Source: a virus. From it: a DNA stretch of 64,000 bases. Under the pieces are notes generated by a model that ran no database searches, had not been told where the DNA came from, and saw only the letters and a list, made by a program, of their open reading frames with translations. Numbering within the stretch: position 1 is the first letter of the stretch; every line of letters begins with the position of its first letter. Of this stretch, positions 1-64,000 are shown piece after piece. Both the position numbers and the translations under genes were made by a program. Location: the IMG/VR virus record IMGVR_UViG_3300042375_000763, positions 1-64,000 of that record; one strand, written 5' to 3'.

Positions 1-2333
1 GTATCTTTACTTTTGAGAGCATGTTGTATCATTTGCTTTAGATTAAGACCAACACCAAGGTGGTGCTGATTGTGCTTTGAAACTAGAGCTGAAATATCAG
101 GTGTTGCTGGTTCTACAAAGTCTGGTACAGTAGTCTTAGAGTGCTTGAGTGGTGGAACATATTTTATTTCATCTAATTCACCTGGTGTATCACTTTTTAG
201 TATTCTAACAAGACTATCAGTACCATCTTCTCTATTAGTAGCTTTTGATTTGTCAATGTTTATCTTGAATGATTCCCAAGCATCAACATTACTATATGCC
301 TTTTCATAATGTTTTGCATTTTTAATTCTATGGTAAAGTTTTACAAGATCGGCTGAAGTCATTGCCATATTATGAGACTTGACTACTTTTTCCGCATGAT
401 GCGTGTGATCACCCGGACCTGCATTTTTAACAAGTTCAGAGAAATCTTTAAGAGCTTTTGCCATCTCTCTATGCTTCTTCTCACGTGCAATAATCTTATT
501 AATGATTTCAGATGATTCTGTATTCAATGAACGGCGGGTTGAATCAACCTTACGAGCATTATCAAGCATATTCTTGTGCTTTTCAGCATCAGCATCTTTT
601 TCTCTCGATATAGAAGCCCTTACCATATCCAGCGCATTACCTTCTTGGACACAGTTTGGAACCATTCTATTACCTTTTTTCTTTAGACCGATTTGTTTAT
701 AACCGTCCCAGCAATCTTCCTCTACCGATTCTTTGCGAACTTTTGCTGCTAGATCAGCGTCAGCTTTGCCCCAGGTTCCAGGTCCTTTTGTTGCAAAGCT
801 ATTGACTCTGGCATAACCCCATTGTTCTGGAGTTGTTCCTGGTCTGTGACCTGTTCTCCAAGCAGCAACCCCGCGATCAAATACCTTCTTTAGAATACCA
901 TATGAAATACCAGTTTTCTCTGCCTTTTTCTTTAAACCCTCTTTTGGTTCTTCGAATATCATTTCTACTGAATTAATAAGATCATCTAATTCTTCAAAAT
1001 ATACTTCGGTTGATTCATAGATATTGACTTTTGGTTTATATCGCTTAAATCTCATGTCGTGTTTGACAGTACCTTCTTTATTAAAGATTTGGTGAAATCT
1101 TTTTGTGTGCATAGAAGGTTTTGTTTTAGCACGAGCATCACCCGGTGCTGGTTTATATGCAGCAGGATTATTATCATCCATTGCGGCACCTTTATTAAAA
1201 TGTGCTTGTCTTTTTGCTATCGTTGATTTTGAGAGTCCGGCATGATAGTCTTTATTTAGATTGGCGGACTCCAGCATAAAATTTTCAAGAAATATCTCGA
1301 ATTGATCATCAACACTTTCAGTTTTAGATCTGGACATCGCGCTTATACGGTCTGATTCTGCTTTGCGTACAATTGGTAATTGTTTGGTTGCAATTCTATT
1401 AATAACTGACTGTGGTATTCTAGATAATCTTTGATCTAGTGATAATTTTTCAGCAGATGACATGTCACCATACGATTTAGTTTTTGAAATTTTAGCACGA
1501 AGAATTGCTAGTGCTTTCTTTTGTGCCCGATCTTTGATTTTTTCTGGTGATGCTCTTCTCTTTTGTGCTCTCTTTCTTGCAGCTTCAATCTTACCATGAT
1601 ATCGTTTCATGACCATCGAGCGCTTGAGTCTTTGCATAAATGTAAGAGGAGTTACCTTTTCTTCTAAGGTTTCATCTTCAAAGTCTTCCATTAATTTCAT
1701 TCCCTTTAAAATTGCTTTATATACTTCTTCGGCATGTGATTTTAATTTAGAAGGAAGTCCCTTCTTGAATGTTTCAAAGTCACCTTCTACTGCAAGTGAT
1801 CTTAATTTTGAAGCAGACATTCCAGAAACATCATCTGCATCAGGATCTCTTTCACCTGCTGAGACAACATCTATAGTTTTAAAGTCAAATTCTTTGCCAT
1901 TATATTTGTCAAGTAATGTCTGAAATTCTAATACTCGATCAGATCCTACTACAGCAATAAGTGTATCATATTTGCCAGACAGTTCTTTTGCTACTTCAAT
2001 AATTGTTCTTGCAGTTGTCCTTTTAACTAATGACCCAAACGCAGTTTGAAGAAAGTTTATCTTTTCATCATATGTAAGTGGATTTTTCTTCTTATCATAT
2101 GTATGTGATGTAAATACCATAGGATCTGCTTTACGAGAAACAGCAACATCTTTTATCTTATTTACAAGTTTTTCGTGCCCTACTGTTGGGGGTGAAAATC
2201 TTCCAAAGGTCAATACAACTGATTTATTTTTAGCTTCAGACATTGTTCTGTCACTCAATGTTGGCTCAATGTCTATATATTTCTTTGGATCAAAGCCTTT
2301 AGGATTTATTTTTTTTACTGATTTCTTTTCCAT
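1..2333 (-). CDS. Large modular protein with an N-terminal cytidylyltransferase-like domain (runs off the window's left edge; not in the ORF track)
   Basis: Hand translation from ATG 2333: MEKKSVKK...VVLTFGRFSPPTVGHEKL...VVGSDRV...SAGERDPDADDVSGMSASKLR. Later in-frame modules include GHRPGTTPEQWGYARVNSF and CWDGYKQIGLKKKGNRMVPNCV. Frame spot-checked open at several points down to position 1. Late promoter TATAAATA at 2367-2374. Confidence 0.85.
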   Translation of the reverse strand, partial: MEKKSVKKINPKGFDPKKYIDIEPTLSDRTMSEAKNKSVVLTFGRFSPPTVGHEKLVNKIKDVAVSRKADPMVFTSHTYDKKKNPLTYDEKINFLQTAFGSLVKRTTARTIIEVAKELSGKYDTLIAVVGSDRVLEFQTLLDKYNGKEFDFKTIDVVSAGERDPDADDVSGMSASKLRSLAVEGDFETFKKGLPSKLKSHAEEVYKAILKGMKLMEDFEDETLEEKVTPLTFMQRLKRSMVMKRYHGKIEAARKRAQKRRASPEKIKDRAQKKALAILRAKISKTKSYGDMSSAEKLSLDQRLSRIPQSVINRIATKQLPIVRKAESDRISAMSRSKTESVDDQFEIFLENFMLESANLNKDYHAGLSKSTIAKRQAHFNKGAAMDDNNPAAYKPAPGDARAKTKPSMHTKRFHQIFNKEGTVKHDMRFKRYKPKVNIYESTEVYFEELDDLINSVEMIFEEPKEGLKKKAEKTGISYGILKKVFDRGVAAWRTGHRPGTTPEQWGYARVNSFATKGPGTWGKADADLAAKVRKESVEEDCWDGYKQIGLKKKGNRMVPNCVQEGNALDMVRASISREKDADAEKHKNMLDNARKVDSTRRSLNTESSEIINKIIAREKKHREMAKALKDFSELVKNAGPGDHTHHAEKVVKSHNMAMTSADLVKLYHRIKNAKHYEKAYSNVDAWESFKINIDKSKATNREDGTDSLVRILKSDTPGELDEIKYVPPLKHSKTTVPDFVEPATPDISALVSKHNQHHLGVGLNLKQMIQHALKSKD

Positions 2334-2391
2334 TTAAAACTCTAATATGAGGGATAATATTGTGAATATTTATAATGCATTAACTTTACAT

Positions 2392-2952
2392 TTATGATCT
2401 TAATCTTACATTTGATAATGATAAAAATTCTGTAGTAATATATGCCTTTTCTGTAGCAAAATCGTGTGGACAACCTCTATCTTTAATTCGTTTTGGATCT
2501 GTATATGTTGGAGTTTCTTTCCAGTCAAATCCATATATATCTAAAGATGCAGGGCTAGAACTCATTATCCAATCTAATGCAATTAAACCAGTAGTTGGAT
2601 TATTATGTTGTCCTGATTTTTTTCTTAGTTCTGTATAATTTGGTATCATTGGATAAACAAAATCAGTTTGTTTTGTATTTGCGTCAAATCTTGCCTGGTG
2701 GCCTGCGTGCATTTTCTTTACTTTTGGATATTTGGAAAATTGATTCTTGTATTCACTAGTATTCCAAAATATCCAAACATCTGTCTTTTTACCATGACTT
2801 TTTTCAACATCCATTCTATCATATAGCATTGCAGCTTTATTTAGTCTTACTACTACATCATGTGAATCAATTTCTTTGCCATAATTTTTATCAAAGAGAG
2901 ACATTGCGTTGCCGATAATGGCAACTGTTTTACCTTCAAACCATTCTTTCAT
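2392..2952 (-). CDS. Glycosyltransferase family 29 (sialyltransferase-like), paralog 1
   Basis: Sialylmotif-L-like VAIIGNA...YGKEIDSHDVVVRLN; PTTG; YGFD; C-terminal H-x4-E. Confidence 0.8.
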   Translation of the reverse strand: MKEWFEGKTVAIIGNAMSLFDKNYGKEIDSHDVVVRLNKAAMLYDRMDVEKSHGKKTDVWIFWNTSEYKNQFSKYPKVKKMHAGHQARFDANTKQTDFVYPMIPNYTELRKKSGQHNNPTTGLIALDWIMSSSPASLDIYGFDWKETPTYTDPKRIKDRGCPHDFATEKAYITTEFLSLSNVRLRS

Positions 2953-3452
2953 TTTCTTAACTCAAAAATATTAGTATTAAAAAATTTATTTGCACAATAT
3001 TTATTTTCTAATTGAAAATCGTGCCTATTGTCGTGTAGCTTAGTATCATGAAAAGATGGAGTAGCTTTCCAATCAAATCCATATACACAAACCTTTTTAG
3101 GATTATAAAGAGAAATTAAATGTAAAATTCGCAAACCGGTTGAGGGTCTGTGGTGACCTAAATCACTTTTTAGCCATTCTATATCTATTAAAGGGCTATT
3201 TAATATTTCTATAGTATGATTACAAGTTTTTGTTGTGACCTTTTTCGGGTTCATTGTTTTAAACCAATTTAGAAACCAAACATCAGTTCTTTGGCCATGT
3301 GATTTTACATCACTTGGTTTTAACATGAAAAATCCCCGTTTAATTCTACAGACAACTTCCGAAGAGTCTATTTCGGCTCCATAATTGGTATTGAATAGAC
3401 TTTTAGCATTACCAACTAGAGAGATTGTTTTACCTTCAAATAGTTCTTTCAT
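2949..3452 (-). CDS. GT29-like glycosyltransferase, paralog 2
   Basis: ISLVGNA...YGAEIDSSEVVCRI; PSTG; YGFD; HDFQLE. Confidence 0.8.
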   Translation of the reverse strand: MKELFEGKTISLVGNAKSLFNTNYGAEIDSSEVVCRIKRGFFMLKPSDVKSHGQRTDVWFLNWFKTMNPKKVTTKTCNHTIEILNSPLIDIEWLKSDLGHHRPSTGLRILHLISLYNPKKVCVYGFDWKATPSFHDTKLHDNRHDFQLENKYCANKFFNTNIFELRK

Positions 3453-4126
3453 AGTCCTCTCTGTAAACTATAATCCATATAAATTCGTTCTCTGTGCCAT
3501 TCATCTGCCATAGGTGTTGTCGCAAAATCATGGAAACAAGGGGTGCCTAGTGTATAGTGAAGCAATTTTGCACTTTTATTTTCACCGAACTCATCTGGTA
3601 ACCAGTTCCATTCAATAGGAAGTTCACCTATTAAACTATCATCTAACCAAGAAAATCTATGTACTTGTGCACCTGTTGCATTCTGAACAAACTCCGGTGT
3701 TACTACTTTGTTTGATTCGTGTCCACAGTTCCATAATATCACACTTGACCAATTTTTTCTAGGATAATTTTCATTTTTTGCACCAAGATATTTCTCTGCC
3801 ATTCGTGTTTTATAATCATGTTTCACCACCATTGCGGCTTTCGACTCATCTCGCATGTTCCATAGTTCTGTAATATCCCCACGGAGAATCATATCACCAT
3901 CTAAGAATACAGCCCACCCTTTGTAACCCATTAAATGTGGTATTAGAAAACGACTGTATATAAAATGATTACTTCCATCTGTATGCTTTTCTTCATAACC
4001 ATTCAAAAGATTTAATGAAAGTGGGTTTAAACTTATTGGACTGGATGATAGTCTTATAATTGAATTGCTGCAAACGTGGTATGCTGTTGCTTCTCTCTTA
4101 TCAAATCCTATAAAAATTGGTATCAT
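3449..4126 (-). CDS. GT-A fold glycosyltransferase (GT8-like)
   Basis: IFIGFDKRE, SRFLIP, FLDGDM (DxD), YPRKNWSSV, LLHYTLGTP. Confidence 0.8.
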   Translation of the reverse strand: MIPIFIGFDKREATAYHVCSNSIIRLSSSPISLNPLSLNLLNGYEEKHTDGSNHFIYSRFLIPHLMGYKGWAVFLDGDMILRGDITELWNMRDESKAAMVVKHDYKTRMAEKYLGAKNENYPRKNWSSVILWNCGHESNKVVTPEFVQNATGAQVHRFSWLDDSLIGELPIEWNWLPDEFGENKSAKLLHYTLGTPCFHDFATTPMADEWHRERIYMDYSLQRGL

Positions 4127-4899
4127 TTAGGTTTCCTTCTCATTAATTCTTCATATGCTTTAGTAAAAAATCTTTTTCTATAAGCACCACCTTTGACATC
4201 TATGACTATATCTAAGCTTTTAACAACTAAACGGCCAGTAGCATCTAATGGTTTTACATATGCAGAACCATCATAGTCCATAATTTTTACTTTTAGGCCA
4301 TCATAATCAAAGAAGTGATTATTTTTATTTTCAAAATACTTTGTAATTAAGCCTTTGCTTTCGAGTGCTCTATTAATACTATACATATCAGCACCCCATT
4401 TCTTTTCTTCCTCGGTAGATTTGTAATAAAATTCTTCTCTAGTTTGAAAGAACTTGTCAATTCTATCTTTATTGTTTTCATTTGAATTGACTAAAACTAC
4501 AGAGTTTCTTACATACCTTTTTTTAGGGTGCACAAAGAAACAAAGATCAAATTCATCTTTAAAGAAAGCTTCAACACTACCACATATTAAATGATCAGCA
4601 CCTGTTAGGATTAATTTACCCATATGATTTTTTACAAAATTAGTATTTGCTTTTACTATTGCACCCATTAATGGAACATCAGATAAATTACTTCTAAAGC
4701 AATCTATACCATTAGTTTCAGTAAATTCATCAGTTTGTATTACGAATTTATGGTCTTTAGAGTTATATGCATAGAATGTATTCTTTAACTTTTCTATTGC
4801 ATCCATATAATCAAAGAAATTTACTCTTTCTCTTAATTCTGTAGACATATTTTCGGAAGATTTTTTTAAATTTTTATAGAACGGTGCAAAGGTTATCAT
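4123..4899 (-). CDS. Hypothetical protein, possible nucleotide-sugar transferase
   Basis: GAD motif, NSVVLV, WGADMYSIN; lies within the glycosylation operon. Confidence 0.45.
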   Translation of the reverse strand: MITFAPFYKNLKKSSENMSTELRERVNFFDYMDAIEKLKNTFYAYNSKDHKFVIQTDEFTETNGIDCFRSNLSDVPLMGAIVKANTNFVKNHMGKLILTGADHLICGSVEAFFKDEFDLCFFVHPKKRYVRNSVVLVNSNENNKDRIDKFFQTREEFYYKSTEEEKKWGADMYSINRALESKGLITKYFENKNNHFFDYDGLKVKIMDYDGSAYVKPLDATGRLVVKSLDIVIDVKGGAYRKRFFTKAYEELMRRKPK

Positions 4900-5941
4900 C
4901 TATGGTTTCCTTAATTATTTCAATAACTGTATTTACATCAAGATTTGGATATATCGGAAGACTAAGTTGTTTCTTTGCGAGTTTATTTGTGTTTTCTAAG
5001 CCGCTTGTATTAAATATGTAAGGACTTTGTGAACTTACGGGAATATCATAATATACTCTAGTCTGTAATTTACTACTAATTTTACTTATAACATCTTCTC
5101 TATTATTTACTAAAATAGTATAAATGTTATAAGAATGATTTACGCCAGGTTTAGTTTTTATATTACTAAAATATTTGCTATATTCTCCTGCAATATCTTT
5201 CTTTGCAGACATGACGCGACTATAATGTTTAAGTTTTACGGATAGAAATTCTGCTTGAATATTATCCATTCTATAGTTATAACCAATATCTCCAACTTCC
5301 CAATTCCGTAATCGTTTGACTTTATCATAATGTTTTTCATTATTTGTGATTATGCATCCTGCATCTCCAAGTGCACCTATATTTTTACTTGGATAAAAAC
5401 TAAAAGTACCTATATCACCGAATGTTCCAACGTGTTTATCATTTATAGTAGTACCATGTGCCTGACTGCAATCTTCTATTACAGGTATACCATACTTATC
5501 TGCTATTTTCATAAGTTCTGGCATATCTACCGCATTACCAAATAAATGCACTGGTATGATACACTTGGTCTTCTCTGTGATTTTTTCTTCAACCTTTGAA
5601 ACATCCATGCAAAATGTTTCTGGATCTATATCTACATATACTGGTATTGCACCTTCATACATTATTGCAGAAACAGTTGCTCTGAATGTATATCCAACTG
5701 TAATTATTTCATCACCTGGTTTTATGTTTAATGCTTTGATTGCAAGATGAAGTGCTGCAGTACCACTAGCAACACATGCAGAATATGATGAACCTACAAA
5801 ATTTGCAAATTCTTCTTCAAACTTTGATGTACCTAAAATGTAGTTACCACTTTGTATTATTGTTTCTGCACTAGCATTTAATTCATTAATACAATCTTTA
5901 TGTATTGCTTGTAGATTAAAGAATGGTATTATTCCAGCCAT
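4874..5941 (-). CDS. DegT/DnrJ/EryC1/StrS PLP aminotransferase (GnnB/WbpE-like)
   Basis: ASGTAALHL, IEDCSQAHG, FSFYPSKNIGALGDAG, GYNYRMD. Confidence 0.92.
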   Translation of the reverse strand: MAGIIPFFNLQAIHKDCINELNASAETIIQSGNYILGTSKFEEEFANFVGSSYSACVASGTAALHLAIKALNIKPGDEIITVGYTFRATVSAIMYEGAIPVYVDIDPETFCMDVSKVEEKITEKTKCIIPVHLFGNAVDMPELMKIADKYGIPVIEDCSQAHGTTINDKHVGTFGDIGTFSFYPSKNIGALGDAGCIITNNEKHYDKVKRLRNWEVGDIGYNYRMDNIQAEFLSVKLKHYSRVMSAKKDIAGEYSKYFSNIKTKPGVNHSYNIYTILVNNREDVISKISSKLQTRVYYDIPVSSQSPYIFNTSGLENTNKLAKKQLSLPIYPNLDVNTVIEIIKETIDDNLCTVL

Positions 5942-6831
5942 TTTTGTATCCTTCTTGCCTGATAGATATCACTAATCATATTGTCATTATTAGCAATACC
6001 ATTTATAAATGCTTGTTTAGCCATTTCTAAACCAGGCATTTGTTTAATTTTTAATTCAATTCCATTTTTACAATTTTCAAATGAAAAGTTTTCATCTATT
6101 GGTTTATCAATATTTAAAACATTACAGCGACCATCTAGATAATTTAAAAGCAATTTTGAACCAGCAATAAAAATTTGTCGTTGTTTAATCGGAGATACCC
6201 AACTACATGTAATAGTTGCTCTAAAACCACTTTCAAATTTTAAATTTATTATAGCGTGATCTGATAATATATTTACATGATAATTCTTTATTTCAGTCTT
6301 AGAAATAAGTTTTTGATTTGGAAAAAGAAAATCAATGATACTCAAATCATGAATTGCTAAATCATATAGTACATCAACATCCGGTTGAAATAGACCTTGG
6401 TGTAATCTATAACTTTCAAAATATAAAGGTTCACCAAAATCAATATTTTCTTTTATGTGTTGTATTGTAGAGTCATGGCACATAATATGATCAACAAAAA
6501 CTTTTACTCCCATGTTCTCAGATAGAACAATAAGTTCATTTATTTCAGTTAAAGATGTGCACGCAGGTTTTTCAATCCACACATGTTTGCCTGTTACTAT
6601 TGCCTTTTTAGCAAAATCAAAGTGTGTAGCAGCTTTTGTCGCTATAAGTACTGCTTTGATATTAACATCATTTAATGCTAAATCAAAATTATCATAAATG
6701 ATTGCATGTGGATATAATTCTTTTAATTGTGGATGTATTGAGTGATTAGATTCACATATAGCATATAATTCTTTATTGAATGTTCTTGCTATATTTTTAC
6801 CCCAATAACCATGACCTAATAATAAAAACAT
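5929..6831 (-). CDS. Gfo/Idh/MocA NAD-dependent oxidoreductase (GnnA/WbpB-like)
   Basis: GHGYWGKN Rossmann motif, GKHVWIEKP, DLAIHD, CSWVSPIKQR. Confidence 0.9.
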   Translation of the reverse strand: MFLLLGHGYWGKNIARTFNKELYAICESNHSIHPQLKELYPHAIIYDNFDLALNDVNIKAVLIATKAATHFDFAKKAIVTGKHVWIEKPACTSLTEINELIVLSENMGVKVFVDHIMCHDSTIQHIKENIDFGEPLYFESYRLHQGLFQPDVDVLYDLAIHDLSIIDFLFPNQKLISKTEIKNYHVNILSDHAIINLKFESGFRATITCSWVSPIKQRQIFIAGSKLLLNYLDGRCNVLNIDKPIDENFSFENCKNGIELKIKQMPGLEMAKQAFINGIANNDNMISDIYQARRIQKWLE

Positions 6832-7419
6832 TTAATTTAACTTTCGAAGTTGTTGATATCTATTTATTTCAACGTCTAACATTGCTTCATCTATACTATT
6901 TCTAGTCAATGCAATTGTATTTTTCTTTAAATATTTTGCAGGTGAACCAACGTATGTATTTCCTGGTAATATTGTACTCTTTTTAGTAACAATTGTTCCC
7001 ATACCTAACATTGAATAAGATCCAATCACTTGAAATTGGTGTATCATACAACCAAAACCTATATTAGCATTTTTCATTATTCTACAATGCCCGCCGATCT
7101 GCACGGAATTTGATATAGTAGTATTATCTTCTACTATGCAATCATGTGCTACATATGAATACATCATTAAATAATTATTAGAACCTATTTCAGTTACTTT
7201 AGATAAAACAGTTGGTTTATTTATTGAACAATACTCTCTAATAACATTGTTATTTCCTATCTTTACAATGCCGTCAGATTTCTCTCGCATATGAACAGCA
7301 TCAAACCCAATTGTAACATAGGGGTATATTATATTACCTTTACCTATGTCAACTACATCCCATTCAATTATTGCAGTTTCATGAATTAGATTACCATTTA
7401 TCTCTTTAAACCCTTGCAT
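6832..7419 (-). CDS. LpxA-like hexapeptide-repeat acyltransferase
   Basis: IREYCSIN, NNYLMMYSYVAHDC, IGGHC and IHQFQVIG match the LpxA His motifs; start taken at MQGF (SD GAGG). Confidence 0.8.
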   Translation of the reverse strand: MQGFKEINGNLIHETAIIEWDVVDIGKGNIIYPYVTIGFDAVHMREKSDGIVKIGNNNVIREYCSINKPTVLSKVTEIGSNNYLMMYSYVAHDCIVEDNTTISNSVQIGGHCRIMKNANIGFGCMIHQFQVIGSYSMLGMGTIVTKKSTILPGNTYVGSPAKYLKKNTIALTRNSIDEAMLDVEINRYQQLRKLN

Positions 7420-8395
7420 TTTTTTCCTCAAAAAATTTATATGCTGCTTTATATAATAAACCTTTTCCAATATCATCATAACTAAAATGCGACATTGCTA
7501 AACGCTCTAACCATTCTTGTCTATTATCTGGCATATCTGGATTTTCAATTAAACCAAGATTTATATTTGACATAGGATATGCTTGACTCTTTTTTGGATC
7601 AAGATCTAATAAAAATACAGGTATACCTTCAATAGTACTAACAACTGAAGGTGAACTATTATATACTATACAGCACCATGCATCTTTTAGATCTTCTTCT
7701 ATTCTAGTATTTGATGTTGCACGAATCATATTTTTAATTTTTGTTTTGTAACTTGCCATCACATGTTCAACTGCAGTATGTAACCGCCCATCACCTGGGT
7801 GTTTTCTTATTACTATTTTTCTATCTGTGACTTTAGATATATCCAAAATAGTTTGTGTTAACCAGTTAATAATACCTTTTTCATAATTAAATGAAAATCC
7901 ATTTGTTCTTTGTAAACACAAAAGAACATGATTACCTGATTTTCTCCAAGGCTTTACCTCGATAGATAAATCTTTCTTTATTGTTTCCCATCTAGTTTTA
8001 TCAACATCTCTATCAAAATAGTAACCGGTATTTGCATACACACCATCCATACTATATCTTAGATAATTATATCTATATGATTGATCTTTATAGACAAAAA
8101 GACTATTATCAATAGCCATAACATGATTTGAAGATTTTAATTGCTTATTTATTATTTCCTTTTTAAACATTTTTATACTGGTTTTAGCAGGTTTTTCACC
8201 TGCAATAGATTTTCTTTCTGTCATCCAACTATATATTATTGCTAAATCGGATTCACTGTAATTTATTTCTTTTATTAATCTACTATTTGGAAATGTTTTA
8301 ATAATATCATCATATTTTTTAAATTTACCATTTCTATCAGTTGATGAATATACATTAGTACTAAAATGTTGCATTATTTTCTCACTATAAACCAA
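7406..8395 (-). CDS. Putative GT-B / capsule-modification-type protein
   Basis: VIRKHPGD, YNSSPSVVSTIEGIPVF, RQEWL motifs; glycosylation operon context. Confidence 0.55.
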   Translation of the reverse strand: MVYSEKIMQHFSTNVYSSTDRNGKFKKYDDIIKTFPNSRLIKEINYSESDLAIIYSWMTERKSIAGEKPAKTSIKMFKKEIINKQLKSSNHVMAIDNSLFVYKDQSYRYNYLRYSMDGVYANTGYYFDRDVDKTRWETIKKDLSIEVKPWRKSGNHVLLCLQRTNGFSFNYEKGIINWLTQTILDISKVTDRKIVIRKHPGDGRLHTAVEHVMASYKTKIKNMIRATSNTRIEEDLKDAWCCIVYNSSPSVVSTIEGIPVFLLDLDPKKSQAYPMSNINLGLIENPDMPDNRQEWLERLAMSHFSYDDIGKGLLYKAAYKFFEEKNARV

Positions 8396-8904
8396 GATTT
8401 TGCAAAAAAAACTTTTTCACAGTAATCTTTTTCTTCTTTAAAACTGTGTGCTACACACACTCTTTTTTCGTGCCATGAAAATGTTTCTTTCCAATCAAAT
8501 CCATAAACCTTTACTTCTTTTGGATCCGAACGATATACATAATCCAGAACTCTTAATCCAGTCGAAGGTTTTTTACTTAAATTAGATGAAAGTTCTTTAC
8601 ACATTTCTTTGGTATATACCAAATCTACCAAATCTATAAAATGCGGAGATACATCGATTGTATCCATCTGCATTTTATGTGCTTTAGTTCTGGTTACAAA
8701 TGGCTTATTTTGTCTGCCATTCTGCATACACCAGACATCAAGTTTAGTGCCCATTTGTACCGGAAAATCTGAGAACCTATAACCGCCTCTGTTAATACGA
8801 ACTACTACTTCGGCTTGATCTATTTCTTGACCATATCGCTGTCTTATAAGAGATTCAGCATTCCCAACAATAGCAACTGTTTTACCTTCAAACCATTCTT
8901 TCAT
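8374..8904 (-). CDS. GT29-like glycosyltransferase, paralog 3
   Basis: MKEWFEGKTVAIVGNA is nearly identical to paralog 1; PSTG; YGFDWKET. Confidence 0.8.
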   Translation of the reverse strand: MKEWFEGKTVAIVGNAESLIRQRYGQEIDQAEVVVRINRGGYRFSDFPVQMGTKLDVWCMQNGRQNKPFVTRTKAHKMQMDTIDVSPHFIDLVDLVYTKEMCKELSSNLSKKPSTGLRVLDYVYRSDPKEVKVYGFDWKETFSWHEKRVCVAHSFKEEKDYCEKVFFAKSWFIVRK

Positions 8905-8928
8905 GTATAATTAATCTCATCAGTAAAA

Positions 8929-8957
8929 TAAAAAAAAGGTGGAGTTTATCCCACCTT
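8929..8957 (-). terminator. Rho-independent terminator
   Basis: AAGGTGG-GATAAACT-CCACCTT followed by a T run on the minus strand. Confidence 0.6.
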
Positions 8958-9221
8958 ATATTTATTCTTTTGTGTATAGTATTACTTTATTCCAAGTCTG
9001 TCTCTAATATCTTTAGCGGTTAATTTGATACCATTTTGCCAGGCACCGTACCATTCTCTATGATACTCTATTTTATAGTATTCTATAATACCTATATCTG
9101 AAATGCTCATTTCTTCTTTTTCTCTTCTTTTTCATCTTCGCCGTAATAAGGAATGTGTGACATTATTTACCACCTTTTTTCTTTTCACACGGTGTGCGAA
9201 ATACTGAGTGATCTGGATCTA

Positions 9222-9563
9222 TCATTGTGCCCAACCATGTGAAAGGTTTCTAGCTCTTACTTGCCATGGTGCAAGACCTCTATCTAGATCTTTAAGTCTA
9301 TTTTCAAGATCTACTACATTTGCGGATTCTGCTAGATATTCATCAATTTTATTCTTTTCGGTCTTTACTTTAAAAAAGTCACGAAAAGGTTTAAACTCAA
9401 ATTTAATTTCTTCGCCATCTGTTGCATCGTGTGCAACAGATTGAATATCTGATCTTGTAATACCTAGATCATGTAATTCTCTGTCGGAAAGTACTGATAA
9501 CTCTTTAAGAGTTCTAGTATACATTAAGTGTTTTTTATAAGCAGCAATTATTGCTCTTAGCAT
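9222..9563 (-). CDS. DUF1127 (YjiS-like) protein with a C-terminal DUF3563-like segment
   Basis: RTLKELSVLSDRELHDLGITRSDI; C-terminal EYLAESANVVDLENRLKDLD; late promoter at 9596-9603. Confidence 0.75.
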   Translation of the reverse strand: MLRAIIAAYKKHLMYTRTLKELSVLSDRELHDLGITRSDIQSVAHDATDGEEIKFEFKPFRDFFKVKTEKNKIDEYLAESANVVDLENRLKDLDRGLAPWQVRARNLSHGWAQ

Positions 9564-9667
9564 GTCTGTCTCCTACTCTGTGTGTCATACGCCCTTATTT
9601 ATAGACATTATAACACAAGAATAGGTAATGAGTATTGACATTCCTGAAAGGCAGGTATTCGGTTATG

Positions 9668-9937
9668 TTATGGCAGGATCGGATCACTTACATCAGCAAG
9701 ATAATAATTACATCCTTCATATTTAGGAAATGATACTAATGACATCACATCTGGATATCTTCGACAACCTTCTGGCCTAGTTTCATATATATTACAACGA
9801 ATGGTTTCTTGATTGAAATGTTCACACCATCTTAGAGTAAACTTTGTTTTGTCTACATCATCATAGACACGAAATTTGCAACATACTGCACCACACTTGT
9901 CAGTAACACAGCTGCCTCTTACTTCTAATTCTCCCAT
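9668..9937 (-). CDS. YkgJ-family Cys-cluster (Zn/Fe) protein
   Basis: C-x3-C-x3-CC ... CNIYETRPEGCRRYP. Confidence 0.75.
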   Translation of the reverse strand: MGELEVRGSCVTDKCGAVCCKFRVYDDVDKTKFTLRWCEHFNQETIRCNIYETRPEGCRRYPDVMSLVSFPKYEGCNYYLADVSDPILP

Positions 9938-9942
9938 TTAAA

Positions 9943-11769
9943 TTATACCCAGGCAAAATACTGTATAGTAGTTGCGCCTTGGTCAACGTTGCCGCCATAG
10001 TTATGAAACTCTATACTAAGTGTATCTGCAGCAGAAACCCATGCTCCTGCGATCATTAATCCATAAGGTAATGCAGTTCCAGAAGTTATCACAATTTTGT
10101 GATTAGTTGTTAATCCGCTTACAGTAAACGTTAATGTACTAGCTGATGTTTTATTAATTGAAGCAGGGTCTATTGATACAGAACCAGCAAGTATACTAGT
10201 GGCAGCAGAAAGATTTGTAGAAGTAGTAGCAGTGTTTGCATTACCATTAATTGAACCAGAAATAGTATTTGTGACTGTTAGATTAGTCAATGTACCTACT
10301 GTGGTTAGACTACTTGTAACTACATTGCTTGCTAGTGTCGTTCCAGTAATATTAGCAGCTGCTACTGAACCGGCAGTTCCTGACACATTCCCAGTAACAT
10401 TACCCGATAATACCTTACCCGATTCGAGTGTAATCCCTATGCTGTCTACTGTTGCAATTTTGGCAAGTGTAGTAGAGTTTAATGGGGTAGTCCACAACTC
10501 AATGGCACCGCCGTGATTAGTCAATGTTTGATTTCCAATTGCCTTGTAAATAATCCGAGTATTTCCAGCGCCTGGGATAGATGTACCGTCATGCGCTGTT
10601 CCACTGATACGCATGATCTCTTCGTCAGCCAATACTGCTGTAGGAGCGGCAACTGTACCGTTAAACCGACGAGCAACAAATGCTGCAAACGCATTTTGAC
10701 TATCATTGTAAATTCTTGATGGGATGCCAGGAGTATCATACTGTCCTGTTATGTGTAGCATAACTCCAGTGTTGAGAGGAGATATAAATGCGCCAGTTGC
10801 ACTACCTACTATACTCACGGCACCTTCGATACTATCAATAGTTGGCACCAACATCTTAACTTGACCATCTGATTTGACTGCAAACACTGGCTCTTCTTCT
10901 AAAATCTCGGTAAGTGATCCATTAGTTGGGTGTACATGAAATTGTCCAACTACGTTAATACTGCCAATGCCATTGGATGCAATAACTACATCTTCATCAT
11001 CATTTATTGCTTTTAGAATGGCATATTCGGTATTAGATGTATATGTACCTACTGTGGCTGCAAAATCACCGAATGAGAAATCTAATCCAGTAGAATCAAT
11101 AATAATTTGATCTTGATCATTAACTGTAACACCTGGGCCCAGTTTAACACCGCCAAGATCTGTATTAGTTGCTACTATAATCTGTAACGCGTTAGAACCG
11201 TCAATCTCAAATGCTTGTCCTATTTTTATTCCACCGAGTACTGTTGGTGATGCAACAGAAAGAGTAACTTCATTATCTGTATTCAGGTAAAGACCATCGC
11301 TGATTCCTACAGTATCAAAATAGAATTTTCTAGTATTTTGATCATATGTTAAATATTTGTTTAATCCAACAGATGCTGAATTAATATCATCTAATCTAGC
11401 AAATTTAACTTCACCGCCACCACCCATGGTTGACATCTGCTGTTGGATTCGCTGCAGGAATAGACCATAATGGTCGTCCATTTCCTTAAATGTTATAAAC
11501 TTTTCAGTAGAACTTTTACGAAGTGGGTCATCCCATCTTTGCTTTTCAATATTTGCAGGTGTTGCAGGAATATCATCACTCTTTTTAGTAAGATATTTTG
11601 CAGTTTTTTGTGCAATTGTTTCTTCTTCATTCACTTGAATATTAGTTTGCGGAGTTAAACTAATACTAGTTTCTTTTGATTCTTTAACTTCTTTAATCTC
11701 TTTATTTTGAAGTTTATTAGCTTCAGCAAGAAGTTTTTTAAATTCGTTTAGTGCGCTCATCTTTGCCAT
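9943..11769 (-). CDS. Putative virion structural / tail-fibre-like protein
   Basis: LGGIKIG/LGGVKLG repeats, Thr/Ser/Gly-rich beta C-terminus, MGGGGEV motif. Confidence 0.55.
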   Translation of the reverse strand: MAKMSALNEFKKLLAEANKLQNKEIKEVKESKETSISLTPQTNIQVNEEETIAQKTAKYLTKKSDDIPATPANIEKQRWDDPLRKSSTEKFITFKEMDDHYGLFLQRIQQQMSTMGGGGEVKFARLDDINSASVGLNKYLTYDQNTRKFYFDTVGISDGLYLNTDNEVTLSVASPTVLGGIKIGQAFEIDGSNALQIIVATNTDLGGVKLGPGVTVNDQDQIIIDSTGLDFSFGDFAATVGTYTSNTEYAILKAINDDEDVVIASNGIGSINVVGQFHVHPTNGSLTEILEEEPVFAVKSDGQVKMLVPTIDSIEGAVSIVGSATGAFISPLNTGVMLHITGQYDTPGIPSRIYNDSQNAFAAFVARRFNGTVAAPTAVLADEEIMRISGTAHDGTSIPGAGNTRIIYKAIGNQTLTNHGGAIELWTTPLNSTTLAKIATVDSIGITLESGKVLSGNVTGNVSGTAGSVAAANITGTTLASNVVTSSLTTVGTLTNLTVTNTISGSINGNANTATTSTNLSAATSILAGSVSIDPASINKTSASTLTFTVSGLTTNHKIVITSGTALPYGLMIAGAWVSAADTLSIEFHNYGGNVDQGATTIQYFAWV

Positions 11770-12983
11770 CCTTTGATATATTCAGGTGAGAAGTTTGCTT
11801 TGCTAAATTGCAATCTATCTACTAATTTCAGTGCATTTTTACCGAGATGATCAATAGCAACAAAACCTTCTTGACCTGTTACTTCATAGCCATCCTTGGT
11901 TTTAAGAAATGTTCTCATATTATTTACTCTATTGAGTTTATCCAATAGTATGTACTTAACTTCGTCTACAATATTATAGATACGGAAAACATCGACAACA
12001 TCAGACCCATGTTCCTTGAAGTATGAAAGTATCTCATCACGCTTTTTAAATGAAGATTCTTTACCAGCATCTGACTTCTTTTTGTCTGCGTCTTTCTGAT
12101 AATAATCTTCTATATATTTAATCATATCAGCGATAAATTTCTTGGGGTCACCGATTCTCTGGCCTTCTCTCACTTTGACATTAATGAAAGCATTAACACG
12201 GATTCTACGCTCTTCATTATCTGAAAGTCCATCCAATACTGGTCTTTTTATCTTTGCAAATATTTTTCCTGCATCTGAAAGAAGAGCAGTTACGTGCTTT
12301 GTTTCTTCAGCAGTCATTGTAGCACTACCAGAAACATCCTTAAATACAGCATCAACAGACCAGACAGTTTTTACTTTTTTGAGATTTGTTGCAATCTCCT
12401 GTCCAAAACTCGCTGACATTGATTCAAAAGAGTCTCCTCCGTATGTTGTGTGCCATACCACACCGATTTTGGATCCAAGTATTTGTTTAGCAAGATCGCT
12501 TGTTTTTGGTACCGCATAAACAATCGTGTTAGGATGAAAAGTAATATACGATTCTCCATCAATGTTAACTTCTTTAATATCTTCGCGCGCATAAAGAAAA
12601 TCACCCTGTATCACGCCCTTAATACCAAGTTTTGGCAACTCAGCAAGAGCTAATTTCAATTTTGTGTTTAAATCACCTGATGTATCTGCATCAACGTCTG
12701 CATTAGTTTTATAGACTTTTGGGTTCTTGTTAAAGATACCTTTCTTTGCCACAAAGAATTTACCATCAGTTGGATCAATACCTGCAAAAACTGCAGGGGC
12801 ACCATCCCACTTAGTAGAAATATTCATTGGGGTTTTAGTATGACCGGCAAGTGTATCTCTTAGAACTCTCAAATGATTAATTGCTTGACGAGTACCTTCA
12901 ACACCGCCATCAATGATTGCATCAGCAAGATGCACCATATGTGAATTTTTTTCTTCTTCTAGATACTGTTTGAATGATAGCAT
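11757..12983 (-). CDS. DUF6267-like protein with ligase-type nucleotidyltransferase motifs and a capsid-targeting-like N-terminus
   Basis: TKWDGAP (KxDG), IQGDFLY, QEGFV, LKLVDR; N-terminus MLSFKQYLEEE. Confidence 0.65.
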   Translation of the reverse strand: MLSFKQYLEEEKNSHMVHLADAIIDGGVEGTRQAINHLRVLRDTLAGHTKTPMNISTKWDGAPAVFAGIDPTDGKFFVAKKGIFNKNPKVYKTNADVDADTSGDLNTKLKLALAELPKLGIKGVIQGDFLYAREDIKEVNIDGESYITFHPNTIVYAVPKTSDLAKQILGSKIGVVWHTTYGGDSFESMSASFGQEIATNLKKVKTVWSVDAVFKDVSGSATMTAEETKHVTALLSDAGKIFAKIKRPVLDGLSDNEERRIRVNAFINVKVREGQRIGDPKKFIADMIKYIEDYYQKDADKKKSDAGKESSFKKRDEILSYFKEHGSDVVDVFRIYNIVDEVKYILLDKLNRVNNMRTFLKTKDGYEVTGQEGFVAIDHLGKNALKLVDRLQFSKANFSPEYIKGWQR

Positions 12984-13588
12984 TATACTTTCCTTACCGA
13001 TCCATCATGTTGGACATGATATGCTTCGAATGTTATATTAGGATAATTTTTTGCAAGAGCCTTAAACATAGTAATATTGGGCATTGCATCATCAAAGAAC
13101 CTGACTCTTTCATATTTACCACCACGCAAGTATTTATGGAAAATAAACCTCTTGTTTTTAGCAGATGAACCAAGGTTTAGATTACCTGATCGTTCGACAT
13201 AAACTTTGTCAATGTCAATTCCATATCTACGGAATGTATCAAGGAACTTGTTCTTGTTATCAAAATCTGGTCTTGCAGTGACAATAATAACCTTTGATCC
13301 CACATTGACTGCATTCTTAATAATTGCCTTTGCTTTTTTGATCATAGACCAAATTGGAATTGAAGTATCGTGAAAAATTTCGGCACTTCTAAATTCACCA
13401 TAGTCGTATGTTTCACCTGGTTTTATTTTATATTCATTGTATTGTTGATTGTCAAGGGTTCTTACTAGTTTTCCGTCTTTCATTATCTTGACGAGTGCTT
13501 TAGTACGAAATAGAGTCTCATCAATATCAAATATTGTGAGACCCTTTCCATTAGATTGCTCAGTAATGAATTGTTTAAATGATTGCAT
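12983..13588 (-). CDS. HAD-family phosphatase with a capsid-targeting-like N-terminus
   Basis: IFDIDETL, IVTAR, FFDD; N-terminus MQSFKQFITE. Confidence 0.75.
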   Translation of the reverse strand: MQSFKQFITEQSNGKGLTIFDIDETLFRTKALVKIMKDGKLVRTLDNQQYNEYKIKPGETYDYGEFRSAEIFHDTSIPIWSMIKKAKAIIKNAVNVGSKVIIVTARPDFDNKNKFLDTFRRYGIDIDKVYVERSGNLNLGSSAKNKRFIFHKYLRGGKYERVRFFDDAMPNITMFKALAKNYPNITFEAYHVQHDGSVRKV

Positions 13589-13605
13589 TTATTTACTACT
13601 TTAAA

Positions 13606-14616
13606 TTATACTAATTTACCAGTTTGGAGGCAAGTACTCCCTATAGAAGAAAGTGGATCACTTTGAGACTGAAATTTATGGGTCTGTGTTGCAAATTTCT
13701 TATCGTTGTGATAAAAACTAGTAATAGAACCATTTGTTTTTACTGTAATATTTTTAGGATCATTAAGAATGTGTTCATGTTCTGATTCTGGGTGTGAGGT
13801 ATGATGTTGGATACCTTTGGCAGTTTTATATGTAGTATGTTTTATAAAATTATGACCTGCATTTTGTAAAGGTGTATTTCTTGCCTTTAAAACATCACGA
13901 ATGTGATTAACCACTTCTTTATGTTGTCCGCTATCTAATTTTTGTTGTAATTCAGCGCCGTGTTCACCTGCAATAGTACGTAATAATTTTTTATTGCGGC
14001 TTATGATATCAGCTTTTACTGCCGGATTTGAATTTAATTCTGCTTTTCTATCATCTCTATTATTTTTATTTAAGTTAGGATAGTCTTTAAGAATATCACT
14101 TTTATGTTTTTCGTGCATTTCTTTAGCTTTGGAACCAGCAGATTCAATACCTAAATTAGAAGTTGTTATATTTTTATTAGAATTATCAGATACTTTTAGA
14201 CTAACTCCGTGATATGTCGGTTTATCTGAAGATTTCTTTTTAGTATGAATCATAAGATCAGAAGGATCTTCTTTTTGAGTAGAATGAATACCAGTAGATC
14301 TATGTATGTCACCAGGTTTTGAAGTCCATTGAACTTGGTGTATTGTATGGCCCGCAGGTAATTTTGTTTTTATGTTGTCTGCTGCCGCTTTAGCTCTATC
14401 ATTTGCTTTTTTATAATCATCAGGGTGCATTGAAGCTTTTAATTTATCATGTGCTTCTTCTGGACTATAACCATTTGAATCTTTATGGTGAGTCATGTGT
14501 TTACCACCGTTTAAATGATATCCAGTTAATAATTCATGCATGACACCTTTAGTATTATTAGAAACAGAATTTTTAGTTTCCTCATCAAGATGCATAAAAG
14601 ATTTAAATCTCAACAT
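13606..14616 (-). CDS. Putative PD-(D/E)xK-like nuclease with a capsid-targeting-like N-terminus
   Basis: GVMHE...DPSDLMI...GVSLK; N-terminus MLRFKSFMHLDEE; late promoter at 14640-14647. Confidence 0.5.
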   Translation of the reverse strand: MLRFKSFMHLDEETKNSVSNNTKGVMHELLTGYHLNGGKHMTHHKDSNGYSPEEAHDKLKASMHPDDYKKANDRAKAAADNIKTKLPAGHTIHQVQWTSKPGDIHRSTGIHSTQKEDPSDLMIHTKKKSSDKPTYHGVSLKVSDNSNKNITTSNLGIESAGSKAKEMHEKHKSDILKDYPNLNKNNRDDRKAELNSNPAVKADIISRNKKLLRTIAGEHGAELQQKLDSGQHKEVVNHIRDVLKARNTPLQNAGHNFIKHTTYKTAKGIQHHTSHPESEHEHILNDPKNITVKTNGSITSFYHNDKKFATQTHKFQSQSDPLSSIGSTCLQTGKLV

Positions 14617-14659
14617 TAGATAAACTCCTATTTTTTACTTATTTATAAAGTAAAAAAAA

Positions 14660-14857
14660 TTAAGTTCCTTGATGAAACTCATGTTTTACTGCAAAGAACA
14701 TTGGAGTCCAGCCATTAAAGCCAGAGCCAAGATTTAGTTTTCGGCAAAGATCTTTTGCTTTCTTTTCCTCAAATGATAATTCAATAAGTACATCACCACC
14801 TTTTTCATAGATGTTATATGCGGCGGCTGCATTAGTCTTTTTTACAATATAACTCAC
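14660..14857 (-). CDS. Hypothetical protein
   Basis: ORF coupled to the gp41 stop; GFNGWTP motif. Confidence 0.6.
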   Translation of the reverse strand: MSYIVKKTNAAAAYNIYEKGGDVLIELSFEEKKAKDLCRKLNLGSGFNGWTPMFFAVKHEFHQGT

Positions 14858-16278
14858 AATATATCCTCTGCTTCTTTCAATTTCTTTTTCCGTTTACTTG
14901 ACACATCAGCCCATTCATCATTAAATGCACTTTTGTCAAATACAGGTTTATCTTCATCTTTGGTAGTTTTACTTTCAGACATTACTTTGTTTTGTGCATC
15001 TTCCTCCAGATCAAAGATTTTCATTTTTGCACGGTCGATACCAACCATGAATCTCTTGTAATATGATAAATCACCCCATCGGTTTTTCAATTGTTTTATC
15101 ATCAATTGTTTACGTTCTTCAAGTTCCTCATTACTGATTAAACCAAAAATAGCATCAGCTGTATGAGCTATACCCATGGATTCTGATGTATTGGACAAGT
15201 CAACATCAGAACTGTCATACGCGCTACGGTTAAATTGTGATGATGTGACAATAGCAACACCAAATTCCATTGCAAGACCACGAACTTCTTCGGCAATAGA
15301 TTTAACCAATGTGTATGAATTTGCAGAAGCAGCACCTTTGACACGAGATGACGAACAGATATTTAAATAGTCAATAAAGATGATATCCGGCGTAAAATTT
15401 TTCTTGAGTCTAAGTTCGTTTAATAGATGTCGAAAATGTCCAGAATGTGCAGAACCAGTTGGATATTCTTTGATGATTAATTTACCAGGTGTTTTACTTT
15501 TGATTTTATTGACACGAGATTGGTATACTTCCTTTGGTAATACCAATAAATCATCAAGTCTAGTATCTAATAAATTAGCATCTATTCGGCGGGCAACTTC
15601 TTCCTCGGGTAGTTCCATTGTAATATATAAAACATTTCTTCCGAACATCAAACTTGTCGCTGCCAAGTGACATTTAATAAGTGATTTACCACCACCAGTC
15701 GTAGCAAGTAAAACTGTCATTGACTTTCTTGGAAGGCCACCTTTTGTAATTTTATTGAAGATATCAATGTCAAATGATAGACGCTCTTCTTTTCTGTGAT
15801 AATATTCATACCGATCATCAAAATCCTCAAGAAAATCGTGACCTACACTGCTGTCAAAACTGATACCCAATGAATCTGATAATAGTTTAGGTAGAGCACC
15901 TTTATCAAAATCTTTATCTTGACCATCTAGAATTAGAATTGCTTTGCGGATTGAGTTATAAAGATCTTTGTCTTGACAGAATTTTTCTGTTTCACTTAAG
16001 AGCCATTCTTGATTTGTATTATTATCAATAGCAAGTTCATCAATAGATTTGCATACCTCTTTATATGCATCTTCATTCAAGTCTTTTCGATTGTCAATGG
16101 AAATTTTAAGTGCTTCAATCGACGGAGGTTCTTTATACTTTTCTACATACTCCGAATAAGTAGAAAAGATCTTTTTGTGCGTATTTTCATCGAAATACTC
16201 ATCTTTAATATAAGGGAAAACCTTGCGGGAAAATTCTTCATTAAATAAAAGATTCGAAATAATTGTCTTTTCTATCAT
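14854..16278 (-). CDS. gp41: Replicative DNA helicase (T4 gp41-like)
   Basis: Walker A ATTGGGKS, IFIDYLNIC, QFNR, QLKNRWGD; start at MIEK (SD AGAGGTGG). Confidence 0.95.
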   Translation of the reverse strand: MIEKTIISNLLFNEEFSRKVFPYIKDEYFDENTHKKIFSTYSEYVEKYKEPPSIEALKISIDNRKDLNEDAYKEVCKSIDELAIDNNTNQEWLLSETEKFCQDKDLYNSIRKAILILDGQDKDFDKGALPKLLSDSLGISFDSSVGHDFLEDFDDRYEYYHRKEERLSFDIDIFNKITKGGLPRKSMTVLLATTGGGKSLIKCHLAATSLMFGRNVLYITMELPEEEVARRIDANLLDTRLDDLLVLPKEVYQSRVNKIKSKTPGKLIIKEYPTGSAHSGHFRHLLNELRLKKNFTPDIIFIDYLNICSSSRVKGAASANSYTLVKSIAEEVRGLAMEFGVAIVTSSQFNRSAYDSSDVDLSNTSESMGIAHTADAIFGLISNEELEERKQLMIKQLKNRWGDLSYYKRFMVGIDRAKMKIFDLEEDAQNKVMSESKTTKDEDKPVFDKSAFNDEWADVSSKRKKKLKEAEDIL

Positions 16279-16351
16279 AAACCACCTCTTTGGAAACAAA
16301 TTATGCTCTGATCATTGCTGATCAGAGCAGTCTTAAATCATAATAACATAC

Positions 16352-16903
16352 TTATTCGTCGATGTCAACATCTTCTTCATCATCGTCAATACGTGTTTGT
16401 GATCCACCAGATCCACCACCAGTCAATTTAAACTTACGTTCAACATAGTCTTTAAAAACTTTGTCTTTGATTAGATTTTCAAAGTATGCATCATTATTCT
16501 CAATGTCTTTTGCACGATAACTCTTTTCAGAGATTTCACCGGTTTCCATATCCACAGTCTGATACCAACCAACTTTTGGTTTAATAATGTGTCCAGATTC
16601 TTGAGCAAGCTCAAATAGTGAGGACCATTTATAGATACCGCTGTCAAAGAATACACTGAATGGAAGCTTTGACTTTTCCTTGACATAACGAGACTTTTCA
16701 ATGTTGATAGTAAATTTGAAACCCGCGAGTTCAGTTCCATCTTTCTCCTGTGATTTGGAGATGATAAAGATTTGGTTGGCCGAGTAATAGATACCAGTAT
16801 TATGTGTTACTACTCCATTTCTTAGAATATAATGTTCGACTTCGTTTACAGATAAATCGTAAACAGGCTTTTTACCTACACTTTTAATTTGCGATATTTT
16901 CAT
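16352..16903 (-). CDS. uvsX: UvsX recombinase C-terminal half fused to split intein IntC
   Basis: 35-aa IntC MKISQIKSVG...VYDLSV...NGVVTHN, then the extein TGIYYSANQIFII...KSRYVKEKSK. Confidence 0.93.
   Translation of the reverse strand: MKISQIKSVGKKPVYDLSVNEVEHYILRNGVVTHNTGIYYSANQIFIISKSQEKDGTELAGFKFTINIEKSRYVKEKSKLPFSVFFDSGIYKWSSLFELAQESGHIIKPKVGWYQTVDMETGEISEKSYRAKDIENNDAYFENLIKDKVFKDYVERKFKLTGGGSGGSQTRIDDDEEDVDIDE
16799..16903 (-). mobile_element. Split intein C-fragment (IntC, 35 aa)
   Basis: Block F VYDLSV, block G HN, +1 residue Thr. Confidence 0.92.
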
Positions 16904-17786
16904 CTTTTTTCCTTTTGTTGTTATTCCAACCCTGATAAAGTCTACCGAACTTCCACCCTTCTGGCAATTCTTTTTCTGACTTTATCTTTATGTTTTCTAT
17001 ACCATTATTAATCCATTTGCTACCAGTGGATTTTTTTTCTGATAATGTGTAAGGATTAACCCACAGTTTTTTGTCATATGAATCTGATAAATCTTTATGG
17101 ATTCTTACAGTTGCACCTGTTTCTTTATTTTTTAACATAATAAGATTTTTTCTTCCTATTTTCTTTTTATGTTCTTCAGATTTAGGTTTTTTTGCTATAT
17201 TTTCAATCCATTCTTGAACTTTCTCAGGAGACCTAGTTTCTCTGCTATTGGCGATTGCAATTTTACTTCTAGTTTCGTCAGAATGAGTTTTTCCATAAAA
17301 TCCATTTTTATCACCCGAAGATCCTCTTTTCTTTCTTTCCTCTGAGGTTAAAATAGTACCTTTAGAAACACCTACATATTCACCGTTTAGAACTTTTTTA
17401 TGATTTCTTGGCAACCTTACTGTTTTACCTGTTCTGGTATTTTTATATGTTGCGTAATCTGAATCACTAAAAGTATTTACTGATGCTAATGATAAATTAA
17501 AATATTCTGTATCTGCAACAACATCTAAGTGTTTTTGTATTTCATACTCATACTTTAATGTTTCTTTATAATCTTCAAACGTGGCTAAAATTTCAGTTTC
17601 AATAATATCTTCATTTATGTAATCTTTAAAAAATTTATAAGTCGAAGAACCATAGTATGGTTTATTTCTTTTATCATAAATAACACCCTCAAATAGTGTT
17701 GAATTTGATTTAGAACCTATATACATATATGGTTCTTCGCCTCTTTCTTTGCGTTTTGTAAAAGTAAGTTTATATACACAGTGCAT
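16884..17786 (-). CDS. Free-standing homing endonuclease (GIY-YIG/Seg-like N-terminus, NUMOD3 repeats)
   Basis: CVYKL...YIGSK...YYGSS; NGFYGKTHSDETRSKI and KPKSEEHKKKIG; WINNG...GWKFGR C-terminus; lies between the intein halves. Confidence 0.88.
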   Translation of the reverse strand: MHCVYKLTFTKRKERGEEPYMYIGSKSNSTLFEGVIYDKRNKPYYGSSTYKFFKDYINEDIIETEILATFEDYKETLKYEYEIQKHLDVVADTEYFNLSLASVNTFSDSDYATYKNTRTGKTVRLPRNHKKVLNGEYVGVSKGTILTSEERKKRGSSGDKNGFYGKTHSDETRSKIAIANSRETRSPEKVQEWIENIAKKPKSEEHKKKIGRKNLIMLKNKETGATVRIHKDLSDSYDKKLWVNPYTLSEKKSTGSKWINNGIENIKIKSEKELPEGWKFGRLYQGWNNNKRKKDENIAN

Positions 17787-17789
17787 TTT

Positions 17790-17830
17790 GGTATCCTTAG
17801 TTAACAGTATAGTAGATACCTGTATTTATA
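17790..17830 (-). promoter_or_regulatory. Late promoter plus SD-sequestering hairpin of the endonuclease
   Basis: TATAAATA at 17823-17830; GGTATC...GATACC stem covering AAGGA just before the ATG. Confidence 0.6.
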
Positions 17831-17833
17831 AAT

Positions 17834-18739
17834 TTAAAGAACTGTGCAATCAATTCCTACTGTTAGATCTTTGGCTTCTACCCATTTACCATTAACTAAA
17901 AACTTATGCTTATCGGAAACAGTAACTGTATAACCATCCTCAAATGTAATTTCATAACACTCTGGCATACCATCTTCTAGAGTATCTGGGTTCCACACGT
18001 GAGTCACAATTTGCTCGCCACTGAGTGTAATAACTTTTTCACCCACATTAAAATCTTCTACCTTTTTCAACCCGTCTGGTGTTTGTATTTCAGTACCCGC
18101 AACAACACAACCACCAGAAACAATAGCCTTTGGATAAAGACCCATTTCCTGATAGATATGATTGACGGCAAGACATGGGATATTCTTTGTAGTCAAGTGC
18201 GGAGTGATAATGCGGAACAAAGATTTTAGACTCTTTGCACGTGACATATCAGCAACTGACTTTTCATTTTCTGCATCTTCTACTTCTTTCTTGGAAGCAA
18301 GGTTACCGATAGAGTCAATCATAATAAAGACATTATCCTTTTTATCTACTTCTTGTAGACGTTGGACAATATCAAATTTAAGCTGTTCAACATTTTCAAG
18401 TGGTATGTGAATAACGCGGTTACTATCAATATTAAAACTTTCAAGATAATCGGGCGTGATACCAAATTCTGAGTCATAAAGAATAGCAACACCTTCTTTA
18501 TACTTATCAAGATATGCTTTCATACAATATAGTGATAGCATGGTTTTAAAGCTCTTCGAAGCACCAGCAACTACTGTTAGACCTGGTAGCAAACCACCTT
18601 CAAGTGAACCACTGAATGCAATGTTTAAGATCGGAAGATCTGTAGGGATTATATCTTTAGCGTTAAAGAATGTTGATTTGGAAAGTACTGATGCAGCTTT
18701 GATATTACCTGCTTTTAACATTTTTTCTAATAGACTCAT
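17834..18739 (-). CDS. uvsX: UvsX recombinase N-terminal half fused to split intein IntN
   Basis: AGASKSFKT P-loop, YDSEFG, IDSIGNLASKKE, DMSRAK, then SGG|CVVAGTEI intein start. Confidence 0.93.
   Translation of the reverse strand: MSLLEKMLKAGNIKAASVLSKSTFFNAKDIIPTDLPILNIAFSGSLEGGLLPGLTVVAGASKSFKTMLSLYCMKAYLDKYKEGVAILYDSEFGITPDYLESFNIDSNRVIHIPLENVEQLKFDIVQRLQEVDKKDNVFIMIDSIGNLASKKEVEDAENEKSVADMSRAKSLKSLFRIITPHLTTKNIPCLAVNHIYQEMGLYPKAIVSGGCVVAGTEIQTPDGLKKVEDFNVGEKVITLSGEQIVTHVWNPDTLEDGMPECYEITFEDGYTVTVSDKHKFLVNGKWVEAKDLTVGIDCTVL
17837..18109 (-). mobile_element. Split intein N-fragment (IntN, 91 aa)
   Basis: Block A CVVAGTEI, block B TVSDKHKF, WVEAKDL, then a stop codon. Confidence 0.92.
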
Positions 18740-19020
18740 CTATGAATTCCTTCTACAATTCGTTTTAATTTTTCTTTATATTCTTGGATTTTTTCAACTC
18801 TGTTTGGCCAATGTATTGTTGATTTTTCTGGATTTTTACAAAGATTATCCAAGAAAGGAATAATTGATGAATATAGAAGTTTGAGTCTATCTTCTAAATC
18901 TTCTATTTTTTCTTTATCACCGCGGATAACTGCCCCTAGGCTTTCCTTGACCTCATGTACTTCTTCATCAGCAAAACTAAAACCAAAATCAAAGTCTTCT
19001 ATTTTAGCCTCTTTTTTCAT
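18736..19020 (-). CDS. Conserved hypothetical phage protein
   Basis: DFDFGFSF, PFLDNLCKNPEK.TIHWPNR. Confidence 0.65.
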   Translation of the reverse strand: MKKEAKIEDFDFGFSFADEEVHEVKESLGAVIRGDKEKIEDLEDRLKLLYSSIIPFLDNLCKNPEKSTIHWPNRVEKIQEYKEKLKRIVEGIHR

Positions 19021-19118
19021 GTGTATATCCTCTCATTAAAGTATACAATAAACTCGATTGAATCGAGTGAATGTTAATTGGAGAGGGAATTAACCCTCTC
19101 CATCTTTAAGTTGTGATT

Positions 19119-20060
19119 TTAGGTCTTTGAAAGGTTTCTGAAGAACTCTAGATCATCTTCATCTTCGTCAGTTGAAGCGGCTTGTTCTTTCATTGGAGCT
19201 GCAGGTGTCTCTTTTTTAGGGGCCTGTGCTTTACTCATATCGAGTTCACCATATAGATCTTCCTCTGCTGAAGACGCAGCATTGGAGCGAAGATCGGCAT
19301 CAGCACCAACAATGCCAAGTACACGATGAAGTTTTGCCTTTAGTTCATCATATGGTTTGAAGTTCTTTGGATCAATGACATCCTTGAGAGAATGTGATTG
19401 TTTCCATACTCTTTCAATTTCAGAATCATCTTCGAAGAAAGCAGACGATGAATCAAATTCAGATTTATCATAGTTTGGATAACCTTCAAACACCCGGATT
19501 TTCAATCGGAAGTTAGCACCTTCCCATAGATCGAATGGGTTAACAGGCTTTTCATCTTCGAATGAAGGATTCATAAGATCATTGAGTTTGTCCCAGATCT
19601 TCTTGCCATATTTAAACAAGAATACCTTGCCATCATTTTCTGGGTTGCCAGAATCCTTAACGATATATACGTTAGAGATGTAATGAAGTCTGCGTTTCTG
19701 GTCACGTGCTTGTTTACGTTCTGGAGCACTATCGTCAGTACTCACATTCCATAGTTTGGTATTTAGTTCAGATACTGGGTCTGGTTGACCAACTGTCGTA
19801 AGTGAATTTTCGATATACCAACCACCAGGACCTTTAAACCCGTGGTCCCATAGACGTACGAATGGCATATCCTCGCCTTCTGGTGAGTCTAGAAAGCGAA
19901 TAATCGCAAAACCATTACCTGCTGAGTCTCGAGTCGGTTTCCAATATTTACCTTCATTTGGATCGGCATATGATTTGGAACTGATTTTTGTGAGCTGTTG
20001 GTTCAGTTTCTCGAGTGAATTTGAACGGTTCTTCTTTAGTGCTTGAAAATCTACAGCCAT
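19119..20060 (-). CDS. gp32: ssDNA-binding protein (gp32)
   Basis: GNGFAIIRFL, HGFKGPGGWYIENS, FDLWEGANFRLKI, acidic tail. Confidence 0.95.
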   Translation of the reverse strand: MAVDFQALKKNRSNSLEKLNQQLTKISSKSYADPNEGKYWKPTRDSAGNGFAIIRFLDSPEGEDMPFVRLWDHGFKGPGGWYIENSLTTVGQPDPVSELNTKLWNVSTDDSAPERKQARDQKRRLHYISNVYIVKDSGNPENDGKVFLFKYGKKIWDKLNDLMNPSFEDEKPVNPFDLWEGANFRLKIRVFEGYPNYDKSEFDSSSAFFEDDSEIERVWKQSHSLKDVIDPKNFKPYDELKAKLHRVLGIVGADADLRSNAASSAEEDLYGELDMSKAQAPKKETPAAPMKEQAASTDEDEDDLEFFRNLSKT

Positions 20061-20140
20061 AGTGTTTCTCCTTATATAGCATTATATGCAATTGTTTACA
20101 ATGTATCGTAATGTTTATTTTATCATTACGAGTTTATTTA

Positions 20141-20737
20141 TTACTCGAAAAAGTGTTCTTTGACAATATCTGAAAATTTTTTTCGATTTATTTCCAAAAA
20201 TGGATAATATTTTTTGGATAGTCTAATAATATCACCTGCCACGATTTTGTCAACTACTTCCTTTGACCATCGTTCATAAACATTTGAAATGTTTGCTAAA
20301 ATTGTAAACGTTTCAATGGATATTTTGTTTTGTAAATATAGTGATATTACATATGGGTGCTGACCATTAACAGGGATAAAATTCTCTGCATAATTCTCTT
20401 TTAATCTAGAGAGATCATTTTTGAATATGTATGTTATTGAGTCAATTCTGCCTTCCCATTCAGCAAAAATAGTTTCGGCATTTTCTTCTAATATTTCTCT
20501 TACCCAGATGTTTGGGTTTTTAAGTATATTAGCCAATATCATATTATGCCAATCTTTTTTCTTTGATAGTTTATAGAAAAAGAAAACATCATTTCTAGTG
20601 GAAAAACTATCAAATGATGCTCTTACTTTTCCATTATATTTTTGGTAATCGTAACTATCAGTAGTAAAATGTCGCTTCAGTGCCAGATAATCGACATAAA
20701 CACGAAACGATTCATCAGTCGCATAGTTTATTGTCAT
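20141..20737 (-). CDS. gp59: Helicase loader (gp59)
   Basis: YLALKRHFTTDSYDYQKYNGK, ISIETF; synteny gp33-gp59-gp32. Confidence 0.9.
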   Translation of the reverse strand: MTINYATDESFRVYVDYLALKRHFTTDSYDYQKYNGKVRASFDSFSTRNDVFFFYKLSKKKDWHNMILANILKNPNIWVREILEENAETIFAEWEGRIDSITYIFKNDLSRLKENYAENFIPVNGQHPYVISLYLQNKISIETFTILANISNVYERWSKEVVDKIVAGDIIRLSKKYYPFLEINRKKFSDIVKEHFFE

Positions 20738-20948
20738 TTTTATCTTTTTTCACCAATTTCATATTAATAGCTTCGGATCTAATCTTTTCTTTCATTACAG
20801 TTGATTTTTTCACAATTTCTGCAATTGTTTCTATTTCAACATTTCGTGTTTTGGCATATTCAACCAATGCATCAATATAGGGAACTCCCATTGAAAGCAT
20901 TCTTGCAATTTCAAAATGAATCTTTTCAGGAGTTTGTGTTTCTATCAT
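20715..20948 (-). CDS. gp33: Late transcription coactivator (gp33)
   Basis: YIDALVEY...EIET...KEKIRSEA; synteny. Confidence 0.85.
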   Translation of the reverse strand: MIETQTPEKIHFEIARMLSMGVPYIDALVEYAKTRNVEIETIAEIVKKSTVMKEKIRSEAINMKLVKKDKNDNKLCD

Positions 20949-21148
20949 CCGTTAAGAACCTGAATTGAGCCTAACCAATTAGATGCCATACTTTCGACAA
21001 ACAAGACTGAAGAATTTTTATATGGTACTTTTTTAATACTTCCGGCTGGACTATAATACTCTATGTAATAGTCTGTTTCGGTTTCTTGATGAATTTCTGC
21101 ACGATATTGACCGTGATCGCTTTCTTTAAATATAGTTTTTAATAGCAT
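20945..21148 (-). CDS. Hypothetical protein
   Basis: ORF with SD, coupled to gp33. Confidence 0.55.
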   Translation of the reverse strand: MLLKTIFKESDHGQYRAEIHQETETDYYIEYYSPAGSIKKVPYKNSSVLFVESMASNWLGSIQVLNG

Positions 21149-21161
21149 AACTTTCCTTCCA

Positions 21162-21800
21162 TTAATTTTTAACTAAAAAACCGATCCTGGGAAGATCTAA
21201 AAACCCGGCGGCACCATCGTAGTTAATAATATAACTATAACCTAATTTTGTATATTTGTCAACTACTTCCTCATCGCCCTTCCAAACAGGTATCAGTTCA
21301 TTGTAGTCTGGATCAGGTGATGTTCTTAAATGTACTTCGATTATTTTATCATCAATATATTCTATATTAATCTTATCAAGATCTGCTAGTTCATGAAACA
21401 TTATTCCAATATTAGGGTAAAAATCTGTTCTAATCCACTTTGTAAATTTTGAAAGGTTTTCATCTTCCTTAATACCTTGCCAGCACGATATTGGCTCCCA
21501 TCCACCAGGATAGTCCTTCCATTGATATGTCACTGAATACTGATTACCATAAAACCATTCACACCAAAAATAACCAGGTGGTACTTTAGTGCAATCATCA
21601 GTGTCAATCCATATTTTCTTCGCTCCGACACCCATACCCAATAAATTTATCATGGGTCGAGTGATATAAAATCCAGAAGTTTTTGGTGCTATGCCCGCAG
21701 GCCCGCAATTATAACCAAGTTGTTCAGATAACCAAAGTTTATTGTACCAATGTCTTAAATGCGAATAAGACTGATAGGCATCAACATCAGTATCTACCAT
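21162..21800 (-). CDS. Conserved phage protein, possible ATP-grasp-like fold
   Basis: YNKLWLS..LGY.CGPAG, RPMINLLGMG, NIEYI..KIIEVHLR. Confidence 0.55.
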   Translation of the reverse strand: MVDTDVDAYQSYSHLRHWYNKLWLSEQLGYNCGPAGIAPKTSGFYITRPMINLLGMGVGAKKIWIDTDDCTKVPPGYFWCEWFYGNQYSVTYQWKDYPGGWEPISCWQGIKEDENLSKFTKWIRTDFYPNIGIMFHELADLDKINIEYIDDKIIEVHLRTSPDPDYNELIPVWKGDEEVVDKYTKLGYSYIINYDGAAGFLDLPRIGFLVKN

Positions 21801-22469
21801 TTAAATAATCTCGGGAAATAAACACTTGCTTACAAAGAAATCAACGTCTTGCTCGTCAAGACCTAATGCCTTCATAGTTCGAGGTGTATGGGGATTTTGT
21901 TTTTGATAGTGGGCATATTTATTATGTGCATACGACGAAGGCATATCATCTATCACCTGCATATTCTCAACATACCATTTCGTGTTTGCTATGACTAGTG
22001 ATGTAAGACGATACAACTCTTCGTCCGTTTGGATGTTGCCAGCTGCTACCATATTCCCTGAGAAGATTGCTCTCGCCCAATCTGGCAACTCTCGCTGTTT
22101 ACCCCATGTATACTGAGACACTTCATCGGCAAAGTATGTGAGTGCAGGGTCATTAAGGTTTGCTGGGGAAAAATCGTGAAATGCGCCGGTGATCTTTGTC
22201 GGCCCCGATATAATATCGAAACCATATATAGGAGCTCCGGACTGCAGTTGTGGGAATACACACACGTGCATCATCCACAACTTTTTGGTTTCTCGCGCAT
22301 CCACAACATCGATGTGTGCTCGTCTAAACTTTTCAGACTTCCATGTTCGATTAATCCATCCTGCTTGATTAAACCGCTGGGTGTGTTCTTCATCATATCG
22401 AACCATATTTTTGTCGAATATGTCTTCGATATCACGTTGCAGCGTTATTAGGTGGTCCCATATCGGCAA
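21801..22469 (-). CDS. pcyX: Ferredoxin-dependent bilin reductase (PcyX/PcyA type)
   Basis: FRRAHIDVVD, MMHVCVFP, PIYGFDI, GAFHDFSP, LPDWARAIFS, QKQNPHT; adjacent to a heme oxygenase. Confidence 0.85.
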   Translation of the reverse strand: MPIWDHLITLQRDIEDIFDKNMVRYDEEHTQRFNQAGWINRTWKSEKFRRAHIDVVDARETKKLWMMHVCVFPQLQSGAPIYGFDIISGPTKITGAFHDFSPANLNDPALTYFADEVSQYTWGKQRELPDWARAIFSGNMVAAGNIQTDEELYRLTSLVIANTKWYVENMQVIDDMPSSYAHNKYAHYQKQNPHTPRTMKALGLDEQDVDFFVSKCLFPEII

Positions 22470-23010
22470 AGCTATTCTCCAATTCTTCCATGAATGTTTT
22501 AATCATATTAAAGCAGACTTTTGCTTCATCGGCAAGCCCATCATGTAACTTTGCCCGAACTTTTTCTTTTAATTCACTAACATCGGTCTCAAATTGATAG
22601 TGTTGACCAGAACCGTGTATAAATTTTTTTATAATCTGACCACCAGAAAGATCACCCATATGTCGAACATATATATGTGCCAAAAGTTTTTCTGGCTCTT
22701 CGTGTATCTTGTAAATATAGCGCATATAGTCACTAGTACTTTTCAAATGAATAGGAATCTCAAATCCATATTCCTTTTCGAGTTCCTTTAGATCTTTTGC
22801 AATGGCATTTCCACGCTTGATATCTTCAATACCTATTAGAACACCGGCATCAGTTGCATGTGTCTCTAAAGTAGTATACATGAGGAACTGATTACAAAGA
22901 TAGATATAATATTGATATGGTGTTATCTCTTTTTTGAGTAATTTCTTTACAAAAAGAGACCTTTCAGCATTCTTGTGCTGTTCATGTGTCAATTCTTTTA
23001 AATTATTCAT
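22432..23010 (-). CDS. hemO: Heme oxygenase
   Basis: LKELTHEQHKNAE, AHIYVRHMGDLSGGQII. Confidence 0.92.
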   Translation of the reverse strand: MNNLKELTHEQHKNAERSLFVKKLLKKEITPYQYYIYLCNQFLMYTTLETHATDAGVLIGIEDIKRGNAIAKDLKELEKEYGFEIPIHLKSTSDYMRYIYKIHEEPEKLLAHIYVRHMGDLSGGQIIKKFIHGSGQHYQFETDVSELKEKVRAKLHDGLADEAKVCFNMIKTFMEELENSFADMGPPNNAAT

Positions 23011-23216
23011 GGCTTGCAAATATTTGAAACCTTGCAACCATCGAGTGTAATTTTGGTAAAATCTTCAAAATTCTTAGTTATTATTTTACACAATTCTGAT
23101 TGTTTGTCAACAAAATTGTAAAGACCTTGCTTTATTCTTTCATCAGTCACAGTTGCATTTACAAATTGTTTTTTGGTGGATTGTATAAAGTCAATCATGA
23201 AGTTTACATTATTCAT
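23007..23216 (-). CDS. Hypothetical protein
   Basis: SD AGGAG; coupled to hemO. Confidence 0.6.
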   Translation of the reverse strand: MNNVNFMIDFIQSTKKQFVNATVTDERIKQGLYNFVDKQSELCKIITKNFEDFTKITLDGCKVSNICKP

Positions 23217-23265
23217 GTTAGTCTCCTTGTATAAAGAGGGAACTTAATTGATCCCTCTTATTTTT

Positions 23266-24159
23266 TTACCAGAATTTCAGTTTCTTTACTACGTTTTTAG
23301 CACCATCTGAAATAGTATTTACAACAGTAGTTCCGGTATTCACTACAGTTGTTGCAGCTTGAGTAGTTACATTAGCAGTATCATTTGCTACATTTACTAC
23401 TGCTACTTGTGCTGGTTTAGTATCAACACTGACACTAGTATTAACTTCAACACCCGCTAGTAATGCAACTTCACCACTTACACCAACGGTAGCAACACCA
23501 TGATCCATAGTGGCACCGCCGCCGACTTCAGCACCTACTTGAACCCCTATACTAGCACCAGCGCCCGCACTGGCTCCATTACCATTACTGTCATATGCAC
23601 TGGTTGTATTTTCTACACCAACACTTGCACCTGCGACAGCACCAGCATGACCCGCAACACCATCTTTACCAACTTGTACGTCAGCTCCAGCACTTGCTCC
23701 TGCCTCTGCTTTAACAGTTGTTTCATTTTTTACCGTAACATCACCAACTTGTTGACTAATGCTAGCACTCGCTTCTGCGCTTACACCCGCTTCAACACCG
23801 ACTTGTGCATATGCATTACCATCTGTAAATCCTGCTTGAGCTCCTGCTGTCGCATGTGCTTCGGCACCTGCATGTGCTTCTACTGATGTGTCACCATAAG
23901 TTGCACTTGCTCCTGCTTCTGCACTTACACCTACTTCGGCAGATGCAGCAGCACTTGTATTAGTTATTTCTGTTCCTGCTGTCGCATGTGCTTCGGCACC
24001 TGCATGAGCTTCTAAATTAACTCCGCCGACCGTAGTTTCAGTAGTTACCTCTTTGTTTACACTTGCACTTGCTCGTGGATTAATATCCGTACCAGCTGTG
24101 AAGTCACTAGATGCTTTAGTTTTAAGACCTTTTTTATCTTTTTTTGTTTTATTTGCCAT
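23266..24159 (-). CDS. Ala/Gly/Val/Thr-rich repetitive protein
   Basis: Repeated EAHAGAEAHATAG and alternating beta-strand pattern; late promoter at 24220-24227. Confidence 0.65.
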   Translation of the reverse strand: MANKTKKDKKGLKTKASSDFTAGTDINPRASASVNKEVTTETTVGGVNLEAHAGAEAHATAGTEITNTSAAASAEVGVSAEAGASATYGDTSVEAHAGAEAHATAGAQAGFTDGNAYAQVGVEAGVSAEASASISQQVGDVTVKNETTVKAEAGASAGADVQVGKDGVAGHAGAVAGASVGVENTTSAYDSNGNGASAGAGASIGVQVGAEVGGGATMDHGVATVGVSGEVALLAGVEVNTSVSVDTKPAQVAVVNVANDTANVTTQAATTVVNTGTTVVNTISDGAKNVVKKLKFW

Positions 24160-24240
24160 TATTTAATTTTTCCCAGTTGTATAAATGTAATAAGAAGAGG
24201 AGACATTCATCCCCTCTTCTATTTATAATTTACAGTGAAA

Positions 24241-25203
24241 TTATTTTAAATCAGCAACTGCTGCTTGTGTTGCAGCAAGTTCTGGATCAGGAACTAAACC
24301 GTATGCAACAAGCGCTCCATTTGGTCCTGCCATTTCATCACTGACAAAAAATGCAATGTATTCTTTGAGGCCTGGGATTACTTGGAGGTGTGCATTCTTT
24401 ACATAGAAATACAATGGGCGACTGATAGGATAATCACCACTTGCGATTGTTTCTACGTCTGGAAATATACCATTAATAGTTGCTACCTCAAGCTTGCTTG
24501 TATTGTTTTGATAAAAACTTAGGCCGAATACACCAAGCGCGGCTGGATTAGCATCTAGACGAGCAAGAGTTTCGGTATAGTCACCGTCAATATCAACTGC
24601 AGCGCCATCTGTGCGAGTTTTAGTGCAGGATTTCTTTTGGTCATCGTCTAATTTTTCAACTCCAAGAGCTGCTTTACACCCTTGTTCCATAACTTTAACA
24701 TCAAATACTTCTCGTGTTCCATGTTTTGTTCCTGGAATAAATGCAAGAATTTTAGCATCCGGTAAAGCTGGATCAACTTCATTCCACCTTTGCGCAGTAC
24801 TAGAAGCATGTAAAGCATTGTATAGTTGCAGTGGAGTTAAATCATCAATATTTAGTTTATCAATATTTGATGCAAATACAATTCCATCATACCCAATGCG
24901 AACTTCAGTAATTTTACCTACTTTTGCTTCACATGCAGCCCATTCTTCATCTTTCATCTTAGAAGAACTATTTGCAATATCTACCGTATTTTCACCGGTC
25001 CCTTCACATAGTTTCTTTCTACCTGCACCTGAACCACCCCCTTCGACAACCGGTGATGGAAATTCAAAGTTTTCTCCAAATGCTTCGGCAGCAATGGTTG
25101 CATAAGGTAGAACAGTTGATGAACCTGTTACTTGGATATTGTCTCTTGCAAATGCAGTAGACGCTGCTATAATTAATGCTGCACTTAGTATTACTGTTTT
25201 CAT
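24241..25203 (-). CDS. pstS: Phosphate ABC transporter substrate-binding protein
   Basis: Signal peptide, GSSTV, GGSGAG, DIANSS, GYDGIV, YPISRPLYFYVK. Confidence 0.93.
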   Translation of the reverse strand: MKTVILSAALIIAASTAFARDNIQVTGSSTVLPYATIAAEAFGENFEFPSPVVEGGGSGAGRKKLCEGTGENTVDIANSSSKMKDEEWAACEAKVGKITEVRIGYDGIVFASNIDKLNIDDLTPLQLYNALHASSTAQRWNEVDPALPDAKILAFIPGTKHGTREVFDVKVMEQGCKAALGVEKLDDDQKKSCTKTRTDGAAVDIDGDYTETLARLDANPAALGVFGLSFYQNNTSKLEVATINGIFPDVETIASGDYPISRPLYFYVKNAHLQVIPGLKEYIAFFVSDEMAGPNGALVAYGLVPDPELAATQAAVADLK

Positions 25204-25268
25204 TCAATATCTCCATATTAAGAGGCCTGCATTTTGCTTCCCCTGTAGGACTAATTTATACTACAATT

Positions 25269-25308
25269 GTAACAGCCGTATAAATTCTATATTATAGTTT
25301 TGTAAAAT
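25269..25308 (-). promoter_or_regulatory. Putative Pho box upstream of pstS
   Basis: ATTTTAC-AAAA-CTATAAT-ATAG-AATTTAT-ACGG-CTGTTAC: four units at an 11-bp period resembling CTGTCAY. Confidence 0.45.
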
Positions 25309-25320
25309 TAATGAAGGCCC

Positions 25321-25578
25321 TTACGAGCCTTCACCTTTTCTTGTTGACGATGACACAAAGTTATAAAGTGCAGAAGCACGAGTTATGACTTCTTCTGGTG
25401 TATACATTGTAGGAGAGTTTTGTTCAACAAAATTATTTACTCCGCCAATGTCTGTAGTTCGCAATGTCTCAACTTGTTGATTGAATTTTTGCTCTTTCAA
25501 AAACATTTCTCTGTCTAGCATTTCTTGTGCCATTTTCAAAACATCAAGTCGAACTTCGAAGGGATTCTTATTATTCAT
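25321..25578 (-). CDS. Conserved hypothetical phage protein
   Basis: NPFEVRLDVLKMAQEML...EVITRASALYNFVS. Confidence 0.7.
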   Translation of the reverse strand: MNNKNPFEVRLDVLKMAQEMLDREMFLKEQKFNQQVETLRTTDIGGVNNFVEQNSPTMYTPEEVITRASALYNFVSSSTRKGEGS

Positions 25579-26380
25579 CTTTTGATACTGAAGCAGTTCG
25601 TTCTTGGTCAGTAAAAGCAGTTGCCACATAAAGAGCTGCCACGCCGTCGTGGCCACTATATTCACCAGTCGCATAAGCTGATTTCATACGAGACGTCATA
25701 GCAGATGCAGAACGCATTGTGTTACCCATTGAAGCGGTATCATATTGCATAGTATTATTGGAATTGAAACCAAGTGCAGAACCTGCAGCAAATGCATTGA
25801 TATTTGCACCGAGGAACATAAAGCCCCAGTTTTTACCTTCTGCTTTTTCCACCATTTGTTTGACTGTAGTATTATTGAAAGTTCTGGAAGCATTTTCTGC
25901 ACCATCAGTCAAGATAGTGATAATGATAGAGTCACGATCTGCTTTCTTGTTTGCAGAAAGTTGACTATTGATCTGCATCATGACACCACCAATGGCATCA
26001 TAAAGGTTTGTGGTACCTTGTGGATCATATGTTTTTTCATTAAGATCTTGAACTTCATCTACAGTAACACGACTGAAAACACTGTTGACAGACGAACCGT
26101 CAAATTTATAAAGGGAAACAAAGGTTGGAATCCCCGTCTCCACTGCGTCTTTCTTTTGTGCTTGTAGGTACTCGTTATAGCCAGAGATCGTTGCAGCACG
26201 ACAGGACTGCATTGAGCCAGAATCGTCTAGAACAAAGATAATATGAGAGGTTTTTGTACCCGCGCGTTTCGGCTTGAACGCATCAGCAAGTGATACAGTT
26301 GGTTTTGAAACAGTAAGTGTTGTATGCGGGAGAATATTTACTTGTTGGTTTGGGAGTTTTGGAAAATTTACATATGTCAT
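25571..26380 (-). CDS. von Willebrand factor A domain protein
   Basis: MIDAS motif LDDSGSM, TNLYDAIG, ILTDGAENAS, FMFLGAN; start at MTYV because the upstream TTG lies inside the tmRNA. Confidence 0.88.
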   Translation of the reverse strand: MTYVNFPKLPNQQVNILPHTTLTVSKPTVSLADAFKPKRAGTKTSHIIFVLDDSGSMQSCRAATISGYNEYLQAQKKDAVETGIPTFVSLYKFDGSSVNSVFSRVTVDEVQDLNEKTYDPQGTTNLYDAIGGVMMQINSQLSANKKADRDSIIITILTDGAENASRTFNNTTVKQMVEKAEGKNWGFMFLGANINAFAAGSALGFNSNNTMQYDTASMGNTMRSASAMTSRMKSAYATGEYSGHDGVAALYVATAFTDQERTASVSKDE

Positions 26381-26409
26381 AATAGACCTTTCTATGTTGT
26401 GTGATGTGT

Positions 26410-26725
26410 GATGCAACTTTTCTGTTTCTAGGTAAGTTGCCAACCCACAGTACTTATGCTGCTAGAGCAAAAGCCTTAGGTGCGAAATTTTCATTTGCAT
26501 TTCTTATTTTATTGCGTTAACCGAGCTTTCGCCGGGTAGCTCCATCCTGCCTAGTGCGCCTGTCGATCCTATTTATCGCCCAGCAAAGATACCGATCGTC
26601 TTGTTTACATAAACTTATCTCGCCATATGATAGCAATGCTTCATACATCCAAGGGTTCCATAAACTGACCGGTATCTGTGGTGGACGATTCGGGTACCGC
26701 CCCCGAGTCCAGAACGTGTTCAGTG
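26410..26725 (-). ncRNA. ssrA: Two-piece (circularly permuted) tmRNA
   Basis: Acceptor piece ends ...AATCGTCCACCA at 26679. Coding piece starts GGGCGATAAATAGGATCGAC at 26581. G3-U70 pair. Tag reading frame ANENFAPKAFALAA* at 26498-26454. Outer ends are approximate. Confidence 0.93.
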
Positions 26726-26743
26726 AATATCATCACTACATAG

Positions 26744-26968
26744 TTATTTATTACATCTTTTTAAATATGCTTCTTCAAAATCATATTCATGTACACAATT
26801 TTCGTGATTACCCCAGATACGATCAAAGTAACCATTATATACACTCATGATTTCTTTTTCGCGCCAAGAGTCCGGGATAAGATGACCTTTCACAATCCAG
26901 AAGTATCTATTGGCTTCTTTTAATTCAACCTCTGTCATATCTTCTTTGTTTTTCTTCTTCTGAATCAT
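26744..26968 (-). CDS. Hypothetical protein
   Basis: ORF track; FWIVKGHLIP. Confidence 0.55.
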   Translation of the reverse strand: MIQKKKNKEDMTEVELKEANRYFWIVKGHLIPDSWREKEIMSVYNGYFDRIWGNHENCVHEYDFEEAYLKRCNK

Positions 26969-27030
26969 GTCTAGGTTTATCAGCCATTTAATCCTCCAAC
27001 AATTTTGGAGTATTTATCTATCCAAGAAGT

Positions 27031-27813
27031 TTATAATTTCTCGTAGTGAAATTGTAAAATTTGTTGAACTATACTTTCAAAGTTATCTAGATGTAACATA
27101 TTAGGACCATCAGAAGGTGCATTATCAGGGTCGGGGTGTACTTCTAAAAAGAAATTAGAAACACCTATAGCGCTAGCAGCTCTACATAGACCTGGTACAT
27201 AATTACGATTACCAGAACTTGAATCTCCAGCGCCACCAGGTCTTTGAACAGAATGTGTAGCATCAAATACGAGTTTAGTATTAAAATTATCTAATATGTA
27301 TTGCATACCAGTAAAGTCAACTACTAGATTATTATAACCAAAACTAGTACCTCTTTCAGTTATCCAGACTTCTTTTGCAGATGCTGTTTTTGAAAGTATT
27401 CCTGAGATATCCCAAGGTGCCAGAAATTGACCTTTCTTGATATTTACTATTTTACCTGTTTCACAAGCAGCAAGTATTAAATCCGTTTGTCGACATAAAA
27501 ATGCAGGTATTTGTATTACATCAACAACATCTTTAATATAAGAAATATGATCTTGTTCATGAATATCTGTAACTATTTTAATATCTTGTAAATCTTGCTT
27601 TATTTTCTTAAAATCATCAATAGTCCTAGAAATACCTAGTCCTCTTTTACCATTTATACTTGTTCTATTTGCTTTATCAAAACTTGCTTTGAAATAATAA
27701 TCTATATTGTACTTACGGCATATATCAGAACAATGTTTTGCTATTTCTAATGATTGTTTTAAACTTTCGTGTTGACAAGGTCCTGCTATAATAATCATTA
27801 ATTTAAATTTCAC
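27031..27813 (-). CDS. kdsA: KDO-8-phosphate synthase
   Basis: KASFDKANRTS, QIPAFLCRQT, NIKKGQFL, ERG.SFGYNNLVVD, FDATHSVQ, SDGPNM. Confidence 0.95.
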   Translation of the reverse strand: MKFKLMIIIAGPCQHESLKQSLEIAKHCSDICRKYNIDYYFKASFDKANRTSINGKRGLGISRTIDDFKKIKQDLQDIKIVTDIHEQDHISYIKDVVDVIQIPAFLCRQTDLILAACETGKIVNIKKGQFLAPWDISGILSKTASAKEVWITERGTSFGYNNLVVDFTGMQYILDNFNTKLVFDATHSVQRPGGAGDSSSGNRNYVPGLCRAASAIGVSNFFLEVHPDPDNAPSDGPNMLHLDNFESIVQQILQFHYEKL

Positions 27814-28159
27814 TTCCTATACTTCGGCGGACAATATCATCATGATTAAATTCAGCCCAATATAATTCAAATGCAACACCATCTTCAAGTCCTTCAAATT
27901 GATGAATCTTGCCGGGTTTGACTTGTGTAAAATCACCTGGACCAAGAATAGTTTCATCAACCAAGCCTTTTTGATCAGCATCTTGCCATACACGAACTAG
28001 CATTTTACCAGATTCAACAAAGAATCCATTCCATTTAAATCTGTGTTCGTGTTCACTGCATTTAAATCCTGATTTAAATTCAATTCTATGAAACTCAAGA
28101 ACACCGTTTGCGTGTATTAATTCGGTATTTCCCCAAATTTTTCCAGCTTTTATACCCAT
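27803..28159 (-). CDS. Cupin-domain protein (sugar isomerase-like)
   Basis: CSEHEH..KWNGFFVESG...HQF. Confidence 0.75.
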   Translation of the reverse strand: MGIKAGKIWGNTELIHANGVLEFHRIEFKSGFKCSEHEHRFKWNGFFVESGKMLVRVWQDADQKGLVDETILGPGDFTQVKPGKIHQFEGLEDGVAFELYWAEFNHDDIVRRSIGSEI

Positions 28160-28239
28160 AAGAACCTCCATATAAAAATGAGAGGCTAACCATAGGCCTC
28201 TCACGGGTTTATTTATGGGAACCAAACCTTGTTATAGAA

Positions 28240-28827
28240 TCAGAATTGAAGGGCAAGCTTAAGATTTAGATTGGTTTCATCTGCACCAGTATCAAAGCTA
28301 TGTGCTACACTTGGTGTAAGTGCAATATTGTCACTAAGTGCGTAACGTGCGCCAGCTTCTACAGAACCACCTTCTTGTGTCCAATCGGTACTCGCATTCC
28401 AAGTATATGACACTTGACTGTAAGCAGAAAGTTTATCATTTACACGATAACCGACACCAACGGTAGGAGTGGCATCCCATGCACCTTCATTAGCGCCAGA
28501 TGCAATGGTATATTCAGCTTCAGCGGTACCGTATACATTCAATTGGCCGAAATTTTTGGAAAGGCCATATGCTGCGGTGAGTGTAATATCTTCTGATTGG
28601 ATACCATACTTTGCACCAAAAGTTAGATCAGCATCTGCACCCATTACGGAATATGGAAGTACGGTTACAGTAACTGAAAGATCATTAGCTTGACCAGCAG
28701 TCGAAGAAATTCCAAAAGTCATATTGTCGCGCTCAAGTACAAGATCGACGCTGTTATTTTCAAAATCGGCAGCAAATACAGCGGTAGAAGCTAGAACTAG
28801 CGCGGCGGTAAGGATAATAGTTTTCAT
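28240..28827 (-). CDS. Outer-membrane beta-barrel protein
   Basis: Signal peptide, amphipathic beta strands, C-terminal Phe (LKLALQF). Confidence 0.75.
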   Translation of the reverse strand: MKTIILTAALVLASTAVFAADFENNSVDLVLERDNMTFGISSTAGQANDLSVTVTVLPYSVMGADADLTFGAKYGIQSEDITLTAAYGLSKNFGQLNVYGTAEAEYTIASGANEGAWDATPTVGVGYRVNDKLSAYSQVSYTWNASTDWTQEGGSVEAGARYALSDNIALTPSVAHSFDTGADETNLNLKLALQF

Positions 28828-29291
28828 TTTATTTCTCTCCATTGTTTATTTTCTTCACGTGTAATACCAAAGACATATTGATCTTTGAGATCACCTTCTT
28901 TTGTCATAAAGGATTTCGTGATAGTACCTTCATGTTTCCATCCGATTCTCTCGGAAACTTTTACCATAGATTTTAGTGGTGTGATACCATATAATTTCAT
29001 TACCTTAGAATTATTAAAGATTAAATCAGTCAAGAATATACCTGCCTTTAGTGATTTTATAGGGCTATTGTTTTTTGCAAACATGTGTACTCTTGCAAGC
29101 CATTTTGTTTCCGGAACAATGTATAAGATAAAACCATCTTTTTCTAGAGGTAGTGATTTTCCACTCTTAATATCTTGTTCAATATCAACAAAAATATCAT
29201 CTTTTGTTTTTTCGGGTGCTTGAAATATCCATGGGTCAATTTGCTCGTAAATAATTTGAGCAACTTCTTTATTCAAAATTGTATTATTCAT
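28824..29291 (-). CDS. GNAT-like protein
   Basis: ERIGWKHEG...DQYVFGITR. Confidence 0.6.
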   Translation of the reverse strand: MNNTILNKEVAQIIYEQIDPWIFQAPEKTKDDIFVDIEQDIKSGKSLPLEKDGFILYIVPETKWLARVHMFAKNNSPIKSLKAGIFLTDLIFNNSKVMKLYGITPLKSMVKVSERIGWKHEGTITKSFMTKEGDLKDQYVFGITREENKQWREIK

Positions 29292-29773
29292 TCTACTGTA
29301 ATTCGTTGACCAATTTCAAAGATTCTATCGGTATTTACTCGATAATAGTTACCATCAACTTCATATGTTATTTGATAGTGGTGAAACATTCGAGTTTCTT
29401 GGGGAATTTCCACAAGTTCACACCGCCATTCATAGACATAATCTACAACAGCCCGGCGATTACGACCGGCAGTATCAGCACCAACAATTGCACCAAGAAC
29501 AGTCATGGCATCTTTACCGTCACCTGATCCAAATTGATTTCCGATAGCACCACCAATAAGTGCACCCGCAAGAACATCTCCAGTCGAACCTTGTGTGTTT
29601 CCATAAATTGGAATTCGTTGTTCAAAACATTGTTCTTGAGTTTTATATGTATAGTCTGTGCTATATACGGCTTCTACATCAACTACAATACCTTGACGAG
29701 AATTATAACCATCTGCACAGGCGGTGGAAGCACCACACAAAATAGCTGTGGTAGCAAGAATGGTTTTGATCAT
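29288..29773 (-). CDS. Glycine-zipper 2TM protein
   Basis: GALIGGAIGNQFGSGDGKDAMTVLGAIVG. Confidence 0.85.
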   Translation of the reverse strand: MIKTILATTAILCGASTACADGYNSRQGIVVDVEAVYSTDYTYKTQEQCFEQRIPIYGNTQGSTGDVLAGALIGGAIGNQFGSGDGKDAMTVLGAIVGADTAGRNRRAVVDYVYEWRCELVEIPQETRMFHHYQITYEVDGNYYRVNTDRIFEIGQRITVE

Positions 29774-29875
29774 TGTATAGCCTTTATTTCACCTATATGT
29801 ACTATATATTACATTTTTAGAAAAAGTAAATAGTACATTTTAAATATAGAAGTAAGTGTTACAATAAAGCAACAC

Positions 29876-30067
29876 TTACTTGTGTTGAAGATAGAACTGA
29901 ACCACCTTCATGTCGATTTCATCAAGTTCAGGTGCGAACTTTGTGGTTCCGATAGACTCAATTTTACGAGATACCCGAGCAAGGGCATTCGAGATCTTGT
30001 CATTCGAGTGGGTGGCAGCCATATTGGACATGCCGTCGCAGAGAGACAGGAGCTTCATAGTTGTCAT
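29876..30067 (-). CDS. Hypothetical early protein
   Basis: Directly downstream of an early promoter; has an SD. Confidence 0.6.
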   Translation of the reverse strand: MTTMKLLSLCDGMSNMAATHSNDKISNALARVSRKIESIGTTKFAPELDEIDMKVVQFYLQHK

Positions 30068-30085
30068 TTTCGGTTCCTTTATTCA

Positions 30086-30127
30086 CCTTATAGAATCAGT
30101 ATATACTATCCATCCGAATATGTCAAC
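30086..30127 (-). promoter_or_regulatory. Early sigma70-type promoter (representative of about 20 copies)
   Basis: GTTGACA-N17-TATACT-GATTCTATAAGG. Further -35 boxes at about 31725, 33403, 35465, 37550, 39567, 39876, 40615, 40971, 44366, 44573, 46726, 46908, 47379, 49012, 49883, 51124, 56068, 57472, 58027, 62597. Confidence 0.85.
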
Positions 30128-30129
30128 CA

Positions 30130-30606
30130 TTAATTTACATTAAAATTGTTAACATAGTGATCTGCACCAAAACTTGCGCACCAAGCGTCAGGTTTCATCT
30201 TTGCTTCCACACCAGTCACTCCAAGAACATATCCTGCTGCCTGTGTAGCAACACAATTTGAACCATGCTTGGGATCAGTATTTACGTCGACGTGAATTTC
30301 GACATCAAATTCATCAATAAAAGGTGCGAGTTGATTGTAAAGTTCACAAGATTTGTAGACTTCATTCATCAGTCGTAATGAAGGACGATTCTTCTTTAAG
30401 TCATAGTCTGGTTCAATCGAACGGTATGTAAAGACTCTACAGCCCTTATTACCGTTCTTGTGGACGACACAAACACTTGCAAACTTTGCATACCAACGAC
30501 CTTCTTTTCTAAAACGAACAGAGTCAGTACCAATGTAAATTTTTGTATCGGCAGTAAGACCATATAAAAGATTAACTAATTCTTCGATTTGTTTTTGTTT
30601 AAACAT
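30130..30606 (-). CDS. RNase H-like YkuK family protein
   Basis: IYIGTDS, RLMNEV, EIHVDVN, KPDAWCASFGAD. Confidence 0.85.
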   Translation of the reverse strand: MFKQKQIEELVNLLYGLTADTKIYIGTDSVRFRKEGRWYAKFASVCVVHKNGNKGCRVFTYRSIEPDYDLKKNRPSLRLMNEVYKSCELYNQLAPFIDEFDVEIHVDVNTDPKHGSNCVATQAAGYVLGVTGVEAKMKPDAWCASFGADHYVNNFNVN

Positions 30607-30721
30607 TGCGTCACCTCATTATCTCCCTTCAGTTATAATAGTGATTGATTTGCTACGCTGGCTCAATCACCAAAACCTCGATTGAGTCTCTACCGATAGG
30701 TGGAAACTTCGAATTTATTTA

Positions 30722-31018
30722 TTACATAAAGCCGAATAGATCACTTTGATTTGCTACTTCCAAAATTATATCACAGTGACATGACTTTGGCGCACACCAG
30801 CAGATTAAATTTGTTCCTCGCAATTCATTCTTTGCTTGGTCTATTAACGGTTGGTTTGATAAAAACCATATTCGGTGCTTTTCTATAACTTCAGTTCTAT
30901 TACCGTCTATTCCTGTCTTAAATGGATTTCCATACTTAGATGGTCTTCCACAATATACAGAACCTTCTAGTTTTGTACCAACTTCTCTTGCATTCAAAAT
31001 TTTAGGTTGTAAATTCAT
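30722..31018 (-). CDS. DUF4326 protein
   Basis: YCGRPSKYGNPF, L.CWCAPK.CH.D. Confidence 0.85.
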   Translation of the reverse strand: MNLQPKILNAREVGTKLEGSVYCGRPSKYGNPFKTGIDGNRTEVIEKHRIWFLSNQPLIDQAKNELRGTNLICWCAPKSCHCDIILEVANQSDLFGFM

Positions 31019-31676
31019 GGAATGCTACAGGTCCTTGAACATCTTTGTAATATTCAGCTATCACCAACCGTCCATAGAAAACAACACCACAGTCAAGGTT
31101 GGTTCTATTTGGAGACTTCACAGGACCATGCTTACGTGGAGTGTGCCCGTGAGTCAAATAGAGTCCTTGTTTATTGTTAGGGAACTTCATCCAATCATCC
31201 ATACGGGTCCAAACACATTTGCTAGAGACTTGATCTTCTGGGCTAATAGTATCATCATAGAATGCATGTGCAAAGACATTTTTATCTTCGATGTGACATA
31301 TCTTTAAATTATACATCCACTCCATAATAGCCCGATCAATACCTTGACGGACGTGTTCATAAATCACAAATTCATCTTGTTTAAAGCCTGCAATATCTTT
31401 AGCAGCTCTAGGATCATAGAATGGTGTGCCATGAAAATAAGAATCAATGAACATTTCCTCGTGGTTTCCGAGTAATGTTACAAATTCCCAGCCTTCTGGT
31501 GGATTCATAATAGTTGTAATAACACCAAGATTATCTGGTCCACGGTCAATATAGTCACCGAGAAAGATAATCTTACCACCATTTGGATTTTGCTTGTAAA
31601 CAAATGAAAGCGCATCTCTCAGAAGATCACTACAACCGTGAATATCTGGAAAGCAATAATAGCGCTGTTCATTCAT
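31002..31676 (-). CDS. Metallophosphoesterase (Ser/Thr phosphatase-like)
   Basis: DIHG, GDYIDRG, GNHE, HGHTP. Confidence 0.9.
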   Translation of the reverse strand: MNEQRYYCFPDIHGCSDLLRDALSFVYKQNPNGGKIIFLGDYIDRGPDNLGVITTIMNPPEGWEFVTLLGNHEEMFIDSYFHGTPFYDPRAAKDIAGFKQDEFVIYEHVRQGIDRAIMEWMYNLKICHIEDKNVFAHAFYDDTISPEDQVSSKCVWTRMDDWMKFPNNKQGLYLTHGHTPRKHGPVKSPNRTNLDCGVVFYGRLVIAEYYKDVQGPVAFHEFTT

Positions 31677-31738
31677 AATTTACTCCTTGTTTGTTAGAAT
31701 CAGTATATATTAACTATACTGAATTGTCAACTAGAAAA

Positions 31739-31815
31739 TGGTGCCCCTGGCAGGATTCGAACCCACAACCTGCCGCTTCGAAGGCGGAAGCTCTATCCAG
31801 TTGAGCTACAGAGGC
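31739..31815 (-). tRNA. tRNA-Arg(UCG)
   Basis: Cloverleaf, loop CU-UCG-AA, encoded CCA. Confidence 0.85.
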
Positions 31816-31822
31816 ACTATTC

Positions 31823-32953
31823 TTAAATTACAATTACTTCAAGCGGTGGAAACCCATTAAATGCTACAGTGCTGTATGTAGTAGTATAAGCACCTGTATT
31901 ATCAATGATGATTTTATCACCACATTTTAAGTTTTCTGATAATAGAACTTTATGTTCTTCATAAAGCACATCAGCACTATCACAGGTAGGTCCTGCAATA
32001 ATGTATTCAATTTTCTCATCCGCATCTTTACCAGGAATAAAGAACCTATACTTGATAGCTTCCTTTTCTGTTTCTGCAAGACCAGAAAATCTTCCGATAT
32101 TTAGATACAACCATCTTACTGGATCACCAGGTGTCTTTGTAGAGACTAGAAGTACTTCAGATGCAATAGATCCTAGATTTGCAACCATTCCACGACCTGG
32201 TTCGATCATCAGATATTTCAGTCCAGCAAACCGATCATAGATTTCTTTGTTTAGTGTTTCACAATATTCTACCGAATCTGTTATGTCAACCCCATAATAA
32301 CTAGGGAAACCACCACCTGCATTTAATAGCCAAAGATCAAAGCCTTGTTCCTTGCTGTAATTCCAGATACTTTCAACAAAATCCAAAGTATCAAGCCACA
32401 TATGAGGATGTCTAGTTTGACTTCCAACATGAAAACTTAAACCAGCAACTTCTAGACCAGCATCTCTTGCAGCTTCCATAACTTGAGGAACCATACTTGA
32501 ACTGCAACCAAACTTGCGACTTAGAGGCCATTCTGCTTCAGTACTTCTGACAAGAACTCTGACAAAGACTTGAGAACCAGGTGCGTGTTCAGCAACCTTT
32601 TCTACTTCTTCTATAGAATCAACTGCGAATAGTTTGATACCTTTTGAATATGCATATTTAATGTCTTGAGGTCTTTTAACTGTATTACCGAAACTGATAT
32701 TGGATGGAGATGCACCTGCTGTTAGGCACATGTCTATTTCACCTGCAGATGCTGCATCAAATTTTGAACCAAGACTATGCAATTTAGAAAGGATTTCTGG
32801 ATGAGGATTTGCTTTCACTGCATAATGTACATGACACGAAGGCATTCCAGCTTTAAAACCGTTGTAATTAGTTTCTAAATTTTCAAGTGACATAATTAAA
32901 GTAGGACGATCAAAGTTATTATTTTTTATATAATCGTGTACTAAATTTTCCAT
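31823..32953 (-). CDS. Ornithine/lysine decarboxylase (fold-type III PLP)
   Basis: YAVKANP, SFHVGSQ, GGGFP, EPGR, GPTCDSAD, GAYT. Confidence 0.92.
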   Translation of the reverse strand: MENLVHDYIKNNNFDRPTLIMSLENLETNYNGFKAGMPSCHVHYAVKANPHPEILSKLHSLGSKFDAASAGEIDMCLTAGASPSNISFGNTVKRPQDIKYAYSKGIKLFAVDSIEEVEKVAEHAPGSQVFVRVLVRSTEAEWPLSRKFGCSSSMVPQVMEAARDAGLEVAGLSFHVGSQTRHPHMWLDTLDFVESIWNYSKEQGFDLWLLNAGGGFPSYYGVDITDSVEYCETLNKEIYDRFAGLKYLMIEPGRGMVANLGSIASEVLLVSTKTPGDPVRWLYLNIGRFSGLAETEKEAIKYRFFIPGKDADEKIEYIIAGPTCDSADVLYEEHKVLLSENLKCGDKIIIDNTGAYTTTYSTVAFNGFPPLEVIVI

Positions 32954-32998
32954 CCAGTATTGGATTCCTTTCTTGATTAAATTAATGTGATAAATTTT

Positions 32999-33352
32999 TT
33001 AGCAGAGAGTTGACACATTGAAAAGACCTTTGATGAACTTACCAGTAGCTTTGGCCTCTTTGTAGAGAGCAGCTTTGGCGCCGCCTTTGCCATATTTTGG
33101 AAGTTGCGAGAATGGAAGTTGAACATCGACATGTCGCCCATTCAGGAGACCATGACAATAGGAAACATCCCATGCAGGAAACCCAGGATCTGAAAGAAGG
33201 CGGAGACGAGTGATTTCAAGACCAGGTTCGGTCCAATCAACTGTATCAACTCCGCCTTTTTGTTCATGTCGAGTATTATGATATGCAATACCGTTTACAA
33301 GTCCATTGACTTCGCCGACGGCAGGGCGTTCAGTAGTAGCAAAAGCAGTCAT
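32999..33352 (-). CDS. Hypothetical early protein
   Basis: Early promoter upstream; RLRLLSDPGFP.WDVSYCHG. Confidence 0.65.
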   Translation of the reverse strand: MTAFATTERPAVGEVNGLVNGIAYHNTRHEQKGGVDTVDWTEPGLEITRLRLLSDPGFPAWDVSYCHGLLNGRHVDVQLPFSQLPKYGKGGAKAALYKEAKATGKFIKGLFNVSTLC

Positions 33353-33444
33353 TTCAGTTCCTCATTCGGTTATAGTATTAATATAAACTGATTCGGGGTA
33401 TTTGTCAACTGAAAGTTTAACGGGCGCTCTTGGCGCCCGTGTTA

Positions 33445-33897
33445 TTATTCTGCAAATGCGGTTAGTTGCCACTGCATTTTTTCATGGAATTGGATTTGTG
33501 TCTCTAGTGTAGCAGAGATACCAATTTCATTCATAGAATCTGCCATGGCATGTGCTGATCTTAATTCATCCAATACAAGGCCATTATCAGATGCAAGTCT
33601 TACAAACATAAATCTTGGACTTGGGATTGCAATTTCATCTGAAATTATTGTAAGTTCAGAAAATCTTTTCAAAGAACCTGGTGCAAATGAACTCATTGTA
33701 CGGATCAATTCTGCATAAACATCAACTGAATCGTGAACTGATTCATAATAACCAGCAAAGAAAGCATGATATTCACTAAAATTTGGTCCAGTGACATTCC
33801 AGTGATAATTATGTGCTTTAAGATAGAGTGAAAATGATGATGCAAGTATCATTTTTAGCTTTTCAACTAATTCAGTTTTATCCATTGTAGTCTCCAT
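33445..33897 (-). CDS. dps: Dps / ferritin-like DNA protection protein
   Basis: LKAHNYHWNVTG..F...H, DVYAE, HEKMQWQL; late promoter at 33920-33927. Confidence 0.9.
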   Translation of the reverse strand: METTMDKTELVEKLKMILASSFSLYLKAHNYHWNVTGPNFSEYHAFFAGYYESVHDSVDVYAELIRTMSSFAPGSLKRFSELTIISDEIAIPSPRFMFVRLASDNGLVLDELRSAHAMADSMNEIGISATLETQIQFHEKMQWQLTAFAE

Positions 33898-33933
33898 TAT
33901 GAGGGTGATTGTTATGGGCTATTTATAATTAGA

Positions 33934-34007
33934 TGGTTTCCCTGGAAGGAATCGAGCCTTCTCCTCCGTCGAGTCAGGACGGTGCACTGCCATTATACTA
34001 CAGGGAA
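33934..34007 (-). tRNA. tRNA-Val(GAC), atypical (U37, C54)
   Basis: Full cloverleaf, loop CU-GAC-UC, T-loop CUCGAUU, CCA. Confidence 0.7.
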
Positions 34008-34195
34008 AAATAGACTAGTTTTGTTGTGTGTCTTGACGGGCCGCTTACTGGCGATCCACAATGAATGTGTTTTGGGTATTCCAGGGTTTCAGAATTTCGG
34101 CCTATAGTACAAACCCTTTTTATATAAATATAATTGTAGCTCGCGGATTTCTTGGCGGTCATCCCAACTACACTAGAAACATAAGGAGTTCCAGC

Positions 34196-34831
34196 ATGAT
34201 ATATTTATACGTCAAAACACACAACAAAACTGGTCTAAAATATTTAGGCAAAACAATCAATGAAGATCCATACAAATATACGGGATCAGGTAAATATTGG
34301 TTGAGACATCTTAAAAAGTATGGTACTGATTACACTACGCAAATACTTCTAGTAACTGAAGATAAAGATGAGCTAAAACAAACTGGATTATTTTTTAGTA
34401 AAATTTGGAATATTGTTAAATCTAAAGAGTGGGCAAATTTAATGCCAGAATCTGGCAATGGCGGAAAACAAGAAAAACTTTTAAACGAAGGTAAACATAA
34501 TTTTCAAAATTCTGAAGTTCAAAGAAAAATTCAATTAAATAGAGTTAAAAAAGGAACTCATAATTTACAATCTAAAAATAGAAATTCTACTAGAATAAGT
34601 AGAAAGGGTATTCCCCATCCTGTTACACTTCAGAGAAACCTTACCGATGATAATCCGTTTCGAGGTAACATTCCATGTATTGATAAAAATGGTAATTCAA
34701 TAATGATTGAAAAAAGCTTTTATTATGCACAAAATGGAAATAAAGAAGATTGGAATTATGTTCATACAAAATCTAAAGAAGCAAAGAAAAGAAAATTATT
34801 AACTGCTACTACAAACCTTTTTTCGCTTTAA
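34196..34831 (+). CDS. Seg-like (GIY-YIG-related) homing endonuclease, opposite strand
   Basis: YLYVKTHNKTGLKYLGKT..DPYKYTGSG..W..H, WANL..E, G(K/T)HN repeats; late promoter at 34123-34130. Confidence 0.8.
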   Translation: MIYLYVKTHNKTGLKYLGKTINEDPYKYTGSGKYWLRHLKKYGTDYTTQILLVTEDKDELKQTGLFFSKIWNIVKSKEWANLMPESGNGGKQEKLLNEGKHNFQNSEVQRKIQLNRVKKGTHNLQSKNRNSTRISRKGIPHPVTLQRNLTDDNPFRGNIPCIDKNGNSIMIEKSFYYAQNGNKEDWNYVHTKSKEAKKRKLLTATTNLFSL

Positions 34832-35063
34832 TCTTTTGTGATAGTTCAACAATAAATAAACCCACGGGGTGCTTCATTGCTTCCTGCAGTTCAAAATACA
34901 TCTTTGGACTCATACAGATAATTTCATATTTTTCTCTATCATCATCCCATTGTCTAATAAAAACTTGGTCGTCTGTTATCATAACCTGGACATCTTCATA
35001 ATCGGCACCTTCGTCCATTATGGTTGTCACAGTTTCATCAAAGTCAAATTCGTTTGTAAACAT
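34809..35063 (-). CDS. Hypothetical protein
   Basis: Start MFTNEF; the upstream part of the tracked ORF overlaps tRNA-Ser. Confidence 0.65.
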   Translation of the reverse strand: MFTNEFDFDETVTTIMDEGADYEDVQVMITDDQVFIRQWDDDREKYEIICMSPKMYFELQEAMKHPVGLFIVELSQKIKAKKGL

Positions 35064-35080
35064 CGAATATCTCCAAAGTT

Positions 35081-35172
35081 TGGCGGGGGCGGGGGAGTAC
35101 GATTCCCATACCAGTATTAGTGGCACGATCCGCTTAGCAGGCGGTCCTAGAGCCCCTCTAGTTCTCACCCCC
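35081..35172 (-). tRNA. tRNA-Ser(GCU), non-canonical D-arm and T-loop
   Basis: Loop CU-GCU-AA, long variable arm, G73, CCA. Confidence 0.8.
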
Positions 35173-35201
35173 CAAATTAACCTTCAGATATATTTATCCT
35201 T

Positions 35202-35405
35202 TTACCAGGCAGCTCGATCTTTTCTTGTATATCCGCGGTCAAAAAACCACGCATCTTTTACTAAACTTTTAACCGCTGAAGCTGCTTCATCATATGTCTT
35301 ATATGTGCCATATGGTTTACCAGCATAGATAATTTGAAACTTTTCAACAGTTGGTGCAAGAGTGCTGTAATACGACGTAATTTTGTAGTCGGATGCTTTA
35401 CCCAA
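35202..35405 (-). CDS. Hypothetical early protein
   Basis: TTG start with SD; early promoter upstream. Confidence 0.5.
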   Translation of the reverse strand: MGKASDYKITSYYSTLAPTVEKFQIIYAGKPYGTYKTYDEAASAVKSLVKDAWFFDRGYTRKDRAAW

Positions 35406-35478
35406 TGTATTTCCTTTAGGTTATATTGTTTATCACTTATTTAGTATATACTACCACGTGGATATGTCAACATAAAAG

Positions 35479-35603
35479 TTTGAGGCAGGTGCGGTATCTC
35501 CACAAAGTGTGGTGCCCATGCTCCTTTTGCAGATTGGCCGATCTGCTCTGAACCTATGCCTACGGGTACCAATCCGGCGTATTCAGACTTTACTTACCTC
35601 AAA
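35479..35603 (-). ncRNA. Unassigned structured RNA
   Basis: Closing stem TTTGAGGTAAGT/ACCTGCCTCAAA with internal hairpins. Confidence 0.45.
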
Positions 35604-35605
35604 TT

Positions 35606-35680
35606 TGGTGCTAGTGGTGAGAATTGAACTCACGACCTACTGTTTACGAGACAGTTGCACTACCTCTATGCTACACTAGC
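35606..35680 (-). tRNA. tRNA-Thr(CGU)
   Basis: Cloverleaf, loop CU-CGU-AA. Confidence 0.9.
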
Positions 35681-35761
35681 AAAAACTATAAATGGGCAGT
35701 TTTACTTCATGCCCAGGAATCTCGCTCCGACCACTTACTGATTTAAGAGCAGTAAGACTCT

Positions 35762-36136
35762 TTAGTCTACATCAACCCAAGCAGTGATATGCTTTAGATC
35801 GAGATTAGGGTTAGAGTATTTCTTTACAAGTGTGAGAACTCGAGGAAGTATGTTTTGGTAAAACAAATTTTCACGATCATATTTTCTCTTCTGTTCTACA
35901 TTCTTGTATGCTTTACCAGCGATGTAAGCTCGGGCAAGAAATGTTGCTCTATTCTCATTACGTACGTTCCATCGACGGTGTTCGTTTAGAGAGAACCATT
36001 GGCTTCGTTCAGCTTCTTGGTCTTGCTCATTCTGCTTTTTCCATTCAATTTGTCGCTTGAGTTTGTTCTCTTCGTGACGAATGATACGTGCTTCAACACT
36101 GAGGTGCTTTGATTTTACTTTTAGTTCAATAGACAT
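35762..36136 (-). CDS. Conserved hypothetical phage protein
   Basis: LKVKSKHL..EA.IIR.EE; HR...VR.E.RAT.LA. Confidence 0.7.
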   Translation of the reverse strand: MSIELKVKSKHLSVEARIIRHEENKLKRQIEWKKQNEQDQEAERSQWFSLNEHRRWNVRNENRATFLARAYIAGKAYKNVEQKRKYDRENLFYQNILPRVLTLVKKYSNPNLDLKHITAWVDVD

Positions 36137-36196
36137 TATGTTCTCCTAACATTGATTTGATTTGTAACATTGGTAGTGTTAATATTCAAACTACTG

Positions 36197-36427
36197 TTAG
36201 GGAGGTGCCCAATCTTCAATGATCGCATTATGATCACCGTCAATTTTCAGAATACACTTTTTAACCTTGATAGCACCTTTGGTACTTGGGTTATCAGGTG
36301 ATTCCTTTGTGCTCCAGGACTTGTTACAGTCAACATGATTGACATAGTAGGTTTGTCCTTTTGCTTTTAGCACCCACATCGGTATGCTAGAATCTTCGAG
36401 GTGTTTCTTGTTGAAGTGGAAAACCAC
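36197..36427 (-). CDS. Hypothetical protein (start uncertain)
   Basis: FHFNK.HL.D..IPMW..K.KG.TYYVNHV. Confidence 0.6.
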   Translation of the reverse strand: MVFHFNKKHLEDSSIPMWVLKAKGQTYYVNHVDCNKSWSTKESPDNPSTKGAIKVKKCILKIDGDHNAIIEDWAPP

Positions 36428-36590
36428 ATCATCACACCTCAGTTCAACCTATAAAGACATTGTATTACCCTTTCGTTTAGTGTTAAGTTTCGGGTATGTG
36501 AACACTCCCCGCTCGCGTTTCAGCACTTAATATCAGAGACTCTCTGAGAGCTAATATTAAGTTGGCCGTCACATTCAGCACTGAAATTTA

Positions 36591-36666
36591 TGGTGACCCC
36601 AGTGGGACTCGAACCCACGACATTTGCTTTTAGAGAGCATGCTCTAACCATCTGAGCTACGGGATC
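36591..36666 (-). tRNA. Amber suppressor-type tRNA (anticodon CUA)
   Basis: UGCU-CUCUAAA-AGCA anticodon arm, canonical D and T arms, CCA. Confidence 0.75.
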
Positions 36667-36671
36667 ATTAA

Positions 36672-36778
36672 CAGTTTGTGTGTCTACTTTTTTGGACAGA
36701 AAATCGAAAACTGTTGTGATCTTGTTGCCGAAGCTTACGACCTATGCTATGATTTTAATTGATTGCTGTACACAAACT
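36672..36778 (-). ncRNA. Clamp-motif RNA copy 1
   Basis: AGTTTGTG-TACAGCAA...CACAAACTG. Confidence 0.55.
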
Positions 36779-36791
36779 TGAAATTTTGTTT

Positions 36792-36866
36792 TGGTGCTGA
36801 TGATGAGGATCGAACTCATGACCTCTTCATTACCAATGAAGTGCACTACCGCTGTGCTACATCAGC
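36792..36866 (-). tRNA. tRNA-Thr(GGU)
   Basis: Cloverleaf, loop UU-GGU-AA. Confidence 0.92.
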
Positions 36867-37013
36867 ATTATTGTTTACTTCAAACGAAGCAACCATTTAA
36901 CAATATGTGTTACACCAAGATCCATATTAGGTTGAGGTGCAAGACGACCCGCCTTTGGAGTATCAATGTAACGCTGAATTGGATTAGTCATGATTATGTC
37001 TTTCAATTATTTA

Positions 37014-37322
37014 TTACCACTTGAACTTCGGGTTGTTTGTGAATGTAGTTGTAGTACTATTGATTTGTGAATCAATCTTGAAGTTTGTACTACCAGTAAT
37101 ATTAAAACTTCGGTTGAAATTGGTCACACCGTTGTTATATGAAAATGTTTGTAAAAAATTTCCACGACTTGAAGAAGGAGTATCAGACCTAAGTTGAATT
37201 GTAACCTTTGATCCAATGTTTGATGCAAATTGTGAAACACTATTTGAAGTGCTAAATGATGTCTGTGCAGGTGCTTGCATTGGAAATAGTGTGACTGCAA
37301 GCACCAAAAATACTTTTTTCAT
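37014..37322 (-). CDS. Secreted hypothetical protein
   Basis: Signal peptide MKKVFLVLAVTLFPMQAPA. Confidence 0.55.
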   Translation of the reverse strand: MKKVFLVLAVTLFPMQAPAQTSFSTSNSVSQFASNIGSKVTIQLRSDTPSSSRGNFLQTFSYNNGVTNFNRSFNITGSTNFKIDSQINSTTTTFTNNPKFKW

Positions 37323-37323
37323 T

Positions 37324-37497
37324 TCATTTACTCGGCACTGTCGCAAGTTGCATCCAGAGAGGCATCAACTGCGGAAGGAACGTGGTCAAAATACAGATAG
37401 AAAGAGTCGATAGAACCATTGAAGGGACTAGAAGAGTTTTCTCGTGCATGGAGACAAAAACTGCTGGAACTTTAAAAGCAACTGCGAGATTTTTCAT
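37324..37497 (-). CDS. Small membrane protein
   Basis: One hydrophobic segment; early promoter upstream. Confidence 0.5.
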   Translation of the reverse strand: MKNLAVAFKVPAVFVSMHEKTLLVPSMVLSTLSICILTTFLPQLMPLWMQLATVPSK

Positions 37498-37551
37498 TTG
37501 GTTTCCTTTGTTTGTGTTTATATTATTAATATATACCAAAATTGTGAAATG

Positions 37552-37800
37552 TCAACCGATTCTTTTCAGATATTCGTATGTTTCTTCGTATGTTTTAAAC
37601 AATTTAGTTCCATGTTTACTTACCACTCTCACAGAAGAACCGAAACATTGGACTAGACCGAAACCTGGGTAACGGCCATTACCAAGAAACCTCGTGTTCC
37701 ATCTTGTTCTTCTAGGAACAGGATCATGGTAATTATGATCTATTTTTAGTATTTCAGCACAGTTCTCGTAGAACTCACGCTTTTCATCTAGTGTTTTCAC
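37552..37800 (-). CDS. Hypothetical protein
   Basis: RTRWNTR..GNGRYPGFG. Confidence 0.6.
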   Translation of the reverse strand: MKTLDEKREFYENCAEILKIDHNYHDPVPRRTRWNTRFLGNGRYPGFGLVQCFGSSVRVVSKHGTKLFKTYEETYEYLKRIG

Positions 37801-37990
37801 TTTTTACTTTCAATTTATTTTGCTTGATGAAGGTTGCAATGTCACTCGGGCGGACGCGAACTTCGCGGTCCGATATTACGTATCCAACCTCGTTGTTTTG
37901 ATATGCACCAACACCTCTGATCTTCGTGTGAGTTTTTCCAATGGAATACTCGAACACATTGCCGTCTACTTCAAGTTTACGGTAACTCAT
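37784..37990 (-). CDS. Hypothetical protein
   Basis: Start MSYRK with SD AGGAG; the upstream tracked part overlaps RNA genes. Confidence 0.6.
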   Translation of the reverse strand: MSYRKLEVDGNVFEYSIGKTHTKIRGVGAYQNNEVGYVISDREVRVRPSDIATFIKQNKLKVKSENTR

Positions 37991-38027
37991 TTTTAATTCT
38001 CCTTGCGGGTTGCTAGCATTATTGCTA

Positions 38028-38133
38028 TGGGGTTTCTGGTGGGATTCGAACCCACGTCCCGCAGAGCCAGTTCTTTTTCGGTGTATCTTACCATCATAGC
38101 TGGGGTGCCCTTCTACCGCTGAATTACAGAAAC
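38028..38133 (-). ncRNA. tRNA-like RNA with an expanded (~48 nt) anticodon arm
   Basis: Perfect acceptor GTTTCTG/CAGAAAC, D and T arms and CCA; no 7-nt anticodon loop. Confidence 0.7.
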
Positions 38134-38143
38134 ATGTATTTGG

Positions 38144-38228
38144 TGGTGCCCCTACCCGGACTCGAACCGGGACTCCTTTCGGAAACAAATTTTGAGTCTG
38201 CCGCGACTGCCAATTTCACCATAGGGGC
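38144..38228 (-). tRNA. tRNA-Leu(CAA)
   Basis: Cloverleaf with variable arm. Confidence 0.9.
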
Positions 38229-38234
38229 ATTAGT

Positions 38235-38299
38235 CAGGATGGTTTTTGAGCGTTTACAAATTAAATGTTTGTTGCTTTCTTTTTTGCTGAACCCATCCT
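38235..38299 (-). ncRNA. Clamp-motif RNA copy 2
   Basis: AGGATGG-GTTCAGCAA...CCATCCTG. Confidence 0.6.
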
Positions 38300-38309
38300 T
38301 GGGTCTTTA

Positions 38310-38389
38310 CAGGATCAATTGTGGAATTGAACCACTTATTCAAATTTTGAAGATTTGTTTTTATCCAGATTGTTTACTGAACTGATCCT
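38310..38389 (-). ncRNA. Clamp-motif RNA copy 3 (anticodon-arm plus T-arm mimic)
   Basis: AGGATCAG-TTCAGTAA...CAAAT-CTTCAAA-ATTTG...GTGG-TTCAATT-CCAC..TTGATCCTG. Confidence 0.6.
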
Positions 38390-38461
38390 TTTATTTAATA
38401 TGAACCAATACCTCTTTTGACTTTGCCCACAATATTTTCAAAATGTCAACAATTCTTTTAC

Positions 38462-38728
38462 TTATGCTTCTGGATCTTCATCAAGTTTTTTACAAAACCC
38501 TTCAGCATAAATTTGTTCAGGGAAACCAAGCACGAAGAATGTTGTCTCATTTAATGAACCTTCTGTCACTTCCAAAACCATCTGTCTAGCTCGAATACCA
38601 CAATTTTCTTCTGTTTTATATGGACCCCATGTATCATTTGAAAAAAAACACATGTCTTCGTATATTTGAAATGTAGTACTTGCAGCACAGATAATCACAA
38701 AAGCTTGAAACATTAAACTATCTTTCAT
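38462..38728 (-). CDS. Hypothetical protein
   Basis: Cys motifs, WGPYKTEENC. Confidence 0.6.
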   Translation of the reverse strand: MKDSLMFQAFVIICAASTTFQIYEDMCFFSNDTWGPYKTEENCGIRARQMVLEVTEGSLNETTFFVLGFPEQIYAEGFCKKLDEDPEA

Positions 38729-38838
38729 GTTGGATAGAATTATTTATATTTGGTCGGTCTCTCCCTGGTGTCACACCTTTGCAGAGCGGTCTCTACAACC
38801 GTAAAGGATGCTTCGATGTTTGCAGAGCCTTTGGATTT

Positions 38839-38920
38839 TGGTACTCGCGATAGGACTCGAACCTACATCTTACCTCCAGTTAGCTTTGGCACCGTTCGTA
38901 GCGGTGGGGCGTACGCGAGC
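38839..38920 (-). tRNA. D-armless tRNA-Arg(ACG)-like RNA
   Basis: Acceptor, CACCG-CTACGAA-CGGTG, T-arm and CCA; 7-nt linker in place of the D-arm; 23-nt variable region. Confidence 0.7.
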
Positions 38921-38928
38921 ATTATAAG

Positions 38929-38988
38929 CAGGATCATTTGTTTTTCAAACCAAAATTGAAATTTTCGCTTGTTTGCGGAACTGATCCT
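38929..38988 (-). ncRNA. Clamp-motif RNA copy 4
   Basis: AGGATCA-GTTCCGCAA...TTCAA-TTTTGGT-TTGAA...TGATCCTG. Confidence 0.6.
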
Positions 38989-39110
38989 TTTAGAATTATT
39001 TATATCGGTTTGTCGCAGACACCGTAAAACTGCTTCCGATTGACTAGACGCAGAGCATCACCTCTGTAGGACCGGTGTCCCGAAACCGCCATTGTACAAT
39101 CTTCTAAATT

Positions 39111-39185
39111 TGGTCCTAGGTAGAGGATTCGAACCTCATCTTCCTCAGTCACAGTGAGGAGTGCAACCATTACACCTTACCTAGG
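39111..39185 (-). tRNA. tRNA-His(GUG) with A73
   Basis: CCTCA-CTGTGAC-TGAGG; ends GGA-CCA. Confidence 0.82.
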
Positions 39186-39194
39186 ATAAAAATA

Positions 39195-39410
39195 TTACTC
39201 TTTGCTATTAACAGCAGAAGCAACTCGTGTTGCAATTTCAATCTGCTTCTCTTCTGTTTTACCAAGAATTAGTAGTAAAATTGTAGATAGCAGTCCAAAA
39301 ATTGCACCACCTACAGCCCATCCAATTGCATTACGGCCACGTTCGGTAGCAAGATAGTGATTCAACCATGCCATAAGAGCAGCTGTAATTAGAATTACTA
39401 AAAGTTCCAT
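39195..39410 (-). CDS. Small two-TM membrane protein
   Basis: A.ERGRNAIGW hairpin. Confidence 0.7.
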   Translation of the reverse strand: MELLVILITAALMAWLNHYLATERGRNAIGWAVGGAIFGLLSTILLLILGKTEEKQIEIATRVASAVNSKE

Positions 39411-39442
39411 ATATTTTCTTTCTATTCATGATCATATAAATT

Positions 39443-39517
39443 TGGCTGGGGGAGGAGGGCTCGAACCTCCGACATCCTGATTCAAAGTCAGGCGCTCTAC
39501 CACTGAACTATCCCCCA
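39443..39517 (-). tRNA. tRNA-Gln(UUG)
   Basis: Cloverleaf. Confidence 0.92.
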
Positions 39518-39568
39518 ACGAATTGGTACTCGGTTATATTATTAGTATAAACCGATTCTATAGAAATG

Positions 39569-39823
39569 TCAATCGTTAATCCAATTCTTCATCCAACCTT
39601 TACCTTCAGGTCGTTCTACAACGGCAAACACCGAGTCTTTATGAACTGACCAATTGGTACCTGGTGTGTATGAACCTTTTTCTTCAACACCTTTAAAAGA
39701 CATTTTATTCACCTTTGTCACTTTAACCCAAGCACCGTGACCACCACGATTGCGGCATGGAACAAATACTTCGGTTCCTACAGTAATATCAAATTCTTTA
39801 CCGTAGATTGAAGTGACTTTCAT
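39569..39823 (-). CDS. Hypothetical early protein
   Basis: Early promoter and SD. Confidence 0.6.
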   Translation of the reverse strand: MKVTSIYGKEFDITVGTEVFVPCRNRGGHGAWVKVTKVNKMSFKGVEEKGSYTPGTNWSVHKDSVFAVVERPEGKGWMKNWIND

Positions 39824-39992
39824 CGTGTTTCCTTTTCATTCCGTATATTATTAGTATAAACTGATTCTATACGAATGTCAACAGAAAATGTTTGTCTGTC
39901 ACTCTCCAGACTGCCACCCATAAAATAATATTGCATCACAGTTTCAGGGTCACGATGCAAGGGTATCGTCTCTCTTTAAGAGACTCTAATAT

Positions 39993-40106
39993 CAGGATCA
40001 TTTATTTGCCGGTTGCCTTTACCATTTGGCCACAAAGATCTTGTGTGATCTAAGGTAGGACTTGAACCTACAATCTACTGGTTGTTAAAATTGCTGTATT
40101 GATCCT
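39993..40106 (-). ncRNA. Clamp-motif RNA copy 5 with a circularly permuted tRNA module
   Basis: T-arm GTAGG-TTCAAGT-CCTAC precedes a loop-closed acceptor and the D-arm GCC-AAATGGTAAA-GGC. Confidence 0.7.
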
Positions 40107-40112
40107 TAAACT

Positions 40113-40187
40113 TGGAGCGGACGATGAGATTCGAACTCACGACCTGATGCTTGGCAAGCATCTGCTCTACCACTGAGCTACGTCCGC
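40113..40187 (-). tRNA. tRNA-Gly(GCC)
   Basis: Cloverleaf, U73. Confidence 0.92.
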
Positions 40188-40286
40188 AATATAAAATACA
40201 ATGGAATAATGAGTGAGGTAGCGAACCATCATCTTGTTAATTTCCGTATCTAGACTTCTAAAACTCAGATACAACCATTGTAATCT

Positions 40287-40363
<77 letters not shown>

Positions 40364-40375
40364 ATAAACTTTATA

Positions 40376-40529
40376 ATTGAAAGAACGCTATAGGGTAATT
40401 AATCCTATTCGAGGACGCTGTTTGCAACCAACGTTTGATCCTAACTTTTGTGTTACAGATTCGAACTGTCCCTGCCAGCAAAGGCCGTGCATCCATTTAC
40501 ACCTTACGCTACTTGTCTGTTCCTTCAAT
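40376..40529 (-). ncRNA. tRNA-domain-containing ncRNA (manA-like), copy A
   Basis: Terminal stem, AAGTAGCG, D-like and T-like arms, AAAAGTTAGGATCA; homologous to 46077-46257. Confidence 0.6.
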
Positions 40530-40566
40530 AATAAAGTCTGTAATTTATTATGTTTATTTTTCTAAA

Positions 40567-40580
40567 TTGTCAAAGAGCGG
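40567..40580 (-). promoter_or_regulatory. boxA-like antitermination site
   Basis: CCGCTCTTTGACAA just downstream of a promoter; also at 44137-44148, 46639-46652, 47322-47334. Confidence 0.7.
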
Positions 40581-40616
40581 TTATTAAGTTTACCATATAC
40601 TGATTCTGTGTGTTTG

Positions 40617-40922
40617 TCAACCGAAAAGTTGTTCGGTAATCACGTTAATTTCCTTCGAAGATTGCTTACGAGCTTTACCTTCAAGAGAAGCATCATAGTC
40701 TTTGTAAGCAACTTCAACCTTATAACCAAGTTCATCACCTGATTGTTCACCGATAAACATCATTTCATAAAGACATTTGACGGTGACTTTCAGACTTTCT
40801 TTAGAACCATCATGAGACATTTCCATGATATTGGCGACCGATCTACGACCGTCTTCATCAGACTCAATCCAAAGTACACGGATTGCAGTATCGGAAGCTT
40901 TTTCGAAGATGTATTGGTTCAT
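40617..40922 (-). CDS. Hypothetical early protein
   Basis: Early promoter and SD. Confidence 0.6.
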   Translation of the reverse strand: MNQYIFEKASDTAIRVLWIESDEDGRRSVANIMEMSHDGSKESLKVTVKCLYEMMFIGEQSGDELGYKVEVAYKDYDASLEGKARKQSSKEINVITEQLFG

Positions 40923-40987
40923 GTTCGGTTCCTTTCCTTATATAATCAATATATACTGATTCTGTAAGGATGTCAACCATTATTTTT

Positions 40988-41208
40988 CTGGATCAACTTT
41001 TTGCGTAACCTGCTCTACTACCTGAGCTACTCTCCCATCAAAGATACTGCACGCTAGTTTATACCCAATTGTCTCGCCATATAAGCCTATTAATATCTTA
41101 TACAAGAAAGGTTGTCATAAACTAACAGTATCCGTGGTGGGAGAGGAAGGATTTGAACCTCCGACACGGCCCATTTCAAGGATGCTAATTTGTTGCTGTA
41201 ATGATCCA
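40988..41208 (-). ncRNA. Clamp-motif RNA copy 6: permuted tRNA-Phe-like RNA with a 98-nt intervening hairpin
   Basis: TTGAAAT-GGGCC-GTGTC-T-arm-CTCTCCC-ACCA, insert at 41037-41134, GGGAGAG-D-arm. Confidence 0.75.
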
Positions 41209-41316
41209 TTTTGTATTTGTCAAGCCAGAGCGTCACCAGTGTCGTGGATAGAATGTCTATAGTCACCTATATAAACTCAATCCATGATACCTGGCTATCA
41301 TCTGGCTGTCAGGAAT

Positions 41317-41389
41317 TGGAGCGGGTAGCCGGAATCGAACCGGTCTCCTGCAGATTGGAAATCTGATTGGTTGCCATAACCTTACCCGC
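41317..41389 (-). tRNA. tRNA-Gly(UCC)
   Basis: Cloverleaf, short D-loop. Confidence 0.82.
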
Positions 41390-41395
41390 ATTGAT

Positions 41396-41470
41396 TGGTC
41401 AGTGTGACAAGGATTGAACTTGCGACTTCTAGTTTCCAAAACTAGCACTCTACCACTGAGCTACACACTG
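41396..41470 (-). tRNA. tRNA-Pro(UGG), A37 variant
   Basis: CTAGT-TTTGGAA-ACTAG, C1-G72, A73. Confidence 0.85.
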
Positions 41471-41579
41471 ATATTCGTACTCCGAGGGTCTGAATCTCGG
41501 GAGCCGAGGAAGAGAGGGATAACCTTCAAAGCCAATACAGACAATAGGCTCGGGTCAGTGCGCTTTTCTTCCTAATAAT

Positions 41580-41663
41580 TGGTGCCCAGAGAGGGATTTG
41601 AACCCTCACGCAATTAAGCGCCACCTACTCAAGATGGTGTGTCTACCGTTTCACCACCTGGGC
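41580..41663 (-). tRNA. tRNA-Leu(GAG), U37
   Basis: Loop UU-GAG-UA, variable arm. Confidence 0.85.
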
Positions 41664-41665
41664 AT

Positions 41666-41911
41666 TTAAATTATGCGCGGCGATGGCCATAGACCACGCA
41701 TACAAATAATGTAGTGCAGTCCGTCCATCGGTGCTTGTAGTTTGGGAAGAGCAAAATTGTGGCCGACGGTGCCACCATAAGTATTCCCAACTAAAGCATA
41801 AATTGCTTGTTCTTCATTTACATTTAAAAGTCTACCATCACATGGTAGATAACCTTCTGGTGCATAATTAAATGCTACAAGTTTAACAGTACCTAATAGT
41901 TCTTCGTCCAT
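41666..41911 (-). CDS. Phage tail-collar domain protein
   Basis: LGTVKLVAFNYAPEGYLPCDGRLL...YALVGNTYGG...FALPKL...YIIC..G.WP. Confidence 0.85.
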   Translation of the reverse strand: MDEELLGTVKLVAFNYAPEGYLPCDGRLLNVNEEQAIYALVGNTYGGTVGHNFALPKLQAPMDGLHYIICMRGLWPSPRII

Positions 41912-41937
41912 ATTTTTTCCTTCATATCAAAGTATAA

Positions 41938-42012
41938 TGGTAGTCCGTAAAGGGATCAAACCTTTGACCTTCTCCGTGTAAAGGAGTTGCTCTATCGCTG
42001 AGCTAACGGACC
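41938..42012 (-). tRNA. tRNA-Val(UAC)
   Basis: Cloverleaf. Confidence 0.85.
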
Positions 42013-42019
42013 GTTATTT

Positions 42020-42103
42020 TGGTGCGCCTGGAGGGACTTGAACCCCCACGCCCGAAGGCACTGCATTCTAAGTGCAGCGTGGCTGCCATTACACCACAAG
42101 CGC
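42020..42103 (-). tRNA. tRNA-Leu(UAG)
   Basis: Cloverleaf, A37. Confidence 0.9.
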
Positions 42104-42111
42104 ATAAACTT

Positions 42112-42187
42112 TGGCTGCCCCTCGTGGACTCGAACCACGGTTTCCTGATTCAGAGTCAGGCGTCCTACCGGCATAGACGAAGGGGCA
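42112..42187 (-). tRNA. tRNA-Gln(CUG)
   Basis: Cloverleaf. Confidence 0.9.
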
Positions 42188-42236
42188 AAAATTTCAGCCG
42201 GAAATTCTTTAGTCAGGCGCCGGATCGCCTCGTTAA

Positions 42237-42319
42237 TGGTGTCAATCAAGGAATTGAACCTTGTCATAGCGTGACATGACGCCTGTGATATCTGTGCTGT
42301 TAGCAAACCTGCATTGACA
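42237..42319 (-). ncRNA. tRNA-like RNA (acceptor, T-arm and CCA; aberrant D/anticodon region)
   Basis: TGTCAAT/ATTGACA-CCA and CAAGG-TTCAATT-CCTTG. Confidence 0.55.
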
Positions 42320-42326
42320 TGTTTAT

Positions 42327-42402
42327 TGGTGGACCATGACGGTAACGATCCGTCTCTTCCGCATTGCAAGTGCGGTGTGCTACCCTCTATCACTAATGGC
42401 CC
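42327..42402 (-). tRNA. tRNA-Ala(UGC)
   Basis: G3-U70, loop CU-UGC-AA. Confidence 0.88.
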
Positions 42403-42760
42403 ATAAATTCTGCTGGTTCTCACGTTGTCGAACCGAATGCTGTCTAGAATTTCGACCCGTGCTGGATTTACAGCATCTAAGGTATCTAGATCAAACTCAA
42501 ATTGGACAAGGAGCGGGAAGTTGAACCCACCAGCACGAACCGATATTACCAGTATCATTATCATGCATGCCTGACGCCACCTTTCTTGCAAACTCTGGTA
42601 AAGTCTGCGGTACTTGGATCATCACCCCGTTGGTGCCTACGTTTGCCTCGACCAAATGGGAAGCGAGCATAGGACTTAGTTGATATAGACTGGGCTGGTT
42701 TGCCGACTTGACCTATCTCTAGGGTCACACTCATAAGGGGTGACTATATCCAGTCTATTT

Positions 42761-42836
42761 TGGTGGATCTTATCAGTCTCGAACTGATTACCACGGACTT
42801 CCGCCCAGTGCTTTACCCATCTTAAGCTAAAGACCC
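42761..42836 (-). ncRNA. tRNA mimic with G3-U70/A73 and a GGAA-tetraloop-capped anticodon arm
   Basis: GGGTCTT/AAGATCC-A-CCA; TGGGC-GGAA-GTCCG. Confidence 0.65.
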
Positions 42837-42842
42837 AATGTT

Positions 42843-42919
42843 TGGTTGCGGGAGAAGGATTTGAACCTTCGACCTCTTGGTTATGAGCCAAGCGAGCTAC
42901 CGGACTGCTCTATCCCGCA
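42843..42919 (-). tRNA. tRNA-Met(CAU), initiator-like
   Basis: GAGCAGTCCGGTAGCTC D-arm, CU-CAU-AA, UUCAAAU. Confidence 0.88.
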
Positions 42920-43064
42920 AAAATCTATTTGTTACCTAGTCCTTTCGATTGACAGCCGCTAAACCAATCAATCTGGGTTCTGTCCGATTTTGACTCAAGT
43001 TGAAAGTTGCCATGGCAACCGCTCTCTATTGTCCCAGTAACACGTCCACCCAAAGTCCATTGAT

Positions 43065-43138
43065 TGGCGCACCTGACGGGACTCGAACCCGCCTTCACGG
43101 TTAGACAGACCGCGGCCTTCCCTGACGGCAACAGGTGC
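43065..43138 (-). tRNA. tRNA-Asp(GUC), U37
   Basis: Loop CU-GUC-UA, G73. Confidence 0.8.
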
Positions 43139-43147
43139 ATTGTATTT

Positions 43148-43222
43148 TGGCTCCTCAGACAGGATTCGAACCTATATTGAACAGATTAACAATCTGGAGC
43201 CTTACCTATCGGCCACTGAGGA
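43148..43222 (-). tRNA. tRNA-Asn(GUU)
   Basis: Cloverleaf, G73. Confidence 0.82.
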
Positions 43223-43721
43223 ACAATTCTTTTATATTTTCTTTATAAACCCATTCACCTTTTGCAATGTTAATTTTATAATGAGTTAGATAATATCTTT
43301 CTTCTTCTCTTGCATTTTCAACAACACGGTAATGTTCAACTTTATATCTTTTCATCGGATCATATGTTTGATAAGATCTTAAACGATTTACGAGATTTTT
43401 GGTCATACCAATTTTAATAAAACCATCAAAAGCAGGATTACTAATTAAATAAACAATTCCACTTTTTGTTTTTGTCTTTGATTTATTAGTTTTTACTTCT
43501 TCTATTTCTTCTCTTTGTAAATTTAATTTCAACAAAGATAAACCAGCTAATTTTAAAGCATAATTTTTATTAGAATTTGTTTTTGTATCACCATTGCCAG
43601 AATATTTTGAATATAAAGATACATAGTCTTCTTTCATACTATGGGTAATATCAAATATACCATTCGGTGGCAATGCATCTGTTTCAATCATCTCATAAAA
43701 AATAAAACTATCAAACTTCAC
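43206..43721 (-). CDS. GIY-YIG (T5orf172-like) endonuclease within the tRNA array
   Basis: GIVYLISNPAF...KIGMTKN...RL..YQT.DP...GEW; stop codon lies inside tRNA-Asn. Confidence 0.8.
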   Translation of the reverse strand: MKFDSFIFYEMIETDALPPNGIFDITHSMKEDYVSLYSKYSGNGDTKTNSNKNYALKLAGLSLLKLNLQREEIEEVKTNKSKTKTKSGIVYLISNPAFDGFIKIGMTKNLVNRLRSYQTYDPMKRYKVEHYRVVENAREEERYYLTHYKINIAKGEWVYKENIKELFLSGR

Positions 43722-43738
43722 AATATACTTTCTATATT

Positions 43739-43813
43739 TGGCAGGGGCCGCGAGAGTCGAACTCGCTTCTCAAGGTTTTGGAGGCCCGCGGATTACCGGT
43801 TTCCCTGACCCCT
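43739..43813 (-). tRNA. tRNA-Trp(CCA), weak anticodon stem
   Basis: Loop CU-CCA-AA, G73. Confidence 0.72.
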
Positions 43814-43824
43814 GCATTTAATTT

Positions 43825-43900
43825 TGGCTCCCAGTGACGGGCTCGAACCGCCGACCCAAGGATTAACAATCCTTTGCTCTACCAACTGAGCTAACTGGGA
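43825..43900 (-). tRNA. tRNA-Asn(GUU)
   Basis: Cloverleaf. Confidence 0.93.
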
Positions 43901-43906
43901 ACATTA

Positions 43907-44031
43907 TCTCTGTTTTCAGCTAAGGGTCACCAAGGAATTGAACCTTGCGTTCACTTTGTCGGAAGCTGCCGAAATCGCCGACACGATTAGGGCACTCACG
44001 GACCATCATGACCCTCATGTGAAAACAGAGA
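43907..44031 (-). ncRNA. TCTGTTTT-stem RNA family, copy A
   Basis: TCTGTTTTCA-CA...GC-TGAAAACAGA enclosing a T-arm. Confidence 0.6.
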
Positions 44032-44552
44032 GTATTCAATCTGGTCTTATCGGTTTGTCCGAGCCAGATAATCTCTGTTTTGTTTTTGTAAATCACGGTT
44101 TACAGTTTCATCAACTAACGTGATCAGATTTCTAAATTGTCAAAGAGCAAGATTAACATTCATCAACAAGACACTCATCACCCAGATTAGCATAGTCAAA
44201 GTCTGGGATATATTCCACTTCGATCCAACCTTTTTGGCGAAGCGAGAGCGCCTCATACCAATAGCAAGTAACTTTTTCCTTAGTAATTACATTTTGCATT
44301 ACGTAGGTTTCCATATTATTTCCTTTGGTTGGTTATAAGTTTAGTATAAACTGATTCTTACAGATTGTCAACCAATTTTCCGCGGATATTTTCAAGACCT
44401 TTATCTTTGATAACGGTCAACAGTTCCATGCAAGCATTGGATTTTTCAATCTCACCTGCAAGGAGAAAATCAGCAGCATTACGAGCAAGACGTTCAATCA
44501 GTTTGGTCATTGTCATGTTTCGGTTTCCTTTGTGTTACCTTATATATTTAAA

Positions 44553-44789
44553 CTATACCGATTCCATACGATTGTCAACCACTTTGTTGCGTCTTTGCTT
44601 CTTTTGTTTTTCAAGAAGTTTCTTGGCACGGATACGAGCCAAAGCATCTTCTTCGTCTTTTTGGAGATGCGCTGTTTTTGCAAACCTTGATACTTGACGG
44701 CGAAGTCGAGCAGCAATAGATCGTTTCCAGCGGGTTGCACGTGAAGGTTTTTCGAGTTTGATGTCGACATCTTCTTCTACAGTATCCAT
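44553..44789 (-). CDS. Basic hypothetical protein
   Basis: SD GGAG; Arg/Lys-rich. Confidence 0.55.
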   Translation of the reverse strand: MDTVEEDVDIKLEKPSRATRWKRSIAARLRRQVSRFAKTAHLQKDEEDALARIRAKKLLEKQKKQRRNKVVDNRMESV

Positions 44790-44815
44790 GGTATATTCTC
44801 CATTTTAAATTATGA

Positions 44816-44906
44816 TGGCAGATGGTGGAGGTATCGAACCCCTGACGGGTATCAGCCGTCACGCTAGTTTTCAAGACTAGTCGAAGCACCTGCTTCCGCA
44901 CCATCC
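44816..44906 (-). tRNA. tRNA-Ser(UGA), extended D-stem
   Basis: CTAGT-CTTGAAA-ACTAG, variable arm, G73. Confidence 0.82.
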
Positions 44907-44912
44907 ATAATT

Positions 44913-44997
44913 TGGTACCCCCTGCCGGACTCGAACCGGCACGCCATAACAGCTAGAGATTTTAAGTCTCTTGTGTCTACCATTCCACCAAGGAGGC
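44913..44997 (-). tRNA. tRNA-Leu(UAA)
   Basis: Cloverleaf. Confidence 0.92.
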
Positions 44998-45007
44998 ATT
45001 ATTTAAT

Positions 45008-45135
45008 CAGGATCAACTTTTTGCTACGCGTTTTACTACTAAACTAACCCCTGTCAGTGTATGGTCAGGGGTGTAGGAATTGCACCTACGACTCGATCTC
45101 CGAATGATATGCATATTTGTTGCTGAAATGATCCT
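45008..45135 (-). ncRNA. Clamp-motif RNA copy 7: permuted tRNA-Pro-like RNA
   Basis: TTCGGAG...GTAGG-TGCAATT-CCTAC-ACCCCTG-ACCA-linker-CAGGGGT-D-arm. Confidence 0.72.
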
Positions 45136-45141
45136 TTAATT

Positions 45142-45771
45142 TTATTTTTGTATTAGATAGTGTGTGTCATATGTAAATGCTACAACTTCATTATTTTTGG
45201 TATCTAGAATTGAAAACCCCAAATCCTTGAAGTATTTAAATAATTTGTCACGTTTAACTTGGTCACTTTTTATGTCAGATACTTGATGTGTTTCTAAGAC
45301 AATTGTAGGATAATCTCTAGTAAGAATTTCTTGTCCATGGTAAAATATTTCATATTCACCACCTTCAATATCACATTTAATAAAATCAACTTTGATATCT
45401 TTACAAAATGTATCAAGTGTTATTGATTGTACTTGTATAGTATTGTTTACTGAATGTCCCCATTTCTTGAGTTTTGCCAAACCTTCCATAATAGTGTGAC
45501 CACCATCATTTGCAGAACAAACAAAAAGATCAATAACACCATCTGATGTTCCAATTACTTTTTGTTCTATTTGAACATTTTGTTCAGTAACTTTAGCTTT
45601 AATCTTTGTTACATTGTCTGGGTGTGGTTCAAATGAATAAACTTTCCCAAATTTTGATGCAAGTAATTTTGAGTAAATTCCATGATTTGCTCCTATATCT
45701 AGTGCAATTCCATTTTCATTTACTTCTAAATTTGCTATTACGGTTGCAACCCAATCTTCATTTCTAGACAT
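45142..45771 (-). CDS. FkbM-family SAM methyltransferase
   Basis: LDIGANHG, SFEP, IKCDIEGGE. Confidence 0.9.
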   Translation of the reverse strand: MSRNEDWVATVIANLEVNENGIALDIGANHGIYSKLLASKFGKVYSFEPHPDNVTKIKAKVTEQNVQIEQKVIGTSDGVIDLFVCSANDGGHTIMEGLAKLKKWGHSVNNTIQVQSITLDTFCKDIKVDFIKCDIEGGEYEIFYHGQEILTRDYPTIVLETHQVSDIKSDQVKRDKLFKYFKDLGFSILDTKNNEVVAFTYDTHYLIQK

Positions 45772-45921
45772 AAATTGCCCTCTTAAAATACTATAATTAA
45801 CACCATCTTACTTCTCTGACCTTGGCTCGGGCTGCCTTGGATCAGTTCATCGCAGTATTCCGCTAAGAACCTATCAACCTCATCCCTCTTTTACTCTTGG
45901 TGATAGGCGATGGTGTGTATT

Positions 45922-45996
45922 TGGAGCGGGTAGCCGGCATCGAACCGGTCCTCTCTAGCTTGGAAGGCTAGGGCACATCCTCTATACCATACCCGC
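45922..45996 (-). tRNA. tRNA-Gly(UCC)
   Basis: Cloverleaf. Confidence 0.88.
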
Positions 45997-46076
45997 AATG
46001 TTTTTGGCTCTGCTCAGGCTATGTTGAGCGACTTAGTTGCTTCTTCGATCAGGCCGAAGCAATACCGATAAGTTTA

Positions 46077-46257
46077 TTAGACCTCATAATTGAAGAAATA
46101 TTGTTGGTTAGCTACTCCAAACTAGGGAACTGTTTCGAACCAGTGATCCCAGCTTTTCATGGTAAGGATTCGAACCTTGTCTCCCGCTTCACGCGGGCGT
46201 GCTATCCGGGTTGCACCATTCCACTACTTTACCTATTTCCTCAATGATGAGGTCTAA
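46077..46257 (-). ncRNA. tRNA-domain-containing ncRNA (manA-like), copy B
   Basis: ~24-bp terminal stem; AAGTAGTG, D/T-like arms, AAAAGCTGGGATCA. Confidence 0.65.
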
Positions 46258-46262
46258 AAATT

Positions 46263-46339
46263 TGGTGGTCCCTGTAGGATTCGAACCTACGACATTCCGC
46301 TTAGAAGGCGGATGCTCTATCCAACTGAGCTAAGGAACC
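46263..46339 (-). tRNA. tRNA-Arg(UCU)
   Basis: Cloverleaf. Confidence 0.93.
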
Positions 46340-46416
46340 AATGTGTTTGGCTCTACCCATCCGCTCTTGGGCGATTTAACTGGTGGTGATTTGATTAACA
46401 CCAGTACCGATATGTT

Positions 46417-46493
46417 TGGTAGGGGATGACGGACTCGAACCGCCAACCGTCTTCTTATGAGGAAGCTGAACTAACCAATTGTTCTAATCCCCC
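46417..46493 (-). tRNA. tRNA(CAU): Ile2 or elongator Met
   Basis: Loop CU-CAU-AA, non-initiator body. Confidence 0.8.
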
Positions 46494-46497
46494 AAAC

Positions 46498-46615
46498 TCT
46501 GTTTTGAGCGATATACATTGCCACGATGTTCTCTGCTGTGTTTCAAGCAACACTGTCATGTCTACCCGCTTACATCTTTCGACTGGTGCACGCCATGTAT
46601 ATCTGTCAAAACAGA
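46498..46615 (-). ncRNA. TCTGTTTT-stem RNA family, copy B
   Basis: TCTGTTTTGA-CA...GC-TCAAAACAGA (compensatory G-C pair). Confidence 0.55.
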
Positions 46616-46922
46616 ATTTAATCTGTTTTAGTTCTAAATTGTCAAAGAGCGGTTTGTCATTCAGGGTTTACAGTTTCATCAACTAACCTGATTTATAAGT
46701 TTATATTATACTGATTCTGTGGTTTTGTCAACCGTTTTATGCAAAACCACCAGATTTCAAGCGAGAATAAACAGTCCCATCTTCAACACGAATGAAGAAA
46801 CCATCATCTTCAATGATCTTCTGACCTTTGTAGAAGCTGCCGACGAGATTTTGTTTCATTTGGTTTCCTTTACCTTATATAATCAATATATACTGATTCT
46901 ATAGTAATGTCAACCATTATTT

Positions 46923-47012
46923 TGGCGGAGTCGGGGGAGCACGATTCCCATGGTATTTCTACCACGTTCTGCTTTCCAAGCAGACCTGCCAACCTTGACA
47001 GCTCTCAACTCC
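46923..47012 (-). tRNA. tRNA-Ser(GGA), non-canonical D-arm and T-loop
   Basis: TCTGC-TTGGAAA-GCAGA, G73. Confidence 0.8.
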
Positions 47013-47019
47013 ATAATTT

Positions 47020-47095
<76 letters not shown>

Positions 47096-47100
47096 ATTAT

Positions 47101-47203
47101 TTCTGTTTTCAGCTGCTCTTTTTGGATTCGAACCAGTCCAACCAACTAAATGGGCGAGGTTAACCGTACTACATTACGGACTAAAGAGCATGTGAAAACA
47201 GAA
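47101..47203 (-). ncRNA. TCTGTTTT-stem RNA family, copy C
   Basis: TCTGTTTTCA-CA-TGCTCTTT...TTCGAAT...AAAGAGCA-GC-TGAAAACAGA. Confidence 0.6.
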
Positions 47204-47386
47204 TTTTCAGTATTCCGAAGAATACCTCTAACAAAGGAACATTCAGACACATTCGTCAGTTTGTTCTTCTGTTTTTCAGATCTATTATCGAGTTTCCTCT
47301 AAGACCACAAGGAGTAATTAGTTTCAAAGAGCGGTTTGATTTCCTTTATAAGTCAGTTATAAACCGATTCTCTTATATTGTCAACC

Positions 47387-47425
47387 AAAATAAAAAGGCC
47401 CAGGGTTTTATTCCTGGGCCTTTTT
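47387..47425 (-). terminator. Intrinsic terminator of the putative attenuator
   Basis: AAAAAGGCCCAGG-AATAAAAC-CCTGGGCCTTTTT-ATTTT. Confidence 0.85.
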
Positions 47426-47453
47426 GAGATAGAATTTTTATCGAATTTCTATG

Positions 47454-47552
47454 TCAAAACAGCCCACTTCCTCTGCCTATGAGCACTTGGCGACCAGGAT
47501 TATTATCCTGTGTCCATTGCGCTGATAATGAGGAGACGTGTAGGGAAGTCAT
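47454..47552 (-). CDS. Putative attenuator leader peptide (32 aa; not in the ORF track)
   Basis: MTSLHVSSLSAQWTQDNNPGRQVLIGRGSGLF*; SD GAGAG; late promoter at 47582-47589; stop codon lies inside the antiterminator strand. Confidence 0.65.
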   Translation of the reverse strand: MTSLHVSSLSAQWTQDNNPGRQVLIGRGSGLF

Positions 47553-47618
47553 GATACTCTCGGTTGGTTAAATTGTAATTTTATTTATAACACGCTTTCG
47601 TTGACTTCGTAAAAAAGA

Positions 47619-48005
47619 TCAAACTTTTTCAACTTTTTCAAAATAAAATTTCTTTAGAAGCCATTTTACTTTCATTGGCACCACGAACCATTCTTCATAC
47701 TTTGCCTGTTTCCAAGGCACGGTAGAAACAATCCAAGACGGACCATCGAAGTACAGAATAGTATGCATATCTGCAAGTCCTTTTACTTGTTGTTTTAGTG
47801 TATTCCAACGAATACTTTTTGTAGTCCACAACAGTCTGGCATATTCTTGAACTGAAGGGTGCATGAACTCGTAGTAAAAATCTTTTGCTTTCTGATTGTC
47901 GGCAGTGATATATTCATCGCCGATATCAATTGGTTCTGATTTGAACAATTGCCTTTCTACTCGCATTTGAGTAGGACCTACGATAAGTTTATATTTTGGT
48001 TTCAT
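47619..48005 (-). CDS. Hypothetical protein
   Basis: ORF track; coupled start. Confidence 0.6.
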   Translation of the reverse strand: MKPKYKLIVGPTQMRVERQLFKSEPIDIGDEYITADNQKAKDFYYEFMHPSVQEYARLLWTTKSIRWNTLKQQVKGLADMHTILYFDGPSWIVSTVPWKQAKYEEWFVVPMKVKWLLKKFYFEKVEKV

Positions 48006-48382
48006 TTACCAAGTGTCCCAGCATATTTTACAACTAGTGGAATCGAGTCAGTATATGCCTCTTGTTCCCACCAACGGTCATCATATGGAGTATCCCAGCA
48101 GGTGTGAATCCAGTGGTTCAAGTTATCTTTCAGAAATTGTTTCACGTGGATCATTTCATGTGCAATGGTCGTGCACATACAACCGATATCTCGATCTTTT
48201 TCCTTGACGAATACAAGAAATTCATCTTCGGTTACATCAAGACAAAGACCAAGAGTTCCATCATTCATTTCATAGGGAACAATAGTAACTTTTGCGGGTC
48301 TAATATCAAGTTCAACACACAAAAACTGTGCAAACTTTTCAAAAAACTTAGGATAGCTAGTTTCTGCTTTGATAACGGTCAT
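48002..48382 (-). CDS. HEXXH metallopeptidase-like protein
   Basis: TIAHEMIHVKQ...WWEQEA. Confidence 0.75.
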   Translation of the reverse strand: MTVIKAETSYPKFFEKFAQFLCVELDIRPAKVTIVPYEMNDGTLGLCLDVTEDEFLVFVKEKDRDIGCMCTTIAHEMIHVKQFLKDNLNHWIHTCWDTPYDDRWWEQEAYTDSIPLVVKYAGTLGK

Positions 48383-48960
48383 TGGGTCAAGGTATCCAGA
48401 TTTTCTTGAATGAAGAACCAAATTTGACGGCGAGTTTGCAGTTGATCTTTGATATACTGCATGTAAATGGTGTTTCGGGTCTTGTTGATGTTTAGACCTT
48501 CGATCCCGACAGTCAACTTGCCGACAATATCAAAGATACGACCCTGAGTCGCATTCTTGATAATGAAATTCGTGATACCTTTGATTCCGGTGTTGCGGAT
48601 ACTTTTGCCGCGGAAACAACCGGTGACATCATAACCTTCAGCCTCGAGAGTTTCACGAAGTTCACGTGCAAGCCGAAGTGCAGGGTTCATATTCAGGTTT
48701 TCAACACGATCGGTTTCCGACCATTCAGAGATACCGGTATTCATCAAGCGAGTCACAAAGGCCGAACCGAACTGATATTCAGTAGAAGGGTTGTTTGCGG
48801 CACCTCGAACTGCATACTTTGCACTGTTATATGCACCGTTCAAGGTTGCAGAGTAGTTCCTCTGACCTTTGTTCGTGAACATATTGTTTACAGCAATGTG
48901 AGCAAGCTTCAGTCGCTTGTTGCGGTAGATGATGACTTGTTGCAGGTCAAGATTTGTCAT
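48379..48960 (-). CDS. Hypothetical early protein
   Basis: Early promoter and SD. Confidence 0.65.
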   Translation of the reverse strand: MTNLDLQQVIIYRNKRLKLAHIAVNNMFTNKGQRNYSATLNGAYNSAKYAVRGAANNPSTEYQFGSAFVTRLMNTGISEWSETDRVENLNMNPALRLARELRETLEAEGYDVTGCFRGKSIRNTGIKGITNFIIKNATQGRIFDIVGKLTVGIEGLNINKTRNTIYMQYIKDQLQTRRQIWFFIQENLDTLTQ

Positions 48961-49019
48961 TGGTTCCTCAGTGTTACCTTATAGAATCAGTATAAACAAT
49001 TTAAACCTGTTTGTCAACA

Positions 49020-49229
49020 CTAATTTTCAAGTTCTTCCGTTGTAATTTCAAAAATTCTATCGGCACGATATACGATCATACAGTTTTCATCCGATATATT
49101 TGTGTGAAAAATGACGTGCTGTGGTGCCCATGTGATCTTCCAAAATGGAACTGTCTCAATATATTGCTTTGCAAGAATTGTCGCAGTCGCATGATCATCT
49201 CGGGCAAGAGTGATATTTGCAAGTTTCAT
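49020..49229 (-). CDS. Hypothetical protein
   Basis: ATGA-coupled. Confidence 0.5.
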   Translation of the reverse strand: MKLANITLARDDHATATILAKQYIETVPFWKITWAPQHVIFHTNISDENCMIVYRADRIFEITTEELEN

Positions 49230-49513
49230 TTGGCATATTTCCTGTGATTTTTGATGTTCCATTTTTCAATCGTATATCCATTATCGGTTTCATCGGTGAC
49301 AACATGAACTACGGAACCTTTGACTAGAGCTCGACGAGTTTCTTGACCAAAAGGTCCGACAAAGATCAAGTGAGGAAAATGTACATTTTTGCCACCATGT
49401 GCAGGAGTATGGAGTACATATTCAGGATTTTCAATATACTCGAATGTGTGACCACAATAACGCTCGACAAAGGAGCCAGAAATAGAAATAACACCGAGAG
49501 GCGCGTAAGCCAT
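49226..49513 (-). CDS. Hypothetical protein
   Basis: SD AGGAG. Confidence 0.6.
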   Translation of the reverse strand: MAYAPLGVISISGSFVERYCGHTFEYIENPEYVLHTPAHGGKNVHFPHLIFVGPFGQETRRALVKGSVVHVVTDETDNGYTIEKWNIKNHRKYAK

Positions 49514-49523
49514 TGTTTTCTCC

Positions 49524-49733
49524 TCAGAGAGTTTCGAGACGGAAGTACCAAGTTTTCAGATTCTGTGAAAACCCGGAATCTGCTCGTTCACCGCAATGTC
49601 GATATGCTTTTGCAAGACGAAGACAAGCAAGTTCAGAACCAAATGCATATAGTGCACCACCTAGTGATTGAACATCGAGAGTTTCTTTAGTGTGATTCTC
49701 AAATTCAGTCTTTGCACGGTTTATGTTTATCAT
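49524..49733 (-). CDS. Hypothetical protein
   Basis: YAFGSELACLRL. Confidence 0.6.
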   Translation of the reverse strand: MININRAKTEFENHTKETLDVQSLGGALYAFGSELACLRLAKAYRHCGERADSGFSQNLKTWYFRLETL

Positions 49734-49871
49734 GCAGTTTCCTCTTCTTCTGCGTCAGTATTATCACCGTCAGGGAAATGAATTGCATACCAGTCATGCT
49801 CATCGTAGACATCATACTCGTAATCTTCGTTCATCTGGTTTCCTCTACCTTATAGAATCAGTATAAACTAT

Positions 49872-50078
49872 TTAAAAGCATTTGTCAACAATATTTTTGT
49901 ACCATTTACTCTCTTGAGGGTCTATTCCACTGGATAGTTCATGAATATATTGATGAACTGCTACATTCATATGTTTCTCAATAAGGTTTTCTATATTCAA
50001 TACATGAGTTGTAAGTCTCATACTTGGGAGCAGTGGAAGTTTTTTGTAGGTAAATGGGTCTCTATAACCTAATTCCAT
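49872..50078 (-). CDS. Hypothetical protein
   Basis: ORF track. Confidence 0.5.
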   Translation of the reverse strand: MELGYRDPFTYKKLPLLPSMRLTTHVLNIENLIEKHMNVAVHQYIHELSSGIDPQESKWYKNIVDKCF

Positions 50079-50975
50079 TTACCTACCTTCATACTTTTCA
50101 AGGACGGACTTTAGTTCAGCAACAAGCCGTTCTACCGGAACATCGCGTTTGACAGCTTGATCCAGAGAACCATAGTGCTGTTCTAGACAAGTCATAAGAA
50201 GATCCTTGATAGCATCTTCGTCCGGCACATGCCGAAGGGTTGACTTGGTATAAAGTTCTTCAAGATGTTTCTCCTTAGCATCAAACCAGCTCCGGAGTTT
50301 CTCTTCACTCCAGTCACCACGACGAACTGCTTTCAGGACTTCAGCATTTCGTTCAATGTCAAGATCATGCTCCATCAAGATCTGTTCACCCTCAAGAGCA
50401 AGACGAATAACATGATAAGCAAACTTAAGATCCATGCCGTGTTTTTCGATGTCAGCTTGGCGCTTAGGATTGGAACTATTTGACTTCGTGCCGATCTTGT
50501 GCAATTGAGCATAAGCATATCCGCGGAACTTGTGATACGAATTCTTTGTCAAGAATAGTTTGCGGTTATCACGGACAATCTGAGCAACAGTAGAGCAATA
50601 CAAAACACACCGTTGTGGAGTAAACAGAATGTCAACCATATTCGGATTATTTTCCATTGCAAGTTGAAAAAACTTCACGATTGAATAGATACTGAAGTCG
50701 TATTCTTGACGAGATTCATTATCCATGATGTGATGTTCCTGCCATAATTCAAATCGTTTGTGTTGTAAACCAAAACCAGGAATCTCACCACGAAGGTGCG
50801 GGAAGATGTCATCTTTTGGTGGCATACAAAAACCAACAACATCCATATCAGAAGTGTCTGAACTTACAGCATAGCTGACAGAACCGGTGATCACTTCATA
50901 GTGAATGTTTTGAGGTAGCCACCTTGGCGGACTGATAAGTCCCTTCTGTTTCATTAGTTGTACACGTGATGCCAT
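50079..50975 (-). CDS. Pol-beta superfamily nucleotidyltransferase (NrdC.11/YcgL/RlaP-like)
   Basis: GSVSYA...SDMD, NNPN, K.AYH.IRL. Confidence 0.85.
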   Translation of the reverse strand: MASRVQLMKQKGLISPPRWLPQNIHYEVITGSVSYAVSSDTSDMDVVGFCMPPKDDIFPHLRGEIPGFGLQHKRFELWQEHHIMDNESRQEYDFSIYSIVKFFQLAMENNPNMVDILFTPQRCVLYCSTVAQIVRDNRKLFLTKNSYHKFRGYAYAQLHKIGTKSNSSNPKRQADIEKHGMDLKFAYHVIRLALEGEQILMEHDLDIERNAEVLKAVRRGDWSEEKLRSWFDAKEKHLEELYTKSTLRHVPDEDAIKDLLMTCLEQHYGSLDQAVKRDVPVERLVAELKSVLEKYEGR

Positions 50976-51117
50976 TTTATATTCCTTTAGAGACTAAGTA
51001 CGTAGATGATCATGCCGAAAGCAAAAGCAGTAGCTGCAATCAAAGCAATGTCAGAAAGATCAATCTTAAGCATATTAGGTTCCTTTCACCTTATAGAATC
51101 AGTATATACTATTAAGA

Positions 51118-51480
51118 TCACAAAGTCAACTGTATTTTTATCAAAATATTTTGGCCGAGTTCATCATTTGCACCAAATAGTCGATCTGCAAGATATTTCA
51201 GTTCTTCCTCGGTAAAATCAAGTTTTGGTTTACTTGGTTTCATAGGATATATTTTTGACATAATTTTCTGTCGATCACCAAATGACGGAAAATGACTCAT
51301 ATACTTCGAGTATTCACGGGAGGCAGCAAAAGACAAATTGGGTTCTTCGGTAATTCCTGTTTCTATAGCACGCCGTCGACATTCATCTTGAATGCGATGT
51401 GTGTCTTTCCAATTCCACGGAAGACCCGGCCATATATCTCGATCACAAAGTCTTTTGTCGGTTGATTTAATTGATACCAT
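51118..51480 (-). CDS. Hypothetical protein
   Basis: ORF track. Confidence 0.55.
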   Translation of the reverse strand: MVSIKSTDKRLCDRDIWPGLPWNWKDTHRIQDECRRRAIETGITEEPNLSFAASREYSKYMSHFPSFGDRQKIMSKIYPMKPSKPKLDFTEEELKYLADRLFGANDELGQNILIKIQLTL

Positions 51481-51850
51481 AAAACACCTTCATCATCTTT
51501 TCTTCGAGTTCATATGCTTCAATTTCCCACGGGAGTTTGTCATAGTCATCTTTATAGACTACACCAAACCACTTGCGACCGTGATCTAGTCGACCATCCA
51601 CGTATTGTTTGACATGCACTAGTTCATGAAACAGTGTCCGAATAATATCTTTCTGTGACAGTCTTTTTGCAATGGTGACTATAACTTCATCTTCATCATA
51701 ATCACAGAAACCATACTGGTGTTTTTCAAGTCTCTCGAACTCAATCACGATGTCGTTATTCAAGTCAAGATAAGAACAAGCAAAAGAGACCGCGGTGTCT
51801 AGCAACACGGTCTCGATTCGTTTGGATTTGTTTACTACTTCGTAAAACAT
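51467..51850 (-). CDS. HEXXH metallopeptidase-like protein (paralog of 48002-48382)
   Basis: TLFHELVHVKQY...PWEIEAY. Confidence 0.78.
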   Translation of the reverse strand: MFYEVVNKSKRIETVLLDTAVSFACSYLDLNNDIVIEFERLEKHQYGFCDYDEDEVIVTIAKRLSQKDIIRTLFHELVHVKQYVDGRLDHGRKWFGVVYKDDYDKLPWEIEAYELEEKMMKVFYGIN

Positions 51851-51857
51851 AGTTTTG

Positions 51858-52283
51858 TTATAAACTGATTTTACTTTCAACTTCTTGTTTGCCGCGAGTT
51901 GCCCACTCAAGAATTTGCTCAGTAGTACCACCTAGAATTGCTTTCACAAGAAGAAAGTTAAGTCCCGCGTCTAGAACTTTATCTTTCATACCAGGTCCCA
52001 TTTCTACTTCAATATCAGCAGAACCGTCAATATTTTCATTGACACAAGTTATAGTAAACGTGTTGGCTGGCAAATTCTTGGTACCTAGCACCGTATCAAT
52101 TCGAGCCTTGTTTTCTGCATAGTAGTTTTCATATTCACTTGGTACACTGTAATATTCAATCACTCGAAGTATCGAAAGAATCATATCACTATCTTTATCT
52201 TTTTCGTCGAGTCTAAGAAGTGTTTCGACTCCCTCTTTAAGTACAGTAATTACTAGTCTGTCGAGTGCAAGTTCTCTATTCAT
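51858..52283 (-). CDS. Hypothetical protein
   Basis: SD GGAG; ENIDGSA motif. Confidence 0.6.
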   Translation of the reverse strand: MNRELALDRLVITVLKEGVETLLRLDEKDKDSDMILSILRVIEYYSVPSEYENYYAENKARIDTVLGTKNLPANTFTITCVNENIDGSADIEVEMGPGMKDKVLDAGLNFLLVKAILGGTTEQILEWATRGKQEVESKISL

Positions 52284-52362
52284 GATATAGTCTCCATTAG
52301 TCAGTTGATACTTGGTTCACTTAGTATGATTTTATCTAAAACCCATAACGGGCTTTGTGCTA

Positions 52363-53751
52363 TCAGGCGGCTGTCAACTCAGTAAGGTCCTTGGTGAATT
52401 GATCCTTGGGTGTTGTTTTTGACCAATACACAAGTTCCTTTTGAGCATCTTTGATTTCAGTTTCAAGTTGCTTGACCATTTCAGCAGTCAAACTCAGAAT
52501 GTTGATCCGAAGCAGTCGATCAATATCATCTTGAATTGCATCGGTGGTTTCAAAGATCTGTTTTGCAACTTCATCCTTTTTCTTGTTCTTGAACTTGATT
52601 TTATCCTCAAGAACAGCTTGGATAAATTGCATTTTGACAGTCAACCAACGGGCAAGTTCTGTTGTTTCAACCTTCCGTAGGTCAATCCGTTTTTGAAGAA
52701 TAGTTGTGCGATAATCGCAGAAGTCACGGACCAGATTTCGTTCATCGTCATATTCTTTCAGTTTACCACGACTATCAATAACAGTCAAGTTTTCACTGAA
52801 TGGTTTTGCCAGTTTGAAAGCAGAGATGATTTTTTGGTCGTCCCAGTTTGCAGATGTATTCTGTTTCAGTTTGACTTCGAACTTGAAGCCAGTCTTGTCA
52901 CAGAGATCATCATATCCGACAATGTCGCCTTTTTCTTCTAGTTTATCCAGAACCTCGACATACCCTTCACGATCATAACCGTATGGGACCTCAGTGATTA
53001 GCAGAACTGTCTTGCCCTTCCGTTCGAAGATACCATTACAATAGTAACGGTTTTCGTCGGCATTATATGTCACGGTTCCTTTGAAGTCTGGAAACTTGAT
53101 CTTGACTTTGGATTTGATGTCTCCAGTTTTAATGTATTCTTGGCATGCACGGACAAGATCATCTGGATCACGCGGTAGAATATTTGTTGCAAAACCAGTG
53201 GCAATACCTTTGACACCATTGGCAAGAACCAGAGGGATCACAGGAACATAGAACGAAGGTGGTTCGTGTTCAGGATCGTCGTGCACAGGAGCAAGATCAA
53301 TGTCCTTGATATACCGATTGAAGTTCTTGTGGAGACGTGTGTAGGTATAGCGGGCCGCGGCTGCAGACTGAACTAGACGAGTTCCAAATGATCCTCGACC
53401 TTCGACAAGACAGATGTTGTTAGACCAATCAGCTGCCATTAGTTGACCGGCACCAGCAGCAGAACTTTCACCGTGTGCATACCCGTAATCGCTTAACACA
53501 CCTGAAACAGCACTGACTTTTTTAAATTCGGTCTTGCTATTCTTGATAGATGAATACAGATAAAAGCGATTTACGGGTTTCATACCGTCAATCATACTTG
53601 GAATAGCTCTAGCCTCTACTGTATAAAGAGCAAATTGTAACCACTCGTTACGAGCAACCTTGGAGATAGGATATTCCCGAATCATTGATTTAGCCTTTTT
53701 ACCATTTGATTCTACTGTATCACCATCAAAGAAATTTGTCAACCCACTCAT
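52363..53751 (-). CDS. gp52: DNA topoisomerase II medium subunit
   Basis: RAIPSMIDGMKP, YAHGESS, AAARY catalytic Tyr, GIATGFAT. Confidence 0.95.
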   Translation of the reverse strand: MSGLTNFFDGDTVESNGKKAKSMIREYPISKVARNEWLQFALYTVEARAIPSMIDGMKPVNRFYLYSSIKNSKTEFKKVSAVSGVLSDYGYAHGESSAAGAGQLMAADWSNNICLVEGRGSFGTRLVQSAAAARYTYTRLHKNFNRYIKDIDLAPVHDDPEHEPPSFYVPVIPLVLANGVKGIATGFATNILPRDPDDLVRACQEYIKTGDIKSKVKIKFPDFKGTVTYNADENRYYCNGIFERKGKTVLLITEVPYGYDREGYVEVLDKLEEKGDIVGYDDLCDKTGFKFEVKLKQNTSANWDDQKIISAFKLAKPFSENLTVIDSRGKLKEYDDERNLVRDFCDYRTTILQKRIDLRKVETTELARWLTVKMQFIQAVLEDKIKFKNKKKDEVAKQIFETTDAIQDDIDRLLRINILSLTAEMVKQLETEIKDAQKELVYWSKTTPKDQFTKDLTELTAA

Positions 53752-53963
53752 TTATTCTTTTCCTTTCGGTCATAGTAATAATTAACGGCAATCTTGGTTG
53801 TAAACTCAAGCAACAATGACATCGATGTTGCAAAACCGTAAACAATGGCCGCTACAATAAACAATAGATGAATCGGAATTGCAGGATGGACAATAATGAC
53901 TACACCCAAGGTAAGTGCATACATTAATAGCTCAGATAGAATAAAGATAATTGACTTTTTCAT
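53748..53963 (-). CDS. Small membrane protein
   Basis: Two hydrophobic segments. Confidence 0.6.
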   Translation of the reverse strand: MKKSIIFILSELLMYALTLGVVIIVHPAIPIHLLFIVAAIVYGFATSMSLLLEFTTKIAVNYYYDRKEKNK

Positions 53964-55792
53964 TTTGTCATGATTTCCTTTCGAAGAGATACGTCATTAC
54001 CAAACATGATCTGAAAGTAATTTGCATCATCAATTGTTACAGTATCAAGGACCGGATCATTGATAACACGGTCATATTCTGATTCGGTCAATGATCCCAA
54101 GCCTTTGATATATCGGTGTGTGTAACCTTTGCAATCAGATTTAAATTCTGTTGCATCATCATATGTAAAGAACCACTTGACATCTTTACCATTTGTTGAG
54201 ATCATGATCGGTGAACGGGTAATATGAATACGCTTTTCGGTCAAGAGACGTGGCCAAAACTTGTAAAAGAAGGCCACAATCAATGGTGAAATATGTCCAG
54301 CGCCGTCGTGATCCGCATCAGTCAATGTTGCCACACCACGATACGTCATGTTGTCTACACTGTTCGGATCATTGATATCAAGACCAAGGATTGCAACAAG
54401 TTCACCTAGTTCCTTGTTTTTAAGAACATCGGACGGTTTCATATCCCAAGTGTTCATGATAACACCACGAAGTGGATATGCGCCGATCTTTGAAGCATCA
54501 CGAACTTTCAGAAGGAACCCCATAGCAGAGTCACCCTCGACAAGGGCAAGAAGTGCATTGACATTATTTGCCGAGATATGTTTGGCAACCTTGACCTTTT
54601 TGAGTTTCTTCTGAGCAACAATAGAGTCGCGCCGATCATCTGCCATCTTTTTGGCAAGTTGTGCAGCAATAATTGGTTCAATAATATCCGTTGCAGCAAA
54701 GATCCGCTTGGCAATATGCTTGAAGTCATGAACATCGGTAGTCTCATGATGTTCTTTGATGTTTGACAGTGGATTGGTCAGACGTTCCTTGGTCTGGCTA
54801 TCAAACTTTGGATTGACAAAATTCTTTGCAAACAGAACAAATGTCAAACCATTCTTGATAACACTCTTGGAAACCTCGACCTTGTGCTTTTTCTTGATAA
54901 GTGCTAGAACCTCATCAATCACGTTATTCACGAGGTATTCTACATAGGTTCCACCTTGGCGTGTATTCACGCCATTAATGAAACTATTGGTGCGGAAACC
55001 ATCAACAGACGATGCAAAGAAGAAGGACAGATTTTCTGATTTCTCAATGATAACCGAAGCACCTTCTTCTGAAAACATTTCAGCATAGCGCTTCATGTCA
55101 CGGACTTGAATCCGCTTCTTGTTAAACGAGAATGTGATTTCAGGGAAAGCCATTTGAAGGCTGATCAGTCGATCCTCGACTAGCTGGATGGTGTCAAGGT
55201 CGCTGATCGAGTCAACTTCAAATAGTAAAAAATCAGGAATGAAAGACACTTCAGTTCCAGAGCCAGTTTTGGCTTTGTGTTTGACTTTGGTTTTAAGACC
55301 ACCTTCAGTGCAAAGCACCTCTAGCATATTTCCATTCTGCCATGTTCGCCCCACGAACTCTGTTGACAGGAAGTTGGTCGCAGAGGAACCTACACCATTT
55401 GTGCCGATGGTCACTCGGCTATCATCAAACGATGTGCCAGCATTGACTCGGGTCCAAGCGGCGACCGGCCGGAGAATTTTCTCGTTGGTAACAGAGTCAT
55501 GAATTTCCTCTTGAGGAATACCACGACCATTATCAGTCACCATCACCCAGTTTCCGTCAATGGAAACATCAATCTTGTTTGCATATTGGAAATTGGTACG
55601 GATTGCTTCATCAATCGAGTTGTCGAGGATTTCATCAATCATCTTGGAAAGTGCAGGAACATAAACTGCAGTCTTCCATTTACCAAGTACAAAACGGTCA
55701 ACATCTTCCCGAGCTGCCGACCCCATGTACATACCGATTCGTTCGCGCACGTGTTCACGCGGCGTAAGAATTTTGAATTGTTCTTTTGCCAT
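53960..55792 (-). CDS. gp39: DNA topoisomerase II large subunit (gp39+gp60 fused)
   Basis: EILDNSIDE, DNGRGIP, EGDSA, PLRG, DADHDG, YIKGLG. Confidence 0.95.
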   Translation of the reverse strand: MAKEQFKILTPREHVRERIGMYMGSAAREDVDRFVLGKWKTAVYVPALSKMIDEILDNSIDEAIRTNFQYANKIDVSIDGNWVMVTDNGRGIPQEEIHDSVTNEKILRPVAAWTRVNAGTSFDDSRVTIGTNGVGSSATNFLSTEFVGRTWQNGNMLEVLCTEGGLKTKVKHKAKTGSGTEVSFIPDFLLFEVDSISDLDTIQLVEDRLISLQMAFPEITFSFNKKRIQVRDMKRYAEMFSEEGASVIIEKSENLSFFFASSVDGFRTNSFINGVNTRQGGTYVEYLVNNVIDEVLALIKKKHKVEVSKSVIKNGLTFVLFAKNFVNPKFDSQTKERLTNPLSNIKEHHETTDVHDFKHIAKRIFAATDIIEPIIAAQLAKKMADDRRDSIVAQKKLKKVKVAKHISANNVNALLALVEGDSAMGFLLKVRDASKIGAYPLRGVIMNTWDMKPSDVLKNKELGELVAILGLDINDPNSVDNMTYRGVATLTDADHDGAGHISPLIVAFFYKFWPRLLTEKRIHITRSPIMISTNGKDVKWFFTYDDATEFKSDCKGYTHRYIKGLGSLTESEYDRVINDPVLDTVTIDDANYFQIMFGNDVSLRKEIMTK

Positions 55793-55802
55793 TCAGGTTC
55801 TC

Positions 55803-56015
55803 TTACTTGTTTTTATTTTTCTGTGTATTACGAAAGTCACTGCGAGCCTGCGCAAGGCGCTCTCGACTTCCGCTTGCTGCCTCATTGGCATCAGCACCAG
55901 CTGGTTCGATAGTGTGAACACCTTTGGTACGGATAAATTCGTTAATTAGAGCACGATCTTCAGGAGGAAGAGCATCTCCGCGAGATGTGGAGAATCCGCC
56001 ATTCAATGTAGTCAT
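55803..56015 (-). CDS. Hypothetical early protein
   Basis: Early promoter and SD. Confidence 0.6.
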   Translation of the reverse strand: MTTLNGGFSTSRGDALPPEDRALINEFIRTKGVHTIEPAGADANEAASGSRERLAQARSDFRNTQKNKNK

Positions 56016-56095
56016 AATTTAGTTCCTTTCCATTTCATAGAATCAGTATAAACCATTCCGTATGATATGTCAACCAGAATGTTTTGGTAAAATAG

Positions 56096-56257
56096 TCAAA
56101 TAATGACCACTTGACCAAAACATTCTTTACGAAGTTGGGCTTTTTCATCACGACGGACGGCTTTCTTGGTTCTGCCGTGTGCACCCTGCTTTTTACCAAT
56201 AAGGTGCTGAACGAAAGGATTTCGTTCTTTTTTGAGTTTTACTTGTTTAGTCTTCAT
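56096..56257 (-). CDS. Small basic protein (53 aa; not in the ORF track)
   Basis: MKTKQVKLKKERNPFVQHLIGKKQGAHGRTKKAVRR...; SD AGGAGG. Confidence 0.6.
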   Translation of the reverse strand: MKTKQVKLKKERNPFVQHLIGKKQGAHGRTKKAVRRDEKAQLRKECFGQVVII

Positions 56258-56281
56258 AACTTCCTCCTACAAAAGAATTAT

Positions 56282-56485
56282 TTATTTACACCACGAAATG
56301 CCCATATGATGAAGAATATCACGAGCCAACATCACTTCGCCAGCATGTTCGCCTTGTTCGAATGCGTCATCTACATTTCCACCAGCATAGTCATTAATAC
56401 ACTTGTCTTCATCTTCTACGTCATAGTAGCATTCTTTGCGGGCAAACTTTTTCAACCGCTCAATAATTTTACTATCCATTACCAT
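56282..56485 (-). CDS. Hypothetical protein
   Basis: DYAGGNVDDAF. Confidence 0.6.
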   Translation of the reverse strand: MVMDSKIIERLKKFARKECYYDVEDEDKCINDYAGGNVDDAFEQGEHAGEVMLARDILHHMGISWCK

Positions 56486-56697
56486 TCTCCACGATTTAGT
56501 TCTTCTTCCGTAAATTGGCCGCCCGAGCGATCAGGATTTATTTGCCACCCCATATCGCTGTTGCTTTCACGAAGGCGTTTAATTTCACCGACTGCTCGTG
56601 ACAGTAAAAGATAAAGTTCGGCGCCAGACATCGTGTTACGGATGCCGCCCTCGATCTCAGCAACGGCACTAGAAAGATCTTGTAGAATATCAGGCAT
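56479..56697 (-). CDS. Hypothetical protein
   Basis: WQINPDRSGGQFT. Confidence 0.6.
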   Translation of the reverse strand: MPDILQDLSSAVAEIEGGIRNTMSGAELYLLLSRAVGEIKRLRESNSDMGWQINPDRSGGQFTEEELNRGEW

Positions 56698-57086
56698 TAG
56701 ATCAACTCCTTGAACTTTTCTTTCAACCGCAAGAACTCAGCATATTCAGCGTCAGCCTTCAACTTCTTAGCTTCAGCAGTAGCTTTACGTTTGGCAGAGG
56801 CAGCCTCTTTGCGTTTGGCTTCAGCATTTTCACGAGCAAAGGTTTCCTTTTCGGTTTCAACACGCTCAAATTCGTAAGTGATAACCAACTCATAATCATT
56901 ACTATAATAGATGGCGCAGCTTTCAAAATCAAAGCGGCCTTCACCGACCATACCTTTGGCATTTGCAGCTTCAACTACTGAGTCGATATATGCTTTCACA
57001 CCATCGGCGGTAGTTTCAAAACTGTACCGATCACAGTTGATTTTGTCATAGTTCACATAGATACCGTTTTCGTTCTTGCGGCTCAT
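56697..57086 (-). CDS. Hypothetical protein
   Basis: Coiled-coil C-terminus. Confidence 0.6.
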   Translation of the reverse strand: MSRKNENGIYVNYDKINCDRYSFETTADGVKAYIDSVVEAANAKGMVGEGRFDFESCAIYYSNDYELVITYEFERVETEKETFARENAEAKRKEAASAKRKATAEAKKLKADAEYAEFLRLKEKFKELI

Positions 57087-57101
57087 TTTATATTTCCTCT
57101 A

Positions 57102-57419
57102 TCAGCGATTACGAACAAACGAAGTCATGCGAGTGAAAGCCCCATCATAATACAAGTCACCACCAGTAAGATAGTCCATTTCAGTGTATCCATAGCGGTC
57201 GACACCGTCGCCGCAGCCGACATATTCACCATCGGCATCAAAGCAGGAGTATCCGTAAGAGTCAAATCCTTCGTCGTCGTAGTTGTCATACATTGTTTTT
57301 TCGTTATACGAGTCTTTGTTCCACTCGGTCGGGACTTCCCCATAGCAGTTGAACTTGAACATATCATATCCAGGTTCATTAGCGTGAGGGCAAAGAGGTG
57401 AGTATTTTCCAGTGCTCAT
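57102..57419 (-). CDS. Hypothetical early protein (acidic, GYD-like repeats)
   Basis: YDDEGFDSYGY...VDRYGY. Confidence 0.6.
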   Translation of the reverse strand: MSTGKYSPLCPHANEPGYDMFKFNCYGEVPTEWNKDSYNEKTMYDNYDDEGFDSYGYSCFDADGEYVGCGDGVDRYGYTEMDYLTGGDLYYDGAFTRMTSFVRNR

Positions 57420-57480
57420 GTCGATATTCCTTTATACCTTATAGAATCAGTATAAACTATTTGAAAGCATTTGTCAACAA

Positions 57481-57717
57481 TTATTCTGCAATCGTTCCAA
57501 TGCGAAGGAGACTGACATTGCTTACACCCTCTGTATCAGAACTCAATGTTCCCATGATACGATTAGTAAATAGTCCACGATCTTTATTGCTATAGGTGCC
57601 TTCCATGATAAACTTATCAGTCCCGCCGCCATGCCAATGGACTTCAATCTCAAGAATACCAAACACTTTCTTGTCGGTGTAGTTCCAATCTTCCCAAACT
57701 ATATGTTCAATTTTCAT
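57481..57717 (-). CDS. Hypothetical protein
   Basis: ORF track. Confidence 0.55.
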   Translation of the reverse strand: MKIEHIVWEDWNYTDKKVFGILEIEVHWHGGGTDKFIMEGTYSNKDRGLFTNRIMGTLSSDTEGVSNVSLLRIGTIAE

Positions 57718-57980
57718 TATTTTACAGTCTCCAAAGGATAGTTTGATCCGTAGGTTTTCATTGCAGATTCACGAGAAATTCGGTGAAGTGTTTCTTTCAA
57801 CCACATACCTTGTCGAAACAATTTCTCATGCCCTGGTTTGATTGACACGTTGTAGTTTGCATCTCGAAGGATTGCTCGGATTTCAGGAGAAAATGAATCA
57901 AACAAGTCCATTGACTCTTGTCTTGTACGTTTGACTTCGGGTTTGTCAACTGCGATGTAACCGTTGCTATTGATTGTCAT
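57717..57980 (-). CDS. Hypothetical early protein
   Basis: Early promoter and SD. Confidence 0.6.
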   Translation of the reverse strand: MTINSNGYIAVDKPEVKRTRQESMDLFDSFSPEIRAILRDANYNVSIKPGHEKLFRQGMWLKETLHRISRESAMKTYGSNYPLETVK

Positions 57981-58128
57981 CTGTTCCTCTACCTTATAGA
58001 ATCAGTATATACTATTTGAAAGCAAATGTCAACCAACAAAAGTCTCTTTATAACGACATTAATGGTTGACATTATCTTAACACGTGGTATAATTGGATTA
58101 TCATCCATAATATAAAAGAGTACTGATT

Positions 58129-58473
58129 CTATAGTAGTTTCAGAGAACCAGTAATAGGAAGTAGTTCCTCATGAGAGGCAGGACCTACTGCGATGCAAGT
58201 ATTCGTCGGCACATTATTAAATTCGGTTCTTCCTGCATCAGTGATGAGTGCAGTAATAAGACCTGCTTCTTTAGCTTTATTCATAATTTCAAATAGTTCT
58301 TCTTCTGAATTTACCGAAACGGCAATTTTGGTGAATGGACCTGATAGCCATTCCTTCACGTTCGGATGTTCAAGATTTTCAAGCGTAGCTTTCATGCTTG
58401 CATGAGCACCTTGTGCTATTTGTTTTCCCAAACGCATATTCAGGTCTTTTCTCATTACAATAATTTGTTTCAT
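58129..58473 (-). CDS. pth2: Peptidyl-tRNA hydrolase type 2
   Basis: KQIIVMRKDLNM..GK.IAQGAHAS, DAGRTE, TCIAVGP, TG.LKLL. Confidence 0.92.
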   Translation of the reverse strand: MKQIIVMRKDLNMRLGKQIAQGAHASMKATLENLEHPNVKEWLSGPFTKIAVSVNSEEELFEIMNKAKEAGLITALITDAGRTEFNNVPTNTCIAVGPASHEELLPITGSLKLL

Positions 58474-58724
58474 TTCTTTTCAAACCTATTTGGTAAAAGT
58501 TCAAACGTATCGGTATCAAACATATATGATTTAACATCGACTGGTACTGCATATTTTATTGCTGTTCTATGAATAACCATAGGATGAGTCAAATGTTCTT
58601 TCAACTTTTTATGAAGAAAGTTCAAATTTTGTAAATCATCTGTATAGTTTGATGATGAAATGGTTCCTTCGGATACAAACTTACCGTCTTTGTCTAGGAA
58701 CCTAAAATCTAATCTTAGTGACAT
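58470..58724 (-). CDS. Hypothetical protein
   Basis: Coupled ORF. Confidence 0.55.
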   Translation of the reverse strand: MSLRLDFRFLDKDGKFVSEGTISSSNYTDDLQNLNFLHKKLKEHLTHPMVIHRTAIKYAVPVDVKSYMFDTDTFELLPNRFEKK

Positions 58725-59290
58725 TATTTTCTATTCTTCTCCTTCCAAATGCGGCGCGATACCGTCTTATACAAGTCTTCATAACCAGTCTCTACTGCAT
58801 TATCAGATCCGCCTAATTTATGATGAAACAGAGCAGGGTTTCCTGTTTCTTTGCAGAACGAATCCATCTGTTGAAGTTCATCTGCTATTTCCATCAACAC
58901 TTTACTACCATCAAAAAACTCACCTTTCCAAGTAAGTTTTAGACCATAGCAGATGATATTTACATCATGGTAATCAACGAGATCGGATAAATCCCAGACT
59001 TGTTTTTTTGTGAGAAATTGTGCTTCGTCTACTAAAATATAATCTATATTGCAATATTCTGATAGACTAGTCTTTTCATATATTTGACTGAGTATTGGAT
59101 ATTTATCATCTACCATTATACATTCTGCTTCAAGACCAATACGACTTGATATAGTTGTTGTTCTATCATCGACTGCAGGTTTAATTAGCAATGTACGATA
59201 GCCCTTCTCCTTTAACATAAAGTTTTTGGTGAGAAGGGCGAGTGTCTTGCCGGAGTTCATTGATGAAAAGATGAAGGTGAGTTTAGCCAT
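58724..59290 (-). CDS. tk: Thymidine kinase
   Basis: SMNSGKT, SSRIG, LVDEAQFL, CYGL, F.GS..L...AD. Confidence 0.92.
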   Translation of the reverse strand: MAKLTFIFSSMNSGKTLALLTKNFMLKEKGYRTLLIKPAVDDRTTTISSRIGLEAECIMVDDKYPILSQIYEKTSLSEYCNIDYILVDEAQFLTKKQVWDLSDLVDYHDVNIICYGLKLTWKGEFFDGSKVLMEIADELQQMDSFCKETGNPALFHHKLGGSDNAVETGYEDLYKTVSRRIWKEKNRK

Positions 59291-59485
59291 TCAGTCTTTC
59301 CTCATCCAAATACCGGATCCTGCTTCCGGCATGGAATACTCTCTGTCTTTCAATTTAAGGGCAGTATCCCATGCGAGCTTCATCATTTTCTTTTCATTCT
59401 CGTAATGCTTTGGATACAAAACGGCATCAACCATCTTCCTTGTATTTCTTGCAAAAAATTCTTCAAACTCTCTATCGTAGTTCAT
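59291..59485 (-). CDS. Hypothetical protein
   Basis: Coupled ORF. Confidence 0.5.
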   Translation of the reverse strand: MNYDREFEEFFARNTRKMVDAVLYPKHYENEKKMMKLAWDTALKLKDREYSMPEAGSGIWMRKD

Positions 59486-59673
59486 TTGCTAACCTTATGT
59501 TTAATAAATGTGATTGCACCCATAATGTATGCTATCGGCATTACACCAGATATTAGTATTTTGTCTAGTAATGTATCTTTGTGATTTTTGTGACCCAAAA
59601 GGCTTATAACTCGACAAACTCCTGCCGCGGCCCATACAAGATAAGCAAGAATAATCCACCAGAATATACTCAT
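59482..59673 (-). CDS. Small membrane protein
   Basis: Hydrophobic segments; SD AGGAG. Confidence 0.55.
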   Translation of the reverse strand: MSIFWWIILAYLVWAAAGVCRVISLLGHKNHKDTLLDKILISGVMPIAYIMGAITFIKHKVSK

Positions 59674-59874
59674 TTACGTTTCTCCTAAAAATACTGTTTC
59701 GACAAAAACGCGGCACTGCTCAAATACTGATGGCCCAAAAACAACTTTGCTCGGCTTGTTATCATTGCCTTTGTCAATAACAAACCAATTTAATGAATCG
59801 ACTGAATTTATAATAGCAAGACCTACATCTTCACATAGATAACAAGTCTCAGATAACTTTGTAATTTCAAACAT
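59674..59874 (-). CDS. Hypothetical protein
   Basis: Coupled ORF. Confidence 0.5.
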   Translation of the reverse strand: MFEITKLSETCYLCEDVGLAIINSVDSLNWFVIDKGNDNKPSKVVFGPSVFEQCRVFVETVFLGET

Positions 59875-60382
59875 TCTTTTTCTCCCAAGTACCCATCAGA
59901 CTAACAGCGTTAAGCATGTGTTTATGCAATAATCCATTATCTGCATCAGTCTGAACAAGCCGCCTCTTACCAAGGATTTCATTAAACCGATACCGATTAT
60001 CATCGAACAGAACAAAATCGTCTACATCAGTAGCGTATGTTTCGAGGTAATCTTTGACTTCATTACCTCGATCCCACTTTTTTACTGGCGCAAAATTATC
60101 AGGGTCTGTTTTCCAAGGACTTGCAAACTCGCCCCGGAACCCAGAATTTGCAAATGCTGACCGAACCCAATGTTCCGTCATTTGATCATCATTCCGAAGT
60201 CCATTTTTCCAAGTCGACATGAGAACAAACTCAACTGGATATGTGTCATGGATCCAATTAAAAAATTGAACTGCTATGGGATCGAATTGACACCACATTC
60301 CATATTCGCCTTGATAGGTCTTATGCACTCTCTGTGATGTGAGGACTCCATCAATATCAAGGAAGCACAAATATTTTCTCAT
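59867..60382 (-). CDS. HAD-domain protein (Swiss-Army-Knife RNA-repair HAD-like)
   Basis: FLDIDGVL, LMSTW, RGNEV..YL, FVLFDD, GL. Confidence 0.82.
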   Translation of the reverse strand: MRKYLCFLDIDGVLTSQRVHKTYQGEYGMWCQFDPIAVQFFNWIHDTYPVEFVLMSTWKNGLRNDDQMTEHWVRSAFANSGFRGEFASPWKTDPDNFAPVKKWDRGNEVKDYLETYATDVDDFVLFDDNRYRFNEILGKRRLVQTDADNGLLHKHMLNAVSLMGTWEKKNV

Positions 60383-60476
60383 CTCAAATCCTTTTCATTA
60401 TAAATAGAAGTGTCAGTCGCGGATTGCCGTCCCACTGACTCTATGTTTGAACACTTTACAGGAAAGGAACACAGCC

Positions 60477-61412
60477 ATGACAAATGGTATTTATATCCCT
60501 TATTTCTACATCATTCAAGAAGTTTCTACTGGTATGTATTACGCTGGTGCTAAATGGGCACAAGGATGTCATCCAGGTCAGCTTTTGAAAGAAGGCGGAT
60601 ACGAGACTTCATCGGAAACCATCAAAAAACTTATTAGAAAACATGGATTTGAAAATTTTATCATCCGAAAAATAAGAACATTTGAAACAGCAGAAAAAGC
60701 TCAAAACTATGAAACTAGGTTTTTAGTAAAAGTAGATGCAAGGAACCATCCAAAATTTTATAATGGTCATAATAATGATCATCTGATTAGTTTCAATACA
60801 AAAAGATATGAAGATATGATGCTAAGTTATTACGGCGTAACTCATCCTATTTATTCCGAAGAAATACAAATGAGAAAGAAGAATACGGTGTTGCAAAGAT
60901 ATGGTGTTGATCATTATTCAAAAACAGAAGAATACAGAGATAAATTTTTAGAAACTTCTCTAGATAGATACGGTGTTCAACATCCAATGCAAAACGATAT
61001 GATTAAGGATCGTATGTTTATATCTAAGTTAGAAAAGTATGGCAACCCCGTTTTTGTAAATCATGAAAAGTCAAAATTGACAAAACTGGAGAAATATGGC
61101 AGTCCTACCTATAATAATACCGAAAAGTCAAAGAAAACAAAATTAGAAAAGTATGGTAACTCTTCGTATGTAAACAAGGAAAAAGCAGAAAAAACTAACA
61201 TAGAAAAATATGGAGCAGATAATCCATTTAAATCGCCTGAGATAATAGAAAAAATTTCAGATCACAGAAATAAAATGCTTTTAAGAAAGAACGTTGAAGA
61301 ACTGAAAACATTGTCCAAAAAATACAAAATCAGTCTTGGCAGAAATTGGAATAGAAGAAATGATGAATGGATAGACAATAAAATAGAATCAATAAAGAAT
61401 GAATATGAATAG
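60477..61412 (+). CDS. Seg-like homing endonuclease with KYG/RYG repeats, opposite strand
   Basis: PYFYII...YYAG.KW...YETSS...E.RFL...FYN; repeated (T/K)LEKYG units; late promoter at 60399-60406. Confidence 0.78.
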   Translation: MTNGIYIPYFYIIQEVSTGMYYAGAKWAQGCHPGQLLKEGGYETSSETIKKLIRKHGFENFIIRKIRTFETAEKAQNYETRFLVKVDARNHPKFYNGHNNDHLISFNTKRYEDMMLSYYGVTHPIYSEEIQMRKKNTVLQRYGVDHYSKTEEYRDKFLETSLDRYGVQHPMQNDMIKDRMFISKLEKYGNPVFVNHEKSKLTKLEKYGSPTYNNTEKSKKTKLEKYGNSSYVNKEKAEKTNIEKYGADNPFKSPEIIEKISDHRNKMLLRKNVEELKTLSKKYKISLGRNWNRRNDEWIDNKIESIKNEYE

Positions 61413-61414
61413 AT

Positions 61415-61497
61415 TTCATTGCATTGTGTGCATAGTGAACCCGATTCGACGTAAATACACCGTCGATGTCAAGAAAGATTAGATATTTCCGTTGCAT
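61415..61497 (-). pseudogene. Orphaned 5' fragment of the HAD gene
   Basis: MQRKYLIFLDIDGVFTSNRVH versus MRKYLCFLDIDGVLTSQRVH of 59867-60382. Confidence 0.8.
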
Positions 61498-61691
61498 TGC
61501 ATATACTCTCTAATTTCTTTACGATGTTCTTTTGTTTGAATATCTTCACGCATATCAATACAGATACAGCACCAGCAATTATCGGACTTGCTTTTCTTAC
61601 CTTTCATATTAATATTTGCAGCAGCTGCGTGAAAAGGGCCTTTATTATGTTTGCGATTACGACCTCTGCCGTAAACCGGTGATTTTGCCAT
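61479..61691 (-). CDS. Hypothetical basic protein
   Basis: SD AGGAGG; CWCCIC. Confidence 0.55.
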   Translation of the reverse strand: MAKSPVYGRGRNRKHNKGPFHAAAANINMKGKKSKSDNCWCCICIDMREDIQTKEHRKEIREYMQCNGNI

Positions 61692-61761
61692 TTATTCCTC
61701 CTAGGTTAAGCCTAGAAGTCTTCATAAAACTTTCTGTAACGGATCATGTAAGTTCCTTTGT

Positions 61762-61977
61762 TCATAGTTCTGGATTTTTCATCCAATGTGTAAACGGTCC
61801 GATAACTGCTTTCGTGTTTGGACATGTCCAGTATCCGCCATCTTGATTATACTTGCCGGGTTTTGTATCGACCCATTTTGTAGTTCTAGACAAAACCGTA
61901 TCATTTATCTTAACTATACCAAGAATATAAGTTCCATCCTTTGGTGCAGTCTCAATTGGTTGAATATTATATTGCAT
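61762..61977 (-). CDS. DUF551-like protein
   Basis: QPIETAPKDGT...FTHWM. Confidence 0.7.
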   Translation of the reverse strand: MQYNIQPIETAPKDGTYILGIVKINDTVLSRTTKWVDTKPGKYNQDGGYWTCPNTKAVIGPFTHWMKNPEL

Positions 61978-61986
61978 TTTATTTCC

Positions 61987-62544
61987 TCAATTATAAAAGA
62001 TGTGCGAGTCAATTCGCGCAGTTTCAGTATAGCTGGAAACCCAGAATGGTTCCACGTAGTTGGCATGATACATGATCGCGCCATTGGTAGGATCAATCTC
62101 ATCCCCGTATGCGGCAAAAACCTCTTCCGCGATCTTTGCGGAAACATTCCATGCTGCCTGATCTGTAATATCATCAGACTTCCCGTCACAGAACCAGCTA
62201 AACTGGCACTTGTTCTTCAACGGGATACCGTTATCATTCAATTCTGCCTGATAAACTACATCACAGATAGTGTCAGGATATTTTTCACTTTTGGTGCGAT
62301 TCATTGTTGCCCAAGCAACGGCACGTTGACCTGTCATACCGTCATTACGAGCTTCGTGGTAGATATTTTTTGCAAGACAATCAACTTGTTTTGCATTTCT
62401 AAGATGCATAGAAACTTCAGCTATAATTAACTGAGTTTGATTAGCGCTAAATATGTCTTCGGAAACTTTTGTGTAATACATAGAACTCGCAGTTGCAATA
62501 GCTGCAATATTAACACCGATCATGATCTTCGTGATGATTTTCAT
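61987..62544 (-). CDS. SleB-like cell wall hydrolase
   Basis: CLAKNIYHEAR, NR...YPDTICDVVYQ, CQFSWFCDG, YHA.YV.P.W, HIFY. Confidence 0.92.
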   Translation of the reverse strand: MKIITKIMIGVNIAAIATASSMYYTKVSEDIFSANQTQLIIAEVSMHLRNAKQVDCLAKNIYHEARNDGMTGQRAVAWATMNRTKSEKYPDTICDVVYQAELNDNGIPLKNKCQFSWFCDGKSDDITDQAAWNVSAKIAEEVFAAYGDEIDPTNGAIMYHANYVEPFWVSSYTETARIDSHIFYN

Positions 62545-62612
62545 TTCTGCTCTCTTGTTTACCTTATAGAATCAGTATAAACTAACTGCAAGTAAATGTC
62601 AACAATTTTCTT

Positions 62613-63116
62613 TTATTTTAGTATTTTAATATCACTTTTTGATATTCGGGTACCTTTAGAGACTAACACTTCTTTTTCTTTCGATGCACTGTCTAAGTTT
62701 GTTTCATCATACCCAAGCATCATCATTTGTTGTATTCCCATGAAAAGAACAAATGAATCTATATCTATAATTTGGCTTGATTGTGCTATGACTTTACCTA
62801 TCAAGATCTTTTTCTTTTCTATATTTGTTCTTCCAAGAGAAAAACTTTCATCTGTAACAAATTTAGTTGCTATCTTTTCATCTTTAGACCAAGATGTGTG
62901 CTTATCTAGTAACATAGAACCAGATTTTTCTATCTTTTCTAGTGCTACATCGTCAATATACATACCTCTGTATAGTTTTTGTCTGTATGATCTAAATGGG
63001 GCTGGAATCTTATTTCTGTTTATAAAGAGAAAATTTGCATTCGATTGATCATTTTTAAATAACCAATCATCTAAATTCTTTCTAAAATTTTCCGTTCCAA
63101 TTACGTAATCAACCAT
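62613..63116 (-). CDS. Putative ADP-ribosyltransferase (R-S-E type)
   Basis: KLYRGM, HTSWS, EKEVLV. Confidence 0.6.
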   Translation of the reverse strand: MVDYVIGTENFRKNLDDWLFKNDQSNANFLFINRNKIPAPFRSYRQKLYRGMYIDDVALEKIEKSGSMLLDKHTSWSKDEKIATKFVTDESFSLGRTNIEKKKILIGKVIAQSSQIIDIDSFVLFMGIQQMMMLGYDETNLDSASKEKEVLVSKGTRISKSDIKILK

Positions 63117-63244
63117 TCATTTTCAACCAATTTAAAGTTCTTTTTGCCCATGCACTGGTTTTATAACCTTGGCCCCATGCACGTGTACAATCAGGCCACG
63201 TGATATACCAAAGACCATTTGTATCTTGTTCAATGTAGCACACA

Positions 63245-63526
63245 CTATACATCATTTTTCATTAACCTCGTGTAGGGGTGATCTTTGTAACTTTCAGTCA
63301 ATTTATGTCTTGCAAGATCACGTTTCCATTCATCTAGTTCTACCCATTCCAAAATTCTATTCATTGTAAAATAAACAATCTCTTTTGCCATATATTGAAA
63401 TGTACGATTCTTAAGTATTACATAAGCTTCATTTTTTCTATATGCAATTACATCTGCTTCTGCCTGACCATCAAAAGGTGCATTATCATAAATTTCTTTT
63501 GAGCCGTAAATAAGAACTTTGACCAT
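63245..63526 (-). CDS. Hypothetical protein
   Basis: ORF track. Confidence 0.55.
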   Translation of the reverse strand: MVKVLIYGSKEIYDNAPFDGQAEADVIAYRKNEAYVILKNRTFQYMAKEIVYFTMNRILEWVELDEWKRDLARHKLTESYKDHPYTRLMKNDV

Positions 63527-63529
63527 TTT

Positions 63530-63970
63530 TTACTCTAGTACATAGACAAAAGGTTTGGTATCAATAAGAGTATTCTCAATGATAGCGGAAATAACATTCC
63601 AATCTCCGTTGGCAAGACCTGCACCGATTTTTGGCATTGCAATCTCTTTAATACCCCATTGATTAATTTTACGGAATACTTCTGCAATTGCCCAATATGA
63701 AACATAAACACGTGATGGATCACGTCCATAATCTTTCTGGGTAATTGCATTGTGAATTACATTTCCATCTTCCTGAACAGATACGACGATTGCACCAAGT
63801 TCAAGACCATAACTATTATACGAGTCATTGTAGTCTTGAAATGCAGATGGATATTTATCTCGAAGTACATAAGCAACACCAGACCTCATCACACCATGAC
63901 TATTACAACCATGAATAATATGCTTGATATTTGTTTCAAGCAGGTCACCTTTTATATATTCAATCTGCAT
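63530..63970 (-). CDS. Macrodomain protein (tk.4/TARG1-DarG-like)
   Basis: KGDL, HGCN..G.M.SGVA, AMPKIGAGLANGDW. Confidence 0.9.
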   Translation of the reverse strand: MQIEYIKGDLLETNIKHIIHGCNSHGVMRSGVAYVLRDKYPSAFQDYNDSYNSYGLELGAIVVSVQEDGNVIHNAITQKDYGRDPSRVYVSYWAIAEVFRKINQWGIKEIAMPKIGAGLANGDWNVISAIIENTLIDTKPFVYVLE

Positions 63971-64000
63971 TTATCTCGCTTTCAATAATATATCTGAGAA

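Follow-up and report, generated by a model that had tools for sequence, protein, structure and literature searches.

A probable leader-peptide transcription attenuator upstream of a tRNA array in an uncultured T4-like phage

The short element that precedes the large tRNA array of an uncultured T4-like phage from lake water is probably a ribosome-mediated transcription attenuator of the leader-peptide type, a conclusion drawn from sequence and its comparison among related genomes. The window analyzed here comprises the first 64,000 nucleotides of an IMG/VR contig of 80 kb whose estimated completeness is ~40%; the gene strand in the window is the minus strand, and the gp52 topoisomerase subunit is 44% identical to that of the nearest cultured phages, the T4-like phages of Aeromonas, with related uncultured contigs at 60-81% identity. 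A sequence-only reading of the window had described the element as a codon-survey attenuator that switches on the tRNA genes when translation stalls, and the comparative evidence favors both its attenuator architecture and its match between leader codons and tRNAs, but not the reason that was given for the amino acids missing from the leader.

The late promoter, 32-codon ORF, strong terminator, and downstream early promoter named in that reading are all present on the minus strand. The T4-type late promoter motif TATAAATA (47582..47589) lies 30 nt upstream of the leader ATG; it occurs in 13 copies in the window compared with 6.4 expected, with 11 of the 13 on the gene strand and several directly before ORF starts, and it is invariant in all seven aligned homologues and also precedes the analogous leaders of other lineages. 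A Shine-Dalgarno-like GAGAG (47557..47561), likewise invariant in the homologue alignment, is found 4 nt 5' of the ATG, and 38 of 53 long ORFs in the window have GAG, AGG, or GGA at positions -16 to -4. Leader ORF 1 (47454..47552, with the ATG at 47552 and the TGA at 47456-47454) consists of 32 codons and the stop, and it contains an internal hairpin (47495..47510) with a GGAT/ATCC core inside CAGGAT..ATCCTG, in which pair 90:99 changes from G:C to A:T in the second of the two homologue clades described below; this hairpin may serve as a pause or "region 1" element.

The last three sense codons and the stop of the leader form the antiterminator 5' strand GGGCTGTTTTGA (47454..47465), and its partner, the antiterminator 3' strand TCAAAAAGGCCC (47416..47427), shares 47416-47425 with the 5' arm of an intrinsic terminator composed of AAAAAGGCCCAGG, an 8-base loop, and CCTGGGCCTTTTT (47387..47425). 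The terminator has a 13-bp stem (47425-47392) followed by ATTTT, and it is the only strong minus-strand terminator detected between 30 and 50 kb. The 11 of 12 pairs originally claimed between the end of the ORF and this arm are obtained if one G:U is counted; strictly, 10 of the positions form Watson-Crick pairs, one forms a G:U, and one is a G.A mismatch. As had also been noticed, ATAGAA (47452-47447) and TTCTAT (47434-47429), separated by 12 nt, form a small hairpin (47429..47452) that caps and extends the alternative hairpin, and in the second clade an A:T pair of this small hairpin is changed to G:T. An early sigma-70-type promoter, TTGACA-17-TATAAC (47356..47384, with TTGACA at 47384-47379), is located 3' of the terminator, a placement also seen in the leader 1 homologues, and because it bypasses the element, the element would mainly act on late and upstream transcripts; in this respect we agree with the original view that control would be confined to late transcription.

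The presumed regulated genes are those of tRNA array 1 (31739..47095, minus strand), which contains 27 tRNAs recognized by ARAGORN, an intron-containing tRNA, and a further gene missed by ARAGORN (43742-43813, minus; Rfam 36 bits, loop CUCCAAA) that is probably a tRNA-Trp(CCA) and would serve the TGG codon of leader 1. Inside the array there are at least 12 early promoters and four further TATAAATA motifs, which may contribute to tRNA output independently of the element. On the transcript 3' of the early promoter lies a boxA-like element, GCTCTTTGAAAC (47321..47332, minus), and the corresponding motif GCTCTTTGA(A/C)A, which we take to resemble the rrn boxA antitermination element, has seven matches in the window compared with 1.2 expected. 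Four of the seven are in array 1 in the direction of the genes, and these minus-strand copies (47321-47332, 46639-46650, 44137-44148, and 40567-40578) are found just 3' of array 1 early promoters.

Several other features of the tRNA region were recorded in passing. A tRNA with the anticodon CTA, which would read TAG and is labeled Pyl by ARAGORN, is encoded within array 1 (36591-36666, minus), and a permuted, two-piece, alpha-type tmRNA gene recognized by ARAGORN is found at 26363-26794 (minus; Rfam 104.7 bits). Anticodon-loop insertions of about 28-49 nt occur in tRNA genes of the window (38028-38133, minus) and of related contigs (L044:16347, 16628, and 20544; L037:9213 and 9440); ARAGORN -i treats them as introns, the genes match the Rfam tRNA family too, and there seem to be several such genes per phage. 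Elements that are tRNA-like or resemble circularly permuted tRNAs, with the flanking inverted repeat CTGTTTTCACATGC ... GCAGCTGAAAACAG, are present at 47100-47200 (minus) of the window and at L037:8560-8680, and the permuted element of L037 has the T-arm and acceptor 3' end first, followed by the acceptor 5' end and D-arm. The non-coding stretch between the early promoter and the first tRNA (47188-47304, minus, in the window; L037:8463-8576) is 80% identical over 118 nt between these distant contigs.

In the mechanism that we propose, RNAs initiated at the late promoter, and those reading in from upstream genes, would include the 32-codon leader, the last 12 bases of which can pair with the terminator 5' arm. 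A fast ribosome that reached the stop codon would cover the pairing strand, allowing the terminator to fold and transcription to end before the tRNA genes. A ribosome that lagged in about the first 23 codons would leave the strand free to pair with the terminator arm as the arm emerges, which would weaken the base of the terminator stem and let more polymerases read on into the array. The outcome would thus be set by a race, in which the ribosome would have to arrive at roughly the final eight codons before transcription of the terminator is complete, and a delay summed over nearly all of the codons served by the downstream tRNAs would free the strand and lower termination. The early promoters 3' of the terminator would provide unconditional early tRNA synthesis, with gating reserved for the late promoter and upstream transcripts, and since the boxA-like element would be passed after the gate, polymerases might become termination-resistant only beyond it. 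The phage would therefore probably make more tRNA when ribosomes read the leader codons slowly, and each tRNA operon would have its own negative feedback. The natural trigger might be ordinary demand, host shut-off, or a defense that cleaves tRNAs. That the leader is translated, that ribosomes stall on it, that polymerases read through, and that the response runs in this direction are steps that we infer from the arrangement of the sequence elements.

A search of metagenome contigs with a back-translated query identified six true homologues of leader 1, which together with the window fall into two clades, a window-type clade (the window, L049, and L048) and clade B (L003, L050, L052, and L053; L051 is the same contig as L003). 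A further metagenome match, L054, was rejected as a high-GC chance match. A DNA-pattern search of viral contigs returned L003 plus two high-GC chance matches, or just the two known loci of the leader 2 type discussed below; blastn of the leader 1 region for close cultured-phage relatives returned tRNA matches only, tblastn of the leader 1 or leader 2 peptide gave E values of 1 or more, and the 128-aa upstream protein as a query found no loci. The leader 1 region is unchanged in contigs from four DNA runs, and no RNA run turned up with this DNA. In one lake metagenome run, a 360-nt contig is identical on either side of this site (47396-47563), with the 166 nt of leader and terminator exchanged for 173 unlike letters, and a diverged leader/terminator cassette seems to be present in co-occurring strains.

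Both clades keep the late promoter, the GAGAG, the small hairpin, the terminator, and the early promoters behind it, and the leader frame is open in all homologues at 31 or 32 codons, with a 3-nt length difference between the clades. The consensus structure predicted by RNAalifold for the leader 1 homologues is the antiterminator hairpin. At alignment column 176, in the antiterminator, the window has the G.A mismatch, L048 has G:C, and clade B has A:T; the arm base changes along with the ORF strand and does not follow the terminator 3' arm, with which it is mismatched in L048 and clade B. Two further ideas were considered and rejected. Stop-codon read-through or frameshifting at U-UUU-UGA would extend the reading frame, and by eye the conservation of the extended frames is no more than RNA structure explains. 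An apparent 20/23 match with a tRNA-like gene of L037 had suggested that the 3' half of the leader was a relic of an intron-bearing tRNA, and blastn-short reduced this to 14/15 with E = 1.2, which marks it as a resemblance due to chance.

The peptide itself is conserved at its ends in the window-type and clade B leaders, with an N-terminal MTSLH, a C-terminal VLIGRGS.LF, a Trp, and a UGA stop. The ends are kept via synonymous changes, including AGT to TCC for Ser, such that a functional peptide would also fit, and the middle of the peptide varies solely among amino acids served by the array behind it. It is conceivable that the conserved nascent peptide is itself the sensor, an arrest peptide like TnaC or SecM that would halt the ribosome around the UGA stop in response to a ligand or state, and the conserved MTSLH, VLIGRGS.LF, Trp, and UGA are what such a mechanism would be expected to preserve. 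We consider this very improbable, given that in other lineages the architecture is shared while the peptide is not and the stops vary (TGA, TAA, and TAG), and that arrest at the stop would leave the ribosome sitting on the pairing strand and favor termination, making a poor inducible switch.

Those other lineages were found by a scan for TATAAATA followed by a short ORF and a terminator, in gp52-linked loci and in stretches from the genomes behind them; anchoring the scan on TATAAATA biases the sample toward modules with a late promoter. The module of late promoter, short ORF, terminator, and then tRNAs is present in 13 related contig copies that represent at least nine unrelated sequence versions, and analogous modules of unrelated sequence occur in L035, L037, L019/L044, L008, L056 (genome G001), L004, L057 (genome G002), and elsewhere on the window's own contig. 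Peptides and hairpin sequences differ among the lineages, as do the stops (TGA, TAA, or TAG). An open short ORF and a terminator are found in 13/13 modules, and in 13/13 the ORF has a tail of ~20 bases that is complementary to a segment reaching 5-12 nt into the terminator 5' arm. The pairings comprise 10 perfect pairs in L035, 12-14 bp in L008, 13-16 bp in L019/L044, and 9-10 bp in the second leader of the window's contig, and in comparison with shuffled sequences their P values are 0.001 or less in five modules, those of L019/L044, L008, and the second leader among them, and 0.01-0.35 in the rest. The stop codon lies inside the pairing strand or no more than 10 nt after it in every module, and as a result a terminating ribosome would cover the strand. 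Between L019 and L044, one ORF codon changes from GCT to GAT, replacing Ala with Asp, and the arm carries a matching G-to-T change; this compensatory pair, kept at the cost of an amino-acid change, is predicted by a functional alternative structure and not by a small gene with a plain terminator. A leader with a terminator and arm pairing is kept in these 13 modules, with compensatory changes that preserve the pairing.

Energy calculations, which use nearest-neighbor models that leave out the polymerase and the co-transcriptional order of folding, give a less even picture. For the leader 1 copy taken alone, the ORF-tail/arm duplex energy has P = 0.03-0.09 compared with shuffles, and when both conformers are folded, the alternative hairpin is predicted in a shortened form that coexists in the minimum-energy fold with an intact terminator GC core. 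The full antiterminator of leader 1 is modeled as 3.9 kcal/mol worse than the terminator state, with a barrier of 3.8 kcal/mol, and in an equilibrium model the three basal pairs of the terminator form with a probability of 0.77 when the ribosome is at codon 8 and 0.87 when it is at the stop. Given a predicted advantage of about 4 kcal/mol for the terminator and a barrier of similar height, the leader 1 switch may be weak; in the models it looks tight or weak. In the same equilibrium model the probability of the basal pairs, for a ribosome stalled at codon 8 and at the stop, respectively, is 0.03 and 0.82 in clade B, and for stalled ribosomes and ribosomes at the stop it is 0.27 and 0.79 in L035, 0.04 and 0.84 in L044, 0.01 and 0.87 in L008, 0.04 and 0.81 in leader 1 of G001, and 0.52 and 0.81 in leader 2 of the window's contig. 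Clear switching is modeled in 7-8 modules other than leader 1, and the module family is thus predicted to act like an attenuator in silico.

The behavior of leader 1 in these models bears on another explanation, in which the ORF is just a small late gene like any other, its terminator closes the upstream transcription unit ahead of the early promoters of the array, and the hairpin at the stop codon merely stabilizes the 3' end of the mRNA without regulation. The terminator of leader 1 is predicted to form whether or not the end of the ORF is free, an early promoter follows at once, and the peptide ends are conserved with synonymous changes, all of which would suit a gene of this kind. It would leave unexplained why the stop codon is in or next to the strand complementary to the arm in 13 modules with unrelated peptides, and why an amino-acid change was accepted to keep the pairing. 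Nor does it explain the composition of the leader, which mirrors the tRNAs behind it, or the absence of a good promoter by eye between the terminator of the second tRNA cluster and its first tRNA, both described below. On balance we judge this explanation to be quite unlikely.

Recounting of leader 1 gives 27 distinct codons among the 31 that follow the ATG and no Lys, Glu, Tyr, or Cys, exactly as first reported. In the phage's own genes, 27 or more distinct codons are found in 1.6% of 31-codon windows, and the absence of K, E, Y, and C in 0.7% of windows of equal length, and the codon diversity given the amino-acid sequence has P = 0.03; these statistics are post-hoc and only modestly significant taken alone. 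Leader 1 samples 13-15 amino acids, covering all 13 that array 1 serves, and the sole codons it takes from the set of the other cluster are ATA (Ile) and the terminal TTT (Phe); a protein segment with no more than two cluster 2 residues and all 13 array 1 amino acids is found in 3 of 10,997 windows of phage proteins. Counted by anticodon, 17 of the 21 species that array 1 encodes are sampled in leader 1 (P = 0.0014), and one of the seven of cluster 2. Thus, with one or two codons for nearly all the tRNA species encoded in the array and hardly any for cluster 2, the transit time of the ribosome would report the charged-tRNA supply of the array. Cluster-2-type codons in type-1 leaders (TTT, and also GAG and TTC) fall in the pairing strand, which is constrained by structure.

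The same codon content could be accommodated by a terminator that is coupled to translation in a more general way, reporting ribosome supply or the coupling of ribosome and polymerase, with the codon match being secondary. The anatomy and its conservation apply equally to a general sensor of this kind, which might moreover be expected from a leader in which each tRNA species is sampled once or twice without runs of a single codon, and in which 7 of the 31 codons (TCC twice, CCT, CGC, AGT, ATA, and TGG) do not have a strictly cognate tRNA in the array. What makes it unlikely, in our estimation, is the second tRNA operon of the phage, where two leaders partition the code in parallel with the two clusters, even to the choice of ATA or ATT for Ile, and the comparison between genomes, in which the split shifts along with the tRNAs; a general sensor would not need such a split.

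The second operon came to light outside the window. L035, the closest relative, has a separate tRNA cluster upstream of its topoisomerase genes, and the contig of the window carries tRNA cluster 2 at 67.0-68.1 kb (minus strand), with genes for Ile-gat, Tyr, Phe, Glu, Lys-ctt, Lys-ttt, Met, and Cys. The statement that there is no tRNA for Lys, Glu, Tyr, and Cys is accordingly correct within the window but not contig-wide, and the explanation that leader 1 omits these amino acids because the phage lacks the tRNAs is wrong, in that the phage encodes them in another operon. The locus of cluster 2 and its leader (contig 67001-68340, L055:7001-8340, minus) has an early and a late promoter, a 19-codon leader, and an antiterminator/terminator. 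The early promoter overlaps a TATAAATA and is followed by a ribosome-binding site and then by the 19-codon ORF, and the GGAGGGTTC of leader 2 is the exact complement of its terminator arm GAACCCTCC. A boxA-like motif is located 3' of the attenuator, directly before the tRNA-Ile, and no good match to a -10 box was found by eye between the terminator and the tRNA-Ile, with the consequence that cluster 2 appears to be wholly dependent on read-through.

Codons 3-12 of leader 2 encode Y-F-I-C-K-F-E-E-Y-M, a set identical to the seven amino acids served by the eight cluster 2 tRNAs, and such a run of 10 cluster 2 residues is matched in none of 11,686 windows of phage proteins. The match of leader 2 with cluster 2 is therefore the mirror image of that of leader 1 with array 1, and the agreement between codons and tRNAs is far better than chance. 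The two-leader/two-cluster split recurs in G001, a complete 194.6-kb genome, and in G002, so that leader codons do track the tRNA sets of related phages, as had been anticipated. At the codon level, with strict wobble rules applied, the association of leader with cluster has Fisher p values of 4e-5 in the window's genome, 0.013 in G001, and 8e-4 in G002, values that are indicative rather than exact because the three genomes are relatives of one another and leader 2 had already been seen when the tests were devised. The detail of the split is informative: the Ile codon is ATA in leaders of arrays with tRNA-Ile(tat) and ATT in leaders of clusters with Ile(gat), and His is in leader 1 in the window's genome, where tRNA-His is in array 1, and in leader 2 in G002, where tRNA-His is in cluster 2. 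In the L019/L044 lineage, the leader has Tyr and Lys codons and there are Tyr and Lys tRNAs behind it.

Beyond attenuation as such, it is possible that the leaders function as per-operon "codon-census" attenuators, which would provide feedback on tRNA supply and also detect the loss of host tRNAs, inducing the exact replacement tRNAs late in infection; we put this forward tentatively, as an extension that we regard as less likely to be right than wrong. That the leaders might sense host tRNA loss, caused for example by anticodon nucleases or by decay induced by shut-off, is a purely speculative component of the proposal. If the attenuator reading is correct, phages would tune their tRNA supply by having a ribosome test-read a miniature codon sample of each tRNA operon, which would explain the sorting of phage tRNA genes into clusters and would amount to a natural sensor that registers the decoding speed of many tRNAs simultaneously. 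It would also make the debated role of phage tRNAs, whether compensation for codon usage or replacement of tRNAs lost to host defense, directly testable with reporters.

Structurally, the element has what defines a leader-peptide attenuator, namely a short ORF with a ribosome-binding site, a terminator, a competing pairing, and an enrichment of cognate codons, which in leader 1 is spread over many tRNA species and not concentrated in a run of one codon. Leader-peptide attenuation is textbook knowledge for amino-acid and synthetase operons, and to our knowledge it is known neither for tRNA genes nor in phages; full-text searches, outside the scope of which most subscription journals fell, did not find leader-peptide attenuation of phage tRNA genes. 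In the region of 25-49 kb, only tRNA and tmRNA families pass the Rfam thresholds, with no T-box or other family, and none of the Rfam leader families Thr_leader, His_leader, Trp_leader, and Leu_leader reaches its gathering score (the best is Thr_leader at 20.6 bits, compared with 55). Phage T4 is similar in having clustered genes for tRNAs and small stable RNAs that are transcribed from upstream promoters, and the 95 nt between trna.2 and tRNA-Gln of T4 do not contain a short ORF-plus-terminator module.

The T-box riboswitch is comparable in controlling termination before translation-supply genes according to the state of specific tRNAs, but it binds uncharged tRNA directly, without a ribosome or an ORF. 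In the erm/cat-type leaders and the uORF attenuators defined by Term-seq, ribosome stalling controls antibiotic-resistance genes, and here too a stalled ribosome on a short upstream ORF refolds the RNA and switches on the downstream gene; these leaders respond to a drug and a particular nascent peptide, whereas in the phage modules the peptide is unconserved between lineages and the codon/tRNA match is conserved. The pheST attenuator of Escherichia coli, in which the pheM leader contains consecutive Phe codons and regulates a synthetase, is likewise a leader-peptide attenuator on a gene of the translation apparatus that matches its output to charged-tRNA supply, although it concerns one amino acid, a synthetase rather than tRNAs, and a cellular rather than a viral gene. 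The multivalent leader-peptide attenuators of enterobacterial amino-acid operons, thrL (Thr, Ile) and ilvL/ivbL (Ile, Leu, Val), share with the phage element a short leader, a stop beside the strand that pairs with the terminator 5' arm, and codons that report on more than one charged tRNA. They differ in that they control biosynthetic enzymes and contain runs of codons for one to three amino acids, whereas the phage element would control tRNA genes, samples many tRNA species once or twice each, and has a late promoter to drive it and an early promoter that bypasses it.
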